Below are positions 1 to 64,000 of a stretch of DNA of 64,000 bases, in pieces. The notes under the pieces were generated by a model. The model saw nothing but the letters and a program-made list of their open reading frames with translations, did no database searches and was not told the DNA's origin. The DNA lies in contig CAWBFN010000003.1 in the NCBI GenBank assembly GCA_963788125.1, positions 184,450 to 248,449 on the forward strand, given 5' to 3'. A program made the position numbers and the translations under genes. The stretch comes from an uncultured Acidimicrobiaceae bacterium. Lineage in GTDB: Bacteria > Actinomycetota > Acidimicrobiia > Acidimicrobiales > RAAP-2. How positions within the stretch are numbered: the stretch's first letter is position 1; every line of letters begins with the position of its first letter.

Positions 1-1155
1 GGGCGCAGCGAGGAGAAGGTGGTCGAGCAGTTCGAGGGGGCCTGGTTCGAGGCCATGGACGGCCTGGGTGTCCTCCGGCCCACCAGCACGCCCCACGCGA
101 CGGCCTATGTCGAGGACATGGTCCGGCTGGTGGCCGACCTCGTCGGGCGCGGCGTCGCCTACGAGACCTCCGACGGCGTGTACCTCCACGTGGAGCAGGT
201 GCAGGGGTACGGCCTCCTGGCCCGGCAGAGCCTCGACTCGCTCCGATCGGGGGCAAGAGTGGAGAGCACCGAGGAGAAACGCTCACCGCTGGACTTCGCC
301 TTGTGGAAGAAGGCCAAGCCGGGTGAGCCGACCTGGGCGTCGCCCTGGGGGCCCGGGCGACCGGGTTGGCACACCGAGTGTGTGGTCATGTCCCTCGATC
401 TGCTCGGCGAGGGCTTCGATCTCCACGGCGGCGGCATCGACCTGATCTTCCCCCATCACGAGAACGAGCGGGCCCAGGCGGTGGCGCAGGGTCGGGAGTT
501 CGCCCGCTACTGGGTGCACAACGGCTGGGTGACGGTCGACGGCACCAAAATGTCCAAGTCGCTCGGCAACTTCACCACCCTCCCCGATTTTCTGGCCCAC
601 CACGATGCCCGGGCGTATCGGCTGCTGGTGCTCCGTGCCCGCTACCGCTCGCCCATCGAGGTCACCCCCGAGACGGTGGCCGACGCCGAGAAGGGCCTCG
701 AACGGCTCGACACCCTGGCCCGCCGGTTCTCGGTGGGCGGGCTGCTGTCGCGCACCGCCACCGGCTACGTGGTGGAGGGAACACCGCCCACGGCCGGGAT
801 CGACGAGGACGCCCTCTCTGCCTTCCGCTCCCGCATGGACGATGACCTCGATACGCCCGGGGCATTGGCCGGGATCTTCGACCTGGTCACGGCGGCCCAC
901 ACGAGCGCCGACGCGTGCGACATGGAACGGGGCACGCATCTCGCCCGGTCGGCCGCGGCACTGGCCGCCGCCCTGGGACTGTCGCTCCGTGACGACGAAG
1001 CCGTGATCGACGAGGAGACGGCCCGCCTGGTGGCCGAGCGCGACCTGGCCCGGGGGGCCAGAGAGTTCCAGCGGGCCGACGCGCTGCGCGACGAGCTCAC
1101 CGCCCGGGGCTGGACTGTCGAGGACACCCCGGACGGGACGGCCATCCGCCGCTGA
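1..1155 (+). CDS. cysS: Cysteine--tRNA ligase, 5' end outside the window
   Basis: The frame of ORF 19..1155 is open to position 1. Class-I aaRS motifs PHHENE and KMSKSLGN and a WHTEC site are present. The C-terminal RADALRDEL..GWTVEDTPDGT tail is typical of CysS rather than the paralogue MshC. Confidence 0.85.
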   Translation, partial: GRSEEKVVEQFEGAWFEAMDGLGVLRPTSTPHATAYVEDMVRLVADLVGRGVAYETSDGVYLHVEQVQGYGLLARQSLDSLRSGARVESTEEKRSPLDFALWKKAKPGEPTWASPWGPGRPGWHTECVVMSLDLLGEGFDLHGGGIDLIFPHHENERAQAVAQGREFARYWVHNGWVTVDGTKMSKSLGNFTTLPDFLAHHDARAYRLLVLRARYRSPIEVTPETVADAEKGLERLDTLARRFSVGGLLSRTATGYVVEGTPPTAGIDEDALSAFRSRMDDDLDTPGALAGIFDLVTAAHTSADACDMERGTHLARSAAALAAALGLSLRDDEAVIDEETARLVAERDLARGAREFQRADALRDELTARGWTVEDTPDGTAIRR

Positions 1156-1193
1156 CGGTTGCGATCAGGCAAACCGGTCAGGGCTCCACCCGC

Positions 1194-1237
1194 ACTGGAC
1201 GGTGTGGATCACTGGACGGCGTGGATCACTGGACGGG
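1194..1237. repeat. 17-bp direct repeat ACTGGACGGYGTGGATC, two full copies plus a 10-nt partial third
   Basis: Read directly: 1194-1210, 1211-1227, 1228-1237, in the cysS / acyl-CoA dehydrogenase intergenic region. Confidence 0.9.
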
Positions 1238-1248
1238 CACGGGGCTTT

Positions 1249-1268
1249 AGGTTACCATACAGTAACCT
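1249..1268. promoter_or_regulatory. Candidate operator: inverted repeat AGGTTAC-CATACA-GTAACCT
   Basis: Perfect 7+7 inverted repeat, AT-rich in GC-rich DNA, ~50 nt upstream of the ATG at 1319. SD GAGGAGG lies at 1303-1309. Confidence 0.35.
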
Positions 1269-1318
1269 CACCAGAGTGTCCGGCGTCGTCGGGCTGCCGC
1301 CCGAGGAGGGTCTCTACC

Positions 1319-2532
1319 ATGTCCGACTTCTCACTGACGCTCAACGAGGACCAGGTGCAGATCCAGAAGTGGGTCCATGAGTTCGCGGAGAACGTGATCC
1401 GACCGGCAGGAGCCGAATGGGACGAGCGGGAGGAGACCCCGTGGCCCATCATCAAGGAGGCGGCCAGGAACGGGCTCTACTCCTTCGACTTCGTCACCCA
1501 GTGCTTCGCAGACCCCACCGGCCTGCTGATGTGCCTGGTCACCGAGGAGACGAGTTGGGGCGATGCGGGCATCTCCCTGGCCATCTTCGGCTCCACCCTG
1601 GCTGCCGCCGGCATCGTGGCCAACGGCACACCGGAGCAGGTTGCCGAGTGGATCCCCCAGTGCTTCGGCACGGCCGACGACGTCAAACTCGCCGCCTTCG
1701 GGGTCTCTGAACCCGACGCCGGATCAGACGTGTCGTCCCTCACGTCGCGGGCCGTCTACGACGAGGCGAAGGACGAGTGGGTGCTCAACGGCACCAAGAC
1801 CTGGATCACCAATGGGGGCATCGCCAACACGCACGTCCTCGTCCTCTCGGTCGATCCCGCATTAGGCAGCCGCGGCCAGGCCAGCTTCGTGGTGCCCGAG
1901 GGGACCCCCGGTATCGCCCAAGGCCAGAAGTTCAAGAAGATGGGCATCCGGGCCTCGCACACCGCCGAGGTCGTGCTCGACGACTGCCACGTCCCGGGCC
2001 ACTGCCTCCTCGGCGGCAAGGAGAAGCTCGACGAGCGCCTGGCCCGGGCTCGCGAGGGGGAAAGACCTCGACGCAGGCTGCCATGGCCACCTTCGAGACC
2101 ACACGCCCGGTGGTGGGGGCCCAGGCGGTCGGCATCGCCCGTGCCGCCTACGAGTACGCCCTCGACTACGCCAAGGAGCGCAAGCAGTTCGGTCGGGCCA
2201 TCATCGAGAACCAGGCGATCGCCTTCAAATTGGCCGACATGAAGACCCGCACCGACGCCGCCCGCCTCCTGGTCCACCGCGCCGCGTGGATGGCCGGCAC
2301 CGGCCAGAGGTTCGAGAACGGCGAAGGCTCCATGTCCAAGCTGTTCGCCGGCGAGAACGCGGTATGGGTGACCGAGCAGGCGATTCAGATCCTCGGTGGC
2401 TACGGCTACGTCCGGGACTACCCCGTCGAGCGCTGGCACCGCGACTCGAAGATCTACACCATCTTCGAAGGGACCTCGGAGATTCAGCGCCTGGTGATCG
2501 CCCGGGCGATCTCGGGGATACACATCAACTGA
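1319..2532 (+). pseudogene. Acyl-CoA dehydrogenase with one frame break (frame 2 to frame 1 at the G5 run 2056-2060)
   Basis: The N-terminal part (MSDFSLTLNEDQVQIQKWVHEFAEN... to ...[16 protein letters not shown]) is in ORF 1202..2242. The C-terminal part ([44 protein letters not shown]...[22 protein letters not shown]) is in ORF 1777..2532. Adding one G to the run GGGGG joins them cleanly. Confidence 0.8.
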
Positions 2533-2542
2533 TCGACCGACC

Positions 2543-2971
2543 TCAGTGCCGAAGGGCTGCGTTGGCGCGCTCGCGGGCCACGAAGGACAGGAGCAGCTTC
2601 TTGGCGATGGTGGGGGACTCGTCGAGCATCTGATTGAACTCGTTGACATTCAGCACGAGGAGTGTCATCGGCTCGTCGCTGATGACCGTGGCGTGACGGG
2701 GACCGTGGTCCAGCAGCGACATCTCGCCGAAGAAGTCGCGTGGGCCCAGAGTCGCGACCACCTGTCCGTCGATCAGGCAGCGCGCCCTTCCGTTCATGAT
2801 CAGGCAGAACTCGCGGCCCGTCTTGCCCTGCTCGGCCAGCACCTTGCCGGCGGGTACGTCGATCTCGGCGCCGAGACCGGCGATCATGCGCAACTCAGCC
2901 TTGGTGCAGGCGGAAAAGAGCGGTACTGCGGCCAGGCCGTCGAGCACTGCACGTGGGATGCCTCGTGCCAT
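2543..2971 (-). CDS. Stand-alone cyclic-nucleotide-binding domain protein (no DNA-binding domain)
   Basis: 142 aa with cNMP-binding features: FFGEMSLLD..PRHATV and a GKTGREFCLIMNGRA beta-roll. Confidence 0.7.
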   Translation of the reverse strand: MARGIPRAVLDGLAAVPLFSACTKAELRMIAGLGAEIDVPAGKVLAEQGKTGREFCLIMNGRARCLIDGQVVATLGPRDFFGEMSLLDHGPRHATVISDEPMTLLVLNVNEFNQMLDESPTIAKKLLLSFVARERANAALRH

Positions 2972-3108
2972 CGAACCCCCTCCCGATCAACTGCCGTGGA
3001 ATATACAAGGCACGAGGGGTACCTGCACGTTCCGGTAGCGTGCACCCATCGGGCGGGCCATCACGGGGATCCGCGTCACACGAGCGGGTTCCCGCTCCGG
3101 AGGACCAC

Positions 3109-3636
3109 ATGACCGAGCTTCTGGTGTTGTGCACGGGAAATGCGGCGCGCTCGGTCATGGCCGGCTTCATGCTCGATCACCTCGACCTCTGTCGACCGAC
3201 GGCCGATCTCCACGTCGTCACGGCGGGGACGCACTCGGTGGACGGTCAACCGATGAGCACGAGGACGAGGGCCGCACTCCGATCCATACCCGGGCTGACC
3301 GATGCCGCGCTCGGTGGGCATCGCAGCCGTCAGGTGTACGAGGGCGACCTGGACAGGGCGGAGCTCGTGGTGGTCATGGAGGCGGACCACGTGCGTTTCA
3401 TCCGCCGCCAGTTCCCGCGGGCAGCCGGTCGAACCGCCACCATCCGGCATCTCTGCCGGGATCTGCGGCCCGGCCCGGCGCCACTGGGTGAGCGGGTGGC
3501 CGCCCTCCATCTGGCCGGAGCGCAGCTCCTCGGGGAGGACGACGTCATGGACCCGGCCGGGGGCGACGAGGCCGCCTACGTGGCCTGCGCCGCCGAACTG
3601 TGGCTGCTCTGCCAGAGGCTGATCGAGTCGCTGTAG
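3109..3636 (+). CDS. Low-molecular-weight protein-tyrosine phosphatase / ArsC-like
   Basis: CX5R(S) P-loop LCTGNAARSV directly after the ATG at 3109. The longer ORF 2953..3636 overlaps the divergent gene, so the inner start is preferred. Confidence 0.75.
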   Translation: MTELLVLCTGNAARSVMAGFMLDHLDLCRPTADLHVVTAGTHSVDGQPMSTRTRAALRSIPGLTDAALGGHRSRQVYEGDLDRAELVVVMEADHVRFIRRQFPRAAGRTATIRHLCRDLRPGPAPLGERVAALHLAGAQLLGEDDVMDPAGGDEAAYVACAAELWLLCQRLIESL

Positions 3637-3647
3637 CACGGACGACC

Positions 3648-3746
3648 CTCGGTCGGCCCCGTCCCCTCAGTCGGCCCCGTCCCTCAGTCGGCCCCGTCCC
3701 CTCGGTCGGCCCCGTCCCCTCAGTCGGCCCCGTCCCCTCAGTCGGC
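3648..3746. repeat. Tandem repeat CTC(A/G)GTCGGCCCCGTCCC, 5 copies (one 17 nt) plus a partial sixth
   Basis: Units at 3648-3665, 3666-3682, 3683-3700, 3701-3718, 3719-3736, and partial 3737-3746. The last partial unit contains the stop codon and last codons of the convergent TetR gene. Confidence 0.95.
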
Positions 3747-4361
3747 GTGGACAGATCGCAGGCCGGCCCACGCCAGGTCGGCGATGCGTTGGGCCAGCCG
3801 TTGGGCCTCCTCCTCGACCGCCCTGTCGTCCGACGGCCGCTGCTCCATGAACCGGCGGCTGGCTCCCTCGGCCATACCGACGACCGCGTAGGCCAACAGG
3901 CGGCGGTGGTCGTCGTCGAGCCCGGCGTCGATGAGGGGGTCGATCGCCTCGGCGATGGCGTCCTCCACGGTGCGGAGCGCACGGCCGAGCTCCTCGTCGT
4001 CGGCGTGGTCGCGACCGTAGAGCAGCCGGAACTCGTCCTCCCGGCTGATGACCAGGTTGAAGTACGCGGCGAAGCCCATCTCGACCTGTTGCCGGGGGCC
4101 CTTGGCCTGCATCACACCGGTGCGCACGGCGATGAGGAGCTCTTGGGCGATGGAGTTGACGAGTTCCAGGTACAGCGCCCGTTTCGATGAGAAGTGCTGG
4201 TAGACGAGGGGCTTCGTCACCCCCGCCGCCTCGGCGATGTCGTCCATCGTGGTGGCCCGGTAGCCGCGCCGGGCGAAGAGCTCGAGCGCGATCGCCACGA
4301 GCTGCTGGCGCCGCTGCTCTGCGGTGAGGCGACGCGTGGAAACCTGCAGATCGCTCGTCAT
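3738..4361 (-). CDS. TetR-family transcriptional regulator
   Basis: N-terminal HTH TMDDIAEAAGVTKPLVYQHFSSKRALY. 207 aa. Confidence 0.85.
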   Translation of the reverse strand: MTSDLQVSTRRLTAEQRRQQLVAIALELFARRGYRATTMDDIAEAAGVTKPLVYQHFSSKRALYLELVNSIAQELLIAVRTGVMQAKGPRQQVEMGFAAYFNLVISREDEFRLLYGRDHADDEELGRALRTVEDAIAEAIDPLIDAGLDDDHRRLLAYAVVGMAEGASRRFMEQRPSDDRAVEEEAQRLAQRIADLAWAGLRSVHAD

Positions 4362-4429
4362 TCCCTCCCCACGCTACCCATCACCAACGGCCGGCCCGAC
4401 GGCCGCCCACCAACCCCGACGCTCGCCCA

Positions 4430-5506
4430 CTACCTTCGAGCGCCGGGGAGCGTGTCGAGGACGCGGGCCAGACGTGCCGGTAGATCGGCCACATTGAAGA
4501 ACGTGGCGGCGATCCGTTGGTTGTGGTCCAGCAATTCGTGGTCGGGCAGGTCCAGCCATTCGGAGAGCGGCGTGGGCACGGCGCTGTCGAACCAGCGGAA
4601 TCCGAAGGCCGACAACTCGGACGCCACCGGGTACCGCCCGATGGCCAGCGGACGTCGGTAGGTGGCCGATTCGACGGAGGGGTTGCCGAATCCCTCCCAG
4701 TGCGAGGGCAACAGGACGGCGTCACACGATGCGTAGGCGTCGGCGACGGAGCACGTGCCGGGACCCGGACCGAGCAGCACGGGGCAGTCCGCCGCGGCCA
4801 CCAGGCGGCTGAGGTCCGGGCCGTACCCGTCCTCGGCCGGTCCCAGGAGCCAGTACGTGCCTCCGACCGCGGCGGCCAGTGCCAGACCGCCCTCGATGTT
4901 CTTCCGGGCCAGCGCGCGCGTCGGCTGCAGCAGGAGGCGGTCACCGGCCGCGAGGCCGAGCGCCTGGCGGACCCGCTCCCGCTCGCCGGCCGCCGGGTTC
5001 GGATCGAAGGAGTTGTAGATCGTGGTGGCGGCGATGCCGTGGGGGCGCAGCTCGTGGCGGCTCAACTCGTTGATGGTGACGTGGGCCCAGGCGCGGTCGT
5101 CGGGCGGCGCGGGGAGATGGGCCAGGTGGGGGCGCTGCCACGCCAGGTCGTGATGGTGCAGCACGGTGGGCCTCCCGGCGCAGACCTCGGCCACCAGGGC
5201 GGCGGCCGCCGGGTTGAGGGGGAGCGAGCACAGGTTCTCGACGACGACGAGGTCGGCTGGTGCCAGCGCGTCGGAGAGCTCGCGCCGGGTCGGCGCCGCG
5301 GCGGCGTCGATGGCCAGGCCCTCGAGGCGGGTGTCGACCGGGCCGGCGCCGGCCACCGTGACGACCCGCCACCCGAGGCTGCCCAGCGCGGCGGCCCACT
5401 TGGCCGCTTCGATCGATACGCCGTCGCCGCCGCCGAGTCGGAACGAGACGAGCGCGGCGGTCGGCACGCGCCGCACTGTAGGCCGCCCGCTCGCGGGAGA
5501 GGGCAC
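4430..5506 (-). CDS. Glycosyltransferase, GT4 (GT-B fold) family
   Basis: C-terminal EX7E-type motif LLPSHWEGFGNPSVESA. Divergent from gmd. Confidence 0.65.
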   Translation of the reverse strand: MPSPASGRPTVRRVPTAALVSFRLGGGDGVSIEAAKWAAALGSLGWRVVTVAGAGPVDTRLEGLAIDAAAAPTRRELSDALAPADLVVVENLCSLPLNPAAAALVAEVCAGRPTVLHHHDLAWQRPHLAHLPAPPDDRAWAHVTINELSRHELRPHGIAATTIYNSFDPNPAAGERERVRQALGLAAGDRLLLQPTRALARKNIEGGLALAAAVGGTYWLLGPAEDGYGPDLSRLVAAADCPVLLGPGPGTCSVADAYASCDAVLLPSHWEGFGNPSVESATYRRPLAIGRYPVASELSAFGFRWFDSAVPTPLSEWLDLPDHELLDHNQRIAATFFNVADLPARLARVLDTLPGARR

Positions 5507-5522
5507 GGCACTGGTGGGCTAG

Positions 5523-6506
<984 letters not shown>

Positions 6507-6517
6507 GCGGGGCGCCG

Positions 6518-7360
6518 ATGGAGGTCCTCGTCGGTGCCGTTGCGCCCGACCCCCTGGGCGTCCTGGTGGCCTTCGGCGCCGGAATCCTTTCCTTCTTCTC
6601 CCCGTGCGTGCTCCCGCTGGTCCCCGGCTACGTCTCCATGGTCTCGGGCTTCTCGGCGGCCGAGCTCACGGCCAGCCAGGCGTCGGCCTCGGGGAGCGGC
6701 ACCGTCGCCGTGGTCACCATGCGCCCGATGCTGCGGGGCATCGGCCTCTTCATCGCCGGTTTCACCGTCGTCTTCGTCGCCCTGGGCGCCGTGGCCTCGG
6801 GGATCGGCCACCTCCTGGCCTCGCACCGGGAGATGCTGACCCACGCCAGCGGGATCGTGGTGGTCCTGCTCGGCCTGTTCCTGCTGCTGGGTGCCGTTCC
6901 CGGTCGCTACTGGTCCCGCCTCGGGGCGGGCCCGCTGGGGGCGCTCACCCGCATCAACGGCGAGCGGCGCTTCGATGTGCGGCCATCGACCCTCGGGACG
7001 TGGGCCGCCCCGGTGGTGGGCATGGCCTTCGCCTTCGCCTGGACGCCCTGCATCGGACCGGTCCTGGCCGTCGTGCTCGGCCTCGCCGCCCACAACGGCT
7101 CGCTGCCCGGGGGTGTCCTCCTCCTCTTCGCCTACTCGCTCGGGCTGGCCGTGCCGTTCGTCGCCGCCGGGCTGGCCTTTGGCCGGCTGACCTCGGTGAT
7201 CGCCCGAGCCCGGCGCGGGCTGTGGATCGTCGAGGTGGTCGGCGGCCTCATCCTCGTGGTCTTCGGCGTCCTGCTCCTCACCGATCACCTCGGCTGGATC
7301 TCCACCCAGTTCCAGTCGCTGCTCGACCACATCGGGCTGAAGCGGCTCAGCACCAGCTGA
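6518..7360 (+). CDS. ccdA: Cytochrome c biogenesis thiol-reductant transporter CcdA (DsbD family)
   Basis: Polytopic membrane protein with FFSPCVLPLVPGY and WTPCIGP motifs. Inner ATG at 6518 chosen because the longer ORF overlaps gmd. Confidence 0.85.
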   Translation: MEVLVGAVAPDPLGVLVAFGAGILSFFSPCVLPLVPGYVSMVSGFSAAELTASQASASGSGTVAVVTMRPMLRGIGLFIAGFTVVFVALGAVASGIGHLLASHREMLTHASGIVVVLLGLFLLLGAVPGRYWSRLGAGPLGALTRINGERRFDVRPSTLGTWAAPVVGMAFAFAWTPCIGPVLAVVLGLAAHNGSLPGGVLLLFAYSLGLAVPFVAAGLAFGRLTSVIARARRGLWIVEVVGGLILVVFGVLLLTDHLGWISTQFQSLLDHIGLKRLSTS

Positions 7361-7395
7361 CCCCGCTTGGAACCGCCCCGCCCTCCCCCCCTACC

Positions 7396-8139
7396 ATGGT
7401 GGCGAAGGACATGGCCCCTGTCGTCCAATTCCGCGCTGCCGTCGCTCTCGCCGGCCGCTTCCCCGCCCTCGCCGGTGTCGATCTCTCTGTCCAGACCGGG
7501 GAGGTGGTCGTGGTGCTCGGCGCCAACGGGGCCGGCAAGACCAGCCTGCTGAGGACCTGTGCGGGGCTGTTGCCCGTCACCTCGGGCGAGGCCCAGGTGC
7601 TCGGCGTCGACCTCACCACCGACCACACGGCCGTCCGACGCCACGTGGGCCTCTTGGGCCACGCCGCCCCTCTCTACGACGACCTCAGCGCGGCGGAGAA
7701 CGTCCGCTTCGCCGTGCGGGCCCTCGGCCTCCCGGCCGCGGCCGGGGAAGGGGCCCTGGAGCGGCTGGGGCTGGTCGGGCGCCTCCGCACCACCCCGGCC
7801 GGCCGGCTGTCGGCCGGCCAGCGCCGGCGGGTGGCGCTGGCCGCCCTGGTCGCCCGCCGACCGGCCCTCTGGCTGCTCGACGAGCCGCACGCCGGGCTCG
7901 ACGCGTCCTCGCGGCAGCTCCTGGGCGAGCTGATCGGCGAGGCGGTGGCCGACGGGGCGGCCGTGCTGCTCTCCTCCCACGAGCCCGGCCTCTCCGTGCC
8001 GCTCTCGGACCGGGTGGTGGTGATGGGTGGCGGGCGGATCACCGATGCCCGCCCCGGCGGCCGCCGGCCCCCGCTGAGTGCCTTGCCCCCGGTGGAGGTG
8101 CCCGGTCGGGGCACGACGGGTGCGTGGCATGTGGCGTGA
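7396..8139 (+). CDS. ccmA: Heme exporter ATP-binding protein CcmA
   Basis: Walker A GANGAGKTS, signature LSAGQRRR and Walker B LWLLDEP. First gene of the ccm block. The upstream part of ORF 6604..8139 is an overlap artefact. Confidence 0.85.
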   Translation: MVAKDMAPVVQFRAAVALAGRFPALAGVDLSVQTGEVVVVLGANGAGKTSLLRTCAGLLPVTSGEAQVLGVDLTTDHTAVRRHVGLLGHAAPLYDDLSAAENVRFAVRALGLPAAAGEGALERLGLVGRLRTTPAGRLSAGQRRRVALAALVARRPALWLLDEPHAGLDASSRQLLGELIGEAVADGAAVLLSSHEPGLSVPLSDRVVVMGGGRITDARPGGRRPPLSALPPVEVPGRGTTGAWHVA

Positions 8140-8797
8140 CGCGGCCCTGGTGGCCGGCAAGGACCTGCGCATCGAGCTGCGCTCCCGGGTCGGCCTGTGG
8201 CAGGTGGTCCCCTTCGCCGTTCTCGTCCTGGTGCTGGTGGCCTTCGCCATCGGCCCCGACACCGCATCCCTGCGGAACGCCGCCCCGGGCATCTTCTGGA
8301 TCGCCGTGCTCTTTTCGACCGTGCTGAGCGTCCAGCGCAGCGTGGCCATCGAGTCGGGGGAGGGCACCCGCGACGGGCTCCGGCTCTCGGGCATCGATCC
8401 GGCCGGGATCTTCCTGGGCAAGGCGGCGGCCGTCGGGTTGCAGCTCCTGGTCCTCCAGATCGTGCTGTGGGTCGGCGTGACGTTCCTCTTCAACGTCCGG
8501 GTCCACGTGGCGTGGCTCGCCATCGTCACCTCCCTGTTGGCCACCGTCGGGCTGGCCAGCGCCGGCGTGCTCTACGGCGCGCTCTCCGCCGGCCTGCGCG
8601 TCCGGGAGACCTTGCTGCCGATCCTGGTGCTCCCGGTCCTCGCCCCGGTCTTGCTGGCCGGATCGAAGGCGTGGCAGTCTGCGCTGGACGGCAATGCCAG
8701 CTCGGGTGCCGAGTGGTTGCGCATCCTCATACCCTTCGCGGTGATCTACCTCGTCGTCGGGATTGTCCTCTACGGTCCGCTCCAGGAGGCTGCATGA
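8129..8797 (+). CDS. ccmB: Heme exporter membrane protein CcmB
   Basis: Polytopic membrane protein between ccmA and ccmC. Start ATG 8129 overlaps the ccmA stop by 11 nt. Stop overlaps the ccmC ATG (ATGA). Confidence 0.75.
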   Translation: MWRDAALVAGKDLRIELRSRVGLWQVVPFAVLVLVLVAFAIGPDTASLRNAAPGIFWIAVLFSTVLSVQRSVAIESGEGTRDGLRLSGIDPAGIFLGKAAAVGLQLLVLQIVLWVGVTFLFNVRVHVAWLAIVTSLLATVGLASAGVLYGALSAGLRVRETLLPILVLPVLAPVLLAGSKAWQSALDGNASSGAEWLRILIPFAVIYLVVGIVLYGPLQEAA

Positions 8798-10254
8798 ACG
8801 CCATCGCCACCGCCTCCCGACCGCGCTGGCTCAGCGTGGTGGGGATCCTCGGCGTCATCGCCCTGGCCTTCACCGTCTGGCTCGGTCTGTGGATCACCCC
8901 GCCCGACGCGGTGCAGGGCAATCTGGCCCGGCTCCTCTACATCCATCCGCCCATCGCCACGGTCGCCCTCTACTGGGCCGGCGGCGTCGCCTTGGCCGGC
9001 AGCCTGCTCTATCTGTGGCCTCGCACCAGGTCGTTCTTCTGGGACCGGCTGGCCGCCTCCGCCGTGGAGGTGGGCGCCGTGTTCTCCGCTCTGACCTGCA
9101 TCACCGGCTCCATCTGGGGCCGGCCGGCCTGGGGGGTGTGGTGGGCCTGGGACGCCCGGCTCACCTCGACCGCGCTCCTGCTCCTGCTCGAGCTCGGCTA
9201 CCTGGCCCTGCGCCGCGTGCCGGCCGATCCGGCGGTGCGGGCCCGGCGCTGCGCGGTGGCGGCCCTCCTCATCGCCCTCGATGTCCCGATCGTCCACTTC
9301 TCGGTCGTCTGGTGGCAGACCCTCCACCAGAGCGGGACGGTGCTCGATCCCGGATTCCGCCTGCACGTCCACGGTTCCATGGCATGGACGTTCCTCCTCG
9401 GCTTCATCGCCTTCTCCCTCATCTTCGTGTGGCTGCTCGGCGTCCGCTACCAGATCGAGGTGTTGCAGGACCGGGTGGGCGACCAGGAGATGGAGATCTC
9501 GCTGGCCGAACGGTGGGACGAGGGGAGCGAGCTCATCGGGGTTGGGACGGCGGTTGGGACGGCGACCCCGGAGCGACCGGAGGGGGCGGCCAATGAGCTA
9601 CGTCGACGGCGGGTACACGGTCGCCCTGGTCTCGCTGTTCGTGTACGGCGTGGCGCTCGTGCTGCGCCGCCGGCGCTGGGAGAAGGCGGTCAAGGCCACG
9701 GACAGCGAAGAGCCGGCGGGTCCCGGCGCACGTTCGTGACCAGCACGCTCGACGAGCCGAACTCCTCTCCCGGCCCCTCGACGGGCACGGTCACCGGAGG
9801 CCCGGCGCTGCCCCGTCCCGGGCGCCGCCGGAGCAAGCGCCTCTGGTTCGTCTTCGCCGTGCTGGCCGCCGCCTTCGTCTTCCTCCTGGTCGAGGGGCTC
9901 GGGAGCTCACTGAACTTCTTCGACACGGTGGATCAGGCCTTCGCCCACCGGGCCTCCCTGGGCACCGGGACGTTCAACCTCGAGGGTGACGTGGTCGCCG
10001 GGTCGATCCGCCCGACAGCCGTGGGCACGGACTTCACCATCTCCGAGGGCAGCCACAGCGTGGCCGTGGCCAACACCGGCAGCCCGCCGCAGCTCTTCCA
10101 GGTGGGCATCGCCGTCGTCGTGGTCGGACACTTCACGTCCGCCACCTCGGACCGGTTCGTGTCCCACCAGATCTTGGTCAAGCACTCGGAGAACTACTGC
10201 GCCGCCAACCCCAGCCGGGTGAAGTCGAAGAGCGGGAACGTCGTCTTGTGCTGA
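8794..10254 (+). CDS. ccmC: Heme exporter protein CcmC; as sequenced the frame has no stop and runs in frame into ccmE
   Basis: The CcmC body lies at 8794-~9480 with the WWD-type motif GRPAWGVWWAWDARLTS. The ORF track shows an unbroken frame from 8794 to 10254. A frame-3 TGA at 9594-9596 would give the usual ATGA overlap with ccmD if the G5 run 9582-9586 were G6. Confidence 0.6.
   Translation: MNAIATASRPRWLSVVGILGVIALAFTVWLGLWITPPDAVQGNLARLLYIHPPIATVALYWAGGVALAGSLLYLWPRTRSFFWDRLAASAVEVGAVFSALTCITGSIWGRPAWGVWWAWDARLTSTALLLLLELGYLALRRVPADPAVRARRCAVAALLIALDVPIVHFSVVWWQTLHQSGTVLDPGFRLHVHGSMAWTFLLGFIAFSLIFVWLLGVRYQIEVLQDRVGDQEMEISLAERWDEGSELIGVGTAVGTATPERPEGAANELRRRRVHGRPGLAVRVRRGARAAPPALGEGGQGHGQRRAGGSRRTFVTSTLDEPNSSPGPSTGTVTGGPALPRPGRRRSKRLWFVFAVLAAAFVFLLVEGLGSSLNFFDTVDQAFAHRASLGTGTFNLEGDVVAGSIRPTAVGTDFTISEGSHSVAVANTGSPPQLFQVGIAVVVVGHFTSATSDRFVSHQILVKHSENYCAANPSRVKSKSGNVVLC
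9593..9739 (+). CDS. ccmD: Heme exporter protein CcmD (small single-TM protein)
   Basis: MSYVDGGYTVALVSLFVYGVALVLRRRRWEKA is a typical CcmD layout (GY, TM helix, R-rich). GTGA overlap with the ccmE start. Confidence 0.6.
   Translation: MSYVDGGYTVALVSLFVYGVALVLRRRRWEKAVKATDSEEPAGPGARS
9736..10254 (+). CDS. ccmE: Heme chaperone CcmE (His-type HxxxY)
   Basis: N-terminal anchor RLWFVFAVLAAAFVFLLV, OB-fold region FNLEGDVVAGSI and heme-binding motif VKHSENY. The GTG start at 9736 is inferred from the overlap with the ccmD stop. Confidence 0.7.
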   Translation: MTSTLDEPNSSPGPSTGTVTGGPALPRPGRRRSKRLWFVFAVLAAAFVFLLVEGLGSSLNFFDTVDQAFAHRASLGTGTFNLEGDVVAGSIRPTAVGTDFTISEGSHSVAVANTGSPPQLFQVGIAVVVVGHFTSATSDRFVSHQILVKHSENYCAANPSRVKSKSGNVVLC

Positions 10255-12431
10255 ACGCCGCCCTCGGCCTCTTCGGCGTCTGGCTCGCGCTCGCCGCCAG
10301 CGTCGTGGGTGCAGGGGTGATCGTGGTCGGGCTCTTCCGCCAGCGGGAGTCCCGGGCGAGGTCCTCCCGGCCGACGGCGGGCCGCCACACCCTGGTGGCC
10401 GCCGGCCGCGCCTTCGCACCGGCGATGCTCACCGGAGGGGTCCTAGCCACCTTGGCCATGGAGCGCGCCCTCGTGACGCACGACTTCTCCATCGTCTTCG
10501 TGGCCGAGAACAACAGCAAGGTCACCCCGCTGCTCTACTCGATCACCGGTCTGTGGTCCGCGCTGGCGGGGTCGATCCTGTTGTGGGGCCTCGTCCTCAC
10601 GGTCTTCGCCACCATTTTCGTGTGGCGCTACCGGCGCGTCGCCAGCGATCCGGTCATCCGCTGGGCCACGCTCGTCCTCTACGTCGTCACCGCCTTCTTC
10701 TTCGGGATGATGGCCGGGCCGGCCAACCCGTTCGTCACCACGCGCGCCGTCTCGGAGGGGCTGGGGCCGAACTCGCTTCTGCAGGACAACCCGCTGGTGG
10801 CCATCCACCCGCCTCTCCTCTACATCGGTTTCGTCGGGTTCACGGTGCCGTTCGCCTTCGCCATCGGCATGCTGGCCACCGGACGGATCAGCGATCGCTG
10901 GCAGATCGAGTGCCGACGCTGGACGCTGGTGGCCTTCACCTTCCTCTCGGTCGGCATCGTGCTCGGTGCGTGGTGGTCGTACCAGGTGCTCGGCTGGGGC
11001 GGCTTCTGGGGATGGGATCCGGTGGAGAACGCCGCCCTGCTGCCCTGGTTGTGCGGCACGGCGTACCTGCACTCGGTGCTGGTGCAGGAGCGCCGCGGGC
11101 TCATGCGCGTCTGGAACCTGTCGCTCTCCGTCGCCACCTTCGCCCTGACCATCCTGGGCACGTTCCTGACCCGCTCGGGGGTGATCCAGTCGGTGCACGC
11201 CTTCTCCGAGTCGACGCTCGGCCCGACCCTGATCGGCTTCTTCTTCGTGGTGGTCATCGTCGGCTTCGGCCTGATCGCCTGGCGGGGTGACCGGCTCCGC
11301 TCGCCGGGTGGCATCGACGCGCCGCTCGGTCGGGAGGGTGCCTTCCTGTTGAACAACCTGCTCTTCGTCGGCTTCGCCTTCGTCGTCTTGTTGGGGACGC
11401 TCTATCCGCTCCTCTACCAGGCGCTGACGCAGCAGCAGGTCAACGTCGGCGCACCCTTCTTCAACACGATCGCCGTGCCCGTCGGCTTGGCCCTCCTCTT
11501 CCTCATGGCCGTGGCTCCCGCCCTGAGCTGGCGCAAGATCAGCGCCGAGGTCCTCTGGCGGCGCCTGGCCGTTCCGGTGTGGATCGGCGTGCTCACCGTG
11601 GTGCTGTGCGTCGCCTTCGGCCTCCGCGGGCTGGGGACGCTGGTCGGCTTCGGGCTCGGTGCCTTCGCCGCCGCCACGGCCGCTCGCGCCCTGGTGCTCT
11701 CGGTGCGCGCCACCCGCGCCCATCACGTGGGCTGGTGGCGGGGACTCATCGGGCGGACCAACGGCGGCATGGTGGTGCATCTCGGCGTCATCGTCATGGC
11801 CGTGGGCATCATCGCCGCCACTACGTACCGCCAGCAGACCGAGCTGGCCCTGCGGCCAGGCAACGTGGTCACCTACGACGGGCACAGCTTCGACTTCGTC
11901 GGCCTGCGCAACGTCACGACTCCCTCCAAGCAGTCGCTCGAGGCGCTGGTGAGGGTGGATGGCGGTGGCGTGTTCACCCCGGCCACCACCAGCTTCGGCG
12001 GGGCGCTGGCCACGGTCGGGACGCCGGCCATCGACTCGGGTGTCTTGGGGGACGTCTACCTCACCTTCGACCAGCTGGGTGGCCTCGGCACCACGTCGGG
12101 GAGCTCGCCCATCCCCAACCTGCCCGCCGGCTCCGTCGCCATCGGGGTCGTCGTCGAGCCACTGCTGGCCTGGCTGTGGGCCGGAGGCCTGCTCGTCGGG
12201 TTGGGGGGCTTCCTCGCACTGGTGCCCGGGTCGCGCCGCCGGGCGACGGATGCGGTCTCGGCCCCCTCGAGCATGGTCACCGGTCCCGGTCCCGGTCCCG
12301 GTCCCGGTACCGAGCACGAGCTCGGGCCGGCGGAACCCGACGACGGGCGCCTCGCCGAGCTCGCGCCGGTGGGGGGCGGCGCGCCGGCGCCGCGCGACGT
12401 GCCCGTCGAACGCGGTGTCCCGACCACGTGA
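10248..12431 (+). CDS. ccmF: Cytochrome c heme lyase subunit CcmF
   Basis: 727-aa polytopic protein with WWD motif WGGFWGWDPVENAALLPWL. Overlaps the ccmE stop by 7 nt. Confidence 0.9.
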   Translation: MLNAALGLFGVWLALAASVVGAGVIVVGLFRQRESRARSSRPTAGRHTLVAAGRAFAPAMLTGGVLATLAMERALVTHDFSIVFVAENNSKVTPLLYSITGLWSALAGSILLWGLVLTVFATIFVWRYRRVASDPVIRWATLVLYVVTAFFFGMMAGPANPFVTTRAVSEGLGPNSLLQDNPLVAIHPPLLYIGFVGFTVPFAFAIGMLATGRISDRWQIECRRWTLVAFTFLSVGIVLGAWWSYQVLGWGGFWGWDPVENAALLPWLCGTAYLHSVLVQERRGLMRVWNLSLSVATFALTILGTFLTRSGVIQSVHAFSESTLGPTLIGFFFVVVIVGFGLIAWRGDRLRSPGGIDAPLGREGAFLLNNLLFVGFAFVVLLGTLYPLLYQALTQQQVNVGAPFFNTIAVPVGLALLFLMAVAPALSWRKISAEVLWRRLAVPVWIGVLTVVLCVAFGLRGLGTLVGFGLGAFAAATAARALVLSVRATRAHHVGWWRGLIGRTNGGMVVHLGVIVMAVGIIAATTYRQQTELALRPGNVVTYDGHSFDFVGLRNVTTPSKQSLEALVRVDGGGVFTPATTSFGGALATVGTPAIDSGVLGDVYLTFDQLGGLGTTSGSSPIPNLPAGSVAIGVVVEPLLAWLWAGGLLVGLGGFLALVPGSRRRATDAVSAPSSMVTGPGPGPGPGTEHELGPAEPDDGRLAELAPVGGGAPAPRDVPVERGVPTT

Positions 12432-13021
12432 AGGCCCCGGGCAAACGGCGCCACACGGCCCGCTGGGTGGCGGGCTCCGCCCTCTTCCTCCTGGCCCTCG
12501 TGGGGGTGGTCCTCGCCACCCGCACCCCCCAGGAGGCGACCGCGGTGGACAGCCCCCTGGTGGGCCACATGGCCCCGATGTTCTCGGGTTCTGACATACA
12601 GCACCCGAATGCCGCTCCGCTCTCGCTGCGCTCGTTACGCGGCCACTACGTCTTCGTCAACTTCTTCGCCAGCTGGTGCGGCCCGTGCCAGACGGAGGCG
12701 CCGGACCTCATCACGTTCTTCTACCAAAAGGCCCACGAGGACAACGCCGACGTCGTCAGCGTCGTCTTTCACGATCAGGTCGCATCGGCCGAGGGCTTCT
12801 TGAAGAGCCAGGGCGCAACGTGGCCGGCGCTGGACGACACGGGGGGCTCCATCGCCGAGAACTACGGCGTGTCTTCACCGCCGACGACGTTCCTGATCGA
12901 CCCCTCGGGGCGGATCACCGTCGAGCCCGAGCTCGGGCCGGCCACCGTGGCCGATCTTCAGAAGATGATCGAGCAGGCGCAGAAGCTGGCCCGCCCGCCG
13001 GCGCAGGGATCCCGTGTCTGA
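12428..13021 (+). CDS. ccmG: Thiol:disulfide oxidoreductase CcmG/DsbE (TlpA-like thioredoxin)
   Basis: Signal anchor followed by the thioredoxin motif FFASWCGPCQTEAP. GTGA overlap with the ccmF stop. Confidence 0.85.
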   Translation: MKAPGKRRHTARWVAGSALFLLALVGVVLATRTPQEATAVDSPLVGHMAPMFSGSDIQHPNAAPLSLRSLRGHYVFVNFFASWCGPCQTEAPDLITFFYQKAHEDNADVVSVVFHDQVASAEGFLKSQGATWPALDDTGGSIAENYGVSSPPTTFLIDPSGRITVEPELGPATVADLQKMIEQAQKLARPPAQGSRV

Positions 13022-13511
13022 GCGGGCGTCGCACTCCCCCCTCTGGGTGCGGGCGGGTCTCCCGCTCGCCGTCCTGGCGGTCGCGCTGGTGATCGGGAGC
13101 GGGGTGCTGTCCGGGAAGCCGCAGACCTCGGCGCAGCGCGCCGCATCCATTGAGGCCGTGGTCCGCTGCCCCTCGTGTATCGATGTCTCGGTGGCGCAGT
13201 CCGACCAGACGACGGCGCTGGCCGTGCGGCACCAGATCGAACGACAGGTGGCGCAGGGGCGGACGACCGCCCAGATCGAGCAGTCCCTGGTCTCCCAGTA
13301 CGGTCAGACGATCCTGTTGGAGCCGCCCGACTCGGGTGGCTTCGCCGTGATCTGGATCCTGCCCATCGCCGCGGCAGTGGTCGCCCTCGGGGTGATCGGC
13401 GTCCTCTTCTGGCGTCGCTCCCGTCAGTTTGCCGACACCCGCGCCGGGCTCACGGCGGAGGCGGCGCAGCCCACGGTGGACACCGGCCAGTTCACTGGGG
13501 GTGCGGGATGA
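13014..13511 (+). CDS. ccmH: Cytochrome c biogenesis protein CcmH (CcmL/NrfF type)
   Basis: VVRCPSCIDVSVAQSD (RCxxC motif) and a C-terminal TM helix. 8-nt overlap with the ccmG stop. Confidence 0.8.
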   Translation: MSERASHSPLWVRAGLPLAVLAVALVIGSGVLSGKPQTSAQRAASIEAVVRCPSCIDVSVAQSDQTTALAVRHQIERQVAQGRTTAQIEQSLVSQYGQTILLEPPDSGGFAVIWILPIAAAVVALGVIGVLFWRRSRQFADTRAGLTAEAAQPTVDTGQFTGGAG

Positions 13512-14404
13512 CCAACAACCTCGAGACGGGTGGCGCCGACGCCCGCCCCGACGCCAGCGAGGAGCGCTGGCTCCTCAACGACCAGCGGGAGTTCCTCCTC
13601 CGGTCGATCGACGACGCCGAAGGTGAGCGCCGGGCCGGTGACCTGGCCGAGGAGGACTACCGGGTGCTCGTGGCGAGGGACCGGGCGCGCCTGGCCGAGG
13701 TGGAGGCCGAGCTCGCCGCGCTCGGACCGGCGAGTGGGGACGAGGTGGCTCCGGCCCTCGCCGAACCGCCGCCGCGCCGCCGCTTCGGGGGTTGGCGTCG
13801 CGTCGGGATCCTCGCGTCCTGCGCCCTCATCGTGGCCGGTGCCGTCATCCTGGTCGACCACGCGCTGAGCCCGGCCCTGCCCGGCCAGGCGCCGTCGGGC
13901 AGCATCACCCAGAGCAAGGAGCAGCTGATCGAGGAGCAGCTGGCCGAGGCGGTGCTGTTGAACAATGAGGGCAAGCCGATTCCCGCCCTGCAGCTCTACA
14001 CCAAGGTGCTCGCCGAGGACCCCGACGATCCCGTGGCGCTCTCCGCCTACGGCTGGTTGGCGTGGAACTACGGCAGCACCGGGAAGTCCCCGGCGATCAT
14101 CGCCGCCGGTCGCCAGGCCGAGGAGAAGGCGGTGCGGCTCGCCCCCACCTACTGGGCCGCCCGGCTGTACCTGGGGTTGATCCTCTTCAACCAGGACCAC
14201 AACGCCACGGGTGCCGTCGGGGAGTTCGACGACTTCCTGGCCGACGGCCCGCCGAAGGAAGACGTCGCCAGCTTCGCCCCGCTGGTGGCCGGCGCCTACC
14301 AGGAGGCGAAGGTGCCACTTCCCGCCGCGCTGGCGACTGCGCTGGCGGCGGGGACGAAGACGCCCGCCACCAGCTCGACGACGACGACGACCTCAGCCCC
14401 GTAG
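13508..14404 (+). CDS. CcmI/CycH-like TPR protein, last gene of the ccm block
   Basis: ATGA overlap with ccmH. Coiled N-terminus, one TM helix (VGILASCALIVAGAVILV) and a TPR-like C-terminal region (LQLYTKVLAEDPDDPVALSAYGWLAW...). Confidence 0.5.
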   Translation: MTNNLETGGADARPDASEERWLLNDQREFLLRSIDDAEGERRAGDLAEEDYRVLVARDRARLAEVEAELAALGPASGDEVAPALAEPPPRRRFGGWRRVGILASCALIVAGAVILVDHALSPALPGQAPSGSITQSKEQLIEEQLAEAVLLNNEGKPIPALQLYTKVLAEDPDDPVALSAYGWLAWNYGSTGKSPAIIAAGRQAEEKAVRLAPTYWAARLYLGLILFNQDHNATGAVGEFDDFLADGPPKEDVASFAPLVAGAYQEAKVPLPAALATALAAGTKTPATSSTTTTTSAP

Positions 14405-15541
14405 CGCCCGCAGTCCGGCCACGACGTCGGCGAACGCGGTGGCGAAGGCGGCGATGTCGGTGTCGGTGGTCGACCAGCCGACGGAGACGCGTAGCGAGTG
14501 GCTGGGGTCGACGCCCATCGCTTCGAGCACGGGTGACGGCTCGATGCTCTCCGATGAGCACGCCGAGCCCGAGTGGACCGCCACGCCGGCCCGGTCGAGG
14601 CCGATCAGGACGGGCTCGGCCTCGACACCGTGCACACCCAGGCAGAGGAGGGAGGGCAGTCGCCCCTCTGCCTGTGGGGGTCCCACGATCTCCACCCCCT
14701 CGACCGCGGTGGCGGCGGCCGAAAGGACGGCCAGGTGCCGCCGGGCCTGGCCGGCCTCACGGTGGAGCAGGCGTTGATCGTCGGCGCCGAGCGCGCCGGC
14801 GGCAGCCCCGAAGGCCCGCAGCGCCGGTAGGGCCTCCAGCCCGGCGCGGCGGGCCCGTTCCTGCTCACCGCCGACGATGAGCGGCTCGAACCGGCTGCCG
14901 CGACGGACGACCAGCGCACCCGCACCGGGGAGCCCCCCGATCTTGTGCGCGCTGAGGCTCACCAGGTCGGCCCCCAGATCGCCCAGGTCCATGGGCACGT
15001 GGCCGCAGGCGGCGGCCGCGTCGACGTGGACCAGGACGCCGGCGGCCCGGCAGATGCCGACGATCTCGCGCACCGGCTGCAACGTTCCCACCTCGTGGTT
15101 GGCCCACTGGCAGTGCACCAGCGCCGGGCGCGGCCGGTCCGTGGCGGCCAGGCGTTCCTCGAGGAAGTCGCGGTCGATCCTCGCCGTGCCGTCGACGGGG
15201 ACGGTCTCGGTCGGCGCCAGCCGGGTGGACGCCTGGCGTACGGCGGAGTGCTCCACCTCGGCGAAGAGTACGGGTGCGCCCGGGTTTTGACGGGTCGCCC
15301 CCCACACGGCCGCGTTGACCGCCTCAGTGCCCCCCGAGGTGAAGACGATCTCGCGGGTCGTGGCGGAGACCAACGCCGCCACCTGCCGGCGCGCCTCTTC
15401 GAGCAGGTCCCGCACGACGCGACCCTCCTCGTGCAGCCGGCCCGGGTCGGCGGCCGGCGTGGCCAACCACGCCAGCACGGCGGCCACCGCCTCGGGGCGC
15501 GGCGGCGTGGTGCTGGCGTGATCGAGGTAGGCACGCCTCAC
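14393..15541 (-). CDS. Cysteine desulfurase (class V aminotransferase, NifS/IscS-like)
   Basis: PLP-lysine motif SLSAHKIGG and active-site loop HSGSACSS. 382 aa. Confidence 0.85.
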   Translation of the reverse strand: MRRAYLDHASTTPPRPEAVAAVLAWLATPAADPGRLHEEGRVVRDLLEEARRQVAALVSATTREIVFTSGGTEAVNAAVWGATRQNPGAPVLFAEVEHSAVRQASTRLAPTETVPVDGTARIDRDFLEERLAATDRPRPALVHCQWANHEVGTLQPVREIVGICRAAGVLVHVDAAAACGHVPMDLGDLGADLVSLSAHKIGGLPGAGALVVRRGSRFEPLIVGGEQERARRAGLEALPALRAFGAAAGALGADDQRLLHREAGQARRHLAVLSAAATAVEGVEIVGPPQAEGRLPSLLCLGVHGVEAEPVLIGLDRAGVAVHSGSACSSESIEPSPVLEAMGVDPSHSLRVSVGWSTTDTDIAAFATAFADVVAGLRALRG

Positions 15542-15550
15542 CGCGGGTGC

Positions 15551-16312
15551 TCAGGCAGAGGCGGTGCATGCGGCGTCGCCCCGCGCCCGCGAGGAGAGGA
15601 TGACCGGGAGCGCGCGCGCCGAGGCCTGGCCGCAAAGCCCCGACAGGAGCCCGGTGACCATGCCCCGGTCGACGGCACACAGCACGGGGTTCGTGGTGCT
15701 GGCGTTGCCGAACGGGCACTGTTCGGCCACCACTGCCGTGGTGTCGCCCCGGTCCTCGGCGTGCGCGGCGAACCCGTGGGCGGTCAGCGTGTCGGCCACC
15801 ACGTGCATGGCCGCCCGGATGGTCCGCTGCCCTTCGGTCGCCGTCATCCTCGAGGCCAGGGAGAGCCCGTACTGCTCGCCGACGTGCGCCGCCATCTTCT
15901 CGGCCTCCTCCAGGCCCAACCGCTGCATGGCTTCGGCCAGGAGCCGCATGAGCAGGTCGTCCCGCCGCTGCATGAGCCCGATCGTCAACTCCTCTTCGAC
16001 GCAGAAGAACTGTTTGGCCGGCCGACCGGCGCCGGGTGCCTTCCGGGTCGTCTCGACGCGTAGGTACCCCCCGTCCACCAGGCGTTGCAGGTGGTGCCGG
16101 GCCACGTTGGGGTGGAGGGAGAAGGTGGAGGCCACCTCTGTCGCCGTCACCCCGGGCCTGGTCCGGACATGGAGGAAGATGTCGCGACGGGTCGGATCGC
16201 CGAAGGCGGCCGCCACGGCGGCCACCGCGGCGGTAAACCGCCCGTCGTCGGAGTCGCCCTCCGGCCGTGCCTCGGGCGCTGGTGGCGCCGCTGCGATCGG
16301 GGCCGATGTCAC
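15551..16312 (-). CDS. ArsR/SufR-like winged-helix regulator with a Cys-rich C-terminal domain
   Basis: HTH region FGDPTRRDIFLHVR...ATEVASTFSLHPNVARHHLQRLVDGGYL. C-terminal cysteines have spacing C-x12-C-x14-C. The maximal ORF reaches 16438, but GTG at 16312 avoids overlap with the divergent mrp. Confidence 0.6.
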   Translation of the reverse strand: MTSAPIAAAPPAPEARPEGDSDDGRFTAAVAAVAAAFGDPTRRDIFLHVRTRPGVTATEVASTFSLHPNVARHHLQRLVDGGYLRVETTRKAPGAGRPAKQFFCVEEELTIGLMQRRDDLLMRLLAEAMQRLGLEEAEKMAAHVGEQYGLSLASRMTATEGQRTIRAAMHVVADTLTAHGFAAHAEDRGDTTAVVAEQCPFGNASTTNPVLCAVDRGMVTGLLSGLCGQASARALPVILSSRARGDAACTASA

Positions 16313-16419
16313 GATGGGTAGTCTACCGAAGGATCGGCCCTCTTCAGCTGGGGCGATGCGCCGGCGCGGGAGAGTCACGCGCCAGGTCGGTCCAGCACCA
16401 ACCGGGAACGAGGGAGTGC

Positions 16420-17604
16420 ATGGCAATCGATCAATCACAGCTCACGGCGGCTCTCGGTGCCATCGTCGAACCCGAGCTCGGGTTGCCGTTGGGCACCATC
16501 GGGCTGTTGCGGGAGGTGAAGGCGCGTCGCGGCCGGGTGCGGATTGAGCTGGCCCTGCCCGTGGCCGCCTGGCCGGGCTCCGATGCGTTGGCCGACGAGG
16601 TGCACCGCGTCGCCCGGACCGTTCCCGGCGTAGAGGAGATCGAGTTCGATCTGACGGTGATGCACGACGCCGAGCGCGCCGCGTTGCGTGTGACCCTGCG
16701 GCGGGACATGTTCGGGGTGACCGGCCAAGAGGACGAGCTCGAGGACGAGGGCACCGGAGGCGGCCACGCAGGGCACGGGCACGCGGACGGGGCCCAGGCG
16801 CCGACGCCCGTGTTCCTGCAGCCCGACTCGGCCACGCGTGTCATCGGCGTGTCGTCGGGGAAAGGGGGCGTCGGAAAGTCGACGGTGACGGTGAACCTGG
16901 CCGTGGCGTTGGCCCGGGCGGGCCACAGCGTCGGCCTATTGGACGCCGACGTCTATGGCTTCTCCGTGCCCAAGATGCTCGGGACCGACCACGACCCGAT
17001 CATCCTCGGCGACGTCGTGATCCCCACTTCGGCCCACGGGGTCAAGTGCCTTTCCATGGGGTACTTCGTGCCCGACGACCAGCCGGTCATCTGGCGCGGC
17101 CCCATGCTCCACAAGGCCATTCAGCAGTTCCTCACCGACGCCTACTGGGGTCGGCCCGACTTCGTGCTCGTCGACATGCCCCCCGGTACCGGTGACGTGG
17201 CGCTCACGCTGGCCGAGGTGATGCCCCGGGCGGAGATCATCGTGGTGACCACACCGCAGCCGGCCGCGCAGCGGGTGGCCCAACGCTCGGCGTTCGCCGC
17301 CCGCCGCCTCAAGCTCTCGGTACGCGGGGTGGTCGAGAACATGAGCTGGTTCACCGGCGACGACGGCCGGCGTTACGAACTGTTCGGCGCCGGTGGGGGC
17401 GACACCCTGGCGGCAGATCTGGGCGTTCCCCTCCTCGGCAAGGTCCCCCTGGTGGCCGCCGTCCGCCAGGGCGGGGACGAGGGCCGGCCCATCGTGGTGG
17501 TCGAGCCGCAGAGCGAGACGGCGCAGGCCTTCACCTCCATCGCCGCGCGCTTGGCCTCCCTCGGGCCGGCGCGGGTCTACCGCAAGGAGCTCACCCTGAA
17601 GTAG
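16420..17604 (+). CDS. mrp: Fe-S cluster carrier ATPase Mrp/ApbC with N-terminal DUF59 domain
   Basis: P-loop SSGKGGVGKSTVTVNLA. N-terminal MIP18/DUF59-like LTAALGAIVEPELGLPLGTIGLL. Confidence 0.85.
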   Translation: MAIDQSQLTAALGAIVEPELGLPLGTIGLLREVKARRGRVRIELALPVAAWPGSDALADEVHRVARTVPGVEEIEFDLTVMHDAERAALRVTLRRDMFGVTGQEDELEDEGTGGGHAGHGHADGAQAPTPVFLQPDSATRVIGVSSGKGGVGKSTVTVNLAVALARAGHSVGLLDADVYGFSVPKMLGTDHDPIILGDVVIPTSAHGVKCLSMGYFVPDDQPVIWRGPMLHKAIQQFLTDAYWGRPDFVLVDMPPGTGDVALTLAEVMPRAEIIVVTTPQPAAQRVAQRSAFAARRLKLSVRGVVENMSWFTGDDGRRYELFGAGGGDTLAADLGVPLLGKVPLVAAVRQGGDEGRPIVVVEPQSETAQAFTSIAARLASLGPARVYRKELTLK

Positions 17605-17641
17605 GCCGTCCCGGCGCGCGCCGGGGGTCGGGACGCAGGGG

Positions 17642-18916
17642 TCACGAGCCCACACCCGCCGGCAGTTTCTCGGGGTCCCAGCCAAGCAGGGCGACCGCCT
17701 GACGGAAGGCGAAGCGGTCGGTCATGCCCGCCACATAGGTGACCGCGGCCTCTATCGCCAGCTCGCTGCCGGCGAGGATGTCCCGATATGCACCGCCACC
17801 GGTCTCGGCGATCAGGTGCGGGCGGTCGGAGAAGTGCTCGACCAGCGCCCGCAGCACGCGCACCACCGCCTCGCCCTGGCGCAGCGAGGCGTCGCGCAGA
17901 TAGATCCGCTCGTAGTTGCACGAGCGGAAGGCCGAGAGGGCCTCTGCGACCTCTTCCTCCATGCCGACCTGGCCGCTGCGGATGGTGGCGAGGACGACGC
18001 CGCGGATGAAGGCCGCCAGCTGGCTGCCGCGCTGCTCCCCGCAGAGATCGCGCACCGTCGTGGGCAGCTGGTGCGGGGAGACGATGCCGGTCAGCACGGC
18101 ATCCTCCCAGTCGTGGCAGACGTAGGCCACCCGGTCGGCCCAGCTGACCACCTCGCCCTCGGGTGTGCCCGGTGCCGGGCGGGACCAGCTGTGGTTGGCG
18201 ATCCCGTCGATCGTCTGGGTGCAGAGGTTGAGGGAGGCCAGCGAGACGTGCGCCCCCCACGGCGCATGATCGAAGCCGCCGGGGAGGTACGGGTCGAGGG
18301 CGTCCTCGCTGGCGTGGCCCCCCGGGCCGTGGCCGCAGTCGTGGCCCAGGGCGATCGCCTCGGTCAGGGCCACGTTGAGCCGGCACGCCCGGGCCATCGC
18401 CGTGGCCACCTGGGCCACCTCGAGTGCGTGGGTGAGCCGGGTGCGCTGGTGGTCCTGGGGGAACACGAACACCTGGGTCTTCCCGGCCAGGCGACGGAAG
18501 GAGGTGGCGTGCAGTATCCGATCCCTGTCCCGCTCGAAGCAGGTGCGCCACTCATCGGGTTCCTCCGCCCGGGCCCGGCTCCCGGCCCCCGACGCGCGCG
18601 TGGCACCCGGAGCGAGGAGGACGTCCTCCTGCTCCTCGCGGGCCAGCCGGTGCAGGGGCTCGTCGTCGGCGCGCCCGGTGGTGTCCCCGGGCCGGTCGAT
18701 CCGGGCGGCGGAGTCGGCGTGCGCCAGGCGGACGGGGCCCGAGTAGCCGGACATGGTCGACGCCCAACGCCGGCTGCGGGGCGACTCTCTTCCGGCATCG
18801 ACCCCGCCGGGGCTGCTTCCCGCATCGACCCCGCCGGGGTATCTTCCGGCATCGCCCCCGCCGGGGCCGCTGTGTTGGGGGCCGGTTCCGGTGGTGTCAC
18901 TGTTCATGTCATGCAT
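17642..18916 (-). CDS. dgt: dGTP triphosphohydrolase-like HD-domain protein
   Basis: FERDRDRILHATSFRRLAGKTQVF, TRLTHALEVAQVA and GHDCGHGPGGH. The low-complexity N-terminal ~100 aa leaves the start uncertain. Confidence 0.8.
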   Translation of the reverse strand: MHDMNSDTTGTGPQHSGPGGGDAGRYPGGVDAGSSPGGVDAGRESPRSRRWASTMSGYSGPVRLAHADSAARIDRPGDTTGRADDEPLHRLAREEQEDVLLAPGATRASGAGSRARAEEPDEWRTCFERDRDRILHATSFRRLAGKTQVFVFPQDHQRTRLTHALEVAQVATAMARACRLNVALTEAIALGHDCGHGPGGHASEDALDPYLPGGFDHAPWGAHVSLASLNLCTQTIDGIANHSWSRPAPGTPEGEVVSWADRVAYVCHDWEDAVLTGIVSPHQLPTTVRDLCGEQRGSQLAAFIRGVVLATIRSGQVGMEEEVAEALSAFRSCNYERIYLRDASLRQGEAVVRVLRALVEHFSDRPHLIAETGGGAYRDILAGSELAIEAAVTYVAGMTDRFAFRQAVALLGWDPEKLPAGVGS

Positions 18917-18986
18917 TCTGTCCCTTCGCTGTAACGTCCAAGTGCCCGCAGGTCCCGGCCGGGACCGCCGAGAGGAGCCAGATCAG

Positions 18987-19223
18987 GTGGACGTTCGTAT
19001 CGGAATCATCCAGACCCCGAGGGAGCTGGAGGTGGAGCTGAAGGACGACGAAGACCGCGACAAGGTGGTGGCCGACATAGAGAAGCTGCTCAAGTCGGGT
19101 GACGGCGTCCTGTGGCTCACCGATCGCAAGGGGCGCAAGGTGGGCGTCCCGGTGGTCAAGGTGGCCTACGTCGAGGTGGGGGCGCCCACCGCCGAGCGGC
19201 GTGTCGGCTTCGGGGCGCCCTGA
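18987..19223 (+). CDS. DUF3107-family small protein
   Basis: VDVRIGIIQTPRELEVELKDDEDRDKVV...VLWLTDRKGRKVGVPVVKVAYVEVG. GTG start with AGAGGAG upstream. Confidence 0.65.
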   Translation: MDVRIGIIQTPRELEVELKDDEDRDKVVADIEKLLKSGDGVLWLTDRKGRKVGVPVVKVAYVEVGAPTAERRVGFGAP

Positions 19224-19247
19224 CAGCCATGTCCCCGCAGGTGGACC

Positions 19248-20207
19248 GTGCCCCCGGCCGCTCCTGACCTCCTTCAGCTCAAGCTGGTCTTCGTCACCGG
19301 CAAGGGTGGGGTGGGCAAGACGACGGTGGCCGCCGCCCTGGCCCAGCTGGGGGCCGAGCACGGCAAGCATGTCCTGGCCTGCGAGGTGGACGCCAAGGGC
19401 GATCTGGCCGGTCTCTTCGAGGCGGCGCCCACCGAGTTCGTGCCGCGGGAGATCGCGCCCCGCATCTCGTCCATGTCGATGGACACCGAGGCGTCGCTGC
19501 GGGAGTACCTCAAGCTGCACCTGCGCATCCCGGTCGTGGGCCGCATCGGACCGCTGGCCAAGGCGTTCGACTTCGTGGCCACGGCGGCACCGGGCGTGCG
19601 GGAGATCCTGACCGTGGGCAAGCTCTGCTACGAGGTGCGGGAACGCCACTACGACCTCGTGGTGGTCGATGCGCCGGCCAGCGGGCACATCGTCGGACAG
19701 CTGGCGGCGCCCCAGGCCATCAACGACCTCGTCAAGGTGGGTCTGATCCGCAGCCAGACCGACTGGATGCTCGACATCCTCTCCGATGCCCGCCGGACGG
19801 GTCTGGTGGTCGTGACCACGCCCGAGGAGATGCCGGTGAACGAGACCCTCGAGCTGACGACGAGGGTGAGAGAGGAGACCACGGTGCAGACGTCCGCGGT
19901 CGTCGTCAACCGGGTGCTCCCCGAGCTCTTCGGCCAACGAGAGGAGGAGGTGTTCGAGCAGTTGCGGGAGCCGGCGGCGGTCTCGGTGCTGTCGGAGCGG
20001 GCGGGGGGTCCGGTGGCCCCGGTGCTCGAGGCGGCCCGCCTCGCCGTCACCCTGCGCCGGACCGGGGCCGGGCATCTCCAGCGGCTGCAGGCGGGCCTTC
20101 CGGCCGCCCTGCCGGTCCTGCTGCTGCCCGAGCTCTTCACCCGCACCCATGGTCTGCGCACGACCCACCAGATGGCCCAGGCCCTGGGCGAGGAGCTGGG
20201 GTACTGA
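19248..20207 (+). CDS. ArsA/Get3-like P-loop ATPase, first of a pair
   Basis: Deviant Walker A FVTGKGGVGKTTVAAAL. 319 aa. Confidence 0.75.
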   Translation: MPPAAPDLLQLKLVFVTGKGGVGKTTVAAALAQLGAEHGKHVLACEVDAKGDLAGLFEAAPTEFVPREIAPRISSMSMDTEASLREYLKLHLRIPVVGRIGPLAKAFDFVATAAPGVREILTVGKLCYEVRERHYDLVVVDAPASGHIVGQLAAPQAINDLVKVGLIRSQTDWMLDILSDARRTGLVVVTTPEEMPVNETLELTTRVREETTVQTSAVVVNRVLPELFGQREEEVFEQLREPAAVSVLSERAGGPVAPVLEAARLAVTLRRTGAGHLQRLQAGLPAALPVLLLPELFTRTHGLRTTHQMAQALGEELGY

Positions 20208-21370
20208 TGGCACCGCAGCGGGCCGCCGACCCGCCGCAGACGATCGCCCACCTGCTCTCGGCCAAGGAGATCGTCATCGCCTGCGGACCTGGGGGGGTGG
20301 GCAAGACCACCACGGCGGCGGCGGTCGGCGCCATGGCCGCCGCGGAGCACGGGGGCCGGGTCCTGGTGCTCACGGTCGATCCGGCGCGGCGGCTGGCCGA
20401 TGCGCTCGGACTGAAGGGCATCGGCAACCAGGAGGTGCGCATCTCCGACGAGGTGTTCCGGCGGGCCGGTGTCGCGCCCCGCGGCGAGCTGTGGGCCGCC
20501 ATGCTCGACTCCAAGCAGAGCTGGGACGACCTGGTCAGGCTCCACGCGCCGGACGACGCCACTCGGGAGAAGATCCTGGCCAACCCGCTCTACCAGAACA
20601 TCTCGGGACGGTTCGTGCAGTCCCACGACTACATCGCCATGGAACGCCTCTACGAGATTCACTCGGAGGGCACGTACGACCTGATCGTGGTGGACACGCC
20701 GCCGACCCGCAACGCCCTGGACTTCCTCGATGCGCCGCAGCGCCTGGCCGACTTCTTCTCGTCCCGCCTGCTGCGCTGGCTCATCGCGCCCTACCGGTCG
20801 CGTCTGGTGAACGCCGCCACGAAGCCGTTCTACACCGTGGCGGACCGGATCCTCGGAACCCAGTTCCTGGCCGACATCTCGGAGTTCTTCATTCTCTTCC
20901 AGTCCATGTACGAAGGATTCGTGAAACGGTCGGAGGCCGTGACCCGGCTGTTGTCCGACCGGCGGACCACCTTCATGGTGGTCTCCACCCTGGAGGCCAC
21001 CCCGTTGCGCGAAGCCGAGTTCTTCTCCGCCGAGCTGATCGCCCGCCGTCTGCACCTGGGCGCCATCGTCTTGAACAAGGTCTTGCCGGACTATCTGCGG
21101 GACTCGGCCACGGCGAGGTTGGCCCAGCACATGGCCGATCGGTTCGACACCCTGGGCGAGGGACTCACCGACGACCCCGTGCTGGCCGCCCGGGTCCTGA
21201 CCGAGGTGGCCGAGAGCTTCCTGCACTTCGGCATCGTGGCCCGCCGGGAGGCCGAAGAGCAGAACGAGCTGGTGGGCGCGCCGGAGATTCTGGTCACCGT
21301 GCCGTTCTTCGACGCCGACATCTACGACATGGAGGGACTGATCCGTCTGGGCCAACAGGTTTGGGACTGA
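20207..21370 (+). CDS. ArsA/Get3-like P-loop ATPase, second of a pair
   Basis: ACGPGGVGKTTTAAAVG. The start overlaps the previous stop (TGATG). Confidence 0.75.
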   Translation: MAPQRAADPPQTIAHLLSAKEIVIACGPGGVGKTTTAAAVGAMAAAEHGGRVLVLTVDPARRLADALGLKGIGNQEVRISDEVFRRAGVAPRGELWAAMLDSKQSWDDLVRLHAPDDATREKILANPLYQNISGRFVQSHDYIAMERLYEIHSEGTYDLIVVDTPPTRNALDFLDAPQRLADFFSSRLLRWLIAPYRSRLVNAATKPFYTVADRILGTQFLADISEFFILFQSMYEGFVKRSEAVTRLLSDRRTTFMVVSTLEATPLREAEFFSAELIARRLHLGAIVLNKVLPDYLRDSATARLAQHMADRFDTLGEGLTDDPVLAARVLTEVAESFLHFGIVARREAEEQNELVGAPEILVTVPFFDADIYDMEGLIRLGQQVWD

Positions 21371-21385
21371 GTCCTGGCGCCTACC

Positions 21386-22042
21386 ATGCAGGCCATGGAC
21401 GCGCTCATTCTTCCCGAAGTAGTGGCCTACGCGGAGTCCCACTCCACCGCCCCCCCGCCCCACCTCGCCGCGGTCGACGAATCGACCCGGAACGACTTTC
21501 CCAGTTGGGGGATGATGGTGGGTCGCCAGGAGGGCCGGTTCCTCGAGCTCCTGGTCTTCGCCGCCCAGGCCACCCGGGTGCTCGAGATCGGCACCTTCAC
21601 CGGGTACTCCTCCATCGCCATGGCGGCCGGCCTCCCCGAGGGGGGGTCGATCGTCTCGCTCGAGGTCAACCCCCACCACGCGACCACGGCCCGGGGCAAC
21701 ATCGCGGCGGCGGGGTTGGAGAGCCGGATCAGCGTGATCGAGGGGCCGGCCCTCGAGTCACTGGCCGAACTCAGCGGGCCCTACGACCTCGTCTTCATTG
21801 ACGCCGACAAGCCGGGCTACGACGCCTACTTCGAGGCGGTGCTGCCCAAGCTGGCGCCCCACGGGTTGATCGTGGCCGACAACACGCTGTTCTCCGGCGG
21901 CGTGCTGGACAGCGCGGCGGACCGCAGCGAAGGAGCCGCGGCGCTGCGCGCCTTCAACGACAAGCTGGTGGAGGATCCCCGGGTGGTCTGCGCACTGACG
22001 ACCGTCCGGGACGGCGTGACGCTCATCCGCCGCGCCGGCTGA
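21386..22042 (+). CDS. Class I SAM-dependent O-methyltransferase (caffeoyl-CoA OMT-like)
   Basis: VLEIGTFTGYSSIAMA SAM motif and DLVFIDADK. Confidence 0.75.
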   Translation: MQAMDALILPEVVAYAESHSTAPPPHLAAVDESTRNDFPSWGMMVGRQEGRFLELLVFAAQATRVLEIGTFTGYSSIAMAAGLPEGGSIVSLEVNPHHATTARGNIAAAGLESRISVIEGPALESLAELSGPYDLVFIDADKPGYDAYFEAVLPKLAPHGLIVADNTLFSGGVLDSAADRSEGAAALRAFNDKLVEDPRVVCALTTVRDGVTLIRRAG

Positions 22043-22061
22043 GGCTCGGACCAGGCACCGG

Positions 22062-22961
22062 GTGCTCGACTACCACCTCCACCTCTGGCCGCACTCGCAG
22101 GCCGAGACGCCGCTGCGCCTCGACCAGCTGGCGGCGTACTGCGAGCGGGCGCAGGCGGCGGGTGTGGAGGAGCTGGCCGTCACCGAGCACCTCTTCCGTT
22201 TCCGCCAGGCGGCTGACCTTCTCGGCGGCTTCTGGGCCGACGACGGCGTGCCGCCGGCGCTGCAGGCGTCCATGGCCGACTACTGGGCCTTCCACGCCAC
22301 CGCCGATCTGGACGAGTACGTGCGGTGCGTCGAGGAGGCGAAGGACGCCGGCCTGCCCGTGGTGATCGGGATGGAAGTCGACTACTACCCCGGCCGCATG
22401 GACGAGGTGAGCACCCTTCTGGTCGACTACCCCTTCGATGTCCTGCTCGGATCCGTGCACTGGCTGGGTGCGTGGCGCTTCGACGACCTCGATGTACCGC
22501 TGCAGATGGACGAGTGGTCGATCCGCCAGGTGGACGCCTGCTGGGAGCAGTACACGGGCGCGCTGGAGGAGCTGGCCGCATCGGGCGCCTGCGACGTGCT
22601 GGCCCACCCCGACCTCATAAAGGTGGCGGGCCACGTCCCCGACGCTCCCGAGGAGTGGTGGGATCGCATGGCCGAGGCGGCGGCATCGTCGGGCATGGCG
22701 GCGGAGCTCTCCTCGGCCGGGTGGCGCAAGCCGGTGGGGGAGCAGTATCCCGCCCTCCCGCTCCTGCAGCGGTTCGCCGATCGTGGCGTTCCCTTCACGA
22801 CGGCCTCTGACGCGCACCGGCTCGAGCACGTGGCCGACGCCGCCCCCGGTCTCCGCGCCATCCTGGGCTCCGTCGGGGTCGACTCCCTGCGGGGTTACCG
22901 CGCGCGGGTGCCCCACAGGGTGGACGTGGGGGGCCTGCCGGCCCCGGTGGGCGAGGCCTAG
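22062..22961 (+). CDS. PHP-family histidinol-phosphatase-like hydrolase
   Basis: N-terminal DYHLHLWPH metal motif, LGSVHW and AHPDL. Confidence 0.7.
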   Translation: MLDYHLHLWPHSQAETPLRLDQLAAYCERAQAAGVEELAVTEHLFRFRQAADLLGGFWADDGVPPALQASMADYWAFHATADLDEYVRCVEEAKDAGLPVVIGMEVDYYPGRMDEVSTLLVDYPFDVLLGSVHWLGAWRFDDLDVPLQMDEWSIRQVDACWEQYTGALEELAASGACDVLAHPDLIKVAGHVPDAPEEWWDRMAEAAASSGMAAELSSAGWRKPVGEQYPALPLLQRFADRGVPFTTASDAHRLEHVADAAPGLRAILGSVGVDSLRGYRARVPHRVDVGGLPAPVGEA

Positions 22962-22964
22962 GGA

Positions 22965-24509
22965 GTGCCCACCCCGGCCGAGCTGGCCCAGTCCCACACG
23001 GCGCTCACGCCCGAGGAGCTCGATCATCTCCAGCGCCTGCTCGGAAGCTGGAGCGTCCTCGCCGACCTCTCCTTCTCCGACCTGCTCCTGGTGGTCCCGG
23101 TGTCCGCCGGCCCGGGTCTGCCGGTGCCCGACGACCCCGAGCTGGTGGTTCTCGGCCAGATTCGCCCGAACAACCGACCAACCCTGGTCGATCAGGACCT
23201 GGTCGGGCAGACGATCAACGAAACGCAGTGGGCGCTGGCCGCCAGCTGCCTGCACAGCGGCGAGATCGTGAGGGGCAGCATCCACCACCCCATCCTGGGC
23301 GAGCAGGTTCCGGTGGAGAACATCCCCGTCCGCCTCGGGAACGAGGTGATCGCCGTCCTCCTGCGGGTATCGCTGGCGCCGCTCAAGGGGCCCACCAGCA
23401 TGTACGAGCGGACCTACCTCGACGTGTTCGAGCGCCTGGCCGACATGGTGGCCCAGTCCGCCTTCCCCTATCCCGATGAGGACGTGGGCACCGAGGAGGC
23501 GCCGCGTGTGGGCGACGGCGTGGTGGTGGTCGATGCCGACGGGCGGGTGGAGTTCGCCTCGCCCAACGCCCTGAACGCCTTCCACCGCATGGGGATCTAT
23601 GCACCTCCCGAGGGTCGGCGCCTGGGCGACCTCGATATCGAGGAGTCGGCGATCGAATGGGCCCTGGCGAACGGACGCCCGGTCGTCGAGGAGGTGGAAC
23701 GGCGCCCCGATGTGATCGTCCTCCTGCACTGCATCCCCCTCCTGTCCCACGGCGTGGTCACCGGAGCGATGATCCTCCTGCGCGACGTGACCGACGTGCG
23801 GCGGCTGGACAGGCTCCTGCTCTCCAAGGACGCCGCCATTCGCGAAGTGCACCATCGCGTGAAGAACAACCTCCAGACGATCTCGTCGCTCTTGAACCTC
23901 CAGGCCCGCCGGGTGGGCGAGCGGGCCGCCCGCGTCGCCCTGCACGAGGCCGAGCGACGCGTACGGTCGATCTCCCTGGTGCACGAGATCCTCTCCCGCG
24001 ACCCCAGCGACCAGGTCCCCTTCGCGGAGATCGTGGTCTCGCTGATCCAGATGGCCGAGGACTCAGTGGTCTCCTCGCAGCCCATCGTGATCACGACCGA
24101 CGGCGACCTCGGCGAGGTGAAGGCCGATGTCGCCACGCCCCTGGCGGTCACCCTGGCCGAGCTCCTGCAAAATGCGGTGGAGCACGCCTTCGATCCCGCC
24201 TCCGCCGGCCAGGACGGTCCGGCCGACCCCGCCGCAGCCGGGGACGGCTACGGGGACGGTGCGCCGGTCGGTCACGTCGAGGTGACCCTCACCAACGACG
24301 GTGGAGAGCTCACCGTGGCCGTCCGTGACGACGGGCGCGGCCTCCCCGAGGGGTTCGACATCGAGAAGACCACCAGTCTGGGCCTTTCCATCGTGCGCGA
24401 TCTCGTGGCCAGCCAACTGGAGGGCAGGATCTCCATGGAGGCGCTTCCTGAGGCCCAGGGCGGCGGGACCCGCGCGGTGATCACGGTCCCGGTGCGAGCC
24501 CCCCGCTAG
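22965..24509 (+). CDS. pdtaS: Sensor histidine kinase of the PdtaS type (GAF/PAS N-terminus, HisKA_2-type H box)
   Basis: LADLSFSDLLLVVPV, ASPNALNAFHRMG and the H box IREVHHRVKNNLQTISSLLNLQARR. The HATPase C-terminus includes ELLQNAVEHAF. Sits next to whiB, as pdtaS does next to whiB1 in mycobacteria. Confidence 0.8.
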   Translation: MPTPAELAQSHTALTPEELDHLQRLLGSWSVLADLSFSDLLLVVPVSAGPGLPVPDDPELVVLGQIRPNNRPTLVDQDLVGQTINETQWALAASCLHSGEIVRGSIHHPILGEQVPVENIPVRLGNEVIAVLLRVSLAPLKGPTSMYERTYLDVFERLADMVAQSAFPYPDEDVGTEEAPRVGDGVVVVDADGRVEFASPNALNAFHRMGIYAPPEGRRLGDLDIEESAIEWALANGRPVVEEVERRPDVIVLLHCIPLLSHGVVTGAMILLRDVTDVRRLDRLLLSKDAAIREVHHRVKNNLQTISSLLNLQARRVGERAARVALHEAERRVRSISLVHEILSRDPSDQVPFAEIVVSLIQMAEDSVVSSQPIVITTDGDLGEVKADVATPLAVTLAELLQNAVEHAFDPASAGQDGPADPAAAGDGYGDGAPVGHVEVTLTNDGGELTVAVRDDGRGLPEGFDIEKTTSLGLSIVRDLVASQLEGRISMEALPEAQGGGTRAVITVPVRAPR

Positions 24510-24518
24510 CCGGGGGGA

Positions 24519-24815
24519 TCAGAACGTGCGCTGGGACCGGCGAGCGGCCAACCAGGCCTTGCGCAGCTTGCGACGCTCCTCCTCTGAGGTGCCGCCCCAC
24601 ACGCCGGACTCCTGGTTGGTGGCCAGCGCGAAGTCCAGGCAGGGCTCGAGCGCCTCGCACGAGCGGCAGACGCCCTTGGCGGCATCGATCTGGTCGATGG
24701 CCGCGCCCGTGGTGCCGACGGGGAAGAACAGGTCTGGTTCGGTGTTCCGACATGCTGCCGCACGACGCCAGTCGTCTGCGTCCCAGTCGACGGTCCGGTT
24801 CCACATGAGAGCCAT
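24519..24815 (-). CDS. whiB1: WhiB-family Fe-S transcription factor (WhiB1-like)
   Basis: CRNTEPDLFFPVG, C-x2-C-x5-C (CRSCEALEPC) and GVWGG turn. ATG at 24815 is preceded by GGAGG at 8-nt spacing. The GTG at 24854 lies inside the CRP box. Confidence 0.85.
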   Translation of the reverse strand: MALMWNRTVDWDADDWRRAAACRNTEPDLFFPVGTTGAAIDQIDAAKGVCRSCEALEPCLDFALATNQESGVWGGTSEEERRKLRKAWLAARRSQRTF

Positions 24816-24839
24816 TGGGAGAGCCTCCACCCACGCGGT

Positions 24840-24855
24840 TGTGATCCTTTTCACA
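24840..24855. promoter_or_regulatory. Perfect CRP/FNR-family box TGTGA-N6-TCACA upstream of whiB
   Basis: The plus strand reads TGTGATCCTTTTCACA. The centre is ~32 nt upstream of the whiB ATG. Confidence 0.6.
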
Positions 24856-24910
24856 TGATCGAACCCAAATTGGTATCCGTCAAAGAGAAGGGATTGACGA
24901 GAAGAGGGTA

Positions 24911-25696
24911 ATGGGTCGCCACGCCACTGGCAAGCAGTTTGGTGAATTTTTCGAACGGGGGCACAAAGATGCGCGTCATGCAGGGGAGAGAGGGGCGGTG
25001 ACGGCCGTCTACGCCCATCGCGGCTGTACGGTCGGCTACGGGGAGAACACGCTGGAGGCCTTTGCCGAAGCCAAGCGGCTGGGCGCCGACGGCGTCGAGC
25101 TCGATGTGCGACTGACGGCCGACGGGGCCCTGGCTGTCCACCACGATCCCGTGATTGCCGGGCTCGGTCCGGTGGCCGGCCTGACGGTGTCCGACCTCCC
25201 CGCCCACGTACCCCTGCTGGCCGACGCGCTGACCGTCTGTGACGGCCTGGTGGTCGACGTGGAGATCAAGAACGATCCCGCGCAGCCGGGGTACGACCCG
25301 GGCGAGTCGGTGGCCGCGCTCACCGCGGCCGCCGTGGCCGAGGCCGGTTGGACCGAGCGGGTGATCGTCTCATCGTTCCAGGCCAGCACCTTGCGCGCTG
25401 CGCAGGTGGCCGACGGACGGCTGAGGCTGGGAGCCCTGTGGTCCGTCTTCGCCGACGCCGACGCCGCAGTGGACCTGGCCGTCGAGGAGGGGTGGTACGC
25501 CATCCATCCGTTCGTCACCGCGGTCAGCCCCGCTCTGGTCGAGCGGGCCCACCGGGCCGGCCTGGCCGTCAACGTCTGGACGGTCAACTCCCCCCGGGAC
25601 CTCGCCGCCCTCGTCGAGCTGGGCGTGGACGGGGTCATCACCGACCTGCTGGACAACGCCCTGTCCATCGCCCGCAGCGGTGGCAGCGCCGGGTGA
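24911..25696 (+). CDS. Glycerophosphodiester phosphodiesterase
   Basis: YAHRG...ENTLEAFAEAKRLGADGVELDVRLTADGALAVHHD. The start may be the internal GTG (VTAVYAHRG). Confidence 0.8.
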   Translation: MGRHATGKQFGEFFERGHKDARHAGERGAVTAVYAHRGCTVGYGENTLEAFAEAKRLGADGVELDVRLTADGALAVHHDPVIAGLGPVAGLTVSDLPAHVPLLADALTVCDGLVVDVEIKNDPAQPGYDPGESVAALTAAAVAEAGWTERVIVSSFQASTLRAAQVADGRLRLGALWSVFADADAAVDLAVEEGWYAIHPFVTAVSPALVERAHRAGLAVNVWTVNSPRDLAALVELGVDGVITDLLDNALSIARSGGSAG

Positions 25697-25760
25697 GAGG
25701 CGGCGACCCCGGGGAGACCGAATGGCGGGAGGGGCCCCAGTTCGTCAAAGATGAGCGGCC

Positions 25761-26537
25761 ATGAACGTCGTTGTCTGCGTGAAACAGATCCCCGATCCGG
25801 CTGCTCCCGCCGCACTCGATCCCGTGACCAAGACCCTCGTCCGCACCGGAAAGCTGATCATGGACGACTCCGACAACTACGGGGTCGAGATGGCCCTGCA
25901 GCTCGCCGGGGGCGAGGGGGACGAGGTCACCCTGGTGTCCATGGCTCCCGGCGGCGAGATGTCGGGCCTGCGCACCGGTCTGGCCATGGGGGCGGCGAAG
26001 GCCATCCTGATCAGCGATGACGCCCTGGCGGGCAGTGACGCGCTGGGCACGGCCAAGGTGCTGGCCGCCGCCATCACCCGGGCCAATCCGGACCTGATCG
26101 TCATGGCCACCGAGTCGACCGACGGCTACACCGGCACCCTCCCGGTCCAGGTGGCCGAGCTGCTCGGGCTGCCCTCGGTGACGTTCGCCAAGGCGATCGC
26201 CATCGACGGTGACTCGGTCAAGGTGGAGCGCCAGACCGAGTCGGGCTTCGACGAGGTCGTGTGCCCCATGCCGGCGGTGGTCACGGTCACCGCCGGGGTG
26301 GTCGAGCCCCGGTACCCCTCTTTCAAGGGCATCATGGCGGCCAAGTCCAAGCCGGTCGACAATCTGACCGTGGCCGACCTCGGCATCGAGGCGTCGCAGG
26401 TCGGCACAGCGGGCAGCGGCCAGGAGATAACCGACGTGTCGGAGGCCGAGTCGCGCGGCTCCGGTGAGATCGTGGTGGACGAGGGTGACGGTGCGCAGCG
26501 CGTCGTCGCCTTCCTCGAGCAGCTGAAGGTGATCTGA
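25761..26537 (+). CDS. etfB: Electron transfer flavoprotein beta subunit
   Basis: MNVVVCVKQIPD... 258 aa, immediately followed by etfA. Confidence 0.9.
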   Translation: MNVVVCVKQIPDPAAPAALDPVTKTLVRTGKLIMDDSDNYGVEMALQLAGGEGDEVTLVSMAPGGEMSGLRTGLAMGAAKAILISDDALAGSDALGTAKVLAAAITRANPDLIVMATESTDGYTGTLPVQVAELLGLPSVTFAKAIAIDGDSVKVERQTESGFDEVVCPMPAVVTVTAGVVEPRYPSFKGIMAAKSKPVDNLTVADLGIEASQVGTAGSGQEITDVSEAESRGSGEIVVDEGDGAQRVVAFLEQLKVI

Positions 26538-26538
26538 G

Positions 26539-27510
26539 ATGGCGATCGACAAGGTATGGGTACTGGCCGAAGCGGGGGATTCGGGCCCGACGCCCATCAC
26601 TCTCGAGCTGTTGTCCGAGGCCCGGTCGGTCGCCGGGACGGTCGAGGCCGTGGCGTGGGGCTCGACCACCGCCTCCCTCGCCGCGGCGTTGGGCGAGTAC
26701 GGGGCCACCACCGTCTACGACGTGGGGGACCTCGGGGGCGCCCTCCCTGGCTCCCCGGTGGCCGGGGCGATGGCCATGCTGATCGAGGGCGGGAACGGTC
26801 CCGACGCCATCTTGGTGCCCGCCACCTACGACGGACGCGATGTGGCCGGTCGCCTCTCGGCGAAGCTCGATCGTCCGGTGTTGACCAACGTCACCGGTCT
26901 CGTCGCCGACGAGGGCGGGCTCTTGAGCCAGCACCCGGTGTTCGGCGGGAGCCACATCGTCACGGCACGCTTCACCGGTCCGGGCCCGGCCATCTTTGTG
27001 ATCAGGGCCAAGTCCTTCGTGGCCGAGCCCTCCGGCGGCTCGCCCGCCGCGGTGGTTTCCGCCCCGGCGCCCGACATCGGCGCCGCCAACGGGGCCAGGA
27101 TCGTGGAGCGCCATGTCGAAGAGCGCAGTGGCCCCAAGCTGGACGAGGCCGCCGTGGTCGTCTCGGGCGGTCGAGGCCTGGGCGACGCGGCCAACTACGC
27201 GCTCATTGAGGAGCTGGCCAAGCTGCTCCACGGTGCCGCCGGTGCCAGCCGGGCCATCGTCGACGCCGGGTGGGTGCCGTACTCGCACCAGGTCGGGCAG
27301 ACGGGCAAGACGGTGAAGCCGACGGTCTACGTGGCCTGCGGGATATCCGGGGCGACGCAGCATCTGGTGGGCATGAAGGGCTCCAAGAACATCGTCGCCA
27401 TCAACAAGGACCGGGATGCACCGATATTCTCCGTGGCCGACCTCGGCATCGTGGGCGATGTGCACAAGGTCCTCCCGGCGTTGATCGAGGCGCTCAAAGC
27501 CCAGGTCTGA
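26539..27510 (+). CDS. etfA: Electron transfer flavoprotein alpha subunit
   Basis: C-terminal FAD-binding region [28 protein letters not shown]. Confidence 0.9.
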
Positions 27511-27636
27511 TCGGGTCGCCGACCGCGCCGGGGCCGTGCCGCGGCGGTGCGTCAACCGTCCCCGCCTGTGACGAAAGGCGGCTCTGGCGCGGCGCGGGGC
27601 GGCGGTACATTCGGCGCAGCCAACTGATCGGGCCGC

Positions 27637-29064
27637 ATGCTCTTCCCCACTTTCGACTTCGCCATCTTCTTCGCCATCGCCTTCATGGTGAATTGGCTGC
27701 TCAATCCCTATCCGGTGCCGTGGAAGCTCTCGATGATCGCCCTCAGCTACTTCTTCTACGGCTGGGTGGGCTGGAGCTACTGCCTGCTGCTGGCGTCGAC
27801 CACCGCCGTCGCGTTCATCGGGGGTGCCGCGGTCTCCTCGGCGGAGAGCGAGCGCCGTCGGCGGGTGACCATGGGCCTGTCCTGCGCCGCCCTGCTGGCT
27901 CTGCTCGGCTGGTTCAAGTACTACGGCTTCGTCTCGGTCAACTTCGACAATCTCACCCATGTCCTGGGGCTCGGGCGAGCGGTGCCCCTCTTGCAGGTGG
28001 CGCTGCCGATCGCCATCTCCTTCTACACGTTCATGGCGCTGAGCTACGTGATCGACATCTACCGCCGCCAGCTGGAGCCGGCCCGCCCGCTCGACCTCGC
28101 TCTCTACCTGTCGTTCTTCCCCCACCTGCTGGCCGGGCCGATCGTGCGCGGGAACGAGCTGCTGCCGCAGCTGCGCCGCCGGCGCGATCCCTCCGCCGTC
28201 GACTACTCGCGCGGCCTGTGGCTGATCCTGGCCGGTCTGTTCAAGAAGGTGGTCATCTCCTCCTACGTCTCGACGGCCATCGTGCAACCGGTGTTCACGG
28301 CGCCGGCGCAACACTCGGCCCCCGAGGCCATCTTCGCCGCGTGGGGCTACGCCGTGCAGATCTACTGCGACTTCAGCGGGTACACCGACATCGCCATCGG
28401 GCTCGCCCTGCTCCTCGGGATCCGGTTCCCGGACAACTTCAACGCGCCCTACACGGCGCGCAACCTGCAGGAGTTCTGGCGACGCTGGCACATGACCCTC
28501 TCCCGCTGGCTGCGCGACTATCTCTACATACCGCTGGGTGGTAACAGCGGATCGGAGGCACAGACGGTCCGCAACATCATGATCACCATGGTGCTGGGGG
28601 GCCTGTGGCACGGGGCGGCGTGGACCTTCGTGTTCTGGGGGGCGCTACACGGTGTCGGGCAGTCCGTGGCGCACGTGCGCCGCCTGTCCCGGGTGCGGCG
28701 AGGGCTGCCCGCCGTGCTCGACGGTCCGGTGCGGATCTGGGTGCAGCGGTTCCTGACCTTCCAGTTCGTCTGTCTGGGGTGGGTGTTCTTCAATGCCAGC
28801 GGCCTCTCCAACGCCTTCGCCGTGCTGGGGCGTCTCTTCACGGGATGGGGAGAGCCCTCGCCGCTGGTCACTCCGCTGCTGGTGCTGGTCGTGGTCGGGA
28901 CGATCGTCTCCCAGCTGGTGCCCCAGACAAGGGTGGAGCGCCTGCAGGCCCTCTTCTCCCGGCAGCGCTCCACCGTGCAGGTCGGCCTGCTCTCCGTGGC
29001 CCTGCTCGGCGTCACCACCTTCGGGCCCGTCGGCGTGGCCCCCTTCATCTACTACCGCTTCTGA
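27637..29064 (+). CDS. MBOAT-family membrane O-acyltransferase (AlgI/DltB-like)
   Basis: FWRRWHMTLSRWLRDYLYIPLGGN with the catalytic His. Polytopic. Confidence 0.85.
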   Translation: MLFPTFDFAIFFAIAFMVNWLLNPYPVPWKLSMIALSYFFYGWVGWSYCLLLASTTAVAFIGGAAVSSAESERRRRVTMGLSCAALLALLGWFKYYGFVSVNFDNLTHVLGLGRAVPLLQVALPIAISFYTFMALSYVIDIYRRQLEPARPLDLALYLSFFPHLLAGPIVRGNELLPQLRRRRDPSAVDYSRGLWLILAGLFKKVVISSYVSTAIVQPVFTAPAQHSAPEAIFAAWGYAVQIYCDFSGYTDIAIGLALLLGIRFPDNFNAPYTARNLQEFWRRWHMTLSRWLRDYLYIPLGGNSGSEAQTVRNIMITMVLGGLWHGAAWTFVFWGALHGVGQSVAHVRRLSRVRRGLPAVLDGPVRIWVQRFLTFQFVCLGWVFFNASGLSNAFAVLGRLFTGWGEPSPLVTPLLVLVVVGTIVSQLVPQTRVERLQALFSRQRSTVQVGLLSVALLGVTTFGPVGVAPFIYYRF

Positions 29065-30125
29065 TGGTGGACGAGAACGCGCCGCCGGCACCGTCCACCA
29101 GCGAGGTCACCGACGTGGCCCGGCGCACGGCCCCCTGGACGCGGGTGCTGGGGATCTCGGTGGCGGCCTTCCTCGTGTGGCTCCTCCTCTTCGCCCCCAC
29201 CCTGCAGCACAACGCACAGGTCTCGCCGGTGGGCGCCCGCCGCACGGTGGCAATGGACATACTCGGACCGATCGCCGCCACCAGCCGGGCGTTGCAGCTC
29301 TCCCGCATCGTCTCGCTGACCGACGAGGCCACCGGGCGCACCGGTAATCAACCGGGGAACGGGACGGCGCTCACCGTGATCGGCCCCCGCGGCCACCACG
29401 GTCGCGTGACGCCGAAACCCCCCTCCACGGTCGGGCAGGGGTCGGCGCCCCCGACGACCCTCCCCGCCATCACCCACCCGACCGCCGCCGATCCGTTGCG
29501 GGTCCTCATCGTGGGGGACTCGCTGGGCATCGACATGGGCGGCCCGCTGCAGAACGACCTGGCCAACACCGGGGTGGTCCAGGCCACGCTGGATGCCCGG
29601 GAGAGCACGGGGCTCACCCGGCCCGACTACTTCAACTGGCCGGCGGAGCTGCAGGCCGATCTGGTCAAGGCGCGACCCCAGGTGGTGGTGATCATGATGG
29701 GGGCCAACGATGCCCAGGACTTCCTCGGCCCCCCCGATGTCCCCTTCAGCTCACCGCAGTGGAACGTCCTCTATGCGCAGCGGGTGTCGGCCTTCATGAG
29801 CCTGGCGCAGAGCGACGGAGCCACCGTCATCTGGGTCGGGATGCCACCCATGCAGAACCCGCAACTGTCGGCCGAGATGTCCGACGTCAACGCCGTCGGG
29901 CAACAGCAGGCGGCGCTGCGCAAGCCCCCGGTCGACTTCATCAGCAGCTGGACGCTGCTCGGCACCCCCCAGGGCAAGTACACCGCCTTCATCACCAACG
30001 CCTCTGGCTCGGTGCTCAACGTGCGCACGCCCGACGGCATCCACCTGACCCCCGCCGGGGGGGAGGTCCTCTCCCAGGCCGTGTTGAGCTATCTGCGCGG
30101 GCCGCTCCACTTCGAGCTGCCGTGA
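29064..30125 (+). CDS. Membrane-anchored SGNH/GDSL hydrolase, partner of the MBOAT protein
   Basis: Blocks LIVGDSLG, MMGANDAQD and PDGIHLT. Start overlaps the MBOAT stop (TGATG). Confidence 0.75.
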   Translation: MVDENAPPAPSTSEVTDVARRTAPWTRVLGISVAAFLVWLLLFAPTLQHNAQVSPVGARRTVAMDILGPIAATSRALQLSRIVSLTDEATGRTGNQPGNGTALTVIGPRGHHGRVTPKPPSTVGQGSAPPTTLPAITHPTAADPLRVLIVGDSLGIDMGGPLQNDLANTGVVQATLDARESTGLTRPDYFNWPAELQADLVKARPQVVVIMMGANDAQDFLGPPDVPFSSPQWNVLYAQRVSAFMSLAQSDGATVIWVGMPPMQNPQLSAEMSDVNAVGQQQAALRKPPVDFISSWTLLGTPQGKYTAFITNASGSVLNVRTPDGIHLTPAGGEVLSQAVLSYLRGPLHFELP

Positions 30126-30140
30126 GCGTCGGGCGCCGCG

Positions 30141-30851
30141 CTAGACGAGGGGCCACGGATAGGGGGGCCACCCCCCGTCGTCGACCAGCTCGGGCAGCGC
30201 CCCGAGGCGGAGGAGCGACGCCGCTCGGGCACTGAGCGCGGCCACCTCGCGCGCCGTGAGGAGCTCGCACAGCCGGGCCGACGGGCCGTCCCGCACGAAG
30301 CGCTCCAGCGCCGCCCTGTCCCCGGGCGGCAGTGGCGCCCCACCGAAGTCCCAGATCACCGTGCGCAGCTTGTCCTGCTCGTTGAAGCACAGCCCATTGT
30401 CGATCGCCCAGAGGCGGTCCTCGGCCAGTAGCACGTGCCCGCTCTTGCGGTCGGCGTTGTTGGCCAGGACATCGAAGGCGCACATCTGCATCAGGGTCGG
30501 GTGCCATCGTGGCTCGTCGCGCAAGGTGAAGTAGTGCGAGGACCCGTCCTCGTGGACGTAGCGCTGCACCGATCCCTCCCCGAACGGCCCGTCGGCCCGC
30601 TCGACCGTCTCGGGCACCAGCCCCCAGCCGAGGGACTCGGACAGGACGTAGGCGGCCACCTCGCGGCGGAAGAGCCCGCCGGGGAAGTCCCACAGCGGGC
30701 GTTCGCCGCGGGACGGCTTGTAGACGGCGAGCAGCTCCTGGTCGCCCAGCCGGCAGGAGACGAGCAGCGTGGCGTTGGAGCTGCCGGCGATCCTGCCGTG
30801 TACCTCCATGGCACCGTCGGTGAGGACACGCGCGACGCTTGGCCCTGCCAC
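30141..30851 (-). CDS. SCO1664-family protein (PI3/4-kinase-like fold)
   Basis: Kinase-like motifs NADRKSGHVLL and LWAIDNGLCF. Confidence 0.65.
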   Translation of the reverse strand: MAGPSVARVLTDGAMEVHGRIAGSSNATLLVSCRLGDQELLAVYKPSRGERPLWDFPGGLFRREVAAYVLSESLGWGLVPETVERADGPFGEGSVQRYVHEDGSSHYFTLRDEPRWHPTLMQMCAFDVLANNADRKSGHVLLAEDRLWAIDNGLCFNEQDKLRTVIWDFGGAPLPPGDRAALERFVRDGPSARLCELLTAREVAALSARAASLLRLGALPELVDDGGWPPYPWPLV

Positions 30852-30857
30852 CGTGGC

Positions 30858-31364
30858 TCAGGCCACCGGTGGGCGGTGGCCGTTCGTGCGCGGGCAGTCG
30901 TGACCGGAGGGGTCCAGGGGGAACCCGCACAGCGGACACGGGGGGCGCCCCGCCTCGACCAGGCGAGTGGCGTGAATGGCGAAGGCGGCAGCCTGCTCGC
31001 GCGTCAGGGCGATGCGCAGCACGTGGCCGCGCTCCTCCTCGTCCTCCTCGTCGTGGAGCTCTTCGAGCACCACGACGACCCGGTCCAGCTCCTCGTCGTA
31101 GGAGACCCCGATGGTTCCCACCACCCACTCGGGCTCCTCGGAGCCGTCGAAGCTCAGGTCCTCGGGCAGGTGGTCGGGGCGTCCCAGCTCCTTGACGATG
31201 CGGCCCAGGTAGCTGGCCAGCACGGCGACCTGTTGCTTCTCGACCTTCACCGTAGTCTCGGCGACACCCTGGCGACAGTAGAAGAGAAAGAGGCGATGTC
31301 CCACCTCGCCGATGACCCCGACGGTGCAGTGGTCGGGTGCGCCGTAGTCGGCCTCGTCGGTCAC
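30858..31364 (-). CDS. DUF3090-family protein
   Basis: C-terminal CPLCGFPLDPSGHDCPRTNGH. GTG at 31364 overlaps the upstream stop (GTGA). The longer ORF to 31454 is rejected. Confidence 0.65.
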   Translation of the reverse strand: MTDEADYGAPDHCTVGVIGEVGHRLFLFYCRQGVAETTVKVEKQQVAVLASYLGRIVKELGRPDHLPEDLSFDGSEEPEWVVGTIGVSYDEELDRVVVVLEELHDEEDEEERGHVLRIALTREQAAAFAIHATRLVEAGRPPCPLCGFPLDPSGHDCPRTNGHRPPVA

Positions 31365-32026
31365 GACCGGACCAGCTCCCCGAGGGAGGCGGTCGAGTTC
31401 ACGCACAGGATGGCCGGGCCCCCACCGGTGAACAGAAGCGCGGAGACGGAGCACGGCGAGACCACGAGCCGTTGCATCAGGTCGAGGGGAACGCCCGCCG
31501 CCGCGGCGACGACGGCCTTGATGGGATCGGCGTGCGACACGGCGACAATGGTCTCACCCGGGTGGTCGTCCACGAGTCCCAGCACGGCCGTGAGGCTGCG
31601 GGTGGACATTTCGGCGAAGGACTCGCCGCCGGGGAACCGGAACCCGCTGGGCCAGCGCTGGACGGTGGACCACTCCTTCCTCTTGGACAGCCGGGCCAAC
31701 GACTTCTCGGTCCAGTCGCCCACGTCGGCCTCGAGCAGCCCCCGTTCGATGCGGACCCGGAGCCCGAGCGCCGCCGCAATGGGCGCGGCGGTCTCGCGTG
31801 TCCGATCCAGCGGCGAGGAGTAGACGGCCGATGGCGGCGTCGCCATGGCGGCGATGCGTTCCGCAACCACGCCGGCCTGGGAACGCCCCTTGGGTGCCAG
31901 ATGCAGCCCGGCGGCCCGGCCGGGCAGCATCTTGCCGGTGGTGGGGGTCGTCCCGTGCCGTACCAGCAGGACCAGGGTGGGTGCAGGAGCTTTGCCGGAG
32001 GGCGATGGTCGGGCGGAGAGCGGCAC
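31361..32026 (-). CDS. Histidine-phosphatase superfamily protein (MSMEG_4193-type putative phosphomutase)
   Basis: LVLLVRHGTT catalytic RHG motif and VSHADPIKA. GTG at 32026 chosen because the maximal ORF reaches into the divergent UDG gene. Confidence 0.65.
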   Translation of the reverse strand: MPLSARPSPSGKAPAPTLVLLVRHGTTPTTGKMLPGRAAGLHLAPKGRSQAGVVAERIAAMATPPSAVYSSPLDRTRETAAPIAAALGLRVRIERGLLEADVGDWTEKSLARLSKRKEWSTVQRWPSGFRFPGGESFAEMSTRSLTAVLGLVDDHPGETIVAVSHADPIKAVVAAAAGVPLDLMQRLVVSPCSVSALLFTGGGPAILCVNSTASLGELVRS

Positions 32027-32039
32027 GAGTGCCCATCGT

Positions 32040-32750
32040 ATGCTCTGCTCGGTGGCACCGAACCGGGCCAGGGTGGAGCTCCTCGACGCGGTCCGCCGAG
32101 AGGTGGTGTCCTGCCGGCTCTGCCCGCGACTGGTGCACTGGCGCGAGCAGGTCGCCGCCACGCCGCGGGCGTCGTTCGCCGGCCAACCCTACTGGGGACG
32201 CCCCGTGCCGGGGTTCGGCGATGCCGGCGCCGTTCTGGCGATCGTCGGCCTGGCCCCGGCGGCCCACGGGGCGAACCGGACGGGGCGGATGTTCACCGGC
32301 GACCGATCCGGGGACTGGCTCTTCTCGGCGTTGTACCGGGCCGGGTACGCCTCCCAACCGACCAGCACGGCGAGAGACGACGGCCTGATCCTGCGCGGCG
32401 TCTACGTGACGGCGGCGGTGCACTGTGCGCCGCCGGCCAACCGACCCGAGCCGGGTGAACGAGCGGCCTGCGCACCCTACCTGGCCCGCGAACTCGAGCT
32501 CCTCGACGACGTGAAGGTCGTGGTGGCCTTGGGCCAGTTCGCCTGTCAGAGCGTGGCCCAGCTGTACGGCCTGCGCCCCCGCCCGCACTTCGGCCACCTG
32601 GCCGAGCACCCGCTCCCCGACGGGCGAACCCTCCTCTGCTCGTACCATCCCAGCCAGCAGAACACCTTCACCGGGGTCCTCACCCGACCCATGTTCGACG
32701 CGGTGTTCCGGCGCGCCGGCCAGATCGCGGCGCAGCGCTCCCCGTCGTGA
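32040..32750 (+). CDS. Uracil-DNA glycosylase, family 5 (UdgB-like) with Fe-S cysteines
   Basis: VGLAPAAHGANRTGRMFTGD, CRLCPRL and SYHPSQQN. Confidence 0.75.
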   Translation: MLCSVAPNRARVELLDAVRREVVSCRLCPRLVHWREQVAATPRASFAGQPYWGRPVPGFGDAGAVLAIVGLAPAAHGANRTGRMFTGDRSGDWLFSALYRAGYASQPTSTARDDGLILRGVYVTAAVHCAPPANRPEPGERAACAPYLARELELLDDVKVVVALGQFACQSVAQLYGLRPRPHFGHLAEHPLPDGRTLLCSYHPSQQNTFTGVLTRPMFDAVFRRAGQIAAQRSPS

Positions 32751-32796
32751 GGGTCTCGACCGGCCGCCGCGCCCGGGTGCGCGACCCCGCCCGCCT

Positions 32797-33189
32797 CTAG
32801 GCGGGTCGGGGACGGCGGGTCCCCCGGGCGCGCACCCAGGCCAGCAGGTCCCCCTTGTCCCCCCGGCGAACCGTCCCGGTGAAGACATCCTCGCGGCCGG
32901 TGGACACCTCCCGGGCGATCTCGGCCCGCAGCACATCCCCGATGGCGGCCGGCTGGAGGTAGTCGACCAGCACGGAGGAGACGATCCCCGAATGCTCCCC
33001 GTCGTTGGCCGCGGCGGCCACCGCGGCGCCGGCCACGGCGTAGAAGACGGCGCCGTGCACGGTGCCGTGAGGGTTGGCGTGATGGGCGTCCGTGGTCATG
33101 GTGGCCAGCGTGTGGCCCGGACCGAGGCGCTCGATCCCGATCCCCAGCAGTGCGGCGAACTCGTCGTTCTTGGGCGACGCCTCCGTCAT
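32797..33189 (-). CDS. PaaI-type hotdog-fold thioesterase
   Basis: NPHGTVHGAVFYAVAGAAVAAAAN. ATGA overlap with the upstream FrhB-like gene. Confidence 0.65.
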   Translation of the reverse strand: MTEASPKNDEFAALLGIGIERLGPGHTLATMTTDAHHANPHGTVHGAVFYAVAGAAVAAAANDGEHSGIVSSVLVDYLQPAAIGDVLRAEIAREVSTGREDVFTGTVRRGDKGDLLAWVRARGTRRPRPA

Positions 33190-34313
33190 GCGGTAGGCGC
33201 GGGCAGCCGCCCCGGCATGGGTACGGCGGTCGACGGCCACCGCTTGCGGCTCACCCGGCTCAAGCGGTTGAGCAGGGTGACAGCGCCCGGGTCATCCTCT
33301 ATGGGCCGGGTCTCGATGACCCCCGCCGCCTCCATCTCGTCGAACAGTGCCTCGCCGCGTTCGGTCCTGAGGAGGGTCAGCGTCCAATCGCCGAAGGCCC
33401 CGATACCACCCGTGGAGATGTCGGCGTGCTCGGCAGCGAAGTCGGGGCAGCTCGTACACCCCTCCCGGGTCCAGGCGTGGGCCTCCTTGAGCGGGATCTC
33501 ATGGTAGGCGCCGTCACGCATCCAGACCTGGAAGACCCCCTTGATGTTCATCTTGACGATGTCGGCCCGGGCCAGGCCGTACTTGGCCTCGAAGAGCTCG
33601 GGGAAGATGGCGTCGTCGAAGGTCTTGGAGCACAGGAGCCCGATGGACAGGGTGAAGCGGCGGGCGATCTTGCCCGCCTTGCGCGCCGCCATGACGGGCG
33701 GAGCCGATGCCTGGCAGCCCATGCCGACCAACGCGATGCGCTCTGCGCCGCCGGCGATGGCCTCGGCGTAGGCCAAGGGGTTGGCCGAGTAGGTGTAGCG
33801 GGACCCCGAGGTGGCCAGCACGTCCTCCTTCGACCAGGCCACCACCGGAACGGCCTTCCAGGTCGACCCGTCGCCCTCGAGGCCCGACACCAGCGCGGCG
33901 TCGATCACGTCGTGCTCGAACGCCCAGATCAAGAGGGCCGACACCAATCCGCCGTCCTGGCCGCAAGCCAGTATCTCCGGATCGGTCGCCCGCGCCAGCA
34001 CCGTCCGCCGGGCGATCCCGGCCACCTCGTCGTCGGTGCGCGGCCGACCGAACAGATGGGTCTCGATGTCGGGCTCCCAGGTGCGGAAGCGCGGGCAGGC
34101 GCGGGTGCACAGGGTGCACCCCTTCTCGCCGTGGGTGCAGTTGTCCGGGCCCCCCTCGGCCAGGACGTGGAAGGGTTTGTAGTGGCCGTCGGCATCGTCG
34201 TACTCGAGCACGTCGTAGGGGCAGGCGATGACGCAGGCCGAGCAGCCGGTGCACAGACCAGAGGTCACGACTTCGGTGAAGAGCTCGGCCCATTGGGGCT
34301 TCTCGGGTGGCAT
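33186..34313 (-). CDS. FrhB-family (coenzyme F420 hydrogenase/dehydrogenase beta-like) Fe-S flavoprotein
   Basis: N-terminal 2x[4Fe-4S] ferredoxin motifs CTGCSACVIACP and CTLCTRACP, then the FrhB-like body (GGLVSALL, GMGCQ). The upstream part of ORF 33186..35129 is antisense to fpg. Confidence 0.65.
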   Translation of the reverse strand: MPPEKPQWAELFTEVVTSGLCTGCSACVIACPYDVLEYDDADGHYKPFHVLAEGGPDNCTHGEKGCTLCTRACPRFRTWEPDIETHLFGRPRTDDEVAGIARRTVLARATDPEILACGQDGGLVSALLIWAFEHDVIDAALVSGLEGDGSTWKAVPVVAWSKEDVLATSGSRYTYSANPLAYAEAIAGGAERIALVGMGCQASAPPVMAARKAGKIARRFTLSIGLLCSKTFDDAIFPELFEAKYGLARADIVKMNIKGVFQVWMRDGAYHEIPLKEAHAWTREGCTSCPDFAAEHADISTGGIGAFGDWTLTLLRTERGEALFDEMEAAGVIETRPIEDDPGAVTLLNRLSRVSRKRWPSTAVPMPGRLPAPTA

Positions 34314-34361
34314 CGTCCCACCATATTCGGCCGAGGCACCATGGTCCGTTACGGTCGGGCC

Positions 34362-35138
34362 ATGCCCGAGATCCTCGAGGTCGAGCTCTACCGCGGCCTG
34401 GCCGAACGGGCGCTCGGACGCCCGATCGACCACGTCTGGATGGTCGACTCCCGCTACGGCCGTGGCGGGACGACGGCGGGCCGGCTCACCGACGCACTGG
34501 TCGGCCGTAGGCTCACGGCCGCCCGGCGCCGGGGCAAGCTCCTGCTGCTCGACTCCGACGGCGGGCCGACGGTGGGCGTTCGCTTCGGTATGACCGGAGG
34601 CCTGGTCGTCGACGGTGCCCAGGCCCTCGACCGTCTGCGCTACGGCCCGGGGTCGTTCGACGACAAGTGGGTCAGGGCGGGCATCGCCTTCGCCGACGGG
34701 GGCAGTCTGCTCCTCCACGACCCCCGCCGGTTCGGCTCCTTGGAGCTCGGGCCCGACGAGAGCCGGCTCGGTCCCGACGCACTCACCGTCACCCGGGTCG
34801 AGCTCGGCGACGCCCTGGCCGGTGCGGCGCCGCTCAAAGCCCGCCTGATGGATCAGCGGCGGCTGGCGGGCATCGGCAACCTGCTGGCCGACGAGATCCT
34901 GTGGCGGGCCGGACTGGATCCGGCGCGCCGCACACCGCTCACCGACGCGGAGCTGGGCGCCCTGCACCGGGCCGTGCGCAGCACGGTGCGCCAACTGGGG
35001 CGTCGCGGAGGGTCGCACATGGGCGACCTGATGGAGCAGCGACGCCCGGGTGGGCGTTGCCCCAAGGACGGGGCCGAGCTTCGGCGGGCCACCGTGGGTG
35101 GACGCACCACATGGTGGTGCCCCTCCCACCAGCGCTAG
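34362..35138 (+). CDS. Fpg/Nei-family DNA glycosylase/AP lyase
   Basis: N-terminal MPEILEVE, H2TH region LMDQRRLAGIGNLLADEILW and a C-terminal zinc finger CPKDGAEL...WWCP. Confidence 0.8.
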   Translation: MPEILEVELYRGLAERALGRPIDHVWMVDSRYGRGGTTAGRLTDALVGRRLTAARRRGKLLLLDSDGGPTVGVRFGMTGGLVVDGAQALDRLRYGPGSFDDKWVRAGIAFADGGSLLLHDPRRFGSLELGPDESRLGPDALTVTRVELGDALAGAAPLKARLMDQRRLAGIGNLLADEILWRAGLDPARRTPLTDAELGALHRAVRSTVRQLGRRGGSHMGDLMEQRRPGGRCPKDGAELRRATVGGRTTWWCPSHQR

Positions 35139-35148
35139 GCTGGCTGCC

Positions 35149-35616
35149 TCACCCCGCGGAGATGGTCTCGAGCACCTTGGCGGCGTGGCCGTCGGCCCGC
35201 ACGTGGTGCCAGGCCCGTTGGATCTTGCCGTTCGGACCGACCAGGAAGGTCGAGCGGATGGTGCCCACCGTCTTCTTGCCGTACATCGTCTTTTCGCCCC
35301 AGGCGCCGTACTTCTCCATCACCTTCTTGTCCGAGTCGGTCAGGAGGGGGAACTTCAGCTTGTACTTGGTACGGAACTTCGTGTGCTTCTCCGCTCCGTC
35401 GGGGGAGATCCCCAGCACCGCCACACCCGCCTTCTCGAAGGTCTTCAGGTTGTCGTTGAACTGGCAGGCCTCCTTGGTGCACCCGGGCGTGTCGTCGGCC
35501 GGGTAGAAGTAGACGATGACCTGCTGACCCTTGAAGTCCGAGAGGTTCACCGGCTTCCCGTCCTGGTCGGGCAGCGTGAACGCGGGGGCGGTGGAGCCTT
35601 CCTCCAGTGTGGCCAT
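35149..35616 (-). CDS. bcp: Thiol peroxidase Bcp (peroxiredoxin)
   Basis: VIVYFYPADDTPGCTKEACQF. Confidence 0.9.
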   Translation of the reverse strand: MATLEEGSTAPAFTLPDQDGKPVNLSDFKGQQVIVYFYPADDTPGCTKEACQFNDNLKTFEKAGVAVLGISPDGAEKHTKFRTKYKLKFPLLTDSDKKVMEKYGAWGEKTMYGKKTVGTIRSTFLVGPNGKIQRAWHHVRADGHAAKVLETISAG

Positions 35617-35742
35617 CGACCGTCTCCTTCCTGTGGGTGGGGGGAGGCCCAGCTTGGCACAGGGGATCCGCCGGGCTCCGCTCCGATCTGCCCCGTGGGC
35701 AGGGGCGGGGTGGGTCCATCCGCAGGGAGGTGCCGTCCGAGC

Positions 35743-35751
35743 TGGTACAAT
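35743..35751 (+). promoter_or_regulatory. Possible extended -10 element TGgTACAAT for the DEAD-box helicase gene
   Basis: The only AT-rich hexamer in the 230-nt upstream region. It would give a ~95-nt leader. No convincing -35. Confidence 0.3.
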
Positions 35752-35846
35752 GGTGGTGCGACCGCCGGCAAGGGGCTGGTAGGTCGGGGCCGTTCATCCT
35801 CCTCTGGTTGGCGCAGGGTCCCGCCACACAACAGAGAGAGCGAGAT

Positions 35847-37136
35847 ATGACAGTTCACGCGGTGGCTGGCGCGCACGCCGGCTTACTAGGGGGAGAGGTA
35901 GAACTCTCCGCCGATGACACCTACGAGACGGCCCGGACGTTCGAGTCCCTGGGAGTCTCCGAAGAGTTGACCAAAGCGCTGGCCGATCACGGGATCGTCA
36001 GCGCTTTTCCAATTCAGGCACTGACGATCGCCGACGCACTGGCCGGGCGGGACGTGTGCGGCAAGGCCAAGACCGGTTCGGGCAAGACCCTCGCCTTTGG
36101 TGTGCCGCTGCTGCAGCGGACCAAGGCGACCAGGGATGCGCAGGGCTCTCCCGGCGGATCCCCGGTCCGGCCGGCACGGCCGCTGGCGCTGGTCCTCCTT
36201 CCCACGCGCGAGTTGGCCGTTCAGGTGCACGACGTGTTGGAGCCGTTGGCCAAAATGCTCGGCCTGCGTGCGGTGGCGGTGTACGGCGGCGCAGACATCG
36301 ACCGGCAGGTGTCCAGACTGCACAAGGGGGTCGACGTGGTCATCGCCACGCCGGGGCGGCTGATCGACCTCGGCGACCGGGGCGAGATCTCGGTCTCCCA
36401 GCTCGAGACGTTGGTGCTCGACGAGGCCGACCGCATGGCCGACATGGGCTTCATGCCCCAGGTCGAGTGGGTGCTCCGCCGCCTCGAGACGCCGCACCAG
36501 ACGCTGCTCTTCTCGGCGACCCTCGACGGCGCCGTCGACCGGCTCGTCCAGCGCTACCTGACCGAGCCCGTCTTCCACGAGGTGGCGTCGTCCACCCAGA
36601 CGGTGACGCTCATGGAGCACCGCTTCATTCAGGTGCACCAGATGGACAAGGTGAAGGTGGCAGCCGCCATCGCCCGCTCGCAGGAGAAGTCGCTCATCTT
36701 CGTCCGCACCAAGCGGGGGGCCGATCGGCTCGTCGAGAACCTCGAGAAGGAGGGGTTGCGCGCCGCGGCGATCCACGGCGACCTGCGCCAGGCCAACCGG
36801 GAGCGCGCCCTGGCCGACTTCTCCAATGGCAAGCTGCCCGTCCTGGTGGCCACCGATGTGGCGGCGAGAGGTCTCCACATCGAGGCCGTGGACTGCGTCA
36901 TCCACTGGGATCCACCCGAAGACCACAAGGCGTACCTCCACCGCTCGGGACGTACCGCCCGCGCCGGTAAGGCCGGCGTCGTGGTGAGCCTGACCCTGTG
37001 GAACCAGCTGGTCGAGGTAGAGGTGATCCAGCGCCGGCTCGGACTGCGGATTCCCATCGTGGAGATGTTCTCCAACGACCCTCGCCTGGCCAACTTGGGC
37101 GAATGGACGCCGGCGCCCGAAGAGAGCGTGCTCTGA
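35847..37136 (+). CDS. DEAD-box ATP-dependent RNA helicase
   Basis: Q motif FPIQ, AKTGSGKTLAF, VLDEADRM, SAT and HRSGRTARAG. Confidence 0.9.
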   Translation: MTVHAVAGAHAGLLGGEVELSADDTYETARTFESLGVSEELTKALADHGIVSAFPIQALTIADALAGRDVCGKAKTGSGKTLAFGVPLLQRTKATRDAQGSPGGSPVRPARPLALVLLPTRELAVQVHDVLEPLAKMLGLRAVAVYGGADIDRQVSRLHKGVDVVIATPGRLIDLGDRGEISVSQLETLVLDEADRMADMGFMPQVEWVLRRLETPHQTLLFSATLDGAVDRLVQRYLTEPVFHEVASSTQTVTLMEHRFIQVHQMDKVKVAAAIARSQEKSLIFVRTKRGADRLVENLEKEGLRAAAIHGDLRQANRERALADFSNGKLPVLVATDVAARGLHIEAVDCVIHWDPPEDHKAYLHRSGRTARAGKAGVVVSLTLWNQLVEVEVIQRRLGLRIPIVEMFSNDPRLANLGEWTPAPEESVL

Positions 37137-37879
37137 GCGACGCGCCATCGCCGGACATCTGGTCGCCCAACGACGGGATCCGGCGCGTCCTGATCGTGGT
37201 TGCTCATCCCGATGATGTCGACTTCGGCACCGCCGGGACGGTGGCGGCCTTCACCAAGGCAGGGTTGGAGGTCACGTACTGCCTGGTCACCAATGGCGAG
37301 GCCGGCGGATCCGACCGCTCTGTCTCCCGCCCCGCCATGGCGGCGCTCCGACAACGCGAGCAGTACGCCGCGGCGGCCGAAGTGGGCGTGACCGACGTCC
37401 GTTTCCTGGGCCATCCCGACGGGCAGCTGCAGCCCACGATCGAGTTGCGGCGCGACATCAGCCGTGTCATCCGCCAGCTCAGGCCGGAGCGGGTCCTGAC
37501 CCAGTCGCCCGAACGGCGCTGGGACTTCATTTTCGCCAGCCATCCCGACCACCTCGCCGCCGGCGAGGCCACCGTCTGTGCCGTCTATCCCGACGCCCGC
37601 AATCCCTTTGCCCACCCCGAGCTGCTCGACGACGAGGGATTGGAGCCCTGGTCGGTCTCCGAGCTGTGGATCATGACGGCCGCGGGGCCCAACGTCGCCG
37701 TCGACACGACCGCCGCTGTCGAACGCAAGGTAGCGGCGCTGCTGCGCCACGAGAGCCAGATCGGCGATCCGGCCGCAACGGCCGAGCGGGTGCTGGCGGG
37801 CGGACGGGCGTCGGCTGCGGCCGCCGGCCTGCCCGAAGGGTCCACGGCAGAGCTCTTCCGGGTCACGCACATTCCCTGA
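37103..37879 (+). CDS. PIG-L/LmbE-family N-acetylglucosaminyl deacetylase (MshB/Mca-like)
   Basis: VAHPDDVDFGTAGT, HPDH. Start ATG 37103 overlaps the helicase end by 34 nt (start uncertain). Confidence 0.7.
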   Translation: MDAGARRERALSDAPSPDIWSPNDGIRRVLIVVAHPDDVDFGTAGTVAAFTKAGLEVTYCLVTNGEAGGSDRSVSRPAMAALRQREQYAAAAEVGVTDVRFLGHPDGQLQPTIELRRDISRVIRQLRPERVLTQSPERRWDFIFASHPDHLAAGEATVCAVYPDARNPFAHPELLDDEGLEPWSVSELWIMTAAGPNVAVDTTAAVERKVAALLRHESQIGDPAATAERVLAGGRASAAAAGLPEGSTAELFRVTHIP

Positions 37880-37893
37880 GCCGGTCGACCGGC
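37880..37893. terminator. Perfect palindrome GCCGGTCGACCGGC between convergent genes
   Basis: Lies directly after the PIG-L stop (37877-37879) and 30 nt after the acn stop. No U tract. Confidence 0.3.
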
Positions 37894-37922
37894 CACCTCG
37901 GCGGTGCTCCGACTCTTGCTCT

Positions 37923-40634
<2,712 letters not shown>

Positions 40635-40763
40635 GATCCCATTCTGCCGTGCATCGGCGCCGGGCAGCCATTTTGCCGAGACCGCCGTCTGCCGGACCAC
40701 CGGTGCGCCGGTCGGTACGCGGGGCTGCGCATCTCGGGCGCGTCCGCGAGGCAGAATCGAGCG

Positions 40764-42161
40764 ATGCGTCCACGCACCGGTGCCGCCGCTCGCCGCGCCC
40801 GGCGCTGGGTGCTGGCCCTCCTTCCTGTGCTGTCGGTGCTGGCCGCACCGTCGCTGCTGGCCGCACGTCCCGCCGGGGCAGCGGTCGCCGGACCGGGCTA
40901 CCCGGGCGGGGGGATGATCGGGTTCGGCAGCGTCGACCTGAGTGCGCCCGCCATGCCCGAACCCCTCAGTTCCCCGGTGCTCACCGGCGAGGCCACACCC
41001 GACGGGGGCGGGTACTGGTTGGCCAGTGCCGACGGCGGGGTCTTCGCCTTCGGCGACGCCACCTTCGAGGGATCACTCGGCGACCTGCCACTGCAGGGCC
41101 CCATCGTCGCCATGGCCGCCACCCCCGACGGCCACGGCTACTGGTTGGGGGCGCTCGACGGGGGTGTCTTCTCCTTCGGCGACGCCCAGTTCTACGGCAG
41201 CATGGGCGGAACCCATCTCAATCAGCCCATCGTCGGCATGGCGGCGACCCCTGACGGCGGCGGCTACTGGCTGGTGGCGGCCGACGGGGGCGTCTTCTCC
41301 TTCGGTGACGCCTCGTTCGACGGCAGCGCGGGCGGGACCCCACTCAACCAGCCCATCGTCGGCATGGCGGCGACCCCCGACGGAGGCGGCTACTGGCTGG
41401 TGGCGTCCGACGGCGGCATCTTCACCTTCGGTGACGCCCGGTTCTACGGGTCCTGGGGCAGTGCCAACCTCCCCGATCCCGTGGTGGGGATGATCGCCAG
41501 CCCCGACGGCGACGGCTACGCGGTGACCACGGCCAACGGGGTGGTGCTGGCCGCCGGCGATGCCCACTCCTACGGCGGGCTGACCCTCGATCCCGATGCC
41601 ACCCCGATATCGGCCATCATCGGGAACAGGGCCGGAACGGGCTACTGGCTGCTCGATCCGGAGGCCTGGAGCTACACCTTCGCCTTGCCCACCCCTGAGG
41701 GCCAGCCCCCCGGGTCGGCCGCCATCGTCGCCGCCGTTGCGTCCCAGATTGAGCCTGATCCCGATACCCGGGCGTGGTGCAACCCCTACGGGCCGTGCGA
41801 GGAGTGGTGCGCCCTCTTCGCCACCTGGGCCTGGCGCCATGCAGGGATACCCATCCCCTCCTACGGCTTCGTGGGGGACATCTACGACTGGGCGGCCGGC
41901 CACGGCGCCGTGCTTGCGCCGACGGCCATGCCGGCTCCGGGTGACGCCGTCCTGTACGGCACCGGGCCGGGGAACGTCTACACCTCCGTCCACGTGGGGA
42001 TCGTGACCCAGGTCTGGCCCGACGGGGCGATCGACACGGTCGACGGCGACTCGGGCCCGGGTCGAAACGGCTGGCTCTCGGTGACCATCAACGGCCCCTA
42101 CCTTCCGGTGGACTCGCTCTCGTACAACGGGGTGGGGATCTACGCCTTCGCGCAGCCCTGA
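40764..42161 (+). CDS. Secreted protein: signal peptide, ~6-7 copies of a ~42-aa (T)[26 protein letters not shown] repeat, C-terminal CHAP/NlpC-like amidase
   Basis: Signal peptide [20 protein letters not shown]. Repeats fall at ~40890-41663. The C-terminal domain has catalytic-type Cys ([17 protein letters not shown]) and His (YTSVHVGIV). Confidence 0.7.
41211..41462 (+). repeat. Two near-identical 126-bp tandem units inside the repeat-CHAP gene
   Basis: The unit starting ACCCATCTCAATCAGCCCATCGTCGGCATGGCGGCGACCCC recurs at 41337 with few substitutions. Confidence 0.85.
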
Positions 42162-42205
42162 GAGGCGGCGCACCCCCGGCGGCCAACCTCGGCCGCCGGC
42201 GTGGG

Positions 42206-43942
42206 ATGCGACAATGGGAGATGCCCGACCCATCCGGCGCTCTCCTCCAACGCCTGCAGGCCGCCTTTGGCAGCATCGAACCCGGGGCCGACCCGGTCCT
42301 GCGTCCCTCTGACCGGGCCGACTTTCAGGCCAACGGCGCGCTGGCCCTGGCCAAGCGGGTGGGGCGCTCCCCGCGGGAGGTGGCCGACGAGGTGGTGGCG
42401 GCCGCCGCGCTCGACGATCTCTGCTCCGTGGTCGAGGTCAGCGGGCCGGGCTTCATCAACCTCACCCTGTCGGACGGGTTCGTCACCGCTCAGGTGGCGG
42501 CCATGGGGGCCGACGACCGCTTGGGGGTTGCTCCGACCGCGGATCCACAGACGATCGTCATCGACTACTCGGCGCCCAACATGGCCAAGGAGATGCACGT
42601 CGGGCACCTGCGCAGCACGGTGATCGGCGACGCGCTGGCGCGCGTCCTGGGCTTTCTCGGCCATGAGGTACTCCGCGAGAACCACATCGGCGACTGGGGC
42701 ACCCCCTTCGGCATGCTGATCGAGCACCTGATCGACGTGGGGGGCTCGGCCGATGCCGAGTCCTTCAGCGTGCGGGACCTCGACGAGTTCTACGCCCAGG
42801 CCCGCCGGCACTTCGACCGCGACCCCGCCTTCGGTGTGCGCTGCCGACGGCGAGTGGTGCTCTTGCAGAAGGGTGACCCCGAGACGCTGCGGCTGTGGCA
42901 GATCTTCGTGGCGGAGAGCCTGCGCCACATCGACGAGGTCTACGGCATGCTCGGCGTCCTGCTGACCGACGACGACATCGCCGGCGAGAGCTCCTACAAC
43001 CCCCTGCTCCCGGTGGTGGTCGACGAGCTGGCGGCGAAGGGGCTCTTGGTGGAGGACCACGGAGCCCTCTGCGTGTTCCCCGAGGGGTTCACCAACCGCC
43101 AGGGGGACCCGCTCCCCCTGATCGTGCGCAAGTCCGACGGGGGCTATGGCTACCCGGCTACCGATCTGGCCTGCATCCGGGACCGCACGCAACGCCGGCA
43201 CGCCACCACCATCGTCTACGTGGTCGGCGCCGAGCAGGCGCTCCACCTGCGGCTCGTCTTCGCCGTCGCCACCCTGGCCGGCTACCTGCCCGACACCTCG
43301 GCCGCGGTGCACGTGGGGTTCGGGTTGGTCCTCGGTGCCGACGGCAAGAAGTTCTCCAGCCGCGGCGGGGGTTCGGAGCGCCTGGTCGACCTCCTGAGCG
43401 AAGGCATCGCCCGGGCCACGGCCTCCATGGCGGAGCGCCCGAGCGACCTGGACGCCGGGCAGCGGGCGGCCGTGGCGCGCGCCCTGGGCATCGGCGCCGT
43501 GAAGTATGCCGACCTTTCGACCGAGCGCATGCGGGACTACGTCTTCGACTGGGACCGCATGCTGGCCTTCGAAGGCGATACCGGTCCCTACCTCCAGTAC
43601 GCCCACGCCCGCATCCGTTCGATCTTCCGGAAGGCCGGCGTGCCCGCCCCGGACCGGGCGGCGCCACCCCTGGTCGACGAGCCCGCCGAGCGCGCCCTGG
43701 CCATGCAGCTGCTCGGGTTCTCCGAGGCGGTCGAGGCGACCGCGGCGGCCTACAACCCGGCCAAGCTCTGCACCTACCTCTTCGACCTGGCGACCACCTT
43801 CACGACCTTCTATGAGGGTTGCCGGGTCCTGGTCGACGACGAGGTCCTGCGGAACTCGCGCCTCGGCCTCTGTGACCTCACGGCCCGGGTGCTCGAGCTG
43901 GGGCTGTCGCTCCTGGGCATGGAAGCGCCCGACCAGATGTAG
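42206..43942 (+). CDS. argS: Arginine--tRNA ligase
   Basis: SAPNMAKEMHVGHLRS (HIGH-type) and a DALR anticodon-binding C-terminus. ATG at 42221 is an alternative start. Confidence 0.9.
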   Translation: MRQWEMPDPSGALLQRLQAAFGSIEPGADPVLRPSDRADFQANGALALAKRVGRSPREVADEVVAAAALDDLCSVVEVSGPGFINLTLSDGFVTAQVAAMGADDRLGVAPTADPQTIVIDYSAPNMAKEMHVGHLRSTVIGDALARVLGFLGHEVLRENHIGDWGTPFGMLIEHLIDVGGSADAESFSVRDLDEFYAQARRHFDRDPAFGVRCRRRVVLLQKGDPETLRLWQIFVAESLRHIDEVYGMLGVLLTDDDIAGESSYNPLLPVVVDELAAKGLLVEDHGALCVFPEGFTNRQGDPLPLIVRKSDGGYGYPATDLACIRDRTQRRHATTIVYVVGAEQALHLRLVFAVATLAGYLPDTSAAVHVGFGLVLGADGKKFSSRGGGSERLVDLLSEGIARATASMAERPSDLDAGQRAAVARALGIGAVKYADLSTERMRDYVFDWDRMLAFEGDTGPYLQYAHARIRSIFRKAGVPAPDRAAPPLVDEPAERALAMQLLGFSEAVEATAAAYNPAKLCTYLFDLATTFTTFYEGCRVLVDDEVLRNSRLGLCDLTARVLELGLSLLGMEAPDQM

Positions 43943-44058
43943 CGATCCCTCCCTCGAGGTCGGCGAATTGGGGACCGGCCGCGCACCCCCCTATCCTCTG
44001 CCGGGCACATCTCGCGCCGGTCCCATGGTGGGGCGCCAACGAAGGAGTCGAAGAACCG

Positions 44059-44835
44059 ATGGAACTGAGTGGGACATCCGCGATCGTCACCGGTGGAGCG
44101 TCCGGTCTGGGGGCGGCGACCTCCCGTCTTTTGTCCGAGCGGGGTGTCCGTGTCGTCGTGGCGGACCTCCAGGTGGACAGGGGAACCGACCTGGCCAAGG
44201 AGATCGGCGGCGTGTTCGCCCAGACGGACGTGAGCGACGAGGGGAGCGTGACCGCCGCGGTGGGAGCCGCCACGGAGATGGGCCCGTTGAAGTCGCTCGT
44301 CAACTGCGCCGGCATCGGTTGGGCGATGCGCACCATCGGACGGGACGGCGACTTTGCCTCCGCCCACGACCTCGGGGCCTACCGCCGGGTCATCGAGATC
44401 AACCTCATCGGGACGTTCAACTGCATCCGCCTGGCCGCCACCAAGATGAGTCTGAACGAGCCCGACGAGGACGGGTGCAGGGGCGCCATCGTGAACACGG
44501 CCTCGGTGGCGGCCGAGGACGGGCAGATCGGCCAGGCGGCGTACTCGTCGTCCAAAGGGGGGATCGTGGGCATGACCCTCCCCGTCGCCCGGGACCTGTC
44601 GGTCGTGGGCATCCGGATCAACACCATCCTCCCGGGGCTGATCGACACCCCGATTTACGGCGCGTTCGAGGACTCCGAGGCGTTCAAGGTCAAGCTGGCC
44701 GAAGACGTCCTCTTTCCCCGGCGGCTGGGCCACGCCGCCGAGTTCGCCTCCCTGGCCCTGGAGCTGCTGGGCAACTCGTACATGAACGCCGAGACGGTCC
44801 GCATCGATGCCGGCGTCCGCCTGCGGCCGAAGTGA
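44059..44835 (+). CDS. Short-chain dehydrogenase (type-2 3-hydroxyacyl-CoA dehydrogenase-like)
   Basis: TGGASGLG, NCAGIG and YSSSKGG (catalytic YxxxK). Confidence 0.8.
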   Translation: MELSGTSAIVTGGASGLGAATSRLLSERGVRVVVADLQVDRGTDLAKEIGGVFAQTDVSDEGSVTAAVGAATEMGPLKSLVNCAGIGWAMRTIGRDGDFASAHDLGAYRRVIEINLIGTFNCIRLAATKMSLNEPDEDGCRGAIVNTASVAAEDGQIGQAAYSSSKGGIVGMTLPVARDLSVVGIRINTILPGLIDTPIYGAFEDSEAFKVKLAEDVLFPRRLGHAAEFASLALELLGNSYMNAETVRIDAGVRLRPK

Positions 44836-44872
44836 GAGACGGGCCCGCCCCTCCGGAGAGGAGAAGAAGGCA

Positions 44873-45811
44873 GTGATCGACCCAGAACTCACCGAGGCCC
44901 TGGCCCTGATACCGGAGATCGATCTTTCGGACCCTGTCGCGGCCCGCGCCGGCTTCGCGGCCCTGTCGGCCGGCCTCCGGACCGAGATCGCGGGGATTGA
45001 GACGCTCGACATAGAGGACCGGCTGGTCGCGGGCTGGGAGGGGGACCCGGAGGTGCCCGTGCGGGTCTACCGGCCACGGGAGCGCTCGGGTGCGGCGCCC
45101 GTCGTGCTGCTGATCCACGGCGGCGGTTTCGTCCTGGGCAGTGTCGAGGGCGAGCACGCCCGCGCCGCGACGACGGCCCTTCAGACCGGCGCCGTCGTGG
45201 TCTCGGTCGAGTACCGGCTCGCCCCCGAGCACCCGTTCCCGGACGGCCTGCACGACTGCTACAGCGCCCTGGTGTTCGTCGCCCGTTCGGCCGGCGATCT
45301 CGGGGTCGACCCCGCCCGGGTGGCACTGGTGGGCAGCAGCGCGGGCGGCGGGTTGGCGGCGGCGACCGCCCTGCTGGCCCGGGATCGTGGCGGGCCCGCC
45401 GTGTGCTTTCAGATGCTGCACATCCCCGAGCTCGACGATCGATTGGAGACGCCGTCAATGCGGGCGTTCGTCGACTCGCCGATGTGGAACCGGCCTCTGG
45501 CCGAGCAGAGCTGGCGGGCGTATCTCGGTGCCGACGCCGACCGCGCTGCCGTCTCGCCCTACGCCGCTCCCGCCCGGGCGGCCGAGTTGTCAGGTCTTCC
45601 CCCGGCCTACATCTCGACGGCCGAGAACGACCCTCTCCGAGACGAAGGCATCCTCTACGGGCTGCGACTCTTGCAGGCCGGGGTCTCCGTCGAGCTGCAC
45701 CAGTTTCCCGGCACCTACCACGGCTCGGCGCTCGCGGCCTCGGCCGCCGTCTCCCAGCGGGCCCAGTTCGAGAGCATGACCGTGTTGCGCCGGGCCCTGG
45801 GGGTCGACTGA
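44873..45811 (+). CDS. Alpha/beta hydrolase, hormone-sensitive-lipase-type esterase
   Basis: HGGGF oxyanion motif and GSSAGG nucleophile elbow. GTG at 44873 follows GGAGAGGAGAAGAAGG. Confidence 0.8.
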   Translation: MIDPELTEALALIPEIDLSDPVAARAGFAALSAGLRTEIAGIETLDIEDRLVAGWEGDPEVPVRVYRPRERSGAAPVVLLIHGGGFVLGSVEGEHARAATTALQTGAVVVSVEYRLAPEHPFPDGLHDCYSALVFVARSAGDLGVDPARVALVGSSAGGGLAAATALLARDRGGPAVCFQMLHIPELDDRLETPSMRAFVDSPMWNRPLAEQSWRAYLGADADRAAVSPYAAPARAAELSGLPPAYISTAENDPLRDEGILYGLRLLQAGVSVELHQFPGTYHGSALAASAAVSQRAQFESMTVLRRALGVD

Positions 45812-45843
45812 CCGGAGTCGGCCGCTCCCACAGGAGTGCGTGC

Positions 45844-46212
45844 TCAGTTGGGGATGTCCAGCTCCGACCAGACCGTGGCCCCGTGACCGTCGTGGCGCTT
45901 CACTCCCCAGACATGGGACGCCTGCGCAACCCGACCGAGGCCGTGCGTGTCACCCAGGGGCGGGAACCAGCCTCCCGCGCGACGCATCGGACCGGGCCCT
46001 TCGTCCCGCACGCCGATCCAGACCCGGTCGCCCCGCACCTGCAGGTCGACTCGCACTCGACCCTTCCCATGTTGGAGGGCATTGGAGAGCAGCTCGTCCA
46101 TGACGTCCACCACCTGCGTGATCACCGGTCCGAGCGACCAGGACTGCACGAGGGACAGACACCAGTGGTCAGCCTTTCTTCGAATCTCCGTCACCGGGTC
46201 GAAGGTCTTCAT
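45844..46212 (-). CDS. HATPase_c anti-sigma-factor-like serine kinase (RsbW/SpoIIAB type), orphan
   Basis: ELLSNALQHG (N box) and VRDEGPG (G1). ATG at 46212 preferred because the maximal ORF adds only a Pro-rich extension. Confidence 0.6.
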   Translation of the reverse strand: MKTFDPVTEIRRKADHWCLSLVQSWSLGPVITQVVDVMDELLSNALQHGKGRVRVDLQVRGDRVWIGVRDEGPGPMRRAGGWFPPLGDTHGLGRVAQASHVWGVKRHDGHGATVWSELDIPN

Positions 46213-46746
46213 GGCCGAGGGGGCCGGGGTGACCGGAGGGGCCGGAGGGGCCGGGGGGACCGGGCGACGACCATCATGTCGGCGCACGGCTTGCAGGGTT
46301 GTTGGCACGGTACCAATCTTCGGGCGCCGACGACCATGAGGTTAAAGTTCGTCCGGCCCTTCTCGGTGCTCACTATAGGCGTCCCGGATCCGAACGGCCG
46401 CAGTGGCCCGCCGCCGGGCCGGTCCTCACACCATCGATCAGGAAAGCCGACCCCCGCCCAGGGAGTACGCGCTACTCGTCGGCGTGGGACTGGGAAATCC
46501 ACCAGGCTCATCCGGCTCCATTCACGCTGTCCGCAAGCGTCCTGCTTACCTGTACGCCTTCTGTGTTTGGGAATCGAAGGGTCGACGGGAGGACATAACG
46601 GTGTTGGCGGACTGTCATCATCTCGTCATTGAACTCGCAGCTGGAATCAAGCTCGCTGGAATCTTCCCGTGTTCTAATGCGAGGCAGATGTGCTCATGTC
46701 CGACATAGGTGAAGCAACTATGCCGCTTCGCCAAAGGAGGTTGGGA

Positions 46747-46974
46747 ATGAAGAGCCCCTTCAGCAAGGTTCTGCTAGGTCGGGGTGTCGCAGGAGGAACG
46801 TTAGGGTTGGGATTCGGAATCGGATCAGTTGTTTCCGGGGCGGCCACGACTTCGTCAGGCTCATCGACCACGGCGCCGAGTTCCACTACGGCGCCCTCTA
46901 CGACGACGCCCTCTACGACGACGCCGTCTACGACGACGCCGTGTCCACATATGAATGGTGCGGCGGCTGGGTAG
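46747..46974 (+). CDS. 75-aa predicted membrane-anchored or secreted Ser/Thr/Pro-rich protein, possibly an N-terminal gene fragment
   Basis: Strong SD AAGGAGG (46734-46740) 6 nt before the ATG. Hydrophobic N-terminus, then a (PSTTT)3 linker encoded by a 15-bp x3 repeat (46893-46937), ending ...CPHMNGAAAG. Confidence 0.4.
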   Translation: MKSPFSKVLLGRGVAGGTLGLGFGIGSVVSGAATTSSGSSTTAPSSTTAPSTTTPSTTTPSTTTPCPHMNGAAAG

Positions 46975-47354
46975 CAGAACCCGCCGGCCATCTCGATTGG
47001 CCGGTACGCCAAAGTGATTCGGGAAGATCCTCGATCCGCCTGCGCGCAGAGGTACGGGCTGGATCGAAATGCAAGAGCCCCTCAATCGCCAGTTGATGGT
47101 CGGAAAACGATTTGCACGCCAACCTTCACGAGATCCCAGCGGGCAAACGATGGGGCAGGAGGTCAACATCTATGCCTGCACCCGTTCATCCTCTATGACG
47201 TCGAGCTGGGGTCGGACGGCTCACGTGGGCGCCGATTAGGTTACGCTCCGCCGCGGAATACGCGGCTTGACTGTTGTGCGTGTGTTGAGGTTTGCCCTAA
47301 TAGCTCGGGTACACGCCCAAGTCGCCGGGCGGGTTTAGACCCGGGATTCGTCAG

Positions 47355-47561
47355 TCACTCGGTTCGCAAGACGAGGGCTGCGGGGGTGCGGGCGGGGACA
47401 GCCGCAACGAGATTGGCGAGGATGAGAACTCCCGCCGCGACCAATATCAGTGAGGTAGGCACGGTGGGTTGGGGGACAGCATTGATGTTGCGAGCGAAAA
47501 GGATCCATAGTTGCCGCCCAGCAGCAATGCCGACGGGCAATCCTATGATCGTGGCGATCAA
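47355..47561 (-). pseudogene. C-terminal fragment of an FtsX/MacB-type ABC permease
   Basis: ...GLPVGIAAGRQLWILFARNINAVPQPTVP..LILVAAGVLILANLVAAVPARTPAALVLRTE matches the last two helices and tail of FtsX-domain permeases. An in-frame TAG lies 3 codons upstream of the ORF start and the next gene begins only 83 nt away. Confidence 0.6.
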
Positions 47562-47643
47562 GGGGGACTGCTACCCACCAGCGTGGGTGATACGCCTTCG
47601 GTCGAGCTTTGAGGGCAGTGCCCTGCAAGCGGAGGGACGAAGC

Positions 47644-48060
47644 TCAACTATCGAATGTGTCGTGGAACGACGGGGTGTAGCAGACGGCGACGAGTAAGCC
47701 CTCCGGGCTTAACAGTCGAGCGGTGATCTGGGTCCACGGCTCCGTGCGGGCGTCATGAATGAGCCGATAGCCCTTGGAGGTGAGTTCGGCGGCTGCGGCG
47801 GCGACATCAGCGACCTCGAACTCGATGCTGGCCTGGGGAAGCGGCACGTCGTCGGGCCATTCGTTCGTGCCGAAACATGCGCTCGCTGCCTCCGAAAGGG
47901 GCCACAGGCCAAAGTGCTTCACCCCTTCCAGCTCGTGCGTGAATACATAATCGCCCTCTTCGCCCTCAAATGACAGGCCCAAGGCGTCCCGATAGAACGA
48001 GCGAGCTGCGTCAGCATCTCGCACGATCGGGGCGACGCTCGTTACGAACTGGACGTTCAT
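47644..48060 (-). CDS. VOC (glyoxalase/bleomycin-resistance) family protein
   Basis: 138 aa with the paired beta-alpha-beta-beta-beta pattern (VRDADAARSFYRDALGL... and IEFEVADVAAAAAELTSKG). Confidence 0.65.
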   Translation of the reverse strand: MNVQFVTSVAPIVRDADAARSFYRDALGLSFEGEEGDYVFTHELEGVKHFGLWPLSEAASACFGTNEWPDDVPLPQASIEFEVADVAAAAAELTSKGYRLIHDARTEPWTQITARLLSPEGLLVAVCYTPSFHDTFDS

Positions 48061-48194
48061 TAGTCCGAACCTCCTCGCTGTCAGCTTTTCTATTTTGTCC
48101 TTACCCGCGGTGCGACATTTCCCGGCTGGGTACAGTCAGGGCCACCGCTTCCTCTCCAGTTTAGAGTTCCCTCACCAGTTTGGGTCGCAGTGCT

Positions 48195-48216
48195 CCACCG
48201 TCCCCGCTGACGGTGG
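48195..48216. terminator. Stem-loop CCACCGTC-cccgct-GACGGTGG
   Basis: 8-bp perfect stem ~50 nt downstream of the minus-strand ORF ending at 48265. No clear U tract. Confidence 0.3.
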
Positions 48217-48264
48217 GGGCTGATGTCTTGGTTTTCGACGTAACTCCGAGCGTCGAACTTATTA

Positions 48265-48684
48265 CTAGCTCGATATGCGGTGGCGACGCGCAATGCGAAG
48301 ACCTCGATCGATCCAGGCGAGCGCAATCGCGATCATGCCAACAAGCAGATCGATCTGGAGTGCACTCGTCCAGGCATGGCAGTCAATCGCCGCGTCTCCT
48401 CGATTCAAGTGGATGACCAGCGGAGCTGTGTCATTTTTTCCTCGGATGTAGGTCTGGCCTGGCTGCGGTATGAGGCCCTTCGGTAGCTTAAAGTTTTTGG
48501 GCACGATTGCATGTATTCCGTTCGATCCTGACTCGTCCCCGCCGAGTGGTCGAGCAATCACGGTCCGTGAGAATCCGACACCAGCGAACCGAAGTCCGTT
48601 GACGGGTACCGCAGCAAACAGCTGGGTGACAAACCTCCTGGCGACGCGTTGCTTGCTCTTAGCTCTCGGCATCGACTCGTCCAT
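48265..48684 (-). CDS. Hypothetical protein with a C-terminal TM helix
   Basis: 139-aa ORF in line with the upstream DUF4405-like gene (26-nt overlap). No recognisable motif. Confidence 0.35.
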   Translation of the reverse strand: MDESMPRAKSKQRVARRFVTQLFAAVPVNGLRFAGVGFSRTVIARPLGGDESGSNGIHAIVPKNFKLPKGLIPQPGQTYIRGKNDTAPLVIHLNRGDAAIDCHAWTSALQIDLLVGMIAIALAWIDRGLRIARRHRISS

Positions 48685-49132
48685 TGGTTGGCCGACCGCC
48701 TAACGAGATGACGTTCGTAACCCAACGCCAATTGATCGCCACGTGTATCGCTATCAACCCAATTGCTACGTCAGCGGTCTTCTCGTGAATCTTTGTCCCG
48801 CTGCCACTCGTATCGAAGAAGTGAGTGCCAAGCGATGGCATGGCATAGCGGAAAATGAGTATGCCTGAGCCAACACACAGAACTAGGTCGAAACACAGCA
48901 GAAAGTTGCCGACGAACATCAAGCGTCGACGTCCCATCGTGGTAACTATCCGACGAGCCGTGCGCACCACCCAATCCCAATGGAGGGTGAGGTGAACGAG
49001 CAGTGTGAGACCGAACATTAATCCGAGCCATTCGTGCCATTCTTCGCCGGTGAGGTTCAGCGAAAACACCACTCCAAAGGCGACGAAGAGGATGAAATCG
49101 AAGATCAAATCGATACGCGAACGAAGCGACAA
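48659..49132 (-). CDS. DUF4405-like four-helix membrane protein (possible b-type cytochrome)
   Basis: Four hydrophobic helices with conserved His (EEWHEWLG, LLVHLTLHWDW, LIAIHVAINW). Confidence 0.5.
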   Translation of the reverse strand: MSLRSRIDLIFDFILFVAFGVVFSLNLTGEEWHEWLGLMFGLTLLVHLTLHWDWVVRTARRIVTTMGRRRLMFVGNFLLCFDLVLCVGSGILIFRYAMPSLGTHFFDTSGSGTKIHEKTADVAIGLIAIHVAINWRWVTNVISLGGRPTNGRVDAES

Positions 49133-49159
49133 GCCGCGAGCAGGGCGGCGGGCGCTAAG

Positions 49160-49974
49160 TCACGCCCCCGATGCATGGAAGAGGTGGCCGATCGCGAATC
49201 CGAGCGCCGCGGCGCCGAGGCCGATGAGAACCATGCGAGTGCCCTGCTTCCACCAGGAGCCAACCCTGGTGAGCGCTTGGTATGCACCGACCCCAAAGAG
49301 CACGAGTCCACTCAAGATTACTGCGAGGACCAAGGCCGCGGAGCGCTGGAGAAAAACGAACGGAAGTAGAGGAACGAGGTGGCCAATCAACGTGGCCACG
49401 GTGACTATCACCGAGCTGCGCATGATGTCTTGGTTGGACACAGGCCGTAGGTGGCGCTCCTCCTCAAGGATCGTCTCGACCCATTTGTCTCGGTTCGCCG
49501 TGATCGTGGCAACCACTTCGTCAAGTAATGGGCCAGAGAACCCCTTACTTCGGTACAGTTCGGTTACTTCGCGGCACTCAAGGTCCGTTCATCACGAACC
49601 GCCTCTTCCTCGACGACGCGTTGAGCCTCGAAGAAATCACGATCTGCTGAGGTTGAGGTGAATCCGACCGCTCCCATTGAGATCGATTCGGTGATAGCCG
49701 CGGCAAAGCCAGTCGCCAGCAACACCGTCCGATCGCCTCCACCGGCGATAACGCCCAAGATGATCCCAAGGATGTTGACTAGTCCGTCTTGACCACCCAG
49801 AATGACATCGCGTAACCAATCGGTGCGGCCTGCATGGGCGTGACGTCGACCTTGTTTGGACAGACTGATTTCGGGCGGGCCTGGGGCAATCTGCTCCCCC
49901 GCACAAGCACGACCGAGTCGAGTGACGCGGTCCTGGCTGGCCTCAGGACCCGAAGTTGTATCTCCATCCGTCAC
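49160..49974 (-). pseudogene. VIT1/CCC1-family Fe/Mn transporter split by a 1-nt frame break near 49582-49597
   Basis: ORF 49564..49974 carries WLRDVILGGQDGLVNILGIILGV. The frame of ORF 49160..49516 extends upstream as REVTELYRSKGFSGPLLDEVVATITANRDKW..., then LIGHLVPLLPFVF. The two parts overlap in different frames. Confidence 0.75.
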
Positions 49975-50471
49975 GGCGTAACGATAAGCACAGAGGCAGC
50001 CTCTGTTCGGGCTCGGGTGCCACCCCGGCCTACCATGGGGGTAGGCGATTTATTTTTGGCCAGGCCATCCGGTATCCCGCAGTTGCGAGCAGTCCATCCT
50101 TAGGCCGCGATGGGGTTTTAGGTCCATTGGTACCGCTTATTGCGCCTTGGCAATTAGTGCGATCGCTGGTAACACACGCAGGCGGCTATGGGTGGTGCGA
50201 TCCATAGATCCTCCAAATGCGGTCCGCTGATTGTCTGTCGTAGAAGCGTATCCGTCCTGGCGCCTAGGGTGCTGGGGCGGAGGGACCTCGACCCTTGATG
50301 TCGCGCCAAGGGCCCCTCCAGGTCACCGTCTGGCCCGTCAAGTGGTGGTGCCGGTGAACCCCGGCTAGCCGGGCATACGAAACTCTGGGTTCCGGACGAG
50401 CCGCCGGTACTCAGCAAAGGTGCGAGCATTCGCAGGCAGCGACGCCGACCCCTGTGAATCGCAGCGACGTG

Positions 50472-51449
50472 TCAGTGCTGGCGAACTGGATGGGCGGTCA
50501 CCGCGCCAGGAGGTTGGATGAGGTGTGCCGGCGTCCGGCTGGCGCGCCATGAGCCAACCTTGGGCGCGACCGCAATAGCCAAGAGTACACCCAGACAAAG
50601 CGCGCCGACGAGGGCCCACTGCCGCGCTCCGGCGCCGCGAATCTGGCGACGGGTCCGCCTGTAGAAGTCTCGGGGTGCGAGGCGCGCCGTGTCGACGATA
50701 TGGCCGAGTACGTGCAGGGTCATGGCGGCAATCCACACGATGAAGGTGGCCTTGTGGAGAAACAAGAACTCGTGCCGCATGCTGGCCGGGCCGAGCAGCA
50801 GGGCGATGCCGGTGCCCACGACCGCTACGGTGAGTACGACGAGTAAGGGTCCGAGAAGCCTGAGGAGTGCGGGTGGAGGTCCCTTTCGCCGGTACTCGGG
50901 CGATCCGAGGTAGTAGCGAGCGAACCGCCATGTGGTGCTGCCGATCTTGAGAAGGATGGGGGGAACTAGCACCATGCCGATCACCACGTGCAGGGTGAGT
51001 AGCCTGCCGATCCGCAAGATAGTGAAGCCCTCAATCGCCAGGAGCACCAGGAGGACGGCGGCAGTCATTCCGGTCAATCGGGCATTGGCCTCCACACGGT
51101 CGTCGGCGGACTGGTCATCCGTAGCCACTCGATCCGGCGCCGGTGCGGGCGAGGACCCCAGACTCCCATGGGTGGCTGCCGCCTCCCATGCCGCAACCGG
51201 AGATCGTGGGAAGTCGGAGCGGTGGCGACGCGGCTCAGACGGGCGCCCGCTCGAACTCGCCACTCGTCGCACACCCCGAAAGGAACGGTCCTGCGCCGTC
51301 AACGCACGACCCCGATGATCGTCACCACTGCAACATACAAATGGAACCTGACGATCGGATGAAGCCATCTCTGGCGCCTGCTGCTGCGCCCATCCCTTCA
51401 CAAGCCCGTCGGGTCGACTCCTCCCGGCATGGCCCACGGATCGAACCAC
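50472..51449 (-). CDS. Polytopic membrane protein with conserved histidines; N-terminal limit uncertain
   Basis: Helices LTGMTAAVLLVLLAIEGFTIL, LTLHVVIGMVLVP, LLVVLTVAVVGTGIALLL and LHKATFIVWIAAMTLHVLGH. The first ~100 codons look non-coding. Confidence 0.5.
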   Translation of the reverse strand: MVRSVGHAGRSRPDGLVKGWAQQQAPEMASSDRQVPFVCCSGDDHRGRALTAQDRSFRGVRRVASSSGRPSEPRRHRSDFPRSPVAAWEAAATHGSLGSSPAPAPDRVATDDQSADDRVEANARLTGMTAAVLLVLLAIEGFTILRIGRLLTLHVVIGMVLVPPILLKIGSTTWRFARYYLGSPEYRRKGPPPALLRLLGPLLVVLTVAVVGTGIALLLGPASMRHEFLFLHKATFIVWIAAMTLHVLGHIVDTARLAPRDFYRRTRRQIRGAGARQWALVGALCLGVLLAIAVAPKVGSWRASRTPAHLIQPPGAVTAHPVRQH

Positions 51450-51500
51450 CCGGTGGACATCTCCCGGGCGCCCGGCGGCGAGCCAACACCTCGGCTCACC

Positions 51501-51719
51501 TCAGACGGTGCCTGTTCTAGATGGATCTAGCCTCGGCGCAGGCGGCAAAGGGGCTATCTCCCTTCGTGCTGAAGACGCCACCGGCAGAGTGGAGGATGGC
51601 CCGGGCCCGGCCGATGGCCTCGTCTCCTCGTCGTCCTCGTCGTCCTCGTCGTCCTCGTCGTCCTCGTCGTCCATCTGATCCTCGCCGCCGTACAGGTCGA
51701 TGGTCACCACGGTGCCCAT
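51501..51719 (-). CDS. Possible 72-aa acidic protein (DDE repeats)
   Basis: GAGGAG lies 6 nt before the ATG at 51719. Third-position GC is high in the first 30 codons. The 9-bp repeat CCTCGTCGT x5 (51626-51670) encodes (DDE)n. The 3' third lies in the low-GC junction. Confidence 0.3.
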   Translation of the reverse strand: MGTVVTIDLYGGEDQMDDEDDEDDEDDEDDEETRPSAGPGPSSTLPVASSARREIAPLPPAPRLDPSRTGTV

Positions 51720-51734
51720 GACGTGCTCCTCGTG

Positions 51735-51779
51735 GTGCCGGTGCCGTGCAGCAGCCCGAGGGCCGCCGGGCACCGGCAC
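51735..51779. terminator. Strong stem-loop GTGCCGGTGCC...GGCACCGGCAC (11-bp stem) overlapping the FMN_bind gene stop
   Basis: Perfect 11-nt inverted repeat at 51735-51745 and 51769-51779. Confidence 0.4.
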
Positions 51780-52312
51780 TAGAGGCCGAGCTTCTTGAGC
51801 GCGGACTGCAGCGAGCTCTCGAAGGCGCCGCTGGTGAAGCTGGCGCCCGACACGCCTTGGATGTTGGCGCTCTGTGCCTGAAGGGCCTGCTGCTCGAGGA
51901 TCGGAATCGACTGCTGGTCGATCGACTGGGAGCGGAAGTCCCCCCCGTCGTCGAGGGAGGCGATCCCGACCTTGGTGATCCTGCTCCCCGAGGCGGTGAC
52001 CGATACGGACAAGGATCCGTAGGTGTAGTTGACGGTGTCGCCCGTCGCCGTCCTCGTCGCCGCCGGTGCCGTAGTGGGAGTCGTCGTCGAGGGCGTGGTC
52101 GACGAGGGGGTGGTCGCCGGGGTGGCACTGGGTGAGGAGGTCGTGGGCGATGTAGACGGTGGCGCACCGGCGGCGTTCGAAGGGGACGACCCCCCGGTTG
52201 AGGAGACCCCGGGCAGCGAGCCGGGCGTGAGGGATGCCGACCGGGCATGGAAGGTCAGCACACCGGCGAGCCCGGCAACCGTGGCGCCGATCACGATCGG
52301 TGCCCGTCTCAT
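51779..52312 (-). CDS. Membrane-anchored FMN_bind-domain protein with an ApbE flavinylation motif
   Basis: N-terminal anchor IVIGATVAGLAGVLTF, a Ser/Thr/Pro linker, and an FMN_bind domain with IQGVSGASFTS. SGAS is encoded at 51839-51850. Confidence 0.8.
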   Translation of the reverse strand: MRRAPIVIGATVAGLAGVLTFHARSASLTPGSLPGVSSTGGSSPSNAAGAPPSTSPTTSSPSATPATTPSSTTPSTTTPTTAPAATRTATGDTVNYTYGSLSVSVTASGSRITKVGIASLDDGGDFRSQSIDQQSIPILEQQALQAQSANIQGVSGASFTSGAFESSLQSALKKLGL

Positions 52313-52363
52313 GGGCTCTTGGTCTCGTCGGGGCGGACATGGGGGTGGGCTCGGTCCGGCACC

Positions 52364-53740
52364 CTAGAACGCGAAGGCTTCTTCGTGGATCCGCCCCGCT
52401 GGCAGCCCGATCCGGCGCGCCGCGGCGACGATGGCGTCGCTGAAGCCGTTCGGCCCGCAGACGAAGAGGTCCCGGTCGGCGAGGTCGGGCACCAGCCATC
52501 GCAGCAGCCGATCGTCGAGCTGCACCTCGCGGCGCGTGCCGATGACCTCGTGGTAGTGGCCGTGACGGTGCTCCACGAGTGACATGAGTTCGTCGCGGTG
52601 CACGATGTCCTCTGCGGCCGATGCCCGGACGATGAGCGTGACGTCAACCGATGCGGGCAGGTCCTCGAGCAGGGCGCGCAGGGGGGTGATGCCCACGCCC
52701 GCCCCGATCAGCGCCACCCGGTCATAGGTGCGCACGTGATGCGTGAAGGCGCCGTAGGGGCCTTCGATCGCCACGCGGGTCCCGGGCTTGAGTGCCCGGA
52801 TCGCCCGGCTCTGGTCGCCCGCCCCCTTGATGGTCATCCGGAGGTAGGGCGGCTGGGGGAGGGCGGAGAGGGAGTAGGGGTGGGCGTGCCACCACAGCTC
52901 CTTGGTGAGGAACCGCCACCGGAAGAACTGGCCGCCCGAGACGGCCAGGCGATCGAGCCGCCGCCCCGAGCAGATGACCGAGAAGATGCCCGGCGCCTCC
53001 TCACGCACCGTCGCCACCCGGAGCTGATGGCGCAGGCTGCGGACGACCGGTCCGACGAACCGGAACAGGATGACGACCCCTGCGGTCGAGGCCCAGACGG
53101 CGATCCACACCGCCTTGGTGAGCGGGTGGCCGACGAAGGACCCGCCGGTGGTGATCTGGTGGGCGAACGCCAGCGCCAGCCCGAGGTAGGTGTAGAGGTG
53201 GACGATCCACCAGGTCTCGTACTTGAGGTGCTTGCGAGCCAACTTGACCGAGGTGATCCCCGCCATCACCAAGAGGCAGAAGCCGACCGTGGCGGCCAGG
53301 AGGTCGGGATAGGAGGTGATGAAGAGCCAGAGCTGGCGGAGCACGCCCTCCTTCGCCGACTGCGCGTAGCCGAGCGTGATGAGCACGACGTGGGTGGCGA
53401 TCAGCGCCAGCGCCCACGGTGCGATCCGCCGGTGCCAACGGAGGAGCCGGTCCTGCCCGACCGCTCGCTCGAGCCAGGGCAGCCGGGCGATGAGCACCAG
53501 CATGACCAGGATCAGGTACGCGCCGCTGAACCCGGCCAGACGCCCCCCGGCGATGAGCCAACCCCCCGGGGCGGCCAGCGAACCACGGGTCTCGCCGGTG
53601 ACGACGAGACCGAGGGTGACGCCCAGGCCGAGACCGGCCAGTCCGGCCAGGGCGTCGGCGAACCCGGGCCTCGGTGCGTGTCCCGGACGGGGCCGGCGTC
53701 GGGCTGCTCTCGTCGTCGTGGCGTCCAGGTCGGAGACCAT
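52364..53740 (-). CDS. NOX/FRE-type ferric-reductase-like protein (di-heme TM domain + FAD + NAD(P)H domains)
   Basis: Six-helix N-terminal domain with His pairs, FAD motif HPYSLS and NAD(P)H motif GAGVGITPLRAL. Confidence 0.8.
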   Translation of the reverse strand: MVSDLDATTTRAARRRPRPGHAPRPGFADALAGLAGLGLGVTLGLVVTGETRGSLAAPGGWLIAGGRLAGFSGAYLILVMLVLIARLPWLERAVGQDRLLRWHRRIAPWALALIATHVVLITLGYAQSAKEGVLRQLWLFITSYPDLLAATVGFCLLVMAGITSVKLARKHLKYETWWIVHLYTYLGLALAFAHQITTGGSFVGHPLTKAVWIAVWASTAGVVILFRFVGPVVRSLRHQLRVATVREEAPGIFSVICSGRRLDRLAVSGGQFFRWRFLTKELWWHAHPYSLSALPQPPYLRMTIKGAGDQSRAIRALKPGTRVAIEGPYGAFTHHVRTYDRVALIGAGVGITPLRALLEDLPASVDVTLIVRASAAEDIVHRDELMSLVEHRHGHYHEVIGTRREVQLDDRLLRWLVPDLADRDLFVCGPNGFSDAIVAAARRIGLPAGRIHEEAFAF

Positions 53741-54035
53741 TACCGGGTGATTCTCGCGTGCCGCGGTGCGCAGTGGTGTGGCACGCTCTGTCCTGCCCGG
53801 TCGAGCCTCCGCCCTCGCACTCGACCGCTCGCCCTCATCGCGCCCTGCCCTCTCGGTTGCCCGCCTCGTGGCCGACCCACGCGTGTACGTGCCAGGGTAA
53901 GGGCCGGACCTTACGCTTTCATGAAGCGGGCGTGGGTGGCCGCCGGCCCGTCATCATTTCGTCAGTTTCGCGACGTACATTGGAGTAAATGGTTCCCATA
54001 CGCTGCTGTACCTGCCGTCGTCAGCGGCCAGCTCC

Positions 54036-54704
54036 ATGAGGCTGTTGGTGGCTGAGGACGACGCGTCTCTTCGGTCCGTGCTCGATCGGGGACTAAGAGA
54101 GAGCGGCTACGTAGTAGACACCGTGGCCGACGGGGATGCCGCCATCAAGTACCTCAGGGCGTACCAGTACGACGTGGCCATCCTGGACTGGCGCATGCCC
54201 AGGGCCAATGGCATCGAGGTTCTCGAGGTCGTTCGCCAGCAGCGCATTCGCACCCCGATCCTAATGCTGACCGCCCGGGACGCCCCGAGCGATCGCGTCA
54301 CGGGTCTCAACGTCGGCGCCGACGACTACCTGGTGAAGCCCTTTGACTTCGACGAACTGCTGGCCCGCCTCAGTGCGCTGCAGCGGCGACCAGCCCTGAC
54401 GGTCGACCCGATGCTTGCCTGCGGGGACCTGATCTTCAATCCGTCCACGAGAGAGATCACGGTGTCAGGGCAGGTGCTGCCGTTGACGATGACCGAGTTC
54501 GCGCTACTGGAACTGCTTCTCCGCCGAATGCCCGCCGTCGTCACACGCCGGACAATTGCCACGCAGGTCTGGGACGACGAGGCTGACGCAGTGGGGTCGA
54601 ACACCATCGATGTGCACATCGGTCGCCTACGGGCCAAGCTCACCGGGTCTCGGGCCCGGATTGAGACGGTCCGGGGCAGCGGATATCGGCTGGTAGCGGG
54701 GTGA
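54036..54704 (+). CDS. OmpR-family response regulator
   Basis: MRLLVAEDD, phospho-acceptor ILDWRMP and a winged-helix C-terminus (VRGSGYRL). Confidence 0.9.
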   Translation: MRLLVAEDDASLRSVLDRGLRESGYVVDTVADGDAAIKYLRAYQYDVAILDWRMPRANGIEVLEVVRQQRIRTPILMLTARDAPSDRVTGLNVGADDYLVKPFDFDELLARLSALQRRPALTVDPMLACGDLIFNPSTREITVSGQVLPLTMTEFALLELLLRRMPAVVTRRTIATQVWDDEADAVGSNTIDVHIGRLRAKLTGSRARIETVRGSGYRLVAG

Positions 54705-56014
54705 AGGGCCGGAAGCTGGGTAGATCACACGCCGTCAAGGTGGCGGTCGTGGCGACGCTGATCGTCATGGCCACCTACATCGCCGGGGTCCTCGTCTTCA
54801 ATCATGCGGTGCTGCACCGCCTCACGGCGCAAGCCGACGTGCGACTTTCCGAACGCCTTGCCGACGCAGGGAAACTGAGCATCGCCAGCCACGCATCGGC
54901 ATCACCCTCTCCCACCGGGGACCAGGACGACGACGATGCGCCCATCTTCGTCTGGAAGGTGAGCCATTCGGGGCCGACCACGGCACTCACGTCGGGTGCG
55001 CCGTCGTTCCCCCGCGTGACGCCGGCAAGCGGTGTGAGCACCGTTGACATCGGCGGGACACCGTTCCGGGTGCACACCGCGACCACGGGATCCGAGACCC
55101 TGGTTGCGGGGGAGAGCATCGCTCAGATCAACCGGGTTGGAAGCGCCTTGGTGACACCCGAGATCATCTTCGGCCTGGCTCTTCTCGTCGTGATGTTCGC
55201 CGGATCGCTCGTCATCGGATTGAAGGCGTCCGCTCCATTGGAGCTCGTGCGACGCCGGCAGGCGGAGTTCACCGCGGATGCTTCCCATGAGCTCCGGACC
55301 CCGCTCAGCGTGATTGAGGCCGAGGTGGATCTGGCGCTGCGCCGGCGCCGCGGTGAGGAGGAATACCGCGTCGTTCTCCAGCGTGTGGCGGGCGAAGGAC
55401 GACGGCTCCGGCGCATCGTGGACGACTTGCTGTGGCTGGCCCGCGCCGACGACGGGGGCATGGAGGTCGCGACGGGCACGACTGTCGACGTACGGGAGAT
55501 GGCGAGGACCTGTACCAATCGCTTTCAAGCGCTAGCCGCCACGCGGGGGGTGAGCCTTTCGTTCGACGAGGGCGAGCATGGCCCGCTCTTGCTACGCGCT
55601 GAGCCTGATTGGATCGACCGGCTGATCGGTGTCCTTGTCGATAACGCGTGTAAGTACGCCGGTGACGGCGGTCGGGTTGCGGTGCGGATCGGAACGGCCA
55701 GCAACCGGATCGTCCTCCAAATCGATGACAATGGGCCCGGGATACCGGTCGATCAGCGGGCGCTCATCATGGACCGCTTTCACCGGGCCGATGAGGACCA
55801 TCCGGGCACGGGTCTCGGCCTGGCCATCGCCGACTCGGTCGTCAGGGCGACCCTCGGCACGTGGCTCATCACCGAGTCGCCCGAGGGAGGCGCCCGCATG
55901 CAGGTTTCGTGGCGTAAGACCTCGTCCCGGCGCACAACCGGTCCGGCGACACAAGAGGAGTCCGGTATTCCCGAGGGAGTTTCGCTCCCGGATCCGGTCC
56001 GGGCGCGCCGGTGA
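54701..56014 (+). CDS. Sensor histidine kinase (two TM helices, HisKA + HATPase_c)
   Basis: H box ASHELRTPL, N box VDNACKYA and G boxes DDNGPGI / GTGLGLAI. GTGA overlap with the regulator gene. Confidence 0.9.
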   Translation: MKGRKLGRSHAVKVAVVATLIVMATYIAGVLVFNHAVLHRLTAQADVRLSERLADAGKLSIASHASASPSPTGDQDDDDAPIFVWKVSHSGPTTALTSGAPSFPRVTPASGVSTVDIGGTPFRVHTATTGSETLVAGESIAQINRVGSALVTPEIIFGLALLVVMFAGSLVIGLKASAPLELVRRRQAEFTADASHELRTPLSVIEAEVDLALRRRRGEEEYRVVLQRVAGEGRRLRRIVDDLLWLARADDGGMEVATGTTVDVREMARTCTNRFQALAATRGVSLSFDEGEHGPLLLRAEPDWIDRLIGVLVDNACKYAGDGGRVAVRIGTASNRIVLQIDDNGPGIPVDQRALIMDRFHRADEDHPGTGLGLAIADSVVRATLGTWLITESPEGGARMQVSWRKTSSRRTTGPATQEESGIPEGVSLPDPVRARR

Positions 56015-56095
56015 CGGAGGTTTAGAAACTTCTAAGTTGTTGTGGGCTGCTTTTTTGTCATGTGACCGTCAGGAACGCTCCGTAGCCTCCAACGC

Positions 56096-56395
56096 ATGGC
56101 ACCAAGGAGCCAACGTCCGGCACAGGACCACACCCGCTTAGCCCGCCTTCGTAGAGACGACGCCCTGAGCCGCCTCGCCACGATCAACCGCTCCATCGGG
56201 GCCGCAGCACTCGTGGCGACCGGGGTCTTGGGGCTCTATCTCGGTAAGGCCCTGCCGGGCCACCAAGCTTCGACCCAGAGCCAGTCCTCCCAGAGCCAGT
56301 CGACGGACTCCTCGGGATCGAACACGCTGACGCCACCCGCGTCGGCGCCCGTGCAGACCCAACAACCGGCTCCGGTCGTCTCGGGAGCGTCTTGA
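56096..56395 (+). CDS. 99-aa single-TM protein with a Ser/Gln-rich tail
   Basis: TM helix IGAAALVATGVLGLYLG. The stop overlaps the candidate TTG start of apbE. Confidence 0.45.
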   Translation: MAPRSQRPAQDHTRLARLRRDDALSRLATINRSIGAAALVATGVLGLYLGKALPGHQASTQSQSSQSQSTDSSGSNTLTPPASAPVQTQQPAPVVSGAS

Positions 56396-57366
56396 CTCTC
56401 TCTGTCACCGCGCCGTCGATGGACACATTAGGTATCTACCGAACACGAGGGCTCGGATGTCTGGCCGAGATCGTGCTGACCGACCCGGACTCGGTGGTCG
56501 GCAGCGTCGACATCGTCCACGAGGAACTCGACCGGATCGACCGCGCCGCCAGCCGATTCCGCCCTGACGCAGAGATCGCGTTGGTGCACCGGGCCGAGGG
56601 GCGTCCCATCAGCGTCAGCCCGTGCCTCTTCGAGGCCGTGGCGGTGGCGCTCCGTGTCGCCGTGGCCACCGGCGGCGCGGTCGATCCCACGGTGGGTGGT
56701 GCCTTGAACCGGCTCGGCTACGACCGGGACTTCGCCTCCATCGGCGCCGGAATCCCGGGGGACCTGCCCGAGACTGCTCCCGTGCCGGGCTGGCGGAGCG
56801 TCGAGCTGGACCAGGCCAGCCGGACGGTGCGGGTGCCGGCGGGCACAGTGATCGACCTGGGTTGCAGCGCCAAGGCGCTCACGGCAGACCGTATCGCCCA
56901 ACGGGTGGCCGAGACCTTTGGATGCGGCGCACTCGTCTCATTGGGAGGGGACATCTCCGTGGCCGGATCACCACCAACCGGGGGCTTTTGCACCGGCCTG
57001 GCCGATGTGAGCGGCGCAGCCGAGGCGTCCGAAACGGTGGCCATCACCTCGGGCGGGCTGGCCACCTCGGGCATCATGTCGAGGTGGTGGCGGGTGGGAC
57101 ACCACGTCGTCCACCACATCGTCGACCCGTCGACCGGGCTACCACCCGCGCGGGCGTGGCGCACGATCACGGTGGCGGCGGCGTCGTGCGTCGACGCCAA
57201 TGCCGCGTCGACCGCCGCCATGGTCAAGGGCCCCGGCGCGGAAGAGTGGCTGGCGGCACTCAACCTTCCGGCCCGGCTGGTCGCCCTAGACGGCAGCGTG
57301 GTGCGGGTCGCGGGATGGCCGGCCCCCGTCGCACCGACGCCCGAAGCGGTGGGGCCCGTCCGATGA
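56392..57366 (+). CDS. apbE: FAD:protein FMN transferase (ApbE/Ftp)
   Basis: DPTVGGALNRLGYDRDF, IDLGCSAKALTADR, VSLGGDISVAG and LATSG. ATG at 56419 is an alternative start. Confidence 0.85.
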   Translation: MTLSVTAPSMDTLGIYRTRGLGCLAEIVLTDPDSVVGSVDIVHEELDRIDRAASRFRPDAEIALVHRAEGRPISVSPCLFEAVAVALRVAVATGGAVDPTVGGALNRLGYDRDFASIGAGIPGDLPETAPVPGWRSVELDQASRTVRVPAGTVIDLGCSAKALTADRIAQRVAETFGCGALVSLGGDISVAGSPPTGGFCTGLADVSGAAEASETVAITSGGLATSGIMSRWWRVGHHVVHHIVDPSTGLPPARAWRTITVAAASCVDANAASTAAMVKGPGAEEWLAALNLPARLVALDGSVVRVAGWPAPVAPTPEAVGPVR

Positions 57367-58493
57367 CCGCCACCCTCGCTGTCGTCGTCCACAACGGGAC
57401 GGCCCTGTGGTACCTGACGCGCGCCACCGGTCTCGTCTCCCTGGTCTTGCTGTCGGCCACCGTCGTCCTCGGCATCGTCGCCTCGGTGGGTTGGACGGCG
57501 GCCCGATGGCCGAGGTTCCTCTCCCAGGCGGTCCACCGGAATCTCTCGCTGTTCTGCATCGTGCTGATCGCCGTCCATATCGTGACGACCGTCGCCGACG
57601 GGTTCGTCCCGATCGGCTACCTGGACGCGTTCGTGCCGCTTCTTTCGCCCTATCGTCCGCTGTGGATCGGTCTGGGGGCGCTGGCGTTCGACATGTTGCT
57701 GACCGTGGCCATCACCAGTGGACTGCGGGCACGCATCGGGGTCCGTACCTGGCGGGGGGTGCACTATCTGGCCTATGTCTGCTGGCCCATCGCCGTCCTG
57801 CACGGTCTGGGCAGCGGTACCGATGCGCGCCTGTCGGTCACGGTGCTCATCAACGTGCTGTGCATCGGGGCGGTGGTCGGGGCACTGGCCTGGCGGCTCA
57901 TCGCGGCCCGCGGCGTTCCGAGCACGCGCCGCCTGGCCGCCGCCGGCGCAGCGACCGTGCTGGTGATCGGCATCGGCGTCTTTGCTCTCGTCGGACCGCT
58001 CCAGCCCGGGTGGTCGAAGCGGGCGGGCACCTCCCCGGCGGTGCTGGCCGAGATCAACGCTCATTTCGCCGTGAAGTCGGCGGCCGCACCGATCGGCGCT
58101 GTGACCAGGACAGCGCCCTCGAGCGGCGCGGGGTCCTCGGCGGCGGGCATCCCTGCCGTCCCGTTCACGGCCAACGTGAACGGGACTGTTCAATCGTCGA
58201 GTCCGAACGCCGCCGGGGAGGTGGAGGTGGTCCTCTCCCTGCAGGTGCAGGGCTCGAGTGCTCCCCTGGTCGTCAAGTTGACGGGCACGGCGGTCAACGG
58301 AGGCGTGGCGATGTCGAGCAGCCAGGTCGTCTTCGGCGACGCCCAGGGCACGGTGACCGCACTCGACGGGTCCAGCGTCGGGGCCACGGTGCGCGGGCCG
58401 GGTGGACCGATCGATCTCCAGATGCTGCTGAACATCGACAAGTCCGCCCGCAGCGTCAGTGGAACCGTGAGCGGATCTTCGGGAGGACGATAG
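57363..58493 (+). CDS. Ferric-reductase-like (MsrQ/YedZ-type) di-heme membrane protein with a ~170-aa Ser/Gly/Val-rich C-terminal domain
   Basis: His-bearing helices (AVHRNLSLFCIVLIAVHIV, GVHYLAYVCWPIAVLHGL). ATGA overlap with apbE. The upstream part of ORF 56622..58493 is an artefact. Confidence 0.7.
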   Translation: MTATLAVVVHNGTALWYLTRATGLVSLVLLSATVVLGIVASVGWTAARWPRFLSQAVHRNLSLFCIVLIAVHIVTTVADGFVPIGYLDAFVPLLSPYRPLWIGLGALAFDMLLTVAITSGLRARIGVRTWRGVHYLAYVCWPIAVLHGLGSGTDARLSVTVLINVLCIGAVVGALAWRLIAARGVPSTRRLAAAGAATVLVIGIGVFALVGPLQPGWSKRAGTSPAVLAEINAHFAVKSAAAPIGAVTRTAPSSGAGSSAAGIPAVPFTANVNGTVQSSSPNAAGEVEVVLSLQVQGSSAPLVVKLTGTAVNGGVAMSSSQVVFGDAQGTVTALDGSSVGATVRGPGGPIDLQMLLNIDKSARSVSGTVSGSSGGR

Positions 58494-59800
58494 TGAGAGC
58501 CCACCTGGTCTCTTCGACCGCCACCCTGCCCCAGGCTCCTTCGTCCCCGCGCCTGCTGAGCGCCCTCGAGGCGCCCGACTCGGTGGTCGATCTGGAAAGG
58601 CACTTGGCGCACTGGGGGGCACTGCCGCTGCGCAGCGCCCGGTCGACGCTGCTCGACGAACTGGACTCCGGCGGCCTGCGCGGCCATGGAGGAGCCTGGT
58701 TCCCCGTCGGCAAGAAGTGGCGCGGCATACGTGACGGATCTCGCCGGCCCGTCGTGGTGGCCAACGGGTCCGAGTCAGAGCCGGCCAGCCGGAAGGACGC
58801 GTTCCTACTGACGCACTCGCCCCACCTGGTGCTCGACGGGGCGTCGCTCGCCGCCGCGACGCTCGACGCCCATCGGGTCGTGGTGTTCGTCCCGCTGCGT
58901 CACGTCGACAGCCTCCGCCGGTGCGTACAGGCACGGAACCGCTCGGGCATCGACCCAGTGAAGATCGAAGTCATCGCCGCCGCCGAGGCCTATCTCTCGG
59001 GGCAAGAGACCGCCGTCGTCCACGCCCTCAACGACGGCCCCGCCGTTCCCACCTTCGTCGGGCTGCAGTCCATCCGGGAGCGCGGCGTGCGGGGTCGTCC
59101 CACCCTGGTGCAGAACGTGGAGTCGCTCGCCCACGTGGCGATGATCAGCCGTTACGGCGGTCAATGGTTCCGCTCGGTGGGGACGGCGGACTCTCCGGGA
59201 ACGATGTTGGTCACCATCACCGGCCGGTGGGGCGAGCCGGTGGTCGTTGAGGCCCCGCTGGGCGTGGCCTTTCGTGATCTCCTGCACCTGGCGACCGAGG
59301 ACACCCGCCGGTACTGGGGGGCCCTGTTGGGCGGGTACGGCGGAGGGTGGTTACCGCCGTCGGTACTCCTCGAGGGGAATCTCAGCGAAGAGTGGGCCCG
59401 TCAGCAGCACTCCTCGCTCGGCGCCGGGGTTGTCGCCCTTCTCCCGCGCTCGTGCTGTCCAGTGGCCGAAGCGGCTCGGGTGGTCCGCTACATGGAGCAG
59501 CAGGGGGCGGGCCAGTGCGGTCCCTGCCGGTACGGTCTGGCCGACCTCGCCGGCCAATTCGAGCTTCTCGCCTTCCGTCCGGACTCGTTCCGCGGCCGCT
59601 TCCCGCCCATTCTCGAACTGTGCAATCTGATCGAAGGGAGGGGGGCGTGCCGGCACCCCGATGGCGTCACGCGCTTCGTCCGCACCGCCCTGACAGTCTT
59701 TCGGCACGACGTGGACGGGCACTTCCGCCGTGGTCCGTGCGACGCGGTCAGCCGACCGGCGTACCTGCCGACGCCATCCCCGAACGGATGGAGCCGGTGA
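58493..59800 (+). CDS. NuoF-like protein (NADH/FMN site + SLBB + Fe-S region), soluble
   Basis: GLRGHGGAWFPVGKKW, VVANGSESEPASRKDAF, PTLVQNVESLAHV and the Fe-S region GAGQCGPCRYG...GRGACRHPDG. GTG start overlaps the preceding TAG by 1 nt. Confidence 0.75.
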   Translation: MRAHLVSSTATLPQAPSSPRLLSALEAPDSVVDLERHLAHWGALPLRSARSTLLDELDSGGLRGHGGAWFPVGKKWRGIRDGSRRPVVVANGSESEPASRKDAFLLTHSPHLVLDGASLAAATLDAHRVVVFVPLRHVDSLRRCVQARNRSGIDPVKIEVIAAAEAYLSGQETAVVHALNDGPAVPTFVGLQSIRERGVRGRPTLVQNVESLAHVAMISRYGGQWFRSVGTADSPGTMLVTITGRWGEPVVVEAPLGVAFRDLLHLATEDTRRYWGALLGGYGGGWLPPSVLLEGNLSEEWARQQHSSLGAGVVALLPRSCCPVAEAARVVRYMEQQGAGQCGPCRYGLADLAGQFELLAFRPDSFRGRFPPILELCNLIEGRGACRHPDGVTRFVRTALTVFRHDVDGHFRRGPCDAVSRPAYLPTPSPNGWSR

Positions 59801-60105
59801 TGGAGGTTCGTACGGTCGGTGTTCAAGGTGTTCAAGGCGCACGGGTGAACGGCGCCCGGGTCAACGGCACCGGGGTCAACGGCGCAGCGCTGCCGCGAAG
59901 GCGCCTCACGCTGGTGGTCGACCCCACGTCGTGCGACGGGCGCGGCGTGTGCGCGGAGCTGTTCCCCGAGAGGGTCACGATGGACCACTGGGGTTATCCG
60001 ATCATTGACGACGAGGAGATCCCGCTGGTGCTGAGCGATAACGCCCGGCGGGCGGTCGCCGCGTGCCCGCGGCTGGCTCTCCACCTGGTGGAGCGCCGCC
60101 AATGA
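59800..60105 (+). CDS. Small single-cluster ferredoxin with a repeat-containing N-terminal extension
   Basis: VVDPTSCDGRGVCAELFPE...AVAACPRLAL. TGATG overlap with the NuoF-like gene. An internal start is possible. Confidence 0.65.
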   Translation: MEVRTVGVQGVQGARVNGARVNGTGVNGAALPRRRLTLVVDPTSCDGRGVCAELFPERVTMDHWGYPIIDDEEIPLVLSDNARRAVAACPRLALHLVERRQ

Positions 60106-61382
60106 ACCCGGACCTCGTAGACGACATCGACGGCGGGGTCGACAGCGACCTTTCCGCCCCCATCCGATCTCGCGGCTGTGACAGAGTGCGGCAGCCGGGG
60201 GACTCGCGTCCCCGGCGGCGACCCCAGCGAGCCCGACGGGTGTACCGGCGTCGTCGGATCAAGGCGGCCATCGCTCTGGTGCTGGCCGTCTTCATCATCT
60301 GGACCGGCGTCTCGCTCGGGGGCGCGCTGCTCAACCCGGCTCTCGGAAGTTCGTTCGCCTCCCGTTTCTCGGAGTGGGCCCGCGAGCACGGGGGTGCCTC
60401 CATCGTGAATTGGGTGGAAAAAGAGTGGTACAGCCACCATCCACCACCGATCGGCGGAAAGCCCCCGGCCGGGGCCATACGCGTTCCCCACAAGTCGCTG
60501 GCCCTGGTGGCATCCGGGCCCCCCCATCTGCCGCCACCCGTGCCGATCGTGCCCTTGGCCAGCCCCGCCATCTCCGGCGAGGGCCAGTGGTCGCAGGCCG
60601 GACGGTGGGTGGGGGGAGTCCCGGCGATCTACGAGACCACCCTCCGGCCTGACGCCGTCCACACCAGCTACGTGGTGGGCGTGGCGTGGATGGACACCAA
60701 GCTGTTGAAGGCGACGCTCTACTCGGGCAGCCAGATCCCCGGGGGCGGCCCCTACACCTACACGGCGCCGGTGCAGGCCGGAGCGGCCGACAGCCTGGTC
60801 GCCGCGTTCAATGCCGGCTTCCTGATGAGCGACGCCAACGGCGGGTACTACACGGAGGACAAGACGATTCTCCCTCTTCGGGCCGGCGCGGCGTCGTTCG
60901 TCATCTACCGGAACGGTTCGGCCACGGTCGGTGAGTGGGGCCGCGACGTCACCATGACCCCGAACGTCGTGTCTGTCCGCCAGAACCTCGATCTCCTGGT
61001 CGACGGGGGCAAGCCGGTTCCCGGCCTCAACGCCGCGGATACTACGCAGTGGGGTGACACCCTGGGCAATCAGGTCTACGTCTGGCGCTCGGGCATCGGG
61101 GTCACCACCGACGGTGCCCTCGTCTATGTCGGCGGACCGGGACTCAACGTCACCGACCTGGCCAATATCTTGGTCCGGGCGGGCGCCGTGCGGGCCATGG
61201 AGCTCGACATCAACACCGACTGGGTCAACTACTCGGTATACGACCCGGCCACGCCGAACGGGCCGGCGTCGGGAGCCAACGGCACCGAGCTGCTTCCCGG
61301 AATGACGGGATCCCCATCTCGGTACTTCCAGTCCTGGTGGGCTCGGGACTTCATCACGATGTCGACAGCCGTGAGGTCCTGA
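60102..61382 (+). CDS. Membrane-anchored phosphodiester glycosidase family (DUF2233/NAGPA-like) protein
   Basis: TM helix AAIALVLAVFIIWTGVSLGGALL. AAFNAGF..., WRSGIGVTTDGALVYVGG and AGAVRAMELD. ATGA overlap with the ferredoxin gene. Confidence 0.65.
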   Translation: MNPDLVDDIDGGVDSDLSAPIRSRGCDRVRQPGDSRPRRRPQRARRVYRRRRIKAAIALVLAVFIIWTGVSLGGALLNPALGSSFASRFSEWAREHGGASIVNWVEKEWYSHHPPPIGGKPPAGAIRVPHKSLALVASGPPHLPPPVPIVPLASPAISGEGQWSQAGRWVGGVPAIYETTLRPDAVHTSYVVGVAWMDTKLLKATLYSGSQIPGGGPYTYTAPVQAGAADSLVAAFNAGFLMSDANGGYYTEDKTILPLRAGAASFVIYRNGSATVGEWGRDVTMTPNVVSVRQNLDLLVDGGKPVPGLNAADTTQWGDTLGNQVYVWRSGIGVTTDGALVYVGGPGLNVTDLANILVRAGAVRAMELDINTDWVNYSVYDPATPNGPASGANGTELLPGMTGSPSRYFQSWWARDFITMSTAVRS

Positions 61383-61383
61383 G

Positions 61384-62352
61384 GTGAGCACGCGGGACGA
61401 AGCGGCCGAGGTGTTCGTGCCGGGAATTGGCGCCCTGAAGGGCGCGACGGGTCGGGCGGCGACCGCCACCCGGATCCTCACCGACGTCCTCGCCAGCATG
61501 CGCCCGCGGCAGTGGACAAAGAACGCACTGGTCTTCGTGGCCCCGGCAGCGGCGGGCGTCCTCGTTCACCGCATCGACCTCCTCCACACGCTGGCCACCT
61601 TCGGGATCTTCTGTGCGGCCGCCTCGGGTGTCTACCTGGTCAACGACCTCGTCGACGTTGGGGCCGATCGAAGCCATCCCGTCAAGCGCCATCGTCCGAT
61701 CGCCCGGGGCGCCGTCTCCCCGCGTCTCGCCGTGCCGATCGCTCTGGGACTCCTCGGTGGCGCCTTGGCGGCGTCGTGGTTCGTGGCGCGCCAGGATCTC
61801 GTCGTCCTCATTGCGGTCTACCTCGTCATAAGCTTCGCCTACACGCTCAGGTTGAAGCGCGAGCCGGTCATTGAGCTGGCGGCGGTGGCGTCGGGCTTTC
61901 TTCTGCGTGCCGTTGCGGGCGGCGTGGCCACCCACATCCCCCTGTCCAGCTGGTTCGTGGCGGTCGCTTCCTTCGGCGCGCTGTTCGTGGTCGTCGGCAA
62001 ACGCCTGGGGGAGTACCTTCGCCTGGGCGAGACGGCGGGCCAGCATCGCTATGTGCTCGAGGTCTACACGGCGTCGTTCCTGCGATCGGCCCTGACGCTG
62101 ACCGCGTCGGTCACGGTCACCGCATACTGCCTGTGGGCCTTCGAGAAGGCGGGACTGCTGTCGCATGCCGCGCACCACTACGTGTGGATTCAGCTCTCGG
62201 TTATCCCCATCATCGTAGGCGTCCTGCACATCCTGCGCCTGGTCGACGCCGGGCTCGTCGATGCGCCGGAAGAACTGGTCTTCCACGACCACCTCCTCCA
62301 GGGGCTCGGTGCGCTCTGGATCGGGCTGTTCGCCATCGGAATTTACGGGTGA
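61384..62352 (+). CDS. ubiA: Decaprenyl-phosphate phosphoribosyltransferase (UbiA prenyltransferase family)
   Basis: NDLVDVGADRSHPVKRHRPIARG. Polytopic. Followed by dprE1-dprE2. Confidence 0.8.
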   Translation: MSTRDEAAEVFVPGIGALKGATGRAATATRILTDVLASMRPRQWTKNALVFVAPAAAGVLVHRIDLLHTLATFGIFCAAASGVYLVNDLVDVGADRSHPVKRHRPIARGAVSPRLAVPIALGLLGGALAASWFVARQDLVVLIAVYLVISFAYTLRLKREPVIELAAVASGFLLRAVAGGVATHIPLSSWFVAVASFGALFVVVGKRLGEYLRLGETAGQHRYVLEVYTASFLRSALTLTASVTVTAYCLWAFEKAGLLSHAAHHYVWIQLSVIPIIVGVLHILRLVDAGLVDAPEELVFHDHLLQGLGALWIGLFAIGIYG

Positions 62353-63740
62353 CCCCCCAACGCCTGCTTACCGGCTGGGGACGCACGGCGCCCTCGGCCA
62401 GCCGGGTCGTGGTACCCGACGACCTCGGCGCACTGACTCGACTCTTGGTCAACGGCGATGGTGCACCGGGTGGGATGGCAGCGCCGCCCATGATCGCCCG
62501 CGGCCTGGGGCGGAGCTACGGCGACGCCGCTCAGTGCGCCGCCGGGGTGGTCATCGACACGTCGAGGCTCGATGCCATCGGACCCATCCATCCACAGACC
62601 GGGTCCGTCGAGGTGGGCGGCGGAGTGAGCCTGGACGCCCTTATCCGCGCCGCCATCCCATCGGGCTGGTTCATCCCGGTCTCGCCGGGGACCCGCCAGG
62701 TGACGGTGGGCGGGGCGATCGCCGCTGACGTCCACGGCAAGAACCACCACCGACACGGAAGCTTCTGCCGCCACGTGGCGTCCCTCACCTTGGTCACGCC
62801 GGCCGGGATCCGCACGATCGACCCCGAAGGCGATCCCGAGCTGTTCTGGGCCACCGCCGGTGGGATGGGGCTCACCGGTGTGGTGGTGGCGGCGACACTG
62901 CGGCTCCGCGGAGTGGAGACGACCTGGGTGGAGGTGGACACGGAACGGTTCGACGACCTCGACGACGCCATGTCCGTCATGCAGACCACCGACCACCTGT
63001 ACCCGTACTCCGTGGCGTGGGTGGACTGCAACCCCCATCACAGGAGTCTCGGTCGGTCGGTAATGACGAGGGGTGACCATGCCTCGGCCGATGCCCTGAC
63101 TCCCCGGCTGCGCGACAAACCACTCGCCCTGCCCGGCACCGCGCGTCTGCGGCTGCCCTTCCGCCCGCCGATTTCTCTGGTGGGCCGGAACACGGCGCGC
63201 GCCTTCAACGAACTGTGGTTCCGCAAGGCGCCGCGGCGCGAGTTCGGGGCACTCGTCCCGTTGACCACCTTCCTCCATCCCCTCGATGCCGTCGCCGACT
63301 GGAACCTGCTCTACGGCCCCAGGGGCTTCGTCCAGTACCAGTTCGTCGTGCCGCCGGATCAGGGCGACGTCGTCCACACGGCGATCTCCATGATGGCGGC
63401 CTCGCGAGTCCCCTCGACCATGGCCGTCCTCAAGCGGTTCGGGCGGGGCGATCCGGGCCCGCTGTCGTTCCCGATGGAGGGCTGGACTCTCGCCCTCGAC
63501 TTTCCCTTGGGACCGCCCGGACTCTCCGGCCTGCTCGACCGGTTGGACGAGCTGGTCGCCGCCGCCGGTGGGCGGGTGTACCTGGCCAAGGACGCCCGGC
63601 TGCGGCCGGAGGTGGTGGACGTCATGTATCCGAGGATCGGGGAGCTGGCGGCGGTACGGAGAGAAGTCGATCCCCTGGGCGTCCTCCGATCCGATCTCTC
63701 CCGGCGTCTCGGTATCGATCGACAAGAGTACGAATCATGA
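62349..63740 (+). CDS. dprE1: Decaprenylphosphoryl-beta-D-ribose 2'-oxidase (FAD)
   Basis: LTGWGRTAPS start, FAD-binding ARGLGRSYGD, GGAIAADVHGKNHH and C-terminal VYLAKD. GTGA overlap with ubiA. Confidence 0.85.
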   Translation: MTPQRLLTGWGRTAPSASRVVVPDDLGALTRLLVNGDGAPGGMAAPPMIARGLGRSYGDAAQCAAGVVIDTSRLDAIGPIHPQTGSVEVGGGVSLDALIRAAIPSGWFIPVSPGTRQVTVGGAIAADVHGKNHHRHGSFCRHVASLTLVTPAGIRTIDPEGDPELFWATAGGMGLTGVVVAATLRLRGVETTWVEVDTERFDDLDDAMSVMQTTDHLYPYSVAWVDCNPHHRSLGRSVMTRGDHASADALTPRLRDKPLALPGTARLRLPFRPPISLVGRNTARAFNELWFRKAPRREFGALVPLTTFLHPLDAVADWNLLYGPRGFVQYQFVVPPDQGDVVHTAISMMAASRVPSTMAVLKRFGRGDPGPLSFPMEGWTLALDFPLGPPGLSGLLDRLDELVAAAGGRVYLAKDARLRPEVVDVMYPRIGELAAVRREVDPLGVLRSDLSRRLGIDRQEYES

Positions 63741-64000
63741 GGGACGCCTTCGGTCACCCCCAGTCAGTGGTCGTGCTCGGGGGTACCTCCGAAATCGCCG
63801 GTGCGCTGGTCGACCGGCTGGTGGCCAAGAGGTGCCGAACGGTGGTCCTTGCCGGGAGGGACTCCGAGGCCCTCGAGCGCGCCGCGCAGCGGGCCAAAGA
63901 GGGCGGGGCCGACGACATCAGGATCGTGGTGTTCGACGCCCTCGACCTCCACCACGTGGAGGACGTCGTCTCAGAGTGTCTGGACGCGGCGGGTGACACC
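63737..64000 (+). CDS. dprE2: Decaprenylphosphoryl-2-keto-ribose reductase (SDR), 3' end outside the window
   Basis: My own translation from ATG 63737: MRDAFGHPQSVVVLGGTSEIAGALVDRLVAKRCRTVVLAGRD... ATGA overlap with dprE1. It is absent from the ORF track because no stop falls in the window. Confidence 0.8.
   Translation, partial: MRDAFGHPQSVVVLGGTSEIAGALVDRLVAKRCRTVVLAGRDSEALERAAQRAKEGGADDIRIVVFDALDLHHVEDVVSECLDAAGDT

Follow-up and report, generated by a model that had tools for sequence, protein, structure and literature searches.

The closest described relatives of the locus analyzed here are the "MsrQ-like" flavinylation clusters defined by Meheust et al. (eLife 2021, PMC8238504), a Pfam-based census that reports no experiment. 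These clusters, like ours, place a PF01794 membrane protein beside apbE, contain a NuoF-like protein (PF10589) through which NAD(P)H electrons are proposed to enter, come mostly from Actinobacteria, and in some cases lie near VIT1. The original prediction for this DNA knew of no characterized system that joins NuoF-like, ferredoxin and MsrQ-like proteins. The combination of NuoF-like and MsrQ-like proteins with ApbE is on record, however, since 31 of the census clusters contain a NuoF-like gene. A literature search found no experiments on such NuoF-like/MsrQ-like clusters. The census assumes an FMN_bind partner and requires a signal peptide on either ApbE or its substrate. In contrast, the conserved module described below lacks an FMN_bind gene, its ApbE is leaderless, and its only motif-bearing candidate is a 99-residue protein without a Pfam domain, which we call p99. 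We found no mention of p99 in the available portions of Meheust et al. 2021 or Huang et al. 2024 (PMC8238504, PMC10979944).

Other described systems share parts of this arrangement. E. coli MsrPQ with Fre (Juillan-Binard 2017, as cited in PMC8238504) is a NOX-like two-component system in which a separate soluble flavoprotein of the cytoplasm supplies electrons to a heme-b membrane protein of the ferric-reductase superfamily, and this hands them on to an extracytoplasmic partner. However, the module has no MsrP molybdoenzyme, its donor would be a NuoF-like protein plus ferredoxin rather than Fre, its MsrQ-like protein has an extra sixth helix and a predicted outward beta domain, and its partner would be a small tethered peptide. 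In the flavin-based extracellular electron transfer of Listeria (Ndh2, EetA/B, PplA, FmnB), likewise a Gram-positive host, a membrane-tethered carrier outside the cytoplasm receives its FMN from an ApbE-type enzyme and relays electrons outward. Our locus, unlike that of Listeria, has no Ndh2, EetA/B, PplA or DmkA/B genes, its membrane step would use hemes instead of quinone and EetAB, and its ApbE is leaderless while FmnB is a secreted lipoprotein. NOX2 with p22phox and the bacterial NOX/FRE proteins resemble the module in their ferric-reductase domain, which is di-heme and has its His residues in two pairs, and in NOX2 there is also a small membrane partner subunit; here, however, the dehydrogenase part is split off and replaced by the unrelated NuoF-like protein and ferredoxin, and p99 and p22phox are unrelated in sequence.

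For the C-terminal tail of p99, the nearest precedents are the engineered Flavin-tag (PMC9400968) and the FMN_red proteins, natural ApbE substrates that receive their flavin on an extension without structure at the C-terminus (Huang et al. 2024, PMC10979944). Both carry a [ST]GA[ST]-type motif on a disordered terminal segment, as p99 does, and neither needs a folded domain for ApbE recognition. The 7-residue flavinylation motif is functional when it is appended to a protein terminus as a tag with no structure, and its Asp is nearly dispensable (PMC12052999, PMC9400968). FMN_red brings its own flavin-binding domain and the Flavin-tag is artificial, whereas p99 has no folded domain, is predicted to be membrane-anchored, and ends with the motif, and a pocket for the flavin, if there is one, could only be provided in trans.

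The window, a 64,000-nucleotide stretch from an uncultured Acidimicrobiaceae bacterium, contains two divergent operons (Table 1). All nine genes originally listed for this locus were confirmed at their stated positions, with Pfam matches for every one but p99, as were the quoted motifs and His pairs and the control region between the operons, where we looked for a sigma-70-like promoter and for direct repeats and found neither. The plus-strand chain extends past position 60105, as a NAGPA-like gene begins with the ATG at 60102; its start codon and the stop codon of the ferredoxin gene overlap in the sequence ATGA, and the two genes are translationally coupled. The response regulator and kinase genes also overlap, by 4 nt, and the p99 stop and ApbE start overlap in the sequence TTGA.

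Table 1 Features of the locus, with positions numbered in the window.
Feature	Position	Strand	Support or description
cytb325, multi-pass membrane protein	50472-51449	-	sub-threshold cytochrome b561 / ferric-reductase similarity
FMN_bind protein, anchored	51779-52312	-	PF04205, 25.9 bits
FRE (NOX/FRE-type)	52364-53740	-	Ferric_reduct + FAD_binding_8 + NAD_binding_1
Divergent intergenic region	53741-54035		295 bp
OmpR-type response regulator	54036-54704	+	Response_reg + Trans_reg_C
Sensor histidine kinase	54701-56014	+	HisKA + HATPase_c
p99 (99-aa ORF)	56096-56395	+	single-pass protein (predicted); no Pfam/NCBIfam match
p99 C-terminal tail PVVSGAS-COOH, residues 93-99	56372-56392	+	ApbE-type flavinylation motif (candidate)
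ApbE (FAD:protein FMN transferase), leaderless	56392-57366	+	PF02424, 158 bits
MsrQ-like di-heme membrane protein	57363-58493	+	Ferric_reduct, 33 bits
MsrQ-like beta domain, residues ~268-373	58164-58481	+	predicted extracytoplasmic, 8-stranded
NuoF-like soluble flavo-iron-sulfur protein	58493-59800	+	Complex1_51K + NADH_4Fe-4S
Small ferredoxin	59800-60105	+	Fer4_15, 6.5e-11
NAGPA-like (phosphodiester glycosidase family) membrane-anchored protein	60102-61382	+	PF09992, 1.6e-8

Comparison with about 170 related loci, comprising 80 species-level related genomes, 10 distant contexts and 80 metagenomic loci, shows that the plus-strand genes (regulator, kinase, p99, ApbE, MsrQ-like, NuoF-like and ferredoxin) are a module co-conserved across Actinomycetota. 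Their order recurs in 80/80 species-level genomes and is also found in Thermoleophilia, Streptosporangiaceae and other lineages, a clustering that is far beyond chance. The invariant core consists of p99, the MsrQ-like protein, the NuoF-like protein and ferredoxin. Among the 80 genome loci, the MsrQ-like gene is kept in all, ferredoxin lies next to the NuoF-like gene in 79, and ApbE is kept in 75. The kinase is syntenic in 62 and the response regulator in 57 (plus L081 and L084-L089), in agreement with the prediction that the two-component system belongs to the plus-strand operon. BLAST finds p99 in 60 of these loci and a combined ORF and tail search in 67, where the p99-like ORF is directly upstream of the MsrQ-like gene or of the ApbE gene that precedes it. 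A p99-like ORF is also present in 10/10 distant contexts, nine of which have a visible ferric-reductase gene, and in the expected position in all 32 metagenomic loci whose upstream region is visible. Two further genes are recurrent neighbors. NAGPA-like homologs occur downstream of the ferredoxin gene in 38/80 genome loci, and in L082 and L090 they are its immediate 3' neighbors. The other, cytb325, with only matches below cut-off (Ni_hydr_CYTB 7e-5, Ferric_reduct 1e-3), is found in 38/80; in L081, L084, L087 and L088 its homologs come right behind ferredoxin.

The original prediction passed over p99, which appears from its sequence to be the module's own candidate flavin carrier. Searches of Pfam and NCBIfam return no match, and the family has 1,958 representatives when clustered at 50% identity. 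An AF2 model contains a helix at residues 10-52 (pLDDT 81-92) with the remainder as coil, and across 308 members the flank on the N-side of the helix has a K/R count of 4.6 versus 0.77 for that on the C-side, which points to a single-pass topology with the N-terminus inside and the tail outside. A disordered linker of Ser, Thr, Pro, Gly and Ala, about 45 residues long (39-114 across the family), leads to the tail, with the consensus ...PV[VT][ST]G[AGS][ST]-COOH. In two sets of family members (172/174 and 136/139, or 308/313 together) the protein ends in [ST]G[AGSTV][ST], compared with the roughly 0.7% expected from linker composition. Across 65 Acidimicrobiales loci, Gly(-2), [ST](-3) and [ST](0) are each found in 65/65 and Val(-5) in 61/65. 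The underlying codons are free to vary (all four for Gly, TCG or AGC for Ser), an SD-like core is present in only 18/77 loci, and it is the peptide, rather than the DNA, that is under selection. The window's own p99 ends in VVSGAS, close to the GVSGAS site of the FMN_bind protein. The tail matches the ApbE flavinylation motif, with Ser99 as the candidate FMN site.

We give a probability of about 50% to a pathway in which cytoplasmic NAD(P)H donates electrons to the soluble NuoF-like protein, which hands them to the small ferredoxin; from there they would enter the MsrQ-like protein, with its six helices, at the inner heme and leave by the outer heme for an FMN held covalently outside the cell on the last residue of p99. 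p99 would then be a core subunit, anchored by its one helix, and the flavin on its disordered tail may either dock in the MsrQ-like protein, in its outward beta domain, or swing to a more distant acceptor. FMN would be attached by the leaderless ApbE, presumably in the cytoplasm before the unstructured tail is exported, and the adjacent two-component system would control the operon. As predicted, no known terminal enzyme is present at the locus.

The proteins assigned to the membrane and cytoplasmic steps retain conserved cofactor ligands. The MsrQ-like His pairs (H58/H72 and H134/H147) are invariant in 57 homologs, and the protein does not match the NCBIfam MsrQ equivalog. After its sixth transmembrane helix comes the C-terminal domain, modeled with AF2 as an 8-stranded beta fold (pLDDT 85-94) and predicted to lie outside the cell. 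A Foldseek search against the PDB returned no match with E < 0.2 for this fold, so docking of the flavin in it is conjecture. The NuoF-like protein, where electrons from NAD(P)H presumably enter, has NuoF as its best PDB match (6e-42) and scores 168 bits against a NuoF equivalog cut-off of 559. Its FMN and NADH loops are altered (GHGGAWFP for GRGGAGFP and YLSGQE for YICGEE), and of the canonical N3-cluster Cys residues the first is missing; the protein has instead four other invariant Cys (Cys322, Cys342 and Cys345 in 86/86 homologs, Cys386 in 85/86). The ferredoxin is of a single-cluster type with three Cys (C-x5-C ... CP). The predicted link between the NuoF-like protein and ferredoxin is borne out by their adjacency and by L082, in which the two are fused into one protein.

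The ApbE sequence contains GGDI, HHIVDPSTG and DANAASTA, which align with solved ApbE/FmnB structures. It has no signal peptide, nor room for one, since its residue 37 already lines up with residue 41 in the solved chain of FmnB. Wherever the cluster includes an ApbE gene, that gene directly follows p99. The window's ApbE shares 46-53% identity with p99-linked ApbEs from other lineages versus 25% with the ApbE2 of L139, a locus in which one ApbE sits next to p99 and the other next to FMN_bind; by these identities the p99-linked enzymes form a separate subfamily. An FMN_bind gene is absent within 10 kb in 79/80 genomes, and a scan of the MsrQ-like and NuoF-like proteins found no other conserved [ST]G[AGS][ST] motif. 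That the ApbE is leaderless whereas the p99 tail is predicted to be outside counts against flavin on p99; the accepted FMN_bind substrate in L139 poses the same problem.

It is also conceivable, though we consider it rather unlikely, that p99 serves the MsrQ-like protein as a structural or docking subunit, much as p22phox serves NOX2, with an unflavinylated tail that acts as a binding peptide for the MsrQ-like beta domain or some other partner, and that the ApbE substrate is elsewhere (FMN_bind, for example). Five of the 10 distant contexts and 18 of the 32 metagenomic loci have clusters without ApbE, about half of the non-Acidimicrobiales lineages; in these p99 stays with the MsrQ-like, NuoF-like and ferredoxin genes and its tail is just as conserved, so that flavinylation there would need an ApbE encoded elsewhere. 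Additionally, the commonest tail is SGGS and not SGA[ST], the canonical Asp at -6 is replaced by Pro, and the tail nearly always sits at the extreme C-terminus, as terminal-peptide recognition would predict. However, five ApbE-positive loci have a p99 variant in which the motif is degenerate and the conserved Ser internal, so the free carboxylate is not essential; the degenerate motif in these loci also speaks against flavin on p99. A binding-peptide role is further disfavored by the position of ApbE, which when present is wedged between p99 and the MsrQ-like gene, usually with overlapping stop and start codons, by the distinct ApbE subfamily and the second ApbE that serves FMN_bind in L139, and by the finding that 79/80 genomes have no known ApbE substrate within 10 kb.

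As for physiology, the system could be an assimilatory or dissimilatory metal reductase, acting on Fe(III) and perhaps also on humics, with a product that is imported or consumed close by, instead of a general electron outlet. We regard this role, which is compatible with flavin on p99, with a docking subunit, and with an FMN_bind acceptor, as unlikely. The census (PMC8238504) ties 153 MsrQ-like clusters to VIT1 iron transporters, and VIT1 and DUF4405 genes lie 2-5 kb from the module in the window; the VIT1 gene, however, is frameshifted and in a low-GC patch, and a search for VIT1 in 80 related loci found none. Fur and a Zip transporter are encoded about 5 kb upstream in L085 and L086, but the module has no conserved association with siderophore or iron-uptake genes. 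The nearest NCBIfam models for the kinase are of heavy-metal type (CztS/SilS/CopS, RppB), but all matches are below cut-off, and the response regulator is below every NCBIfam equivalog cut-off (best RppA, 205 bits versus 250). The host genomes are MAGs, and their isolate names (palsa, bog) suggest peat and soil.

The minus-strand pair is the canonical FRE + FMN_bind unit. FRE is a complete NOX-type fusion of 458 aa (His pairs H103/H117 and H181/H194, HPYS at residue 287, GAGVGITP at 346), and the FMN_bind protein begins MRRAPIVIG... and has SGAS at 155-158, with Ser158 as its candidate flavinylation site. Among related loci the distribution of FMN_bind follows that of FRE, and the pair is an occasional, lineage-specific neighbor of the module: it adjoins it in only four loci, and even at E <= 1 just 1/80 related genomes has the pair no more than 10 kb from the NuoF-like gene. 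The original model, in which FRE and the NuoF-like/ferredoxin/MsrQ-like chain both reduce FMN_bind as the sole ApbE substrate and p99 is incidental, is quite improbable: although the pair adjoins the only ApbE in the 64 kb and stands beside the module in L001, L139 and L145 too, in three different arrangements, it is missing from 79/80 genomes within 10 kb, from 10/10 distant contexts and from 78/80 metagenomic loci (near the module in two), p99 accompanies the module much more consistently than FMN_bind does, and the FMN_bind protein of L139 is served by its own ApbE2.

Of the original interpretation, the gene identities and a plausible path from the cytoplasm to the outside through di-heme ferric-reductase-type proteins hold up, while the shared FMN_bind acceptor does not, failing the co-conservation check that was proposed along with it. 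The kind of system is already catalogued; what is new is p99 as its candidate flavin carrier. The system is widespread among soil Actinomycetota and is predicted to move electrons across the membrane, and it is probably p99, rather than the FMN_bind protein, that carries the flavin outside the cell.

The ORF listing, together with Pfam and NCBIfam scans, placed every gene of the original prediction where it had been reported; these genes and their neighbours are collected in the table. The plus-strand genes abut or overlap by 1–4 nt, and the chain outruns the ferredoxin gene, where the original prediction had ended. The start codon of the NAGPA-like gene (ATG 60102) and the stop codon of the ferredoxin gene overlap as ATGA, so the two are translationally coupled, and the UbiA-family and DprE1-like genes follow at gaps of 0–1 nt, which extends a single gene chain from 54036 to past 63740. 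Among the 80 Acidimicrobiales loci, 38 have a homolog of the NAGPA-like protein 3' of the ferredoxin gene, and in the distant loci L082 and L090 one follows that gene immediately; the UbiA gene is syntenic in 29/80. A regulator-site search of the gap between the divergent operons (53741–54035) and of 56015–56095 returned no sigma-70-like promoters or direct repeats.

Genes of the locus and its neighbourhood in the window, with the number of the 80 Acidimicrobiales loci that give a tblastn match
Feature	Position	Strand	Length (aa)	Domains and remarks	Loci matched (of 80)
VIT1 iron-transporter gene with DUF4405 gene	49160-49974, with 48659-49132	-		VIT1 split by a 1-nt frameshift near 49560-49570	
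cytb325 membrane protein	50472-51449	-		Conserved histidines; resembles cytochrome b561 and ferric reductase only below threshold	38
FMN_bind protein	51779-52312	-	177	Anchored; SGAS at residues 155-158	1 (L001)
FRE	52364-53740	-	458	Ferric_reduct + FAD_binding_8 + NAD_binding_1; PF01794 65 bits	1 (L001, nearest relative)
Module, regulator to ferredoxin	54036-60105	+			
OmpR-type regulator		+		After 295-bp gap	57
Histidine kinase		+		Follows regulator	62
p99	56096-56395	+	99	No family match	60
ApbE		+		PF02424, 158 bits (cut-off 25.6)	75
MsrQ-like protein		+	376	Ferric-reductase domain, PF01794 33 bits; directly 3' of ApbE	80
NuoF-like protein		+	435	Complex1_51K 97.8 bits, NADH_4Fe-4S 45.3 bits	
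Ferredoxin		+	101	Fer4_15	79
NAGPA-like membrane protein	60102-61382	+		PF09992, phosphodiester-glycosidase family	38
UbiA-family gene (possible decaprenyl-phosphate phosphoribosyltransferase) and DprE1-like FAD oxidase	61384-63740	+		Gaps 0-1 nt	

On the minus strand, FRE has the makeup of a NOX/FRE-type protein, with three domains, two His pairs (H103/H117 and H181/H194), an HPxS FAD motif (HPYS at 287) and a Gly-rich NAD(P)H motif (GAGVGITP at 346). The N-terminus of the FMN_bind protein, MRRAPIVIGATVAGLAGVL, was judged by eye to be a hydrophobic anchor. The cytb325 gene adjoins the module (the plus-strand genes from regulator to ferredoxin) in 38/80 loci and directly follows the ferredoxin gene in L081, L084, L087 and L088; its product may provide another heme subunit or connect the module with the quinone pool. 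The VIT1 and DUF4405 genes lie together in a patch with a GC content of 0.56–0.59, against about 0.70 around it. Either a pseudogene on acquired DNA or a mistake in the assembly could account for the frameshifted VIT1 patch.

A scan with the NuoF-like protein, using one genome per GTDB species, returned 134 relatives, the best 80 of which are all Acidimicrobiales, and every window protein was compared by tblastn with these 80 loci and their 10-kb flanks. The closest relatives are uncultured Acidimicrobiales and Acidimicrobiaceae MAGs, with isolate names (palsa, bog) suggestive of peat and soil. The window's gene order from regulator to ferredoxin is kept in nearly every one of the 80 loci, and many of the missing module genes can be put down to contig ends or assembly problems. 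Co-conservation of the locus, on which the original prediction depended, therefore holds for the plus-strand operon but not for FRE and FMN_bind, which are present in a single locus; a relaxed search (E ≤ 1) added no further FMN_bind or FRE, and both are absent within 10 kb in 79/80 genomes. As a whole, the earlier interpretation is partly supported.

The NuoF-like protein has NuoF as its best PDB match (6e-42) and shares the domains of this complex I 51-kDa subunit, but its equivalog score is 168.5 bits against a cut-off of 558.65, and neither NuoE nor other nuo genes are found near its gene. The sequence of its FMN loop is GLRGHGGAWFP. Another residue takes the place of the first N3 cysteine (GAGQCGPC), with Cys322 as an alternative; Cys322, Cys342 and Cys345 are invariant in 86/86 homologs and Cys386 is present in 85/86, so the protein likely carries an Fe–S cluster in which a ligand is shifted. 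At 1578–3059 of L082, the NuoF-like protein and a Fer4_15 ferredoxin are naturally fused (493 aa), in a lineage that has neither ApbE nor the two-component system.

By the positive-inside rule, the MsrQ-like protein is N-out with six helices; helices 2 and 4 bear its His pairs (H58/H72 and H134/H147), which do not vary among homologs. These heme-ligand histidines and the ferric-reductase domain (PF01794) are shared with MsrPQ; however, the window locus has no MsrP partner (no PF00174 gene), and the protein matches no NCBIfam MsrQ model at E ≤ 0.01. The sixth helix is followed by a conserved GPL.PGW..R.GT segment and then an 8-stranded beta domain, which is confidently modelled (pLDDT 85–94) and predicted to lie outside the cell. 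A Foldseek search of the PDB gave no match below E = 0.2: the domain resembles ligand-binding barrels of the avidin, lipocalin and Cyc15 types only weakly, and the membrane part is weakly like STEAP2. Searches of the MsrQ-like and NuoF-like proteins found no hidden FMN_bind domain or conserved flavinylation motif.

The motifs of ApbE (GGD, HHI(V/L)DP.TG and DA..STA) align with those of the TM1553 and FmnB structures. Its start coincides with that of the solved FmnB chain, indicating that it has no signal peptide, and the enzyme is leaderless in all related loci. Against the model of the E. coli-type lipoprotein ApbE (PRK10461) it scores 55 bits, below the cut-off of 498, and it has no lipoprotein signal.

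The ORF just 5' of ApbE, which encodes the 99-aa single-pass protein p99, ends ...[AP]PV[VT][ST]G[AS][ST]-stop in 67 of the roughly 72 loci in which the ApbE start is visible, and in these loci its stop codon overlaps or abuts that start. p99 has an Arg-rich N-terminus (R.RRD.aL.R...T), one transmembrane helix, a PG[HRK] motif, a variable linker and a tail of invariant type. Counting the last residue as position 0, Gly(−2), [ST](−3) and [ST](0) each occur in 65/65 loci and Val(−5) in 61/65; the window's tail, SGAS, fits the [S/T]-G-A-[S/T] motif that ends in the candidate modified residue, here Ser99. Among retrieved family sequences, 308/313 carry a [ST]G[AGSTV][ST] tail, with G commonest at −1, where the chance expectation reckoned from linker composition is ~0.7%. 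Selection acts on this tail peptide. We rejected the idea that it is a Shine-Dalgarno by-product for the next gene, as its codons vary throughout (Gly as GGA/GGC/GGG/GGT in 36/27/10/4 cases, Ser(−3) as AGC or TCG/TCC, and nine codons for the last residue) and a Shine-Dalgarno-like core is present in only 18/77 loci. A correlation of tail type (SGA/SGS versus SGG) with ApbE presence, seen in the first 10 contexts, disappeared with more loci, SGGS tails occurring both with and without ApbE.

Profile searches with p99 match only unnamed small proteins lacking a Pfam domain, a family of 1,958 representatives at 50% identity (418 at E ≤ 1e-10), and p99 itself has no Pfam match of any kind at E ≤ 10, and so none to the folds of established substrates (FMN_bind, NqrB/RnfD, DUF2271, DUF3570, Flavodoxin_4 and FMN_red). 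Lys and Arg average 4.6 in the N-side flank of the helix and 0.77 in the C-side flank, with N exceeding C in 297/308 members, which argues for an N-in, C-out orientation. The linker has a median of 57 residues (range 39–114), 76% of which are A, S, P, T or G, and an AF2 model has one helix at residues 10–52 (pLDDT 81–92) with the remainder as coil. The His of the LPGH motif after the transmembrane helix is unlikely to be a heme ligand, since family members have H, R or K there.

We also rejected the possibility of a single p99–ApbE gene, whether interrupted by a frameshift or read through by programmed frameshifting. The ApbE frame is mostly −1 relative to p99 but +1 in L009, L017 and L021, gene callers treat p99 as a protein in its own right in 95 + 89 database clusters, and p99 is present in clusters without ApbE. 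Apparent p99-ApbE fusions in L034 and L060, in which the p99 frame is broken or runs into that of ApbE, or the transmembrane segment is lost, are most simply explained as MAG assembly indel errors.

The module extends beyond Acidimicrobiales. Ten distant p99-family members, traced through their encoding contigs and including MAGs labelled Solirubrobacteraceae and Streptosporangiaceae, are in 10/10 cases followed directly by a ferric-reductase gene or ApbE, and NuoF-like and ferredoxin genes come next wherever the contig reaches that far. ApbE is found in 5/10 of these contexts, always between p99 and the ferric-reductase gene, and the two-component system in 6/10; the gene after ferredoxin is a cytb325 or NAGPA-like homolog. 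A scan of JGI metagenomes with distant NuoF-like proteins returned at least 585 relatives, and a p99-like ORF is in place in all 32 metagenome loci with a visible upstream region, 14 of which have ApbE and 18 of which do not. The invariant core is thus p99, the MsrQ-like protein, the NuoF-like protein and ferredoxin, often accompanied by ApbE, the two-component system, cytb325 and the NAGPA-like gene.

We give roughly even odds (about 0.5) to a pathway in which NAD(P)H would reduce the FMN and Fe–S centres of the NuoF-like protein, ferredoxin would carry the electrons to the inner and then the outer heme of the MsrQ-like protein, and the outer heme would reduce FMN held on the terminal Ser/Thr of p99, which would pass electrons to a final acceptor. 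Several lines of evidence lead us to propose p99 as the ApbE substrate: it carries a [ST]G[AGS][ST] motif, its window sequence VVSGAS resembling the FMN_bind site GVSGAS; in at least three lineage groups it is translationally coupled to ApbE; no other protein of the conserved operon bears such a motif; and a 7-residue motif suffices for ApbE (PMC12052999). There are also precedents, as the flavinylation motif works as an unstructured terminal tag (PMC9400968) and FMN_red proteins are flavinylated in nature on a C-terminal extension that is unstructured and brings the flavin into a binding site (Huang et al. 2024, PMC10979944). By analogy with FMN_red, the beta domain of the MsrQ-like protein may be a flavin pocket supplied in trans. 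As ApbE is leaderless, including the copy beside an accepted FMN_bind substrate in metagenome locus L139, p99 would, we speculate, be flavinylated in the cytoplasm before its unfolded tail is exported.

A more tentative proposal, to which we give less than even odds, is that p99 is the first of a new type of ApbE substrate, an intrinsically disordered "flavin leash" that has no domain, is anchored in the membrane and bears FMN on its last residue. The leaderless ApbE would load p99 in the cytoplasm, where FAD is available, and p99, being unfolded, could then be threaded out. Once outside, it would be either the missing cofactor arm of the beta domain or a mobile carrier, and with a linker of 39–114 residues it could reach across the cell wall.

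Some observations weigh against flavinylation of p99. ApbE is missing from about half of the non-Acidimicrobiales clusters, and SGGS is the commonest tail. The canonical Asp at −6 is absent, with Pro there in 43/65 loci, although the window's FMN_bind protein also lacks it (Gln instead) and, according to a review, Asp-to-Ala substitution has only a minor effect, making this residue nearly dispensable (PMC12052999). Degenerate motifs occur in some ApbE-positive variants. In five such loci (L132, L137, L150, L154 and L168) the sequence ...HSVATT[ST][GA]S is internal and ~30 residues follow, so that the constant feature is the Ser and not a free carboxylate; the extension (..VVTTTTHTVNGKTVVTQVR..Y.DN) resembles a small beta hairpin. 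The main rival explanation, in which p99 would be a structural subunit like p22phox and its tail a docking peptide, is rather unlikely in our estimation.

The original prediction had both conduits, FRE and the NuoF-like/ferredoxin/MsrQ-like chain, feed FMN_bind as their shared flavinylated acceptor. FRE and FMN_bind do lie beside the module in two further loci among 80 metagenome loci, in differing arrangements: co-operonic and 3' of the ferredoxin gene in L139, and beyond an inverted two-component system in L145. This recurrence makes a loose functional affinity between the two units likely. In L139, a single operon (66–6098) encodes ApbE1, the MsrQ-like protein, the NuoF-like protein, ferredoxin, FRE, FMN_bind (site LISGATYTS) and ApbE2; both ApbEs are leaderless and belong to different subfamilies, one per candidate substrate position. 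The FMN_bind gene there is thus followed by its own second ApbE, and p99-linked ApbEs are 46–59% identical across lineages, versus 25–37% to this FMN_bind-linked enzyme. We consider the shared-FMN_bind model improbable. Hints of metal reduction as the physiological role come from VIT1 and DUF4405, encoded close to the module in the window, from Fur and Zip genes near L085 and from the kinase's resemblance to heavy-metal sensor kinases, but none of these features is conserved with the module.

"MsrQ-like systems" were defined by Meheust et al. (eLife 2021, PMC8238504), who describe 1,797 apbE/FMN_bind-associated clusters with a PF01794 protein, chiefly actinobacterial. A fused NAD-binding domain, the type to which the window's FRE belongs, is reported in 1,437/1,797 of these clusters, VIT1 in 153 and a NuoF-like PF10589 gene in 31. 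Huang et al. (2024, PMC10979944) modelled MsrQ-like proteins and showed heme binding by DUF4405, a flavinylation-associated family. An experimental test of the NuoF-like variant was found neither in Huang et al., nor in Meheust et al., nor in the other literature searched; the earlier statement that no characterised system was known is fair in this respect, but the gene combination itself is on record in those 31 clusters. The operational definition of Meheust et al., by which a PF01794 gene stands no more than five genes from apbE or FMN_bind, fits the window, as the MsrQ-like gene follows ApbE and FRE lies beside FMN_bind, but FMN_bind, there the typical flavinylated partner, is missing within 10 kb from 79/80 related genomes. 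The definition also looks for a signal peptide or lipobox on ApbE or on its known substrate; the window's ApbE has neither, and the FMN_bind N-terminus looks by eye like a hydrophobic anchor. Of the Listeria system for flavin-based extracellular electron transfer, Ndh2, EetA, EetB and PplA are not among the Pfam assignments at 45.4–63.7 kb. The literature searched held nothing relevant on a natural tethered or C-terminal flavinylation substrate in Actinobacteria. The system is therefore of a known, computationally defined kind, and its conserved form probably departs from that kind in that the flavin carrier is not FMN_bind but a domain-less tethered peptide.

Uncultured Actinomycetota of soil and peat commonly carry the module; homologs of the MsrQ-like protein number about 1,400, and Pfam-based censuses miss p99, the most conserved partner in the system. 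If p99 is flavinylated, the substrate rule for ApbE, which covers folded flavin-binding domains, would also take in a bare tethered peptide, an entire class of MsrQ-like systems would gain a candidate extracytoplasmic electron acceptor, and the access of leaderless actinobacterial ApbE to exported substrates would become directly testable. The flavin leash, if real, would explain extracytoplasmic flavinylation in monoderm actinobacteria without FAD export and would identify the acceptor of a module that occurs in hundreds of soil lineages. Flavinylation of p99 would also suggest a route by which NAD(P)H electrons of abundant soil Actinobacteria reach acceptors outside the cell.
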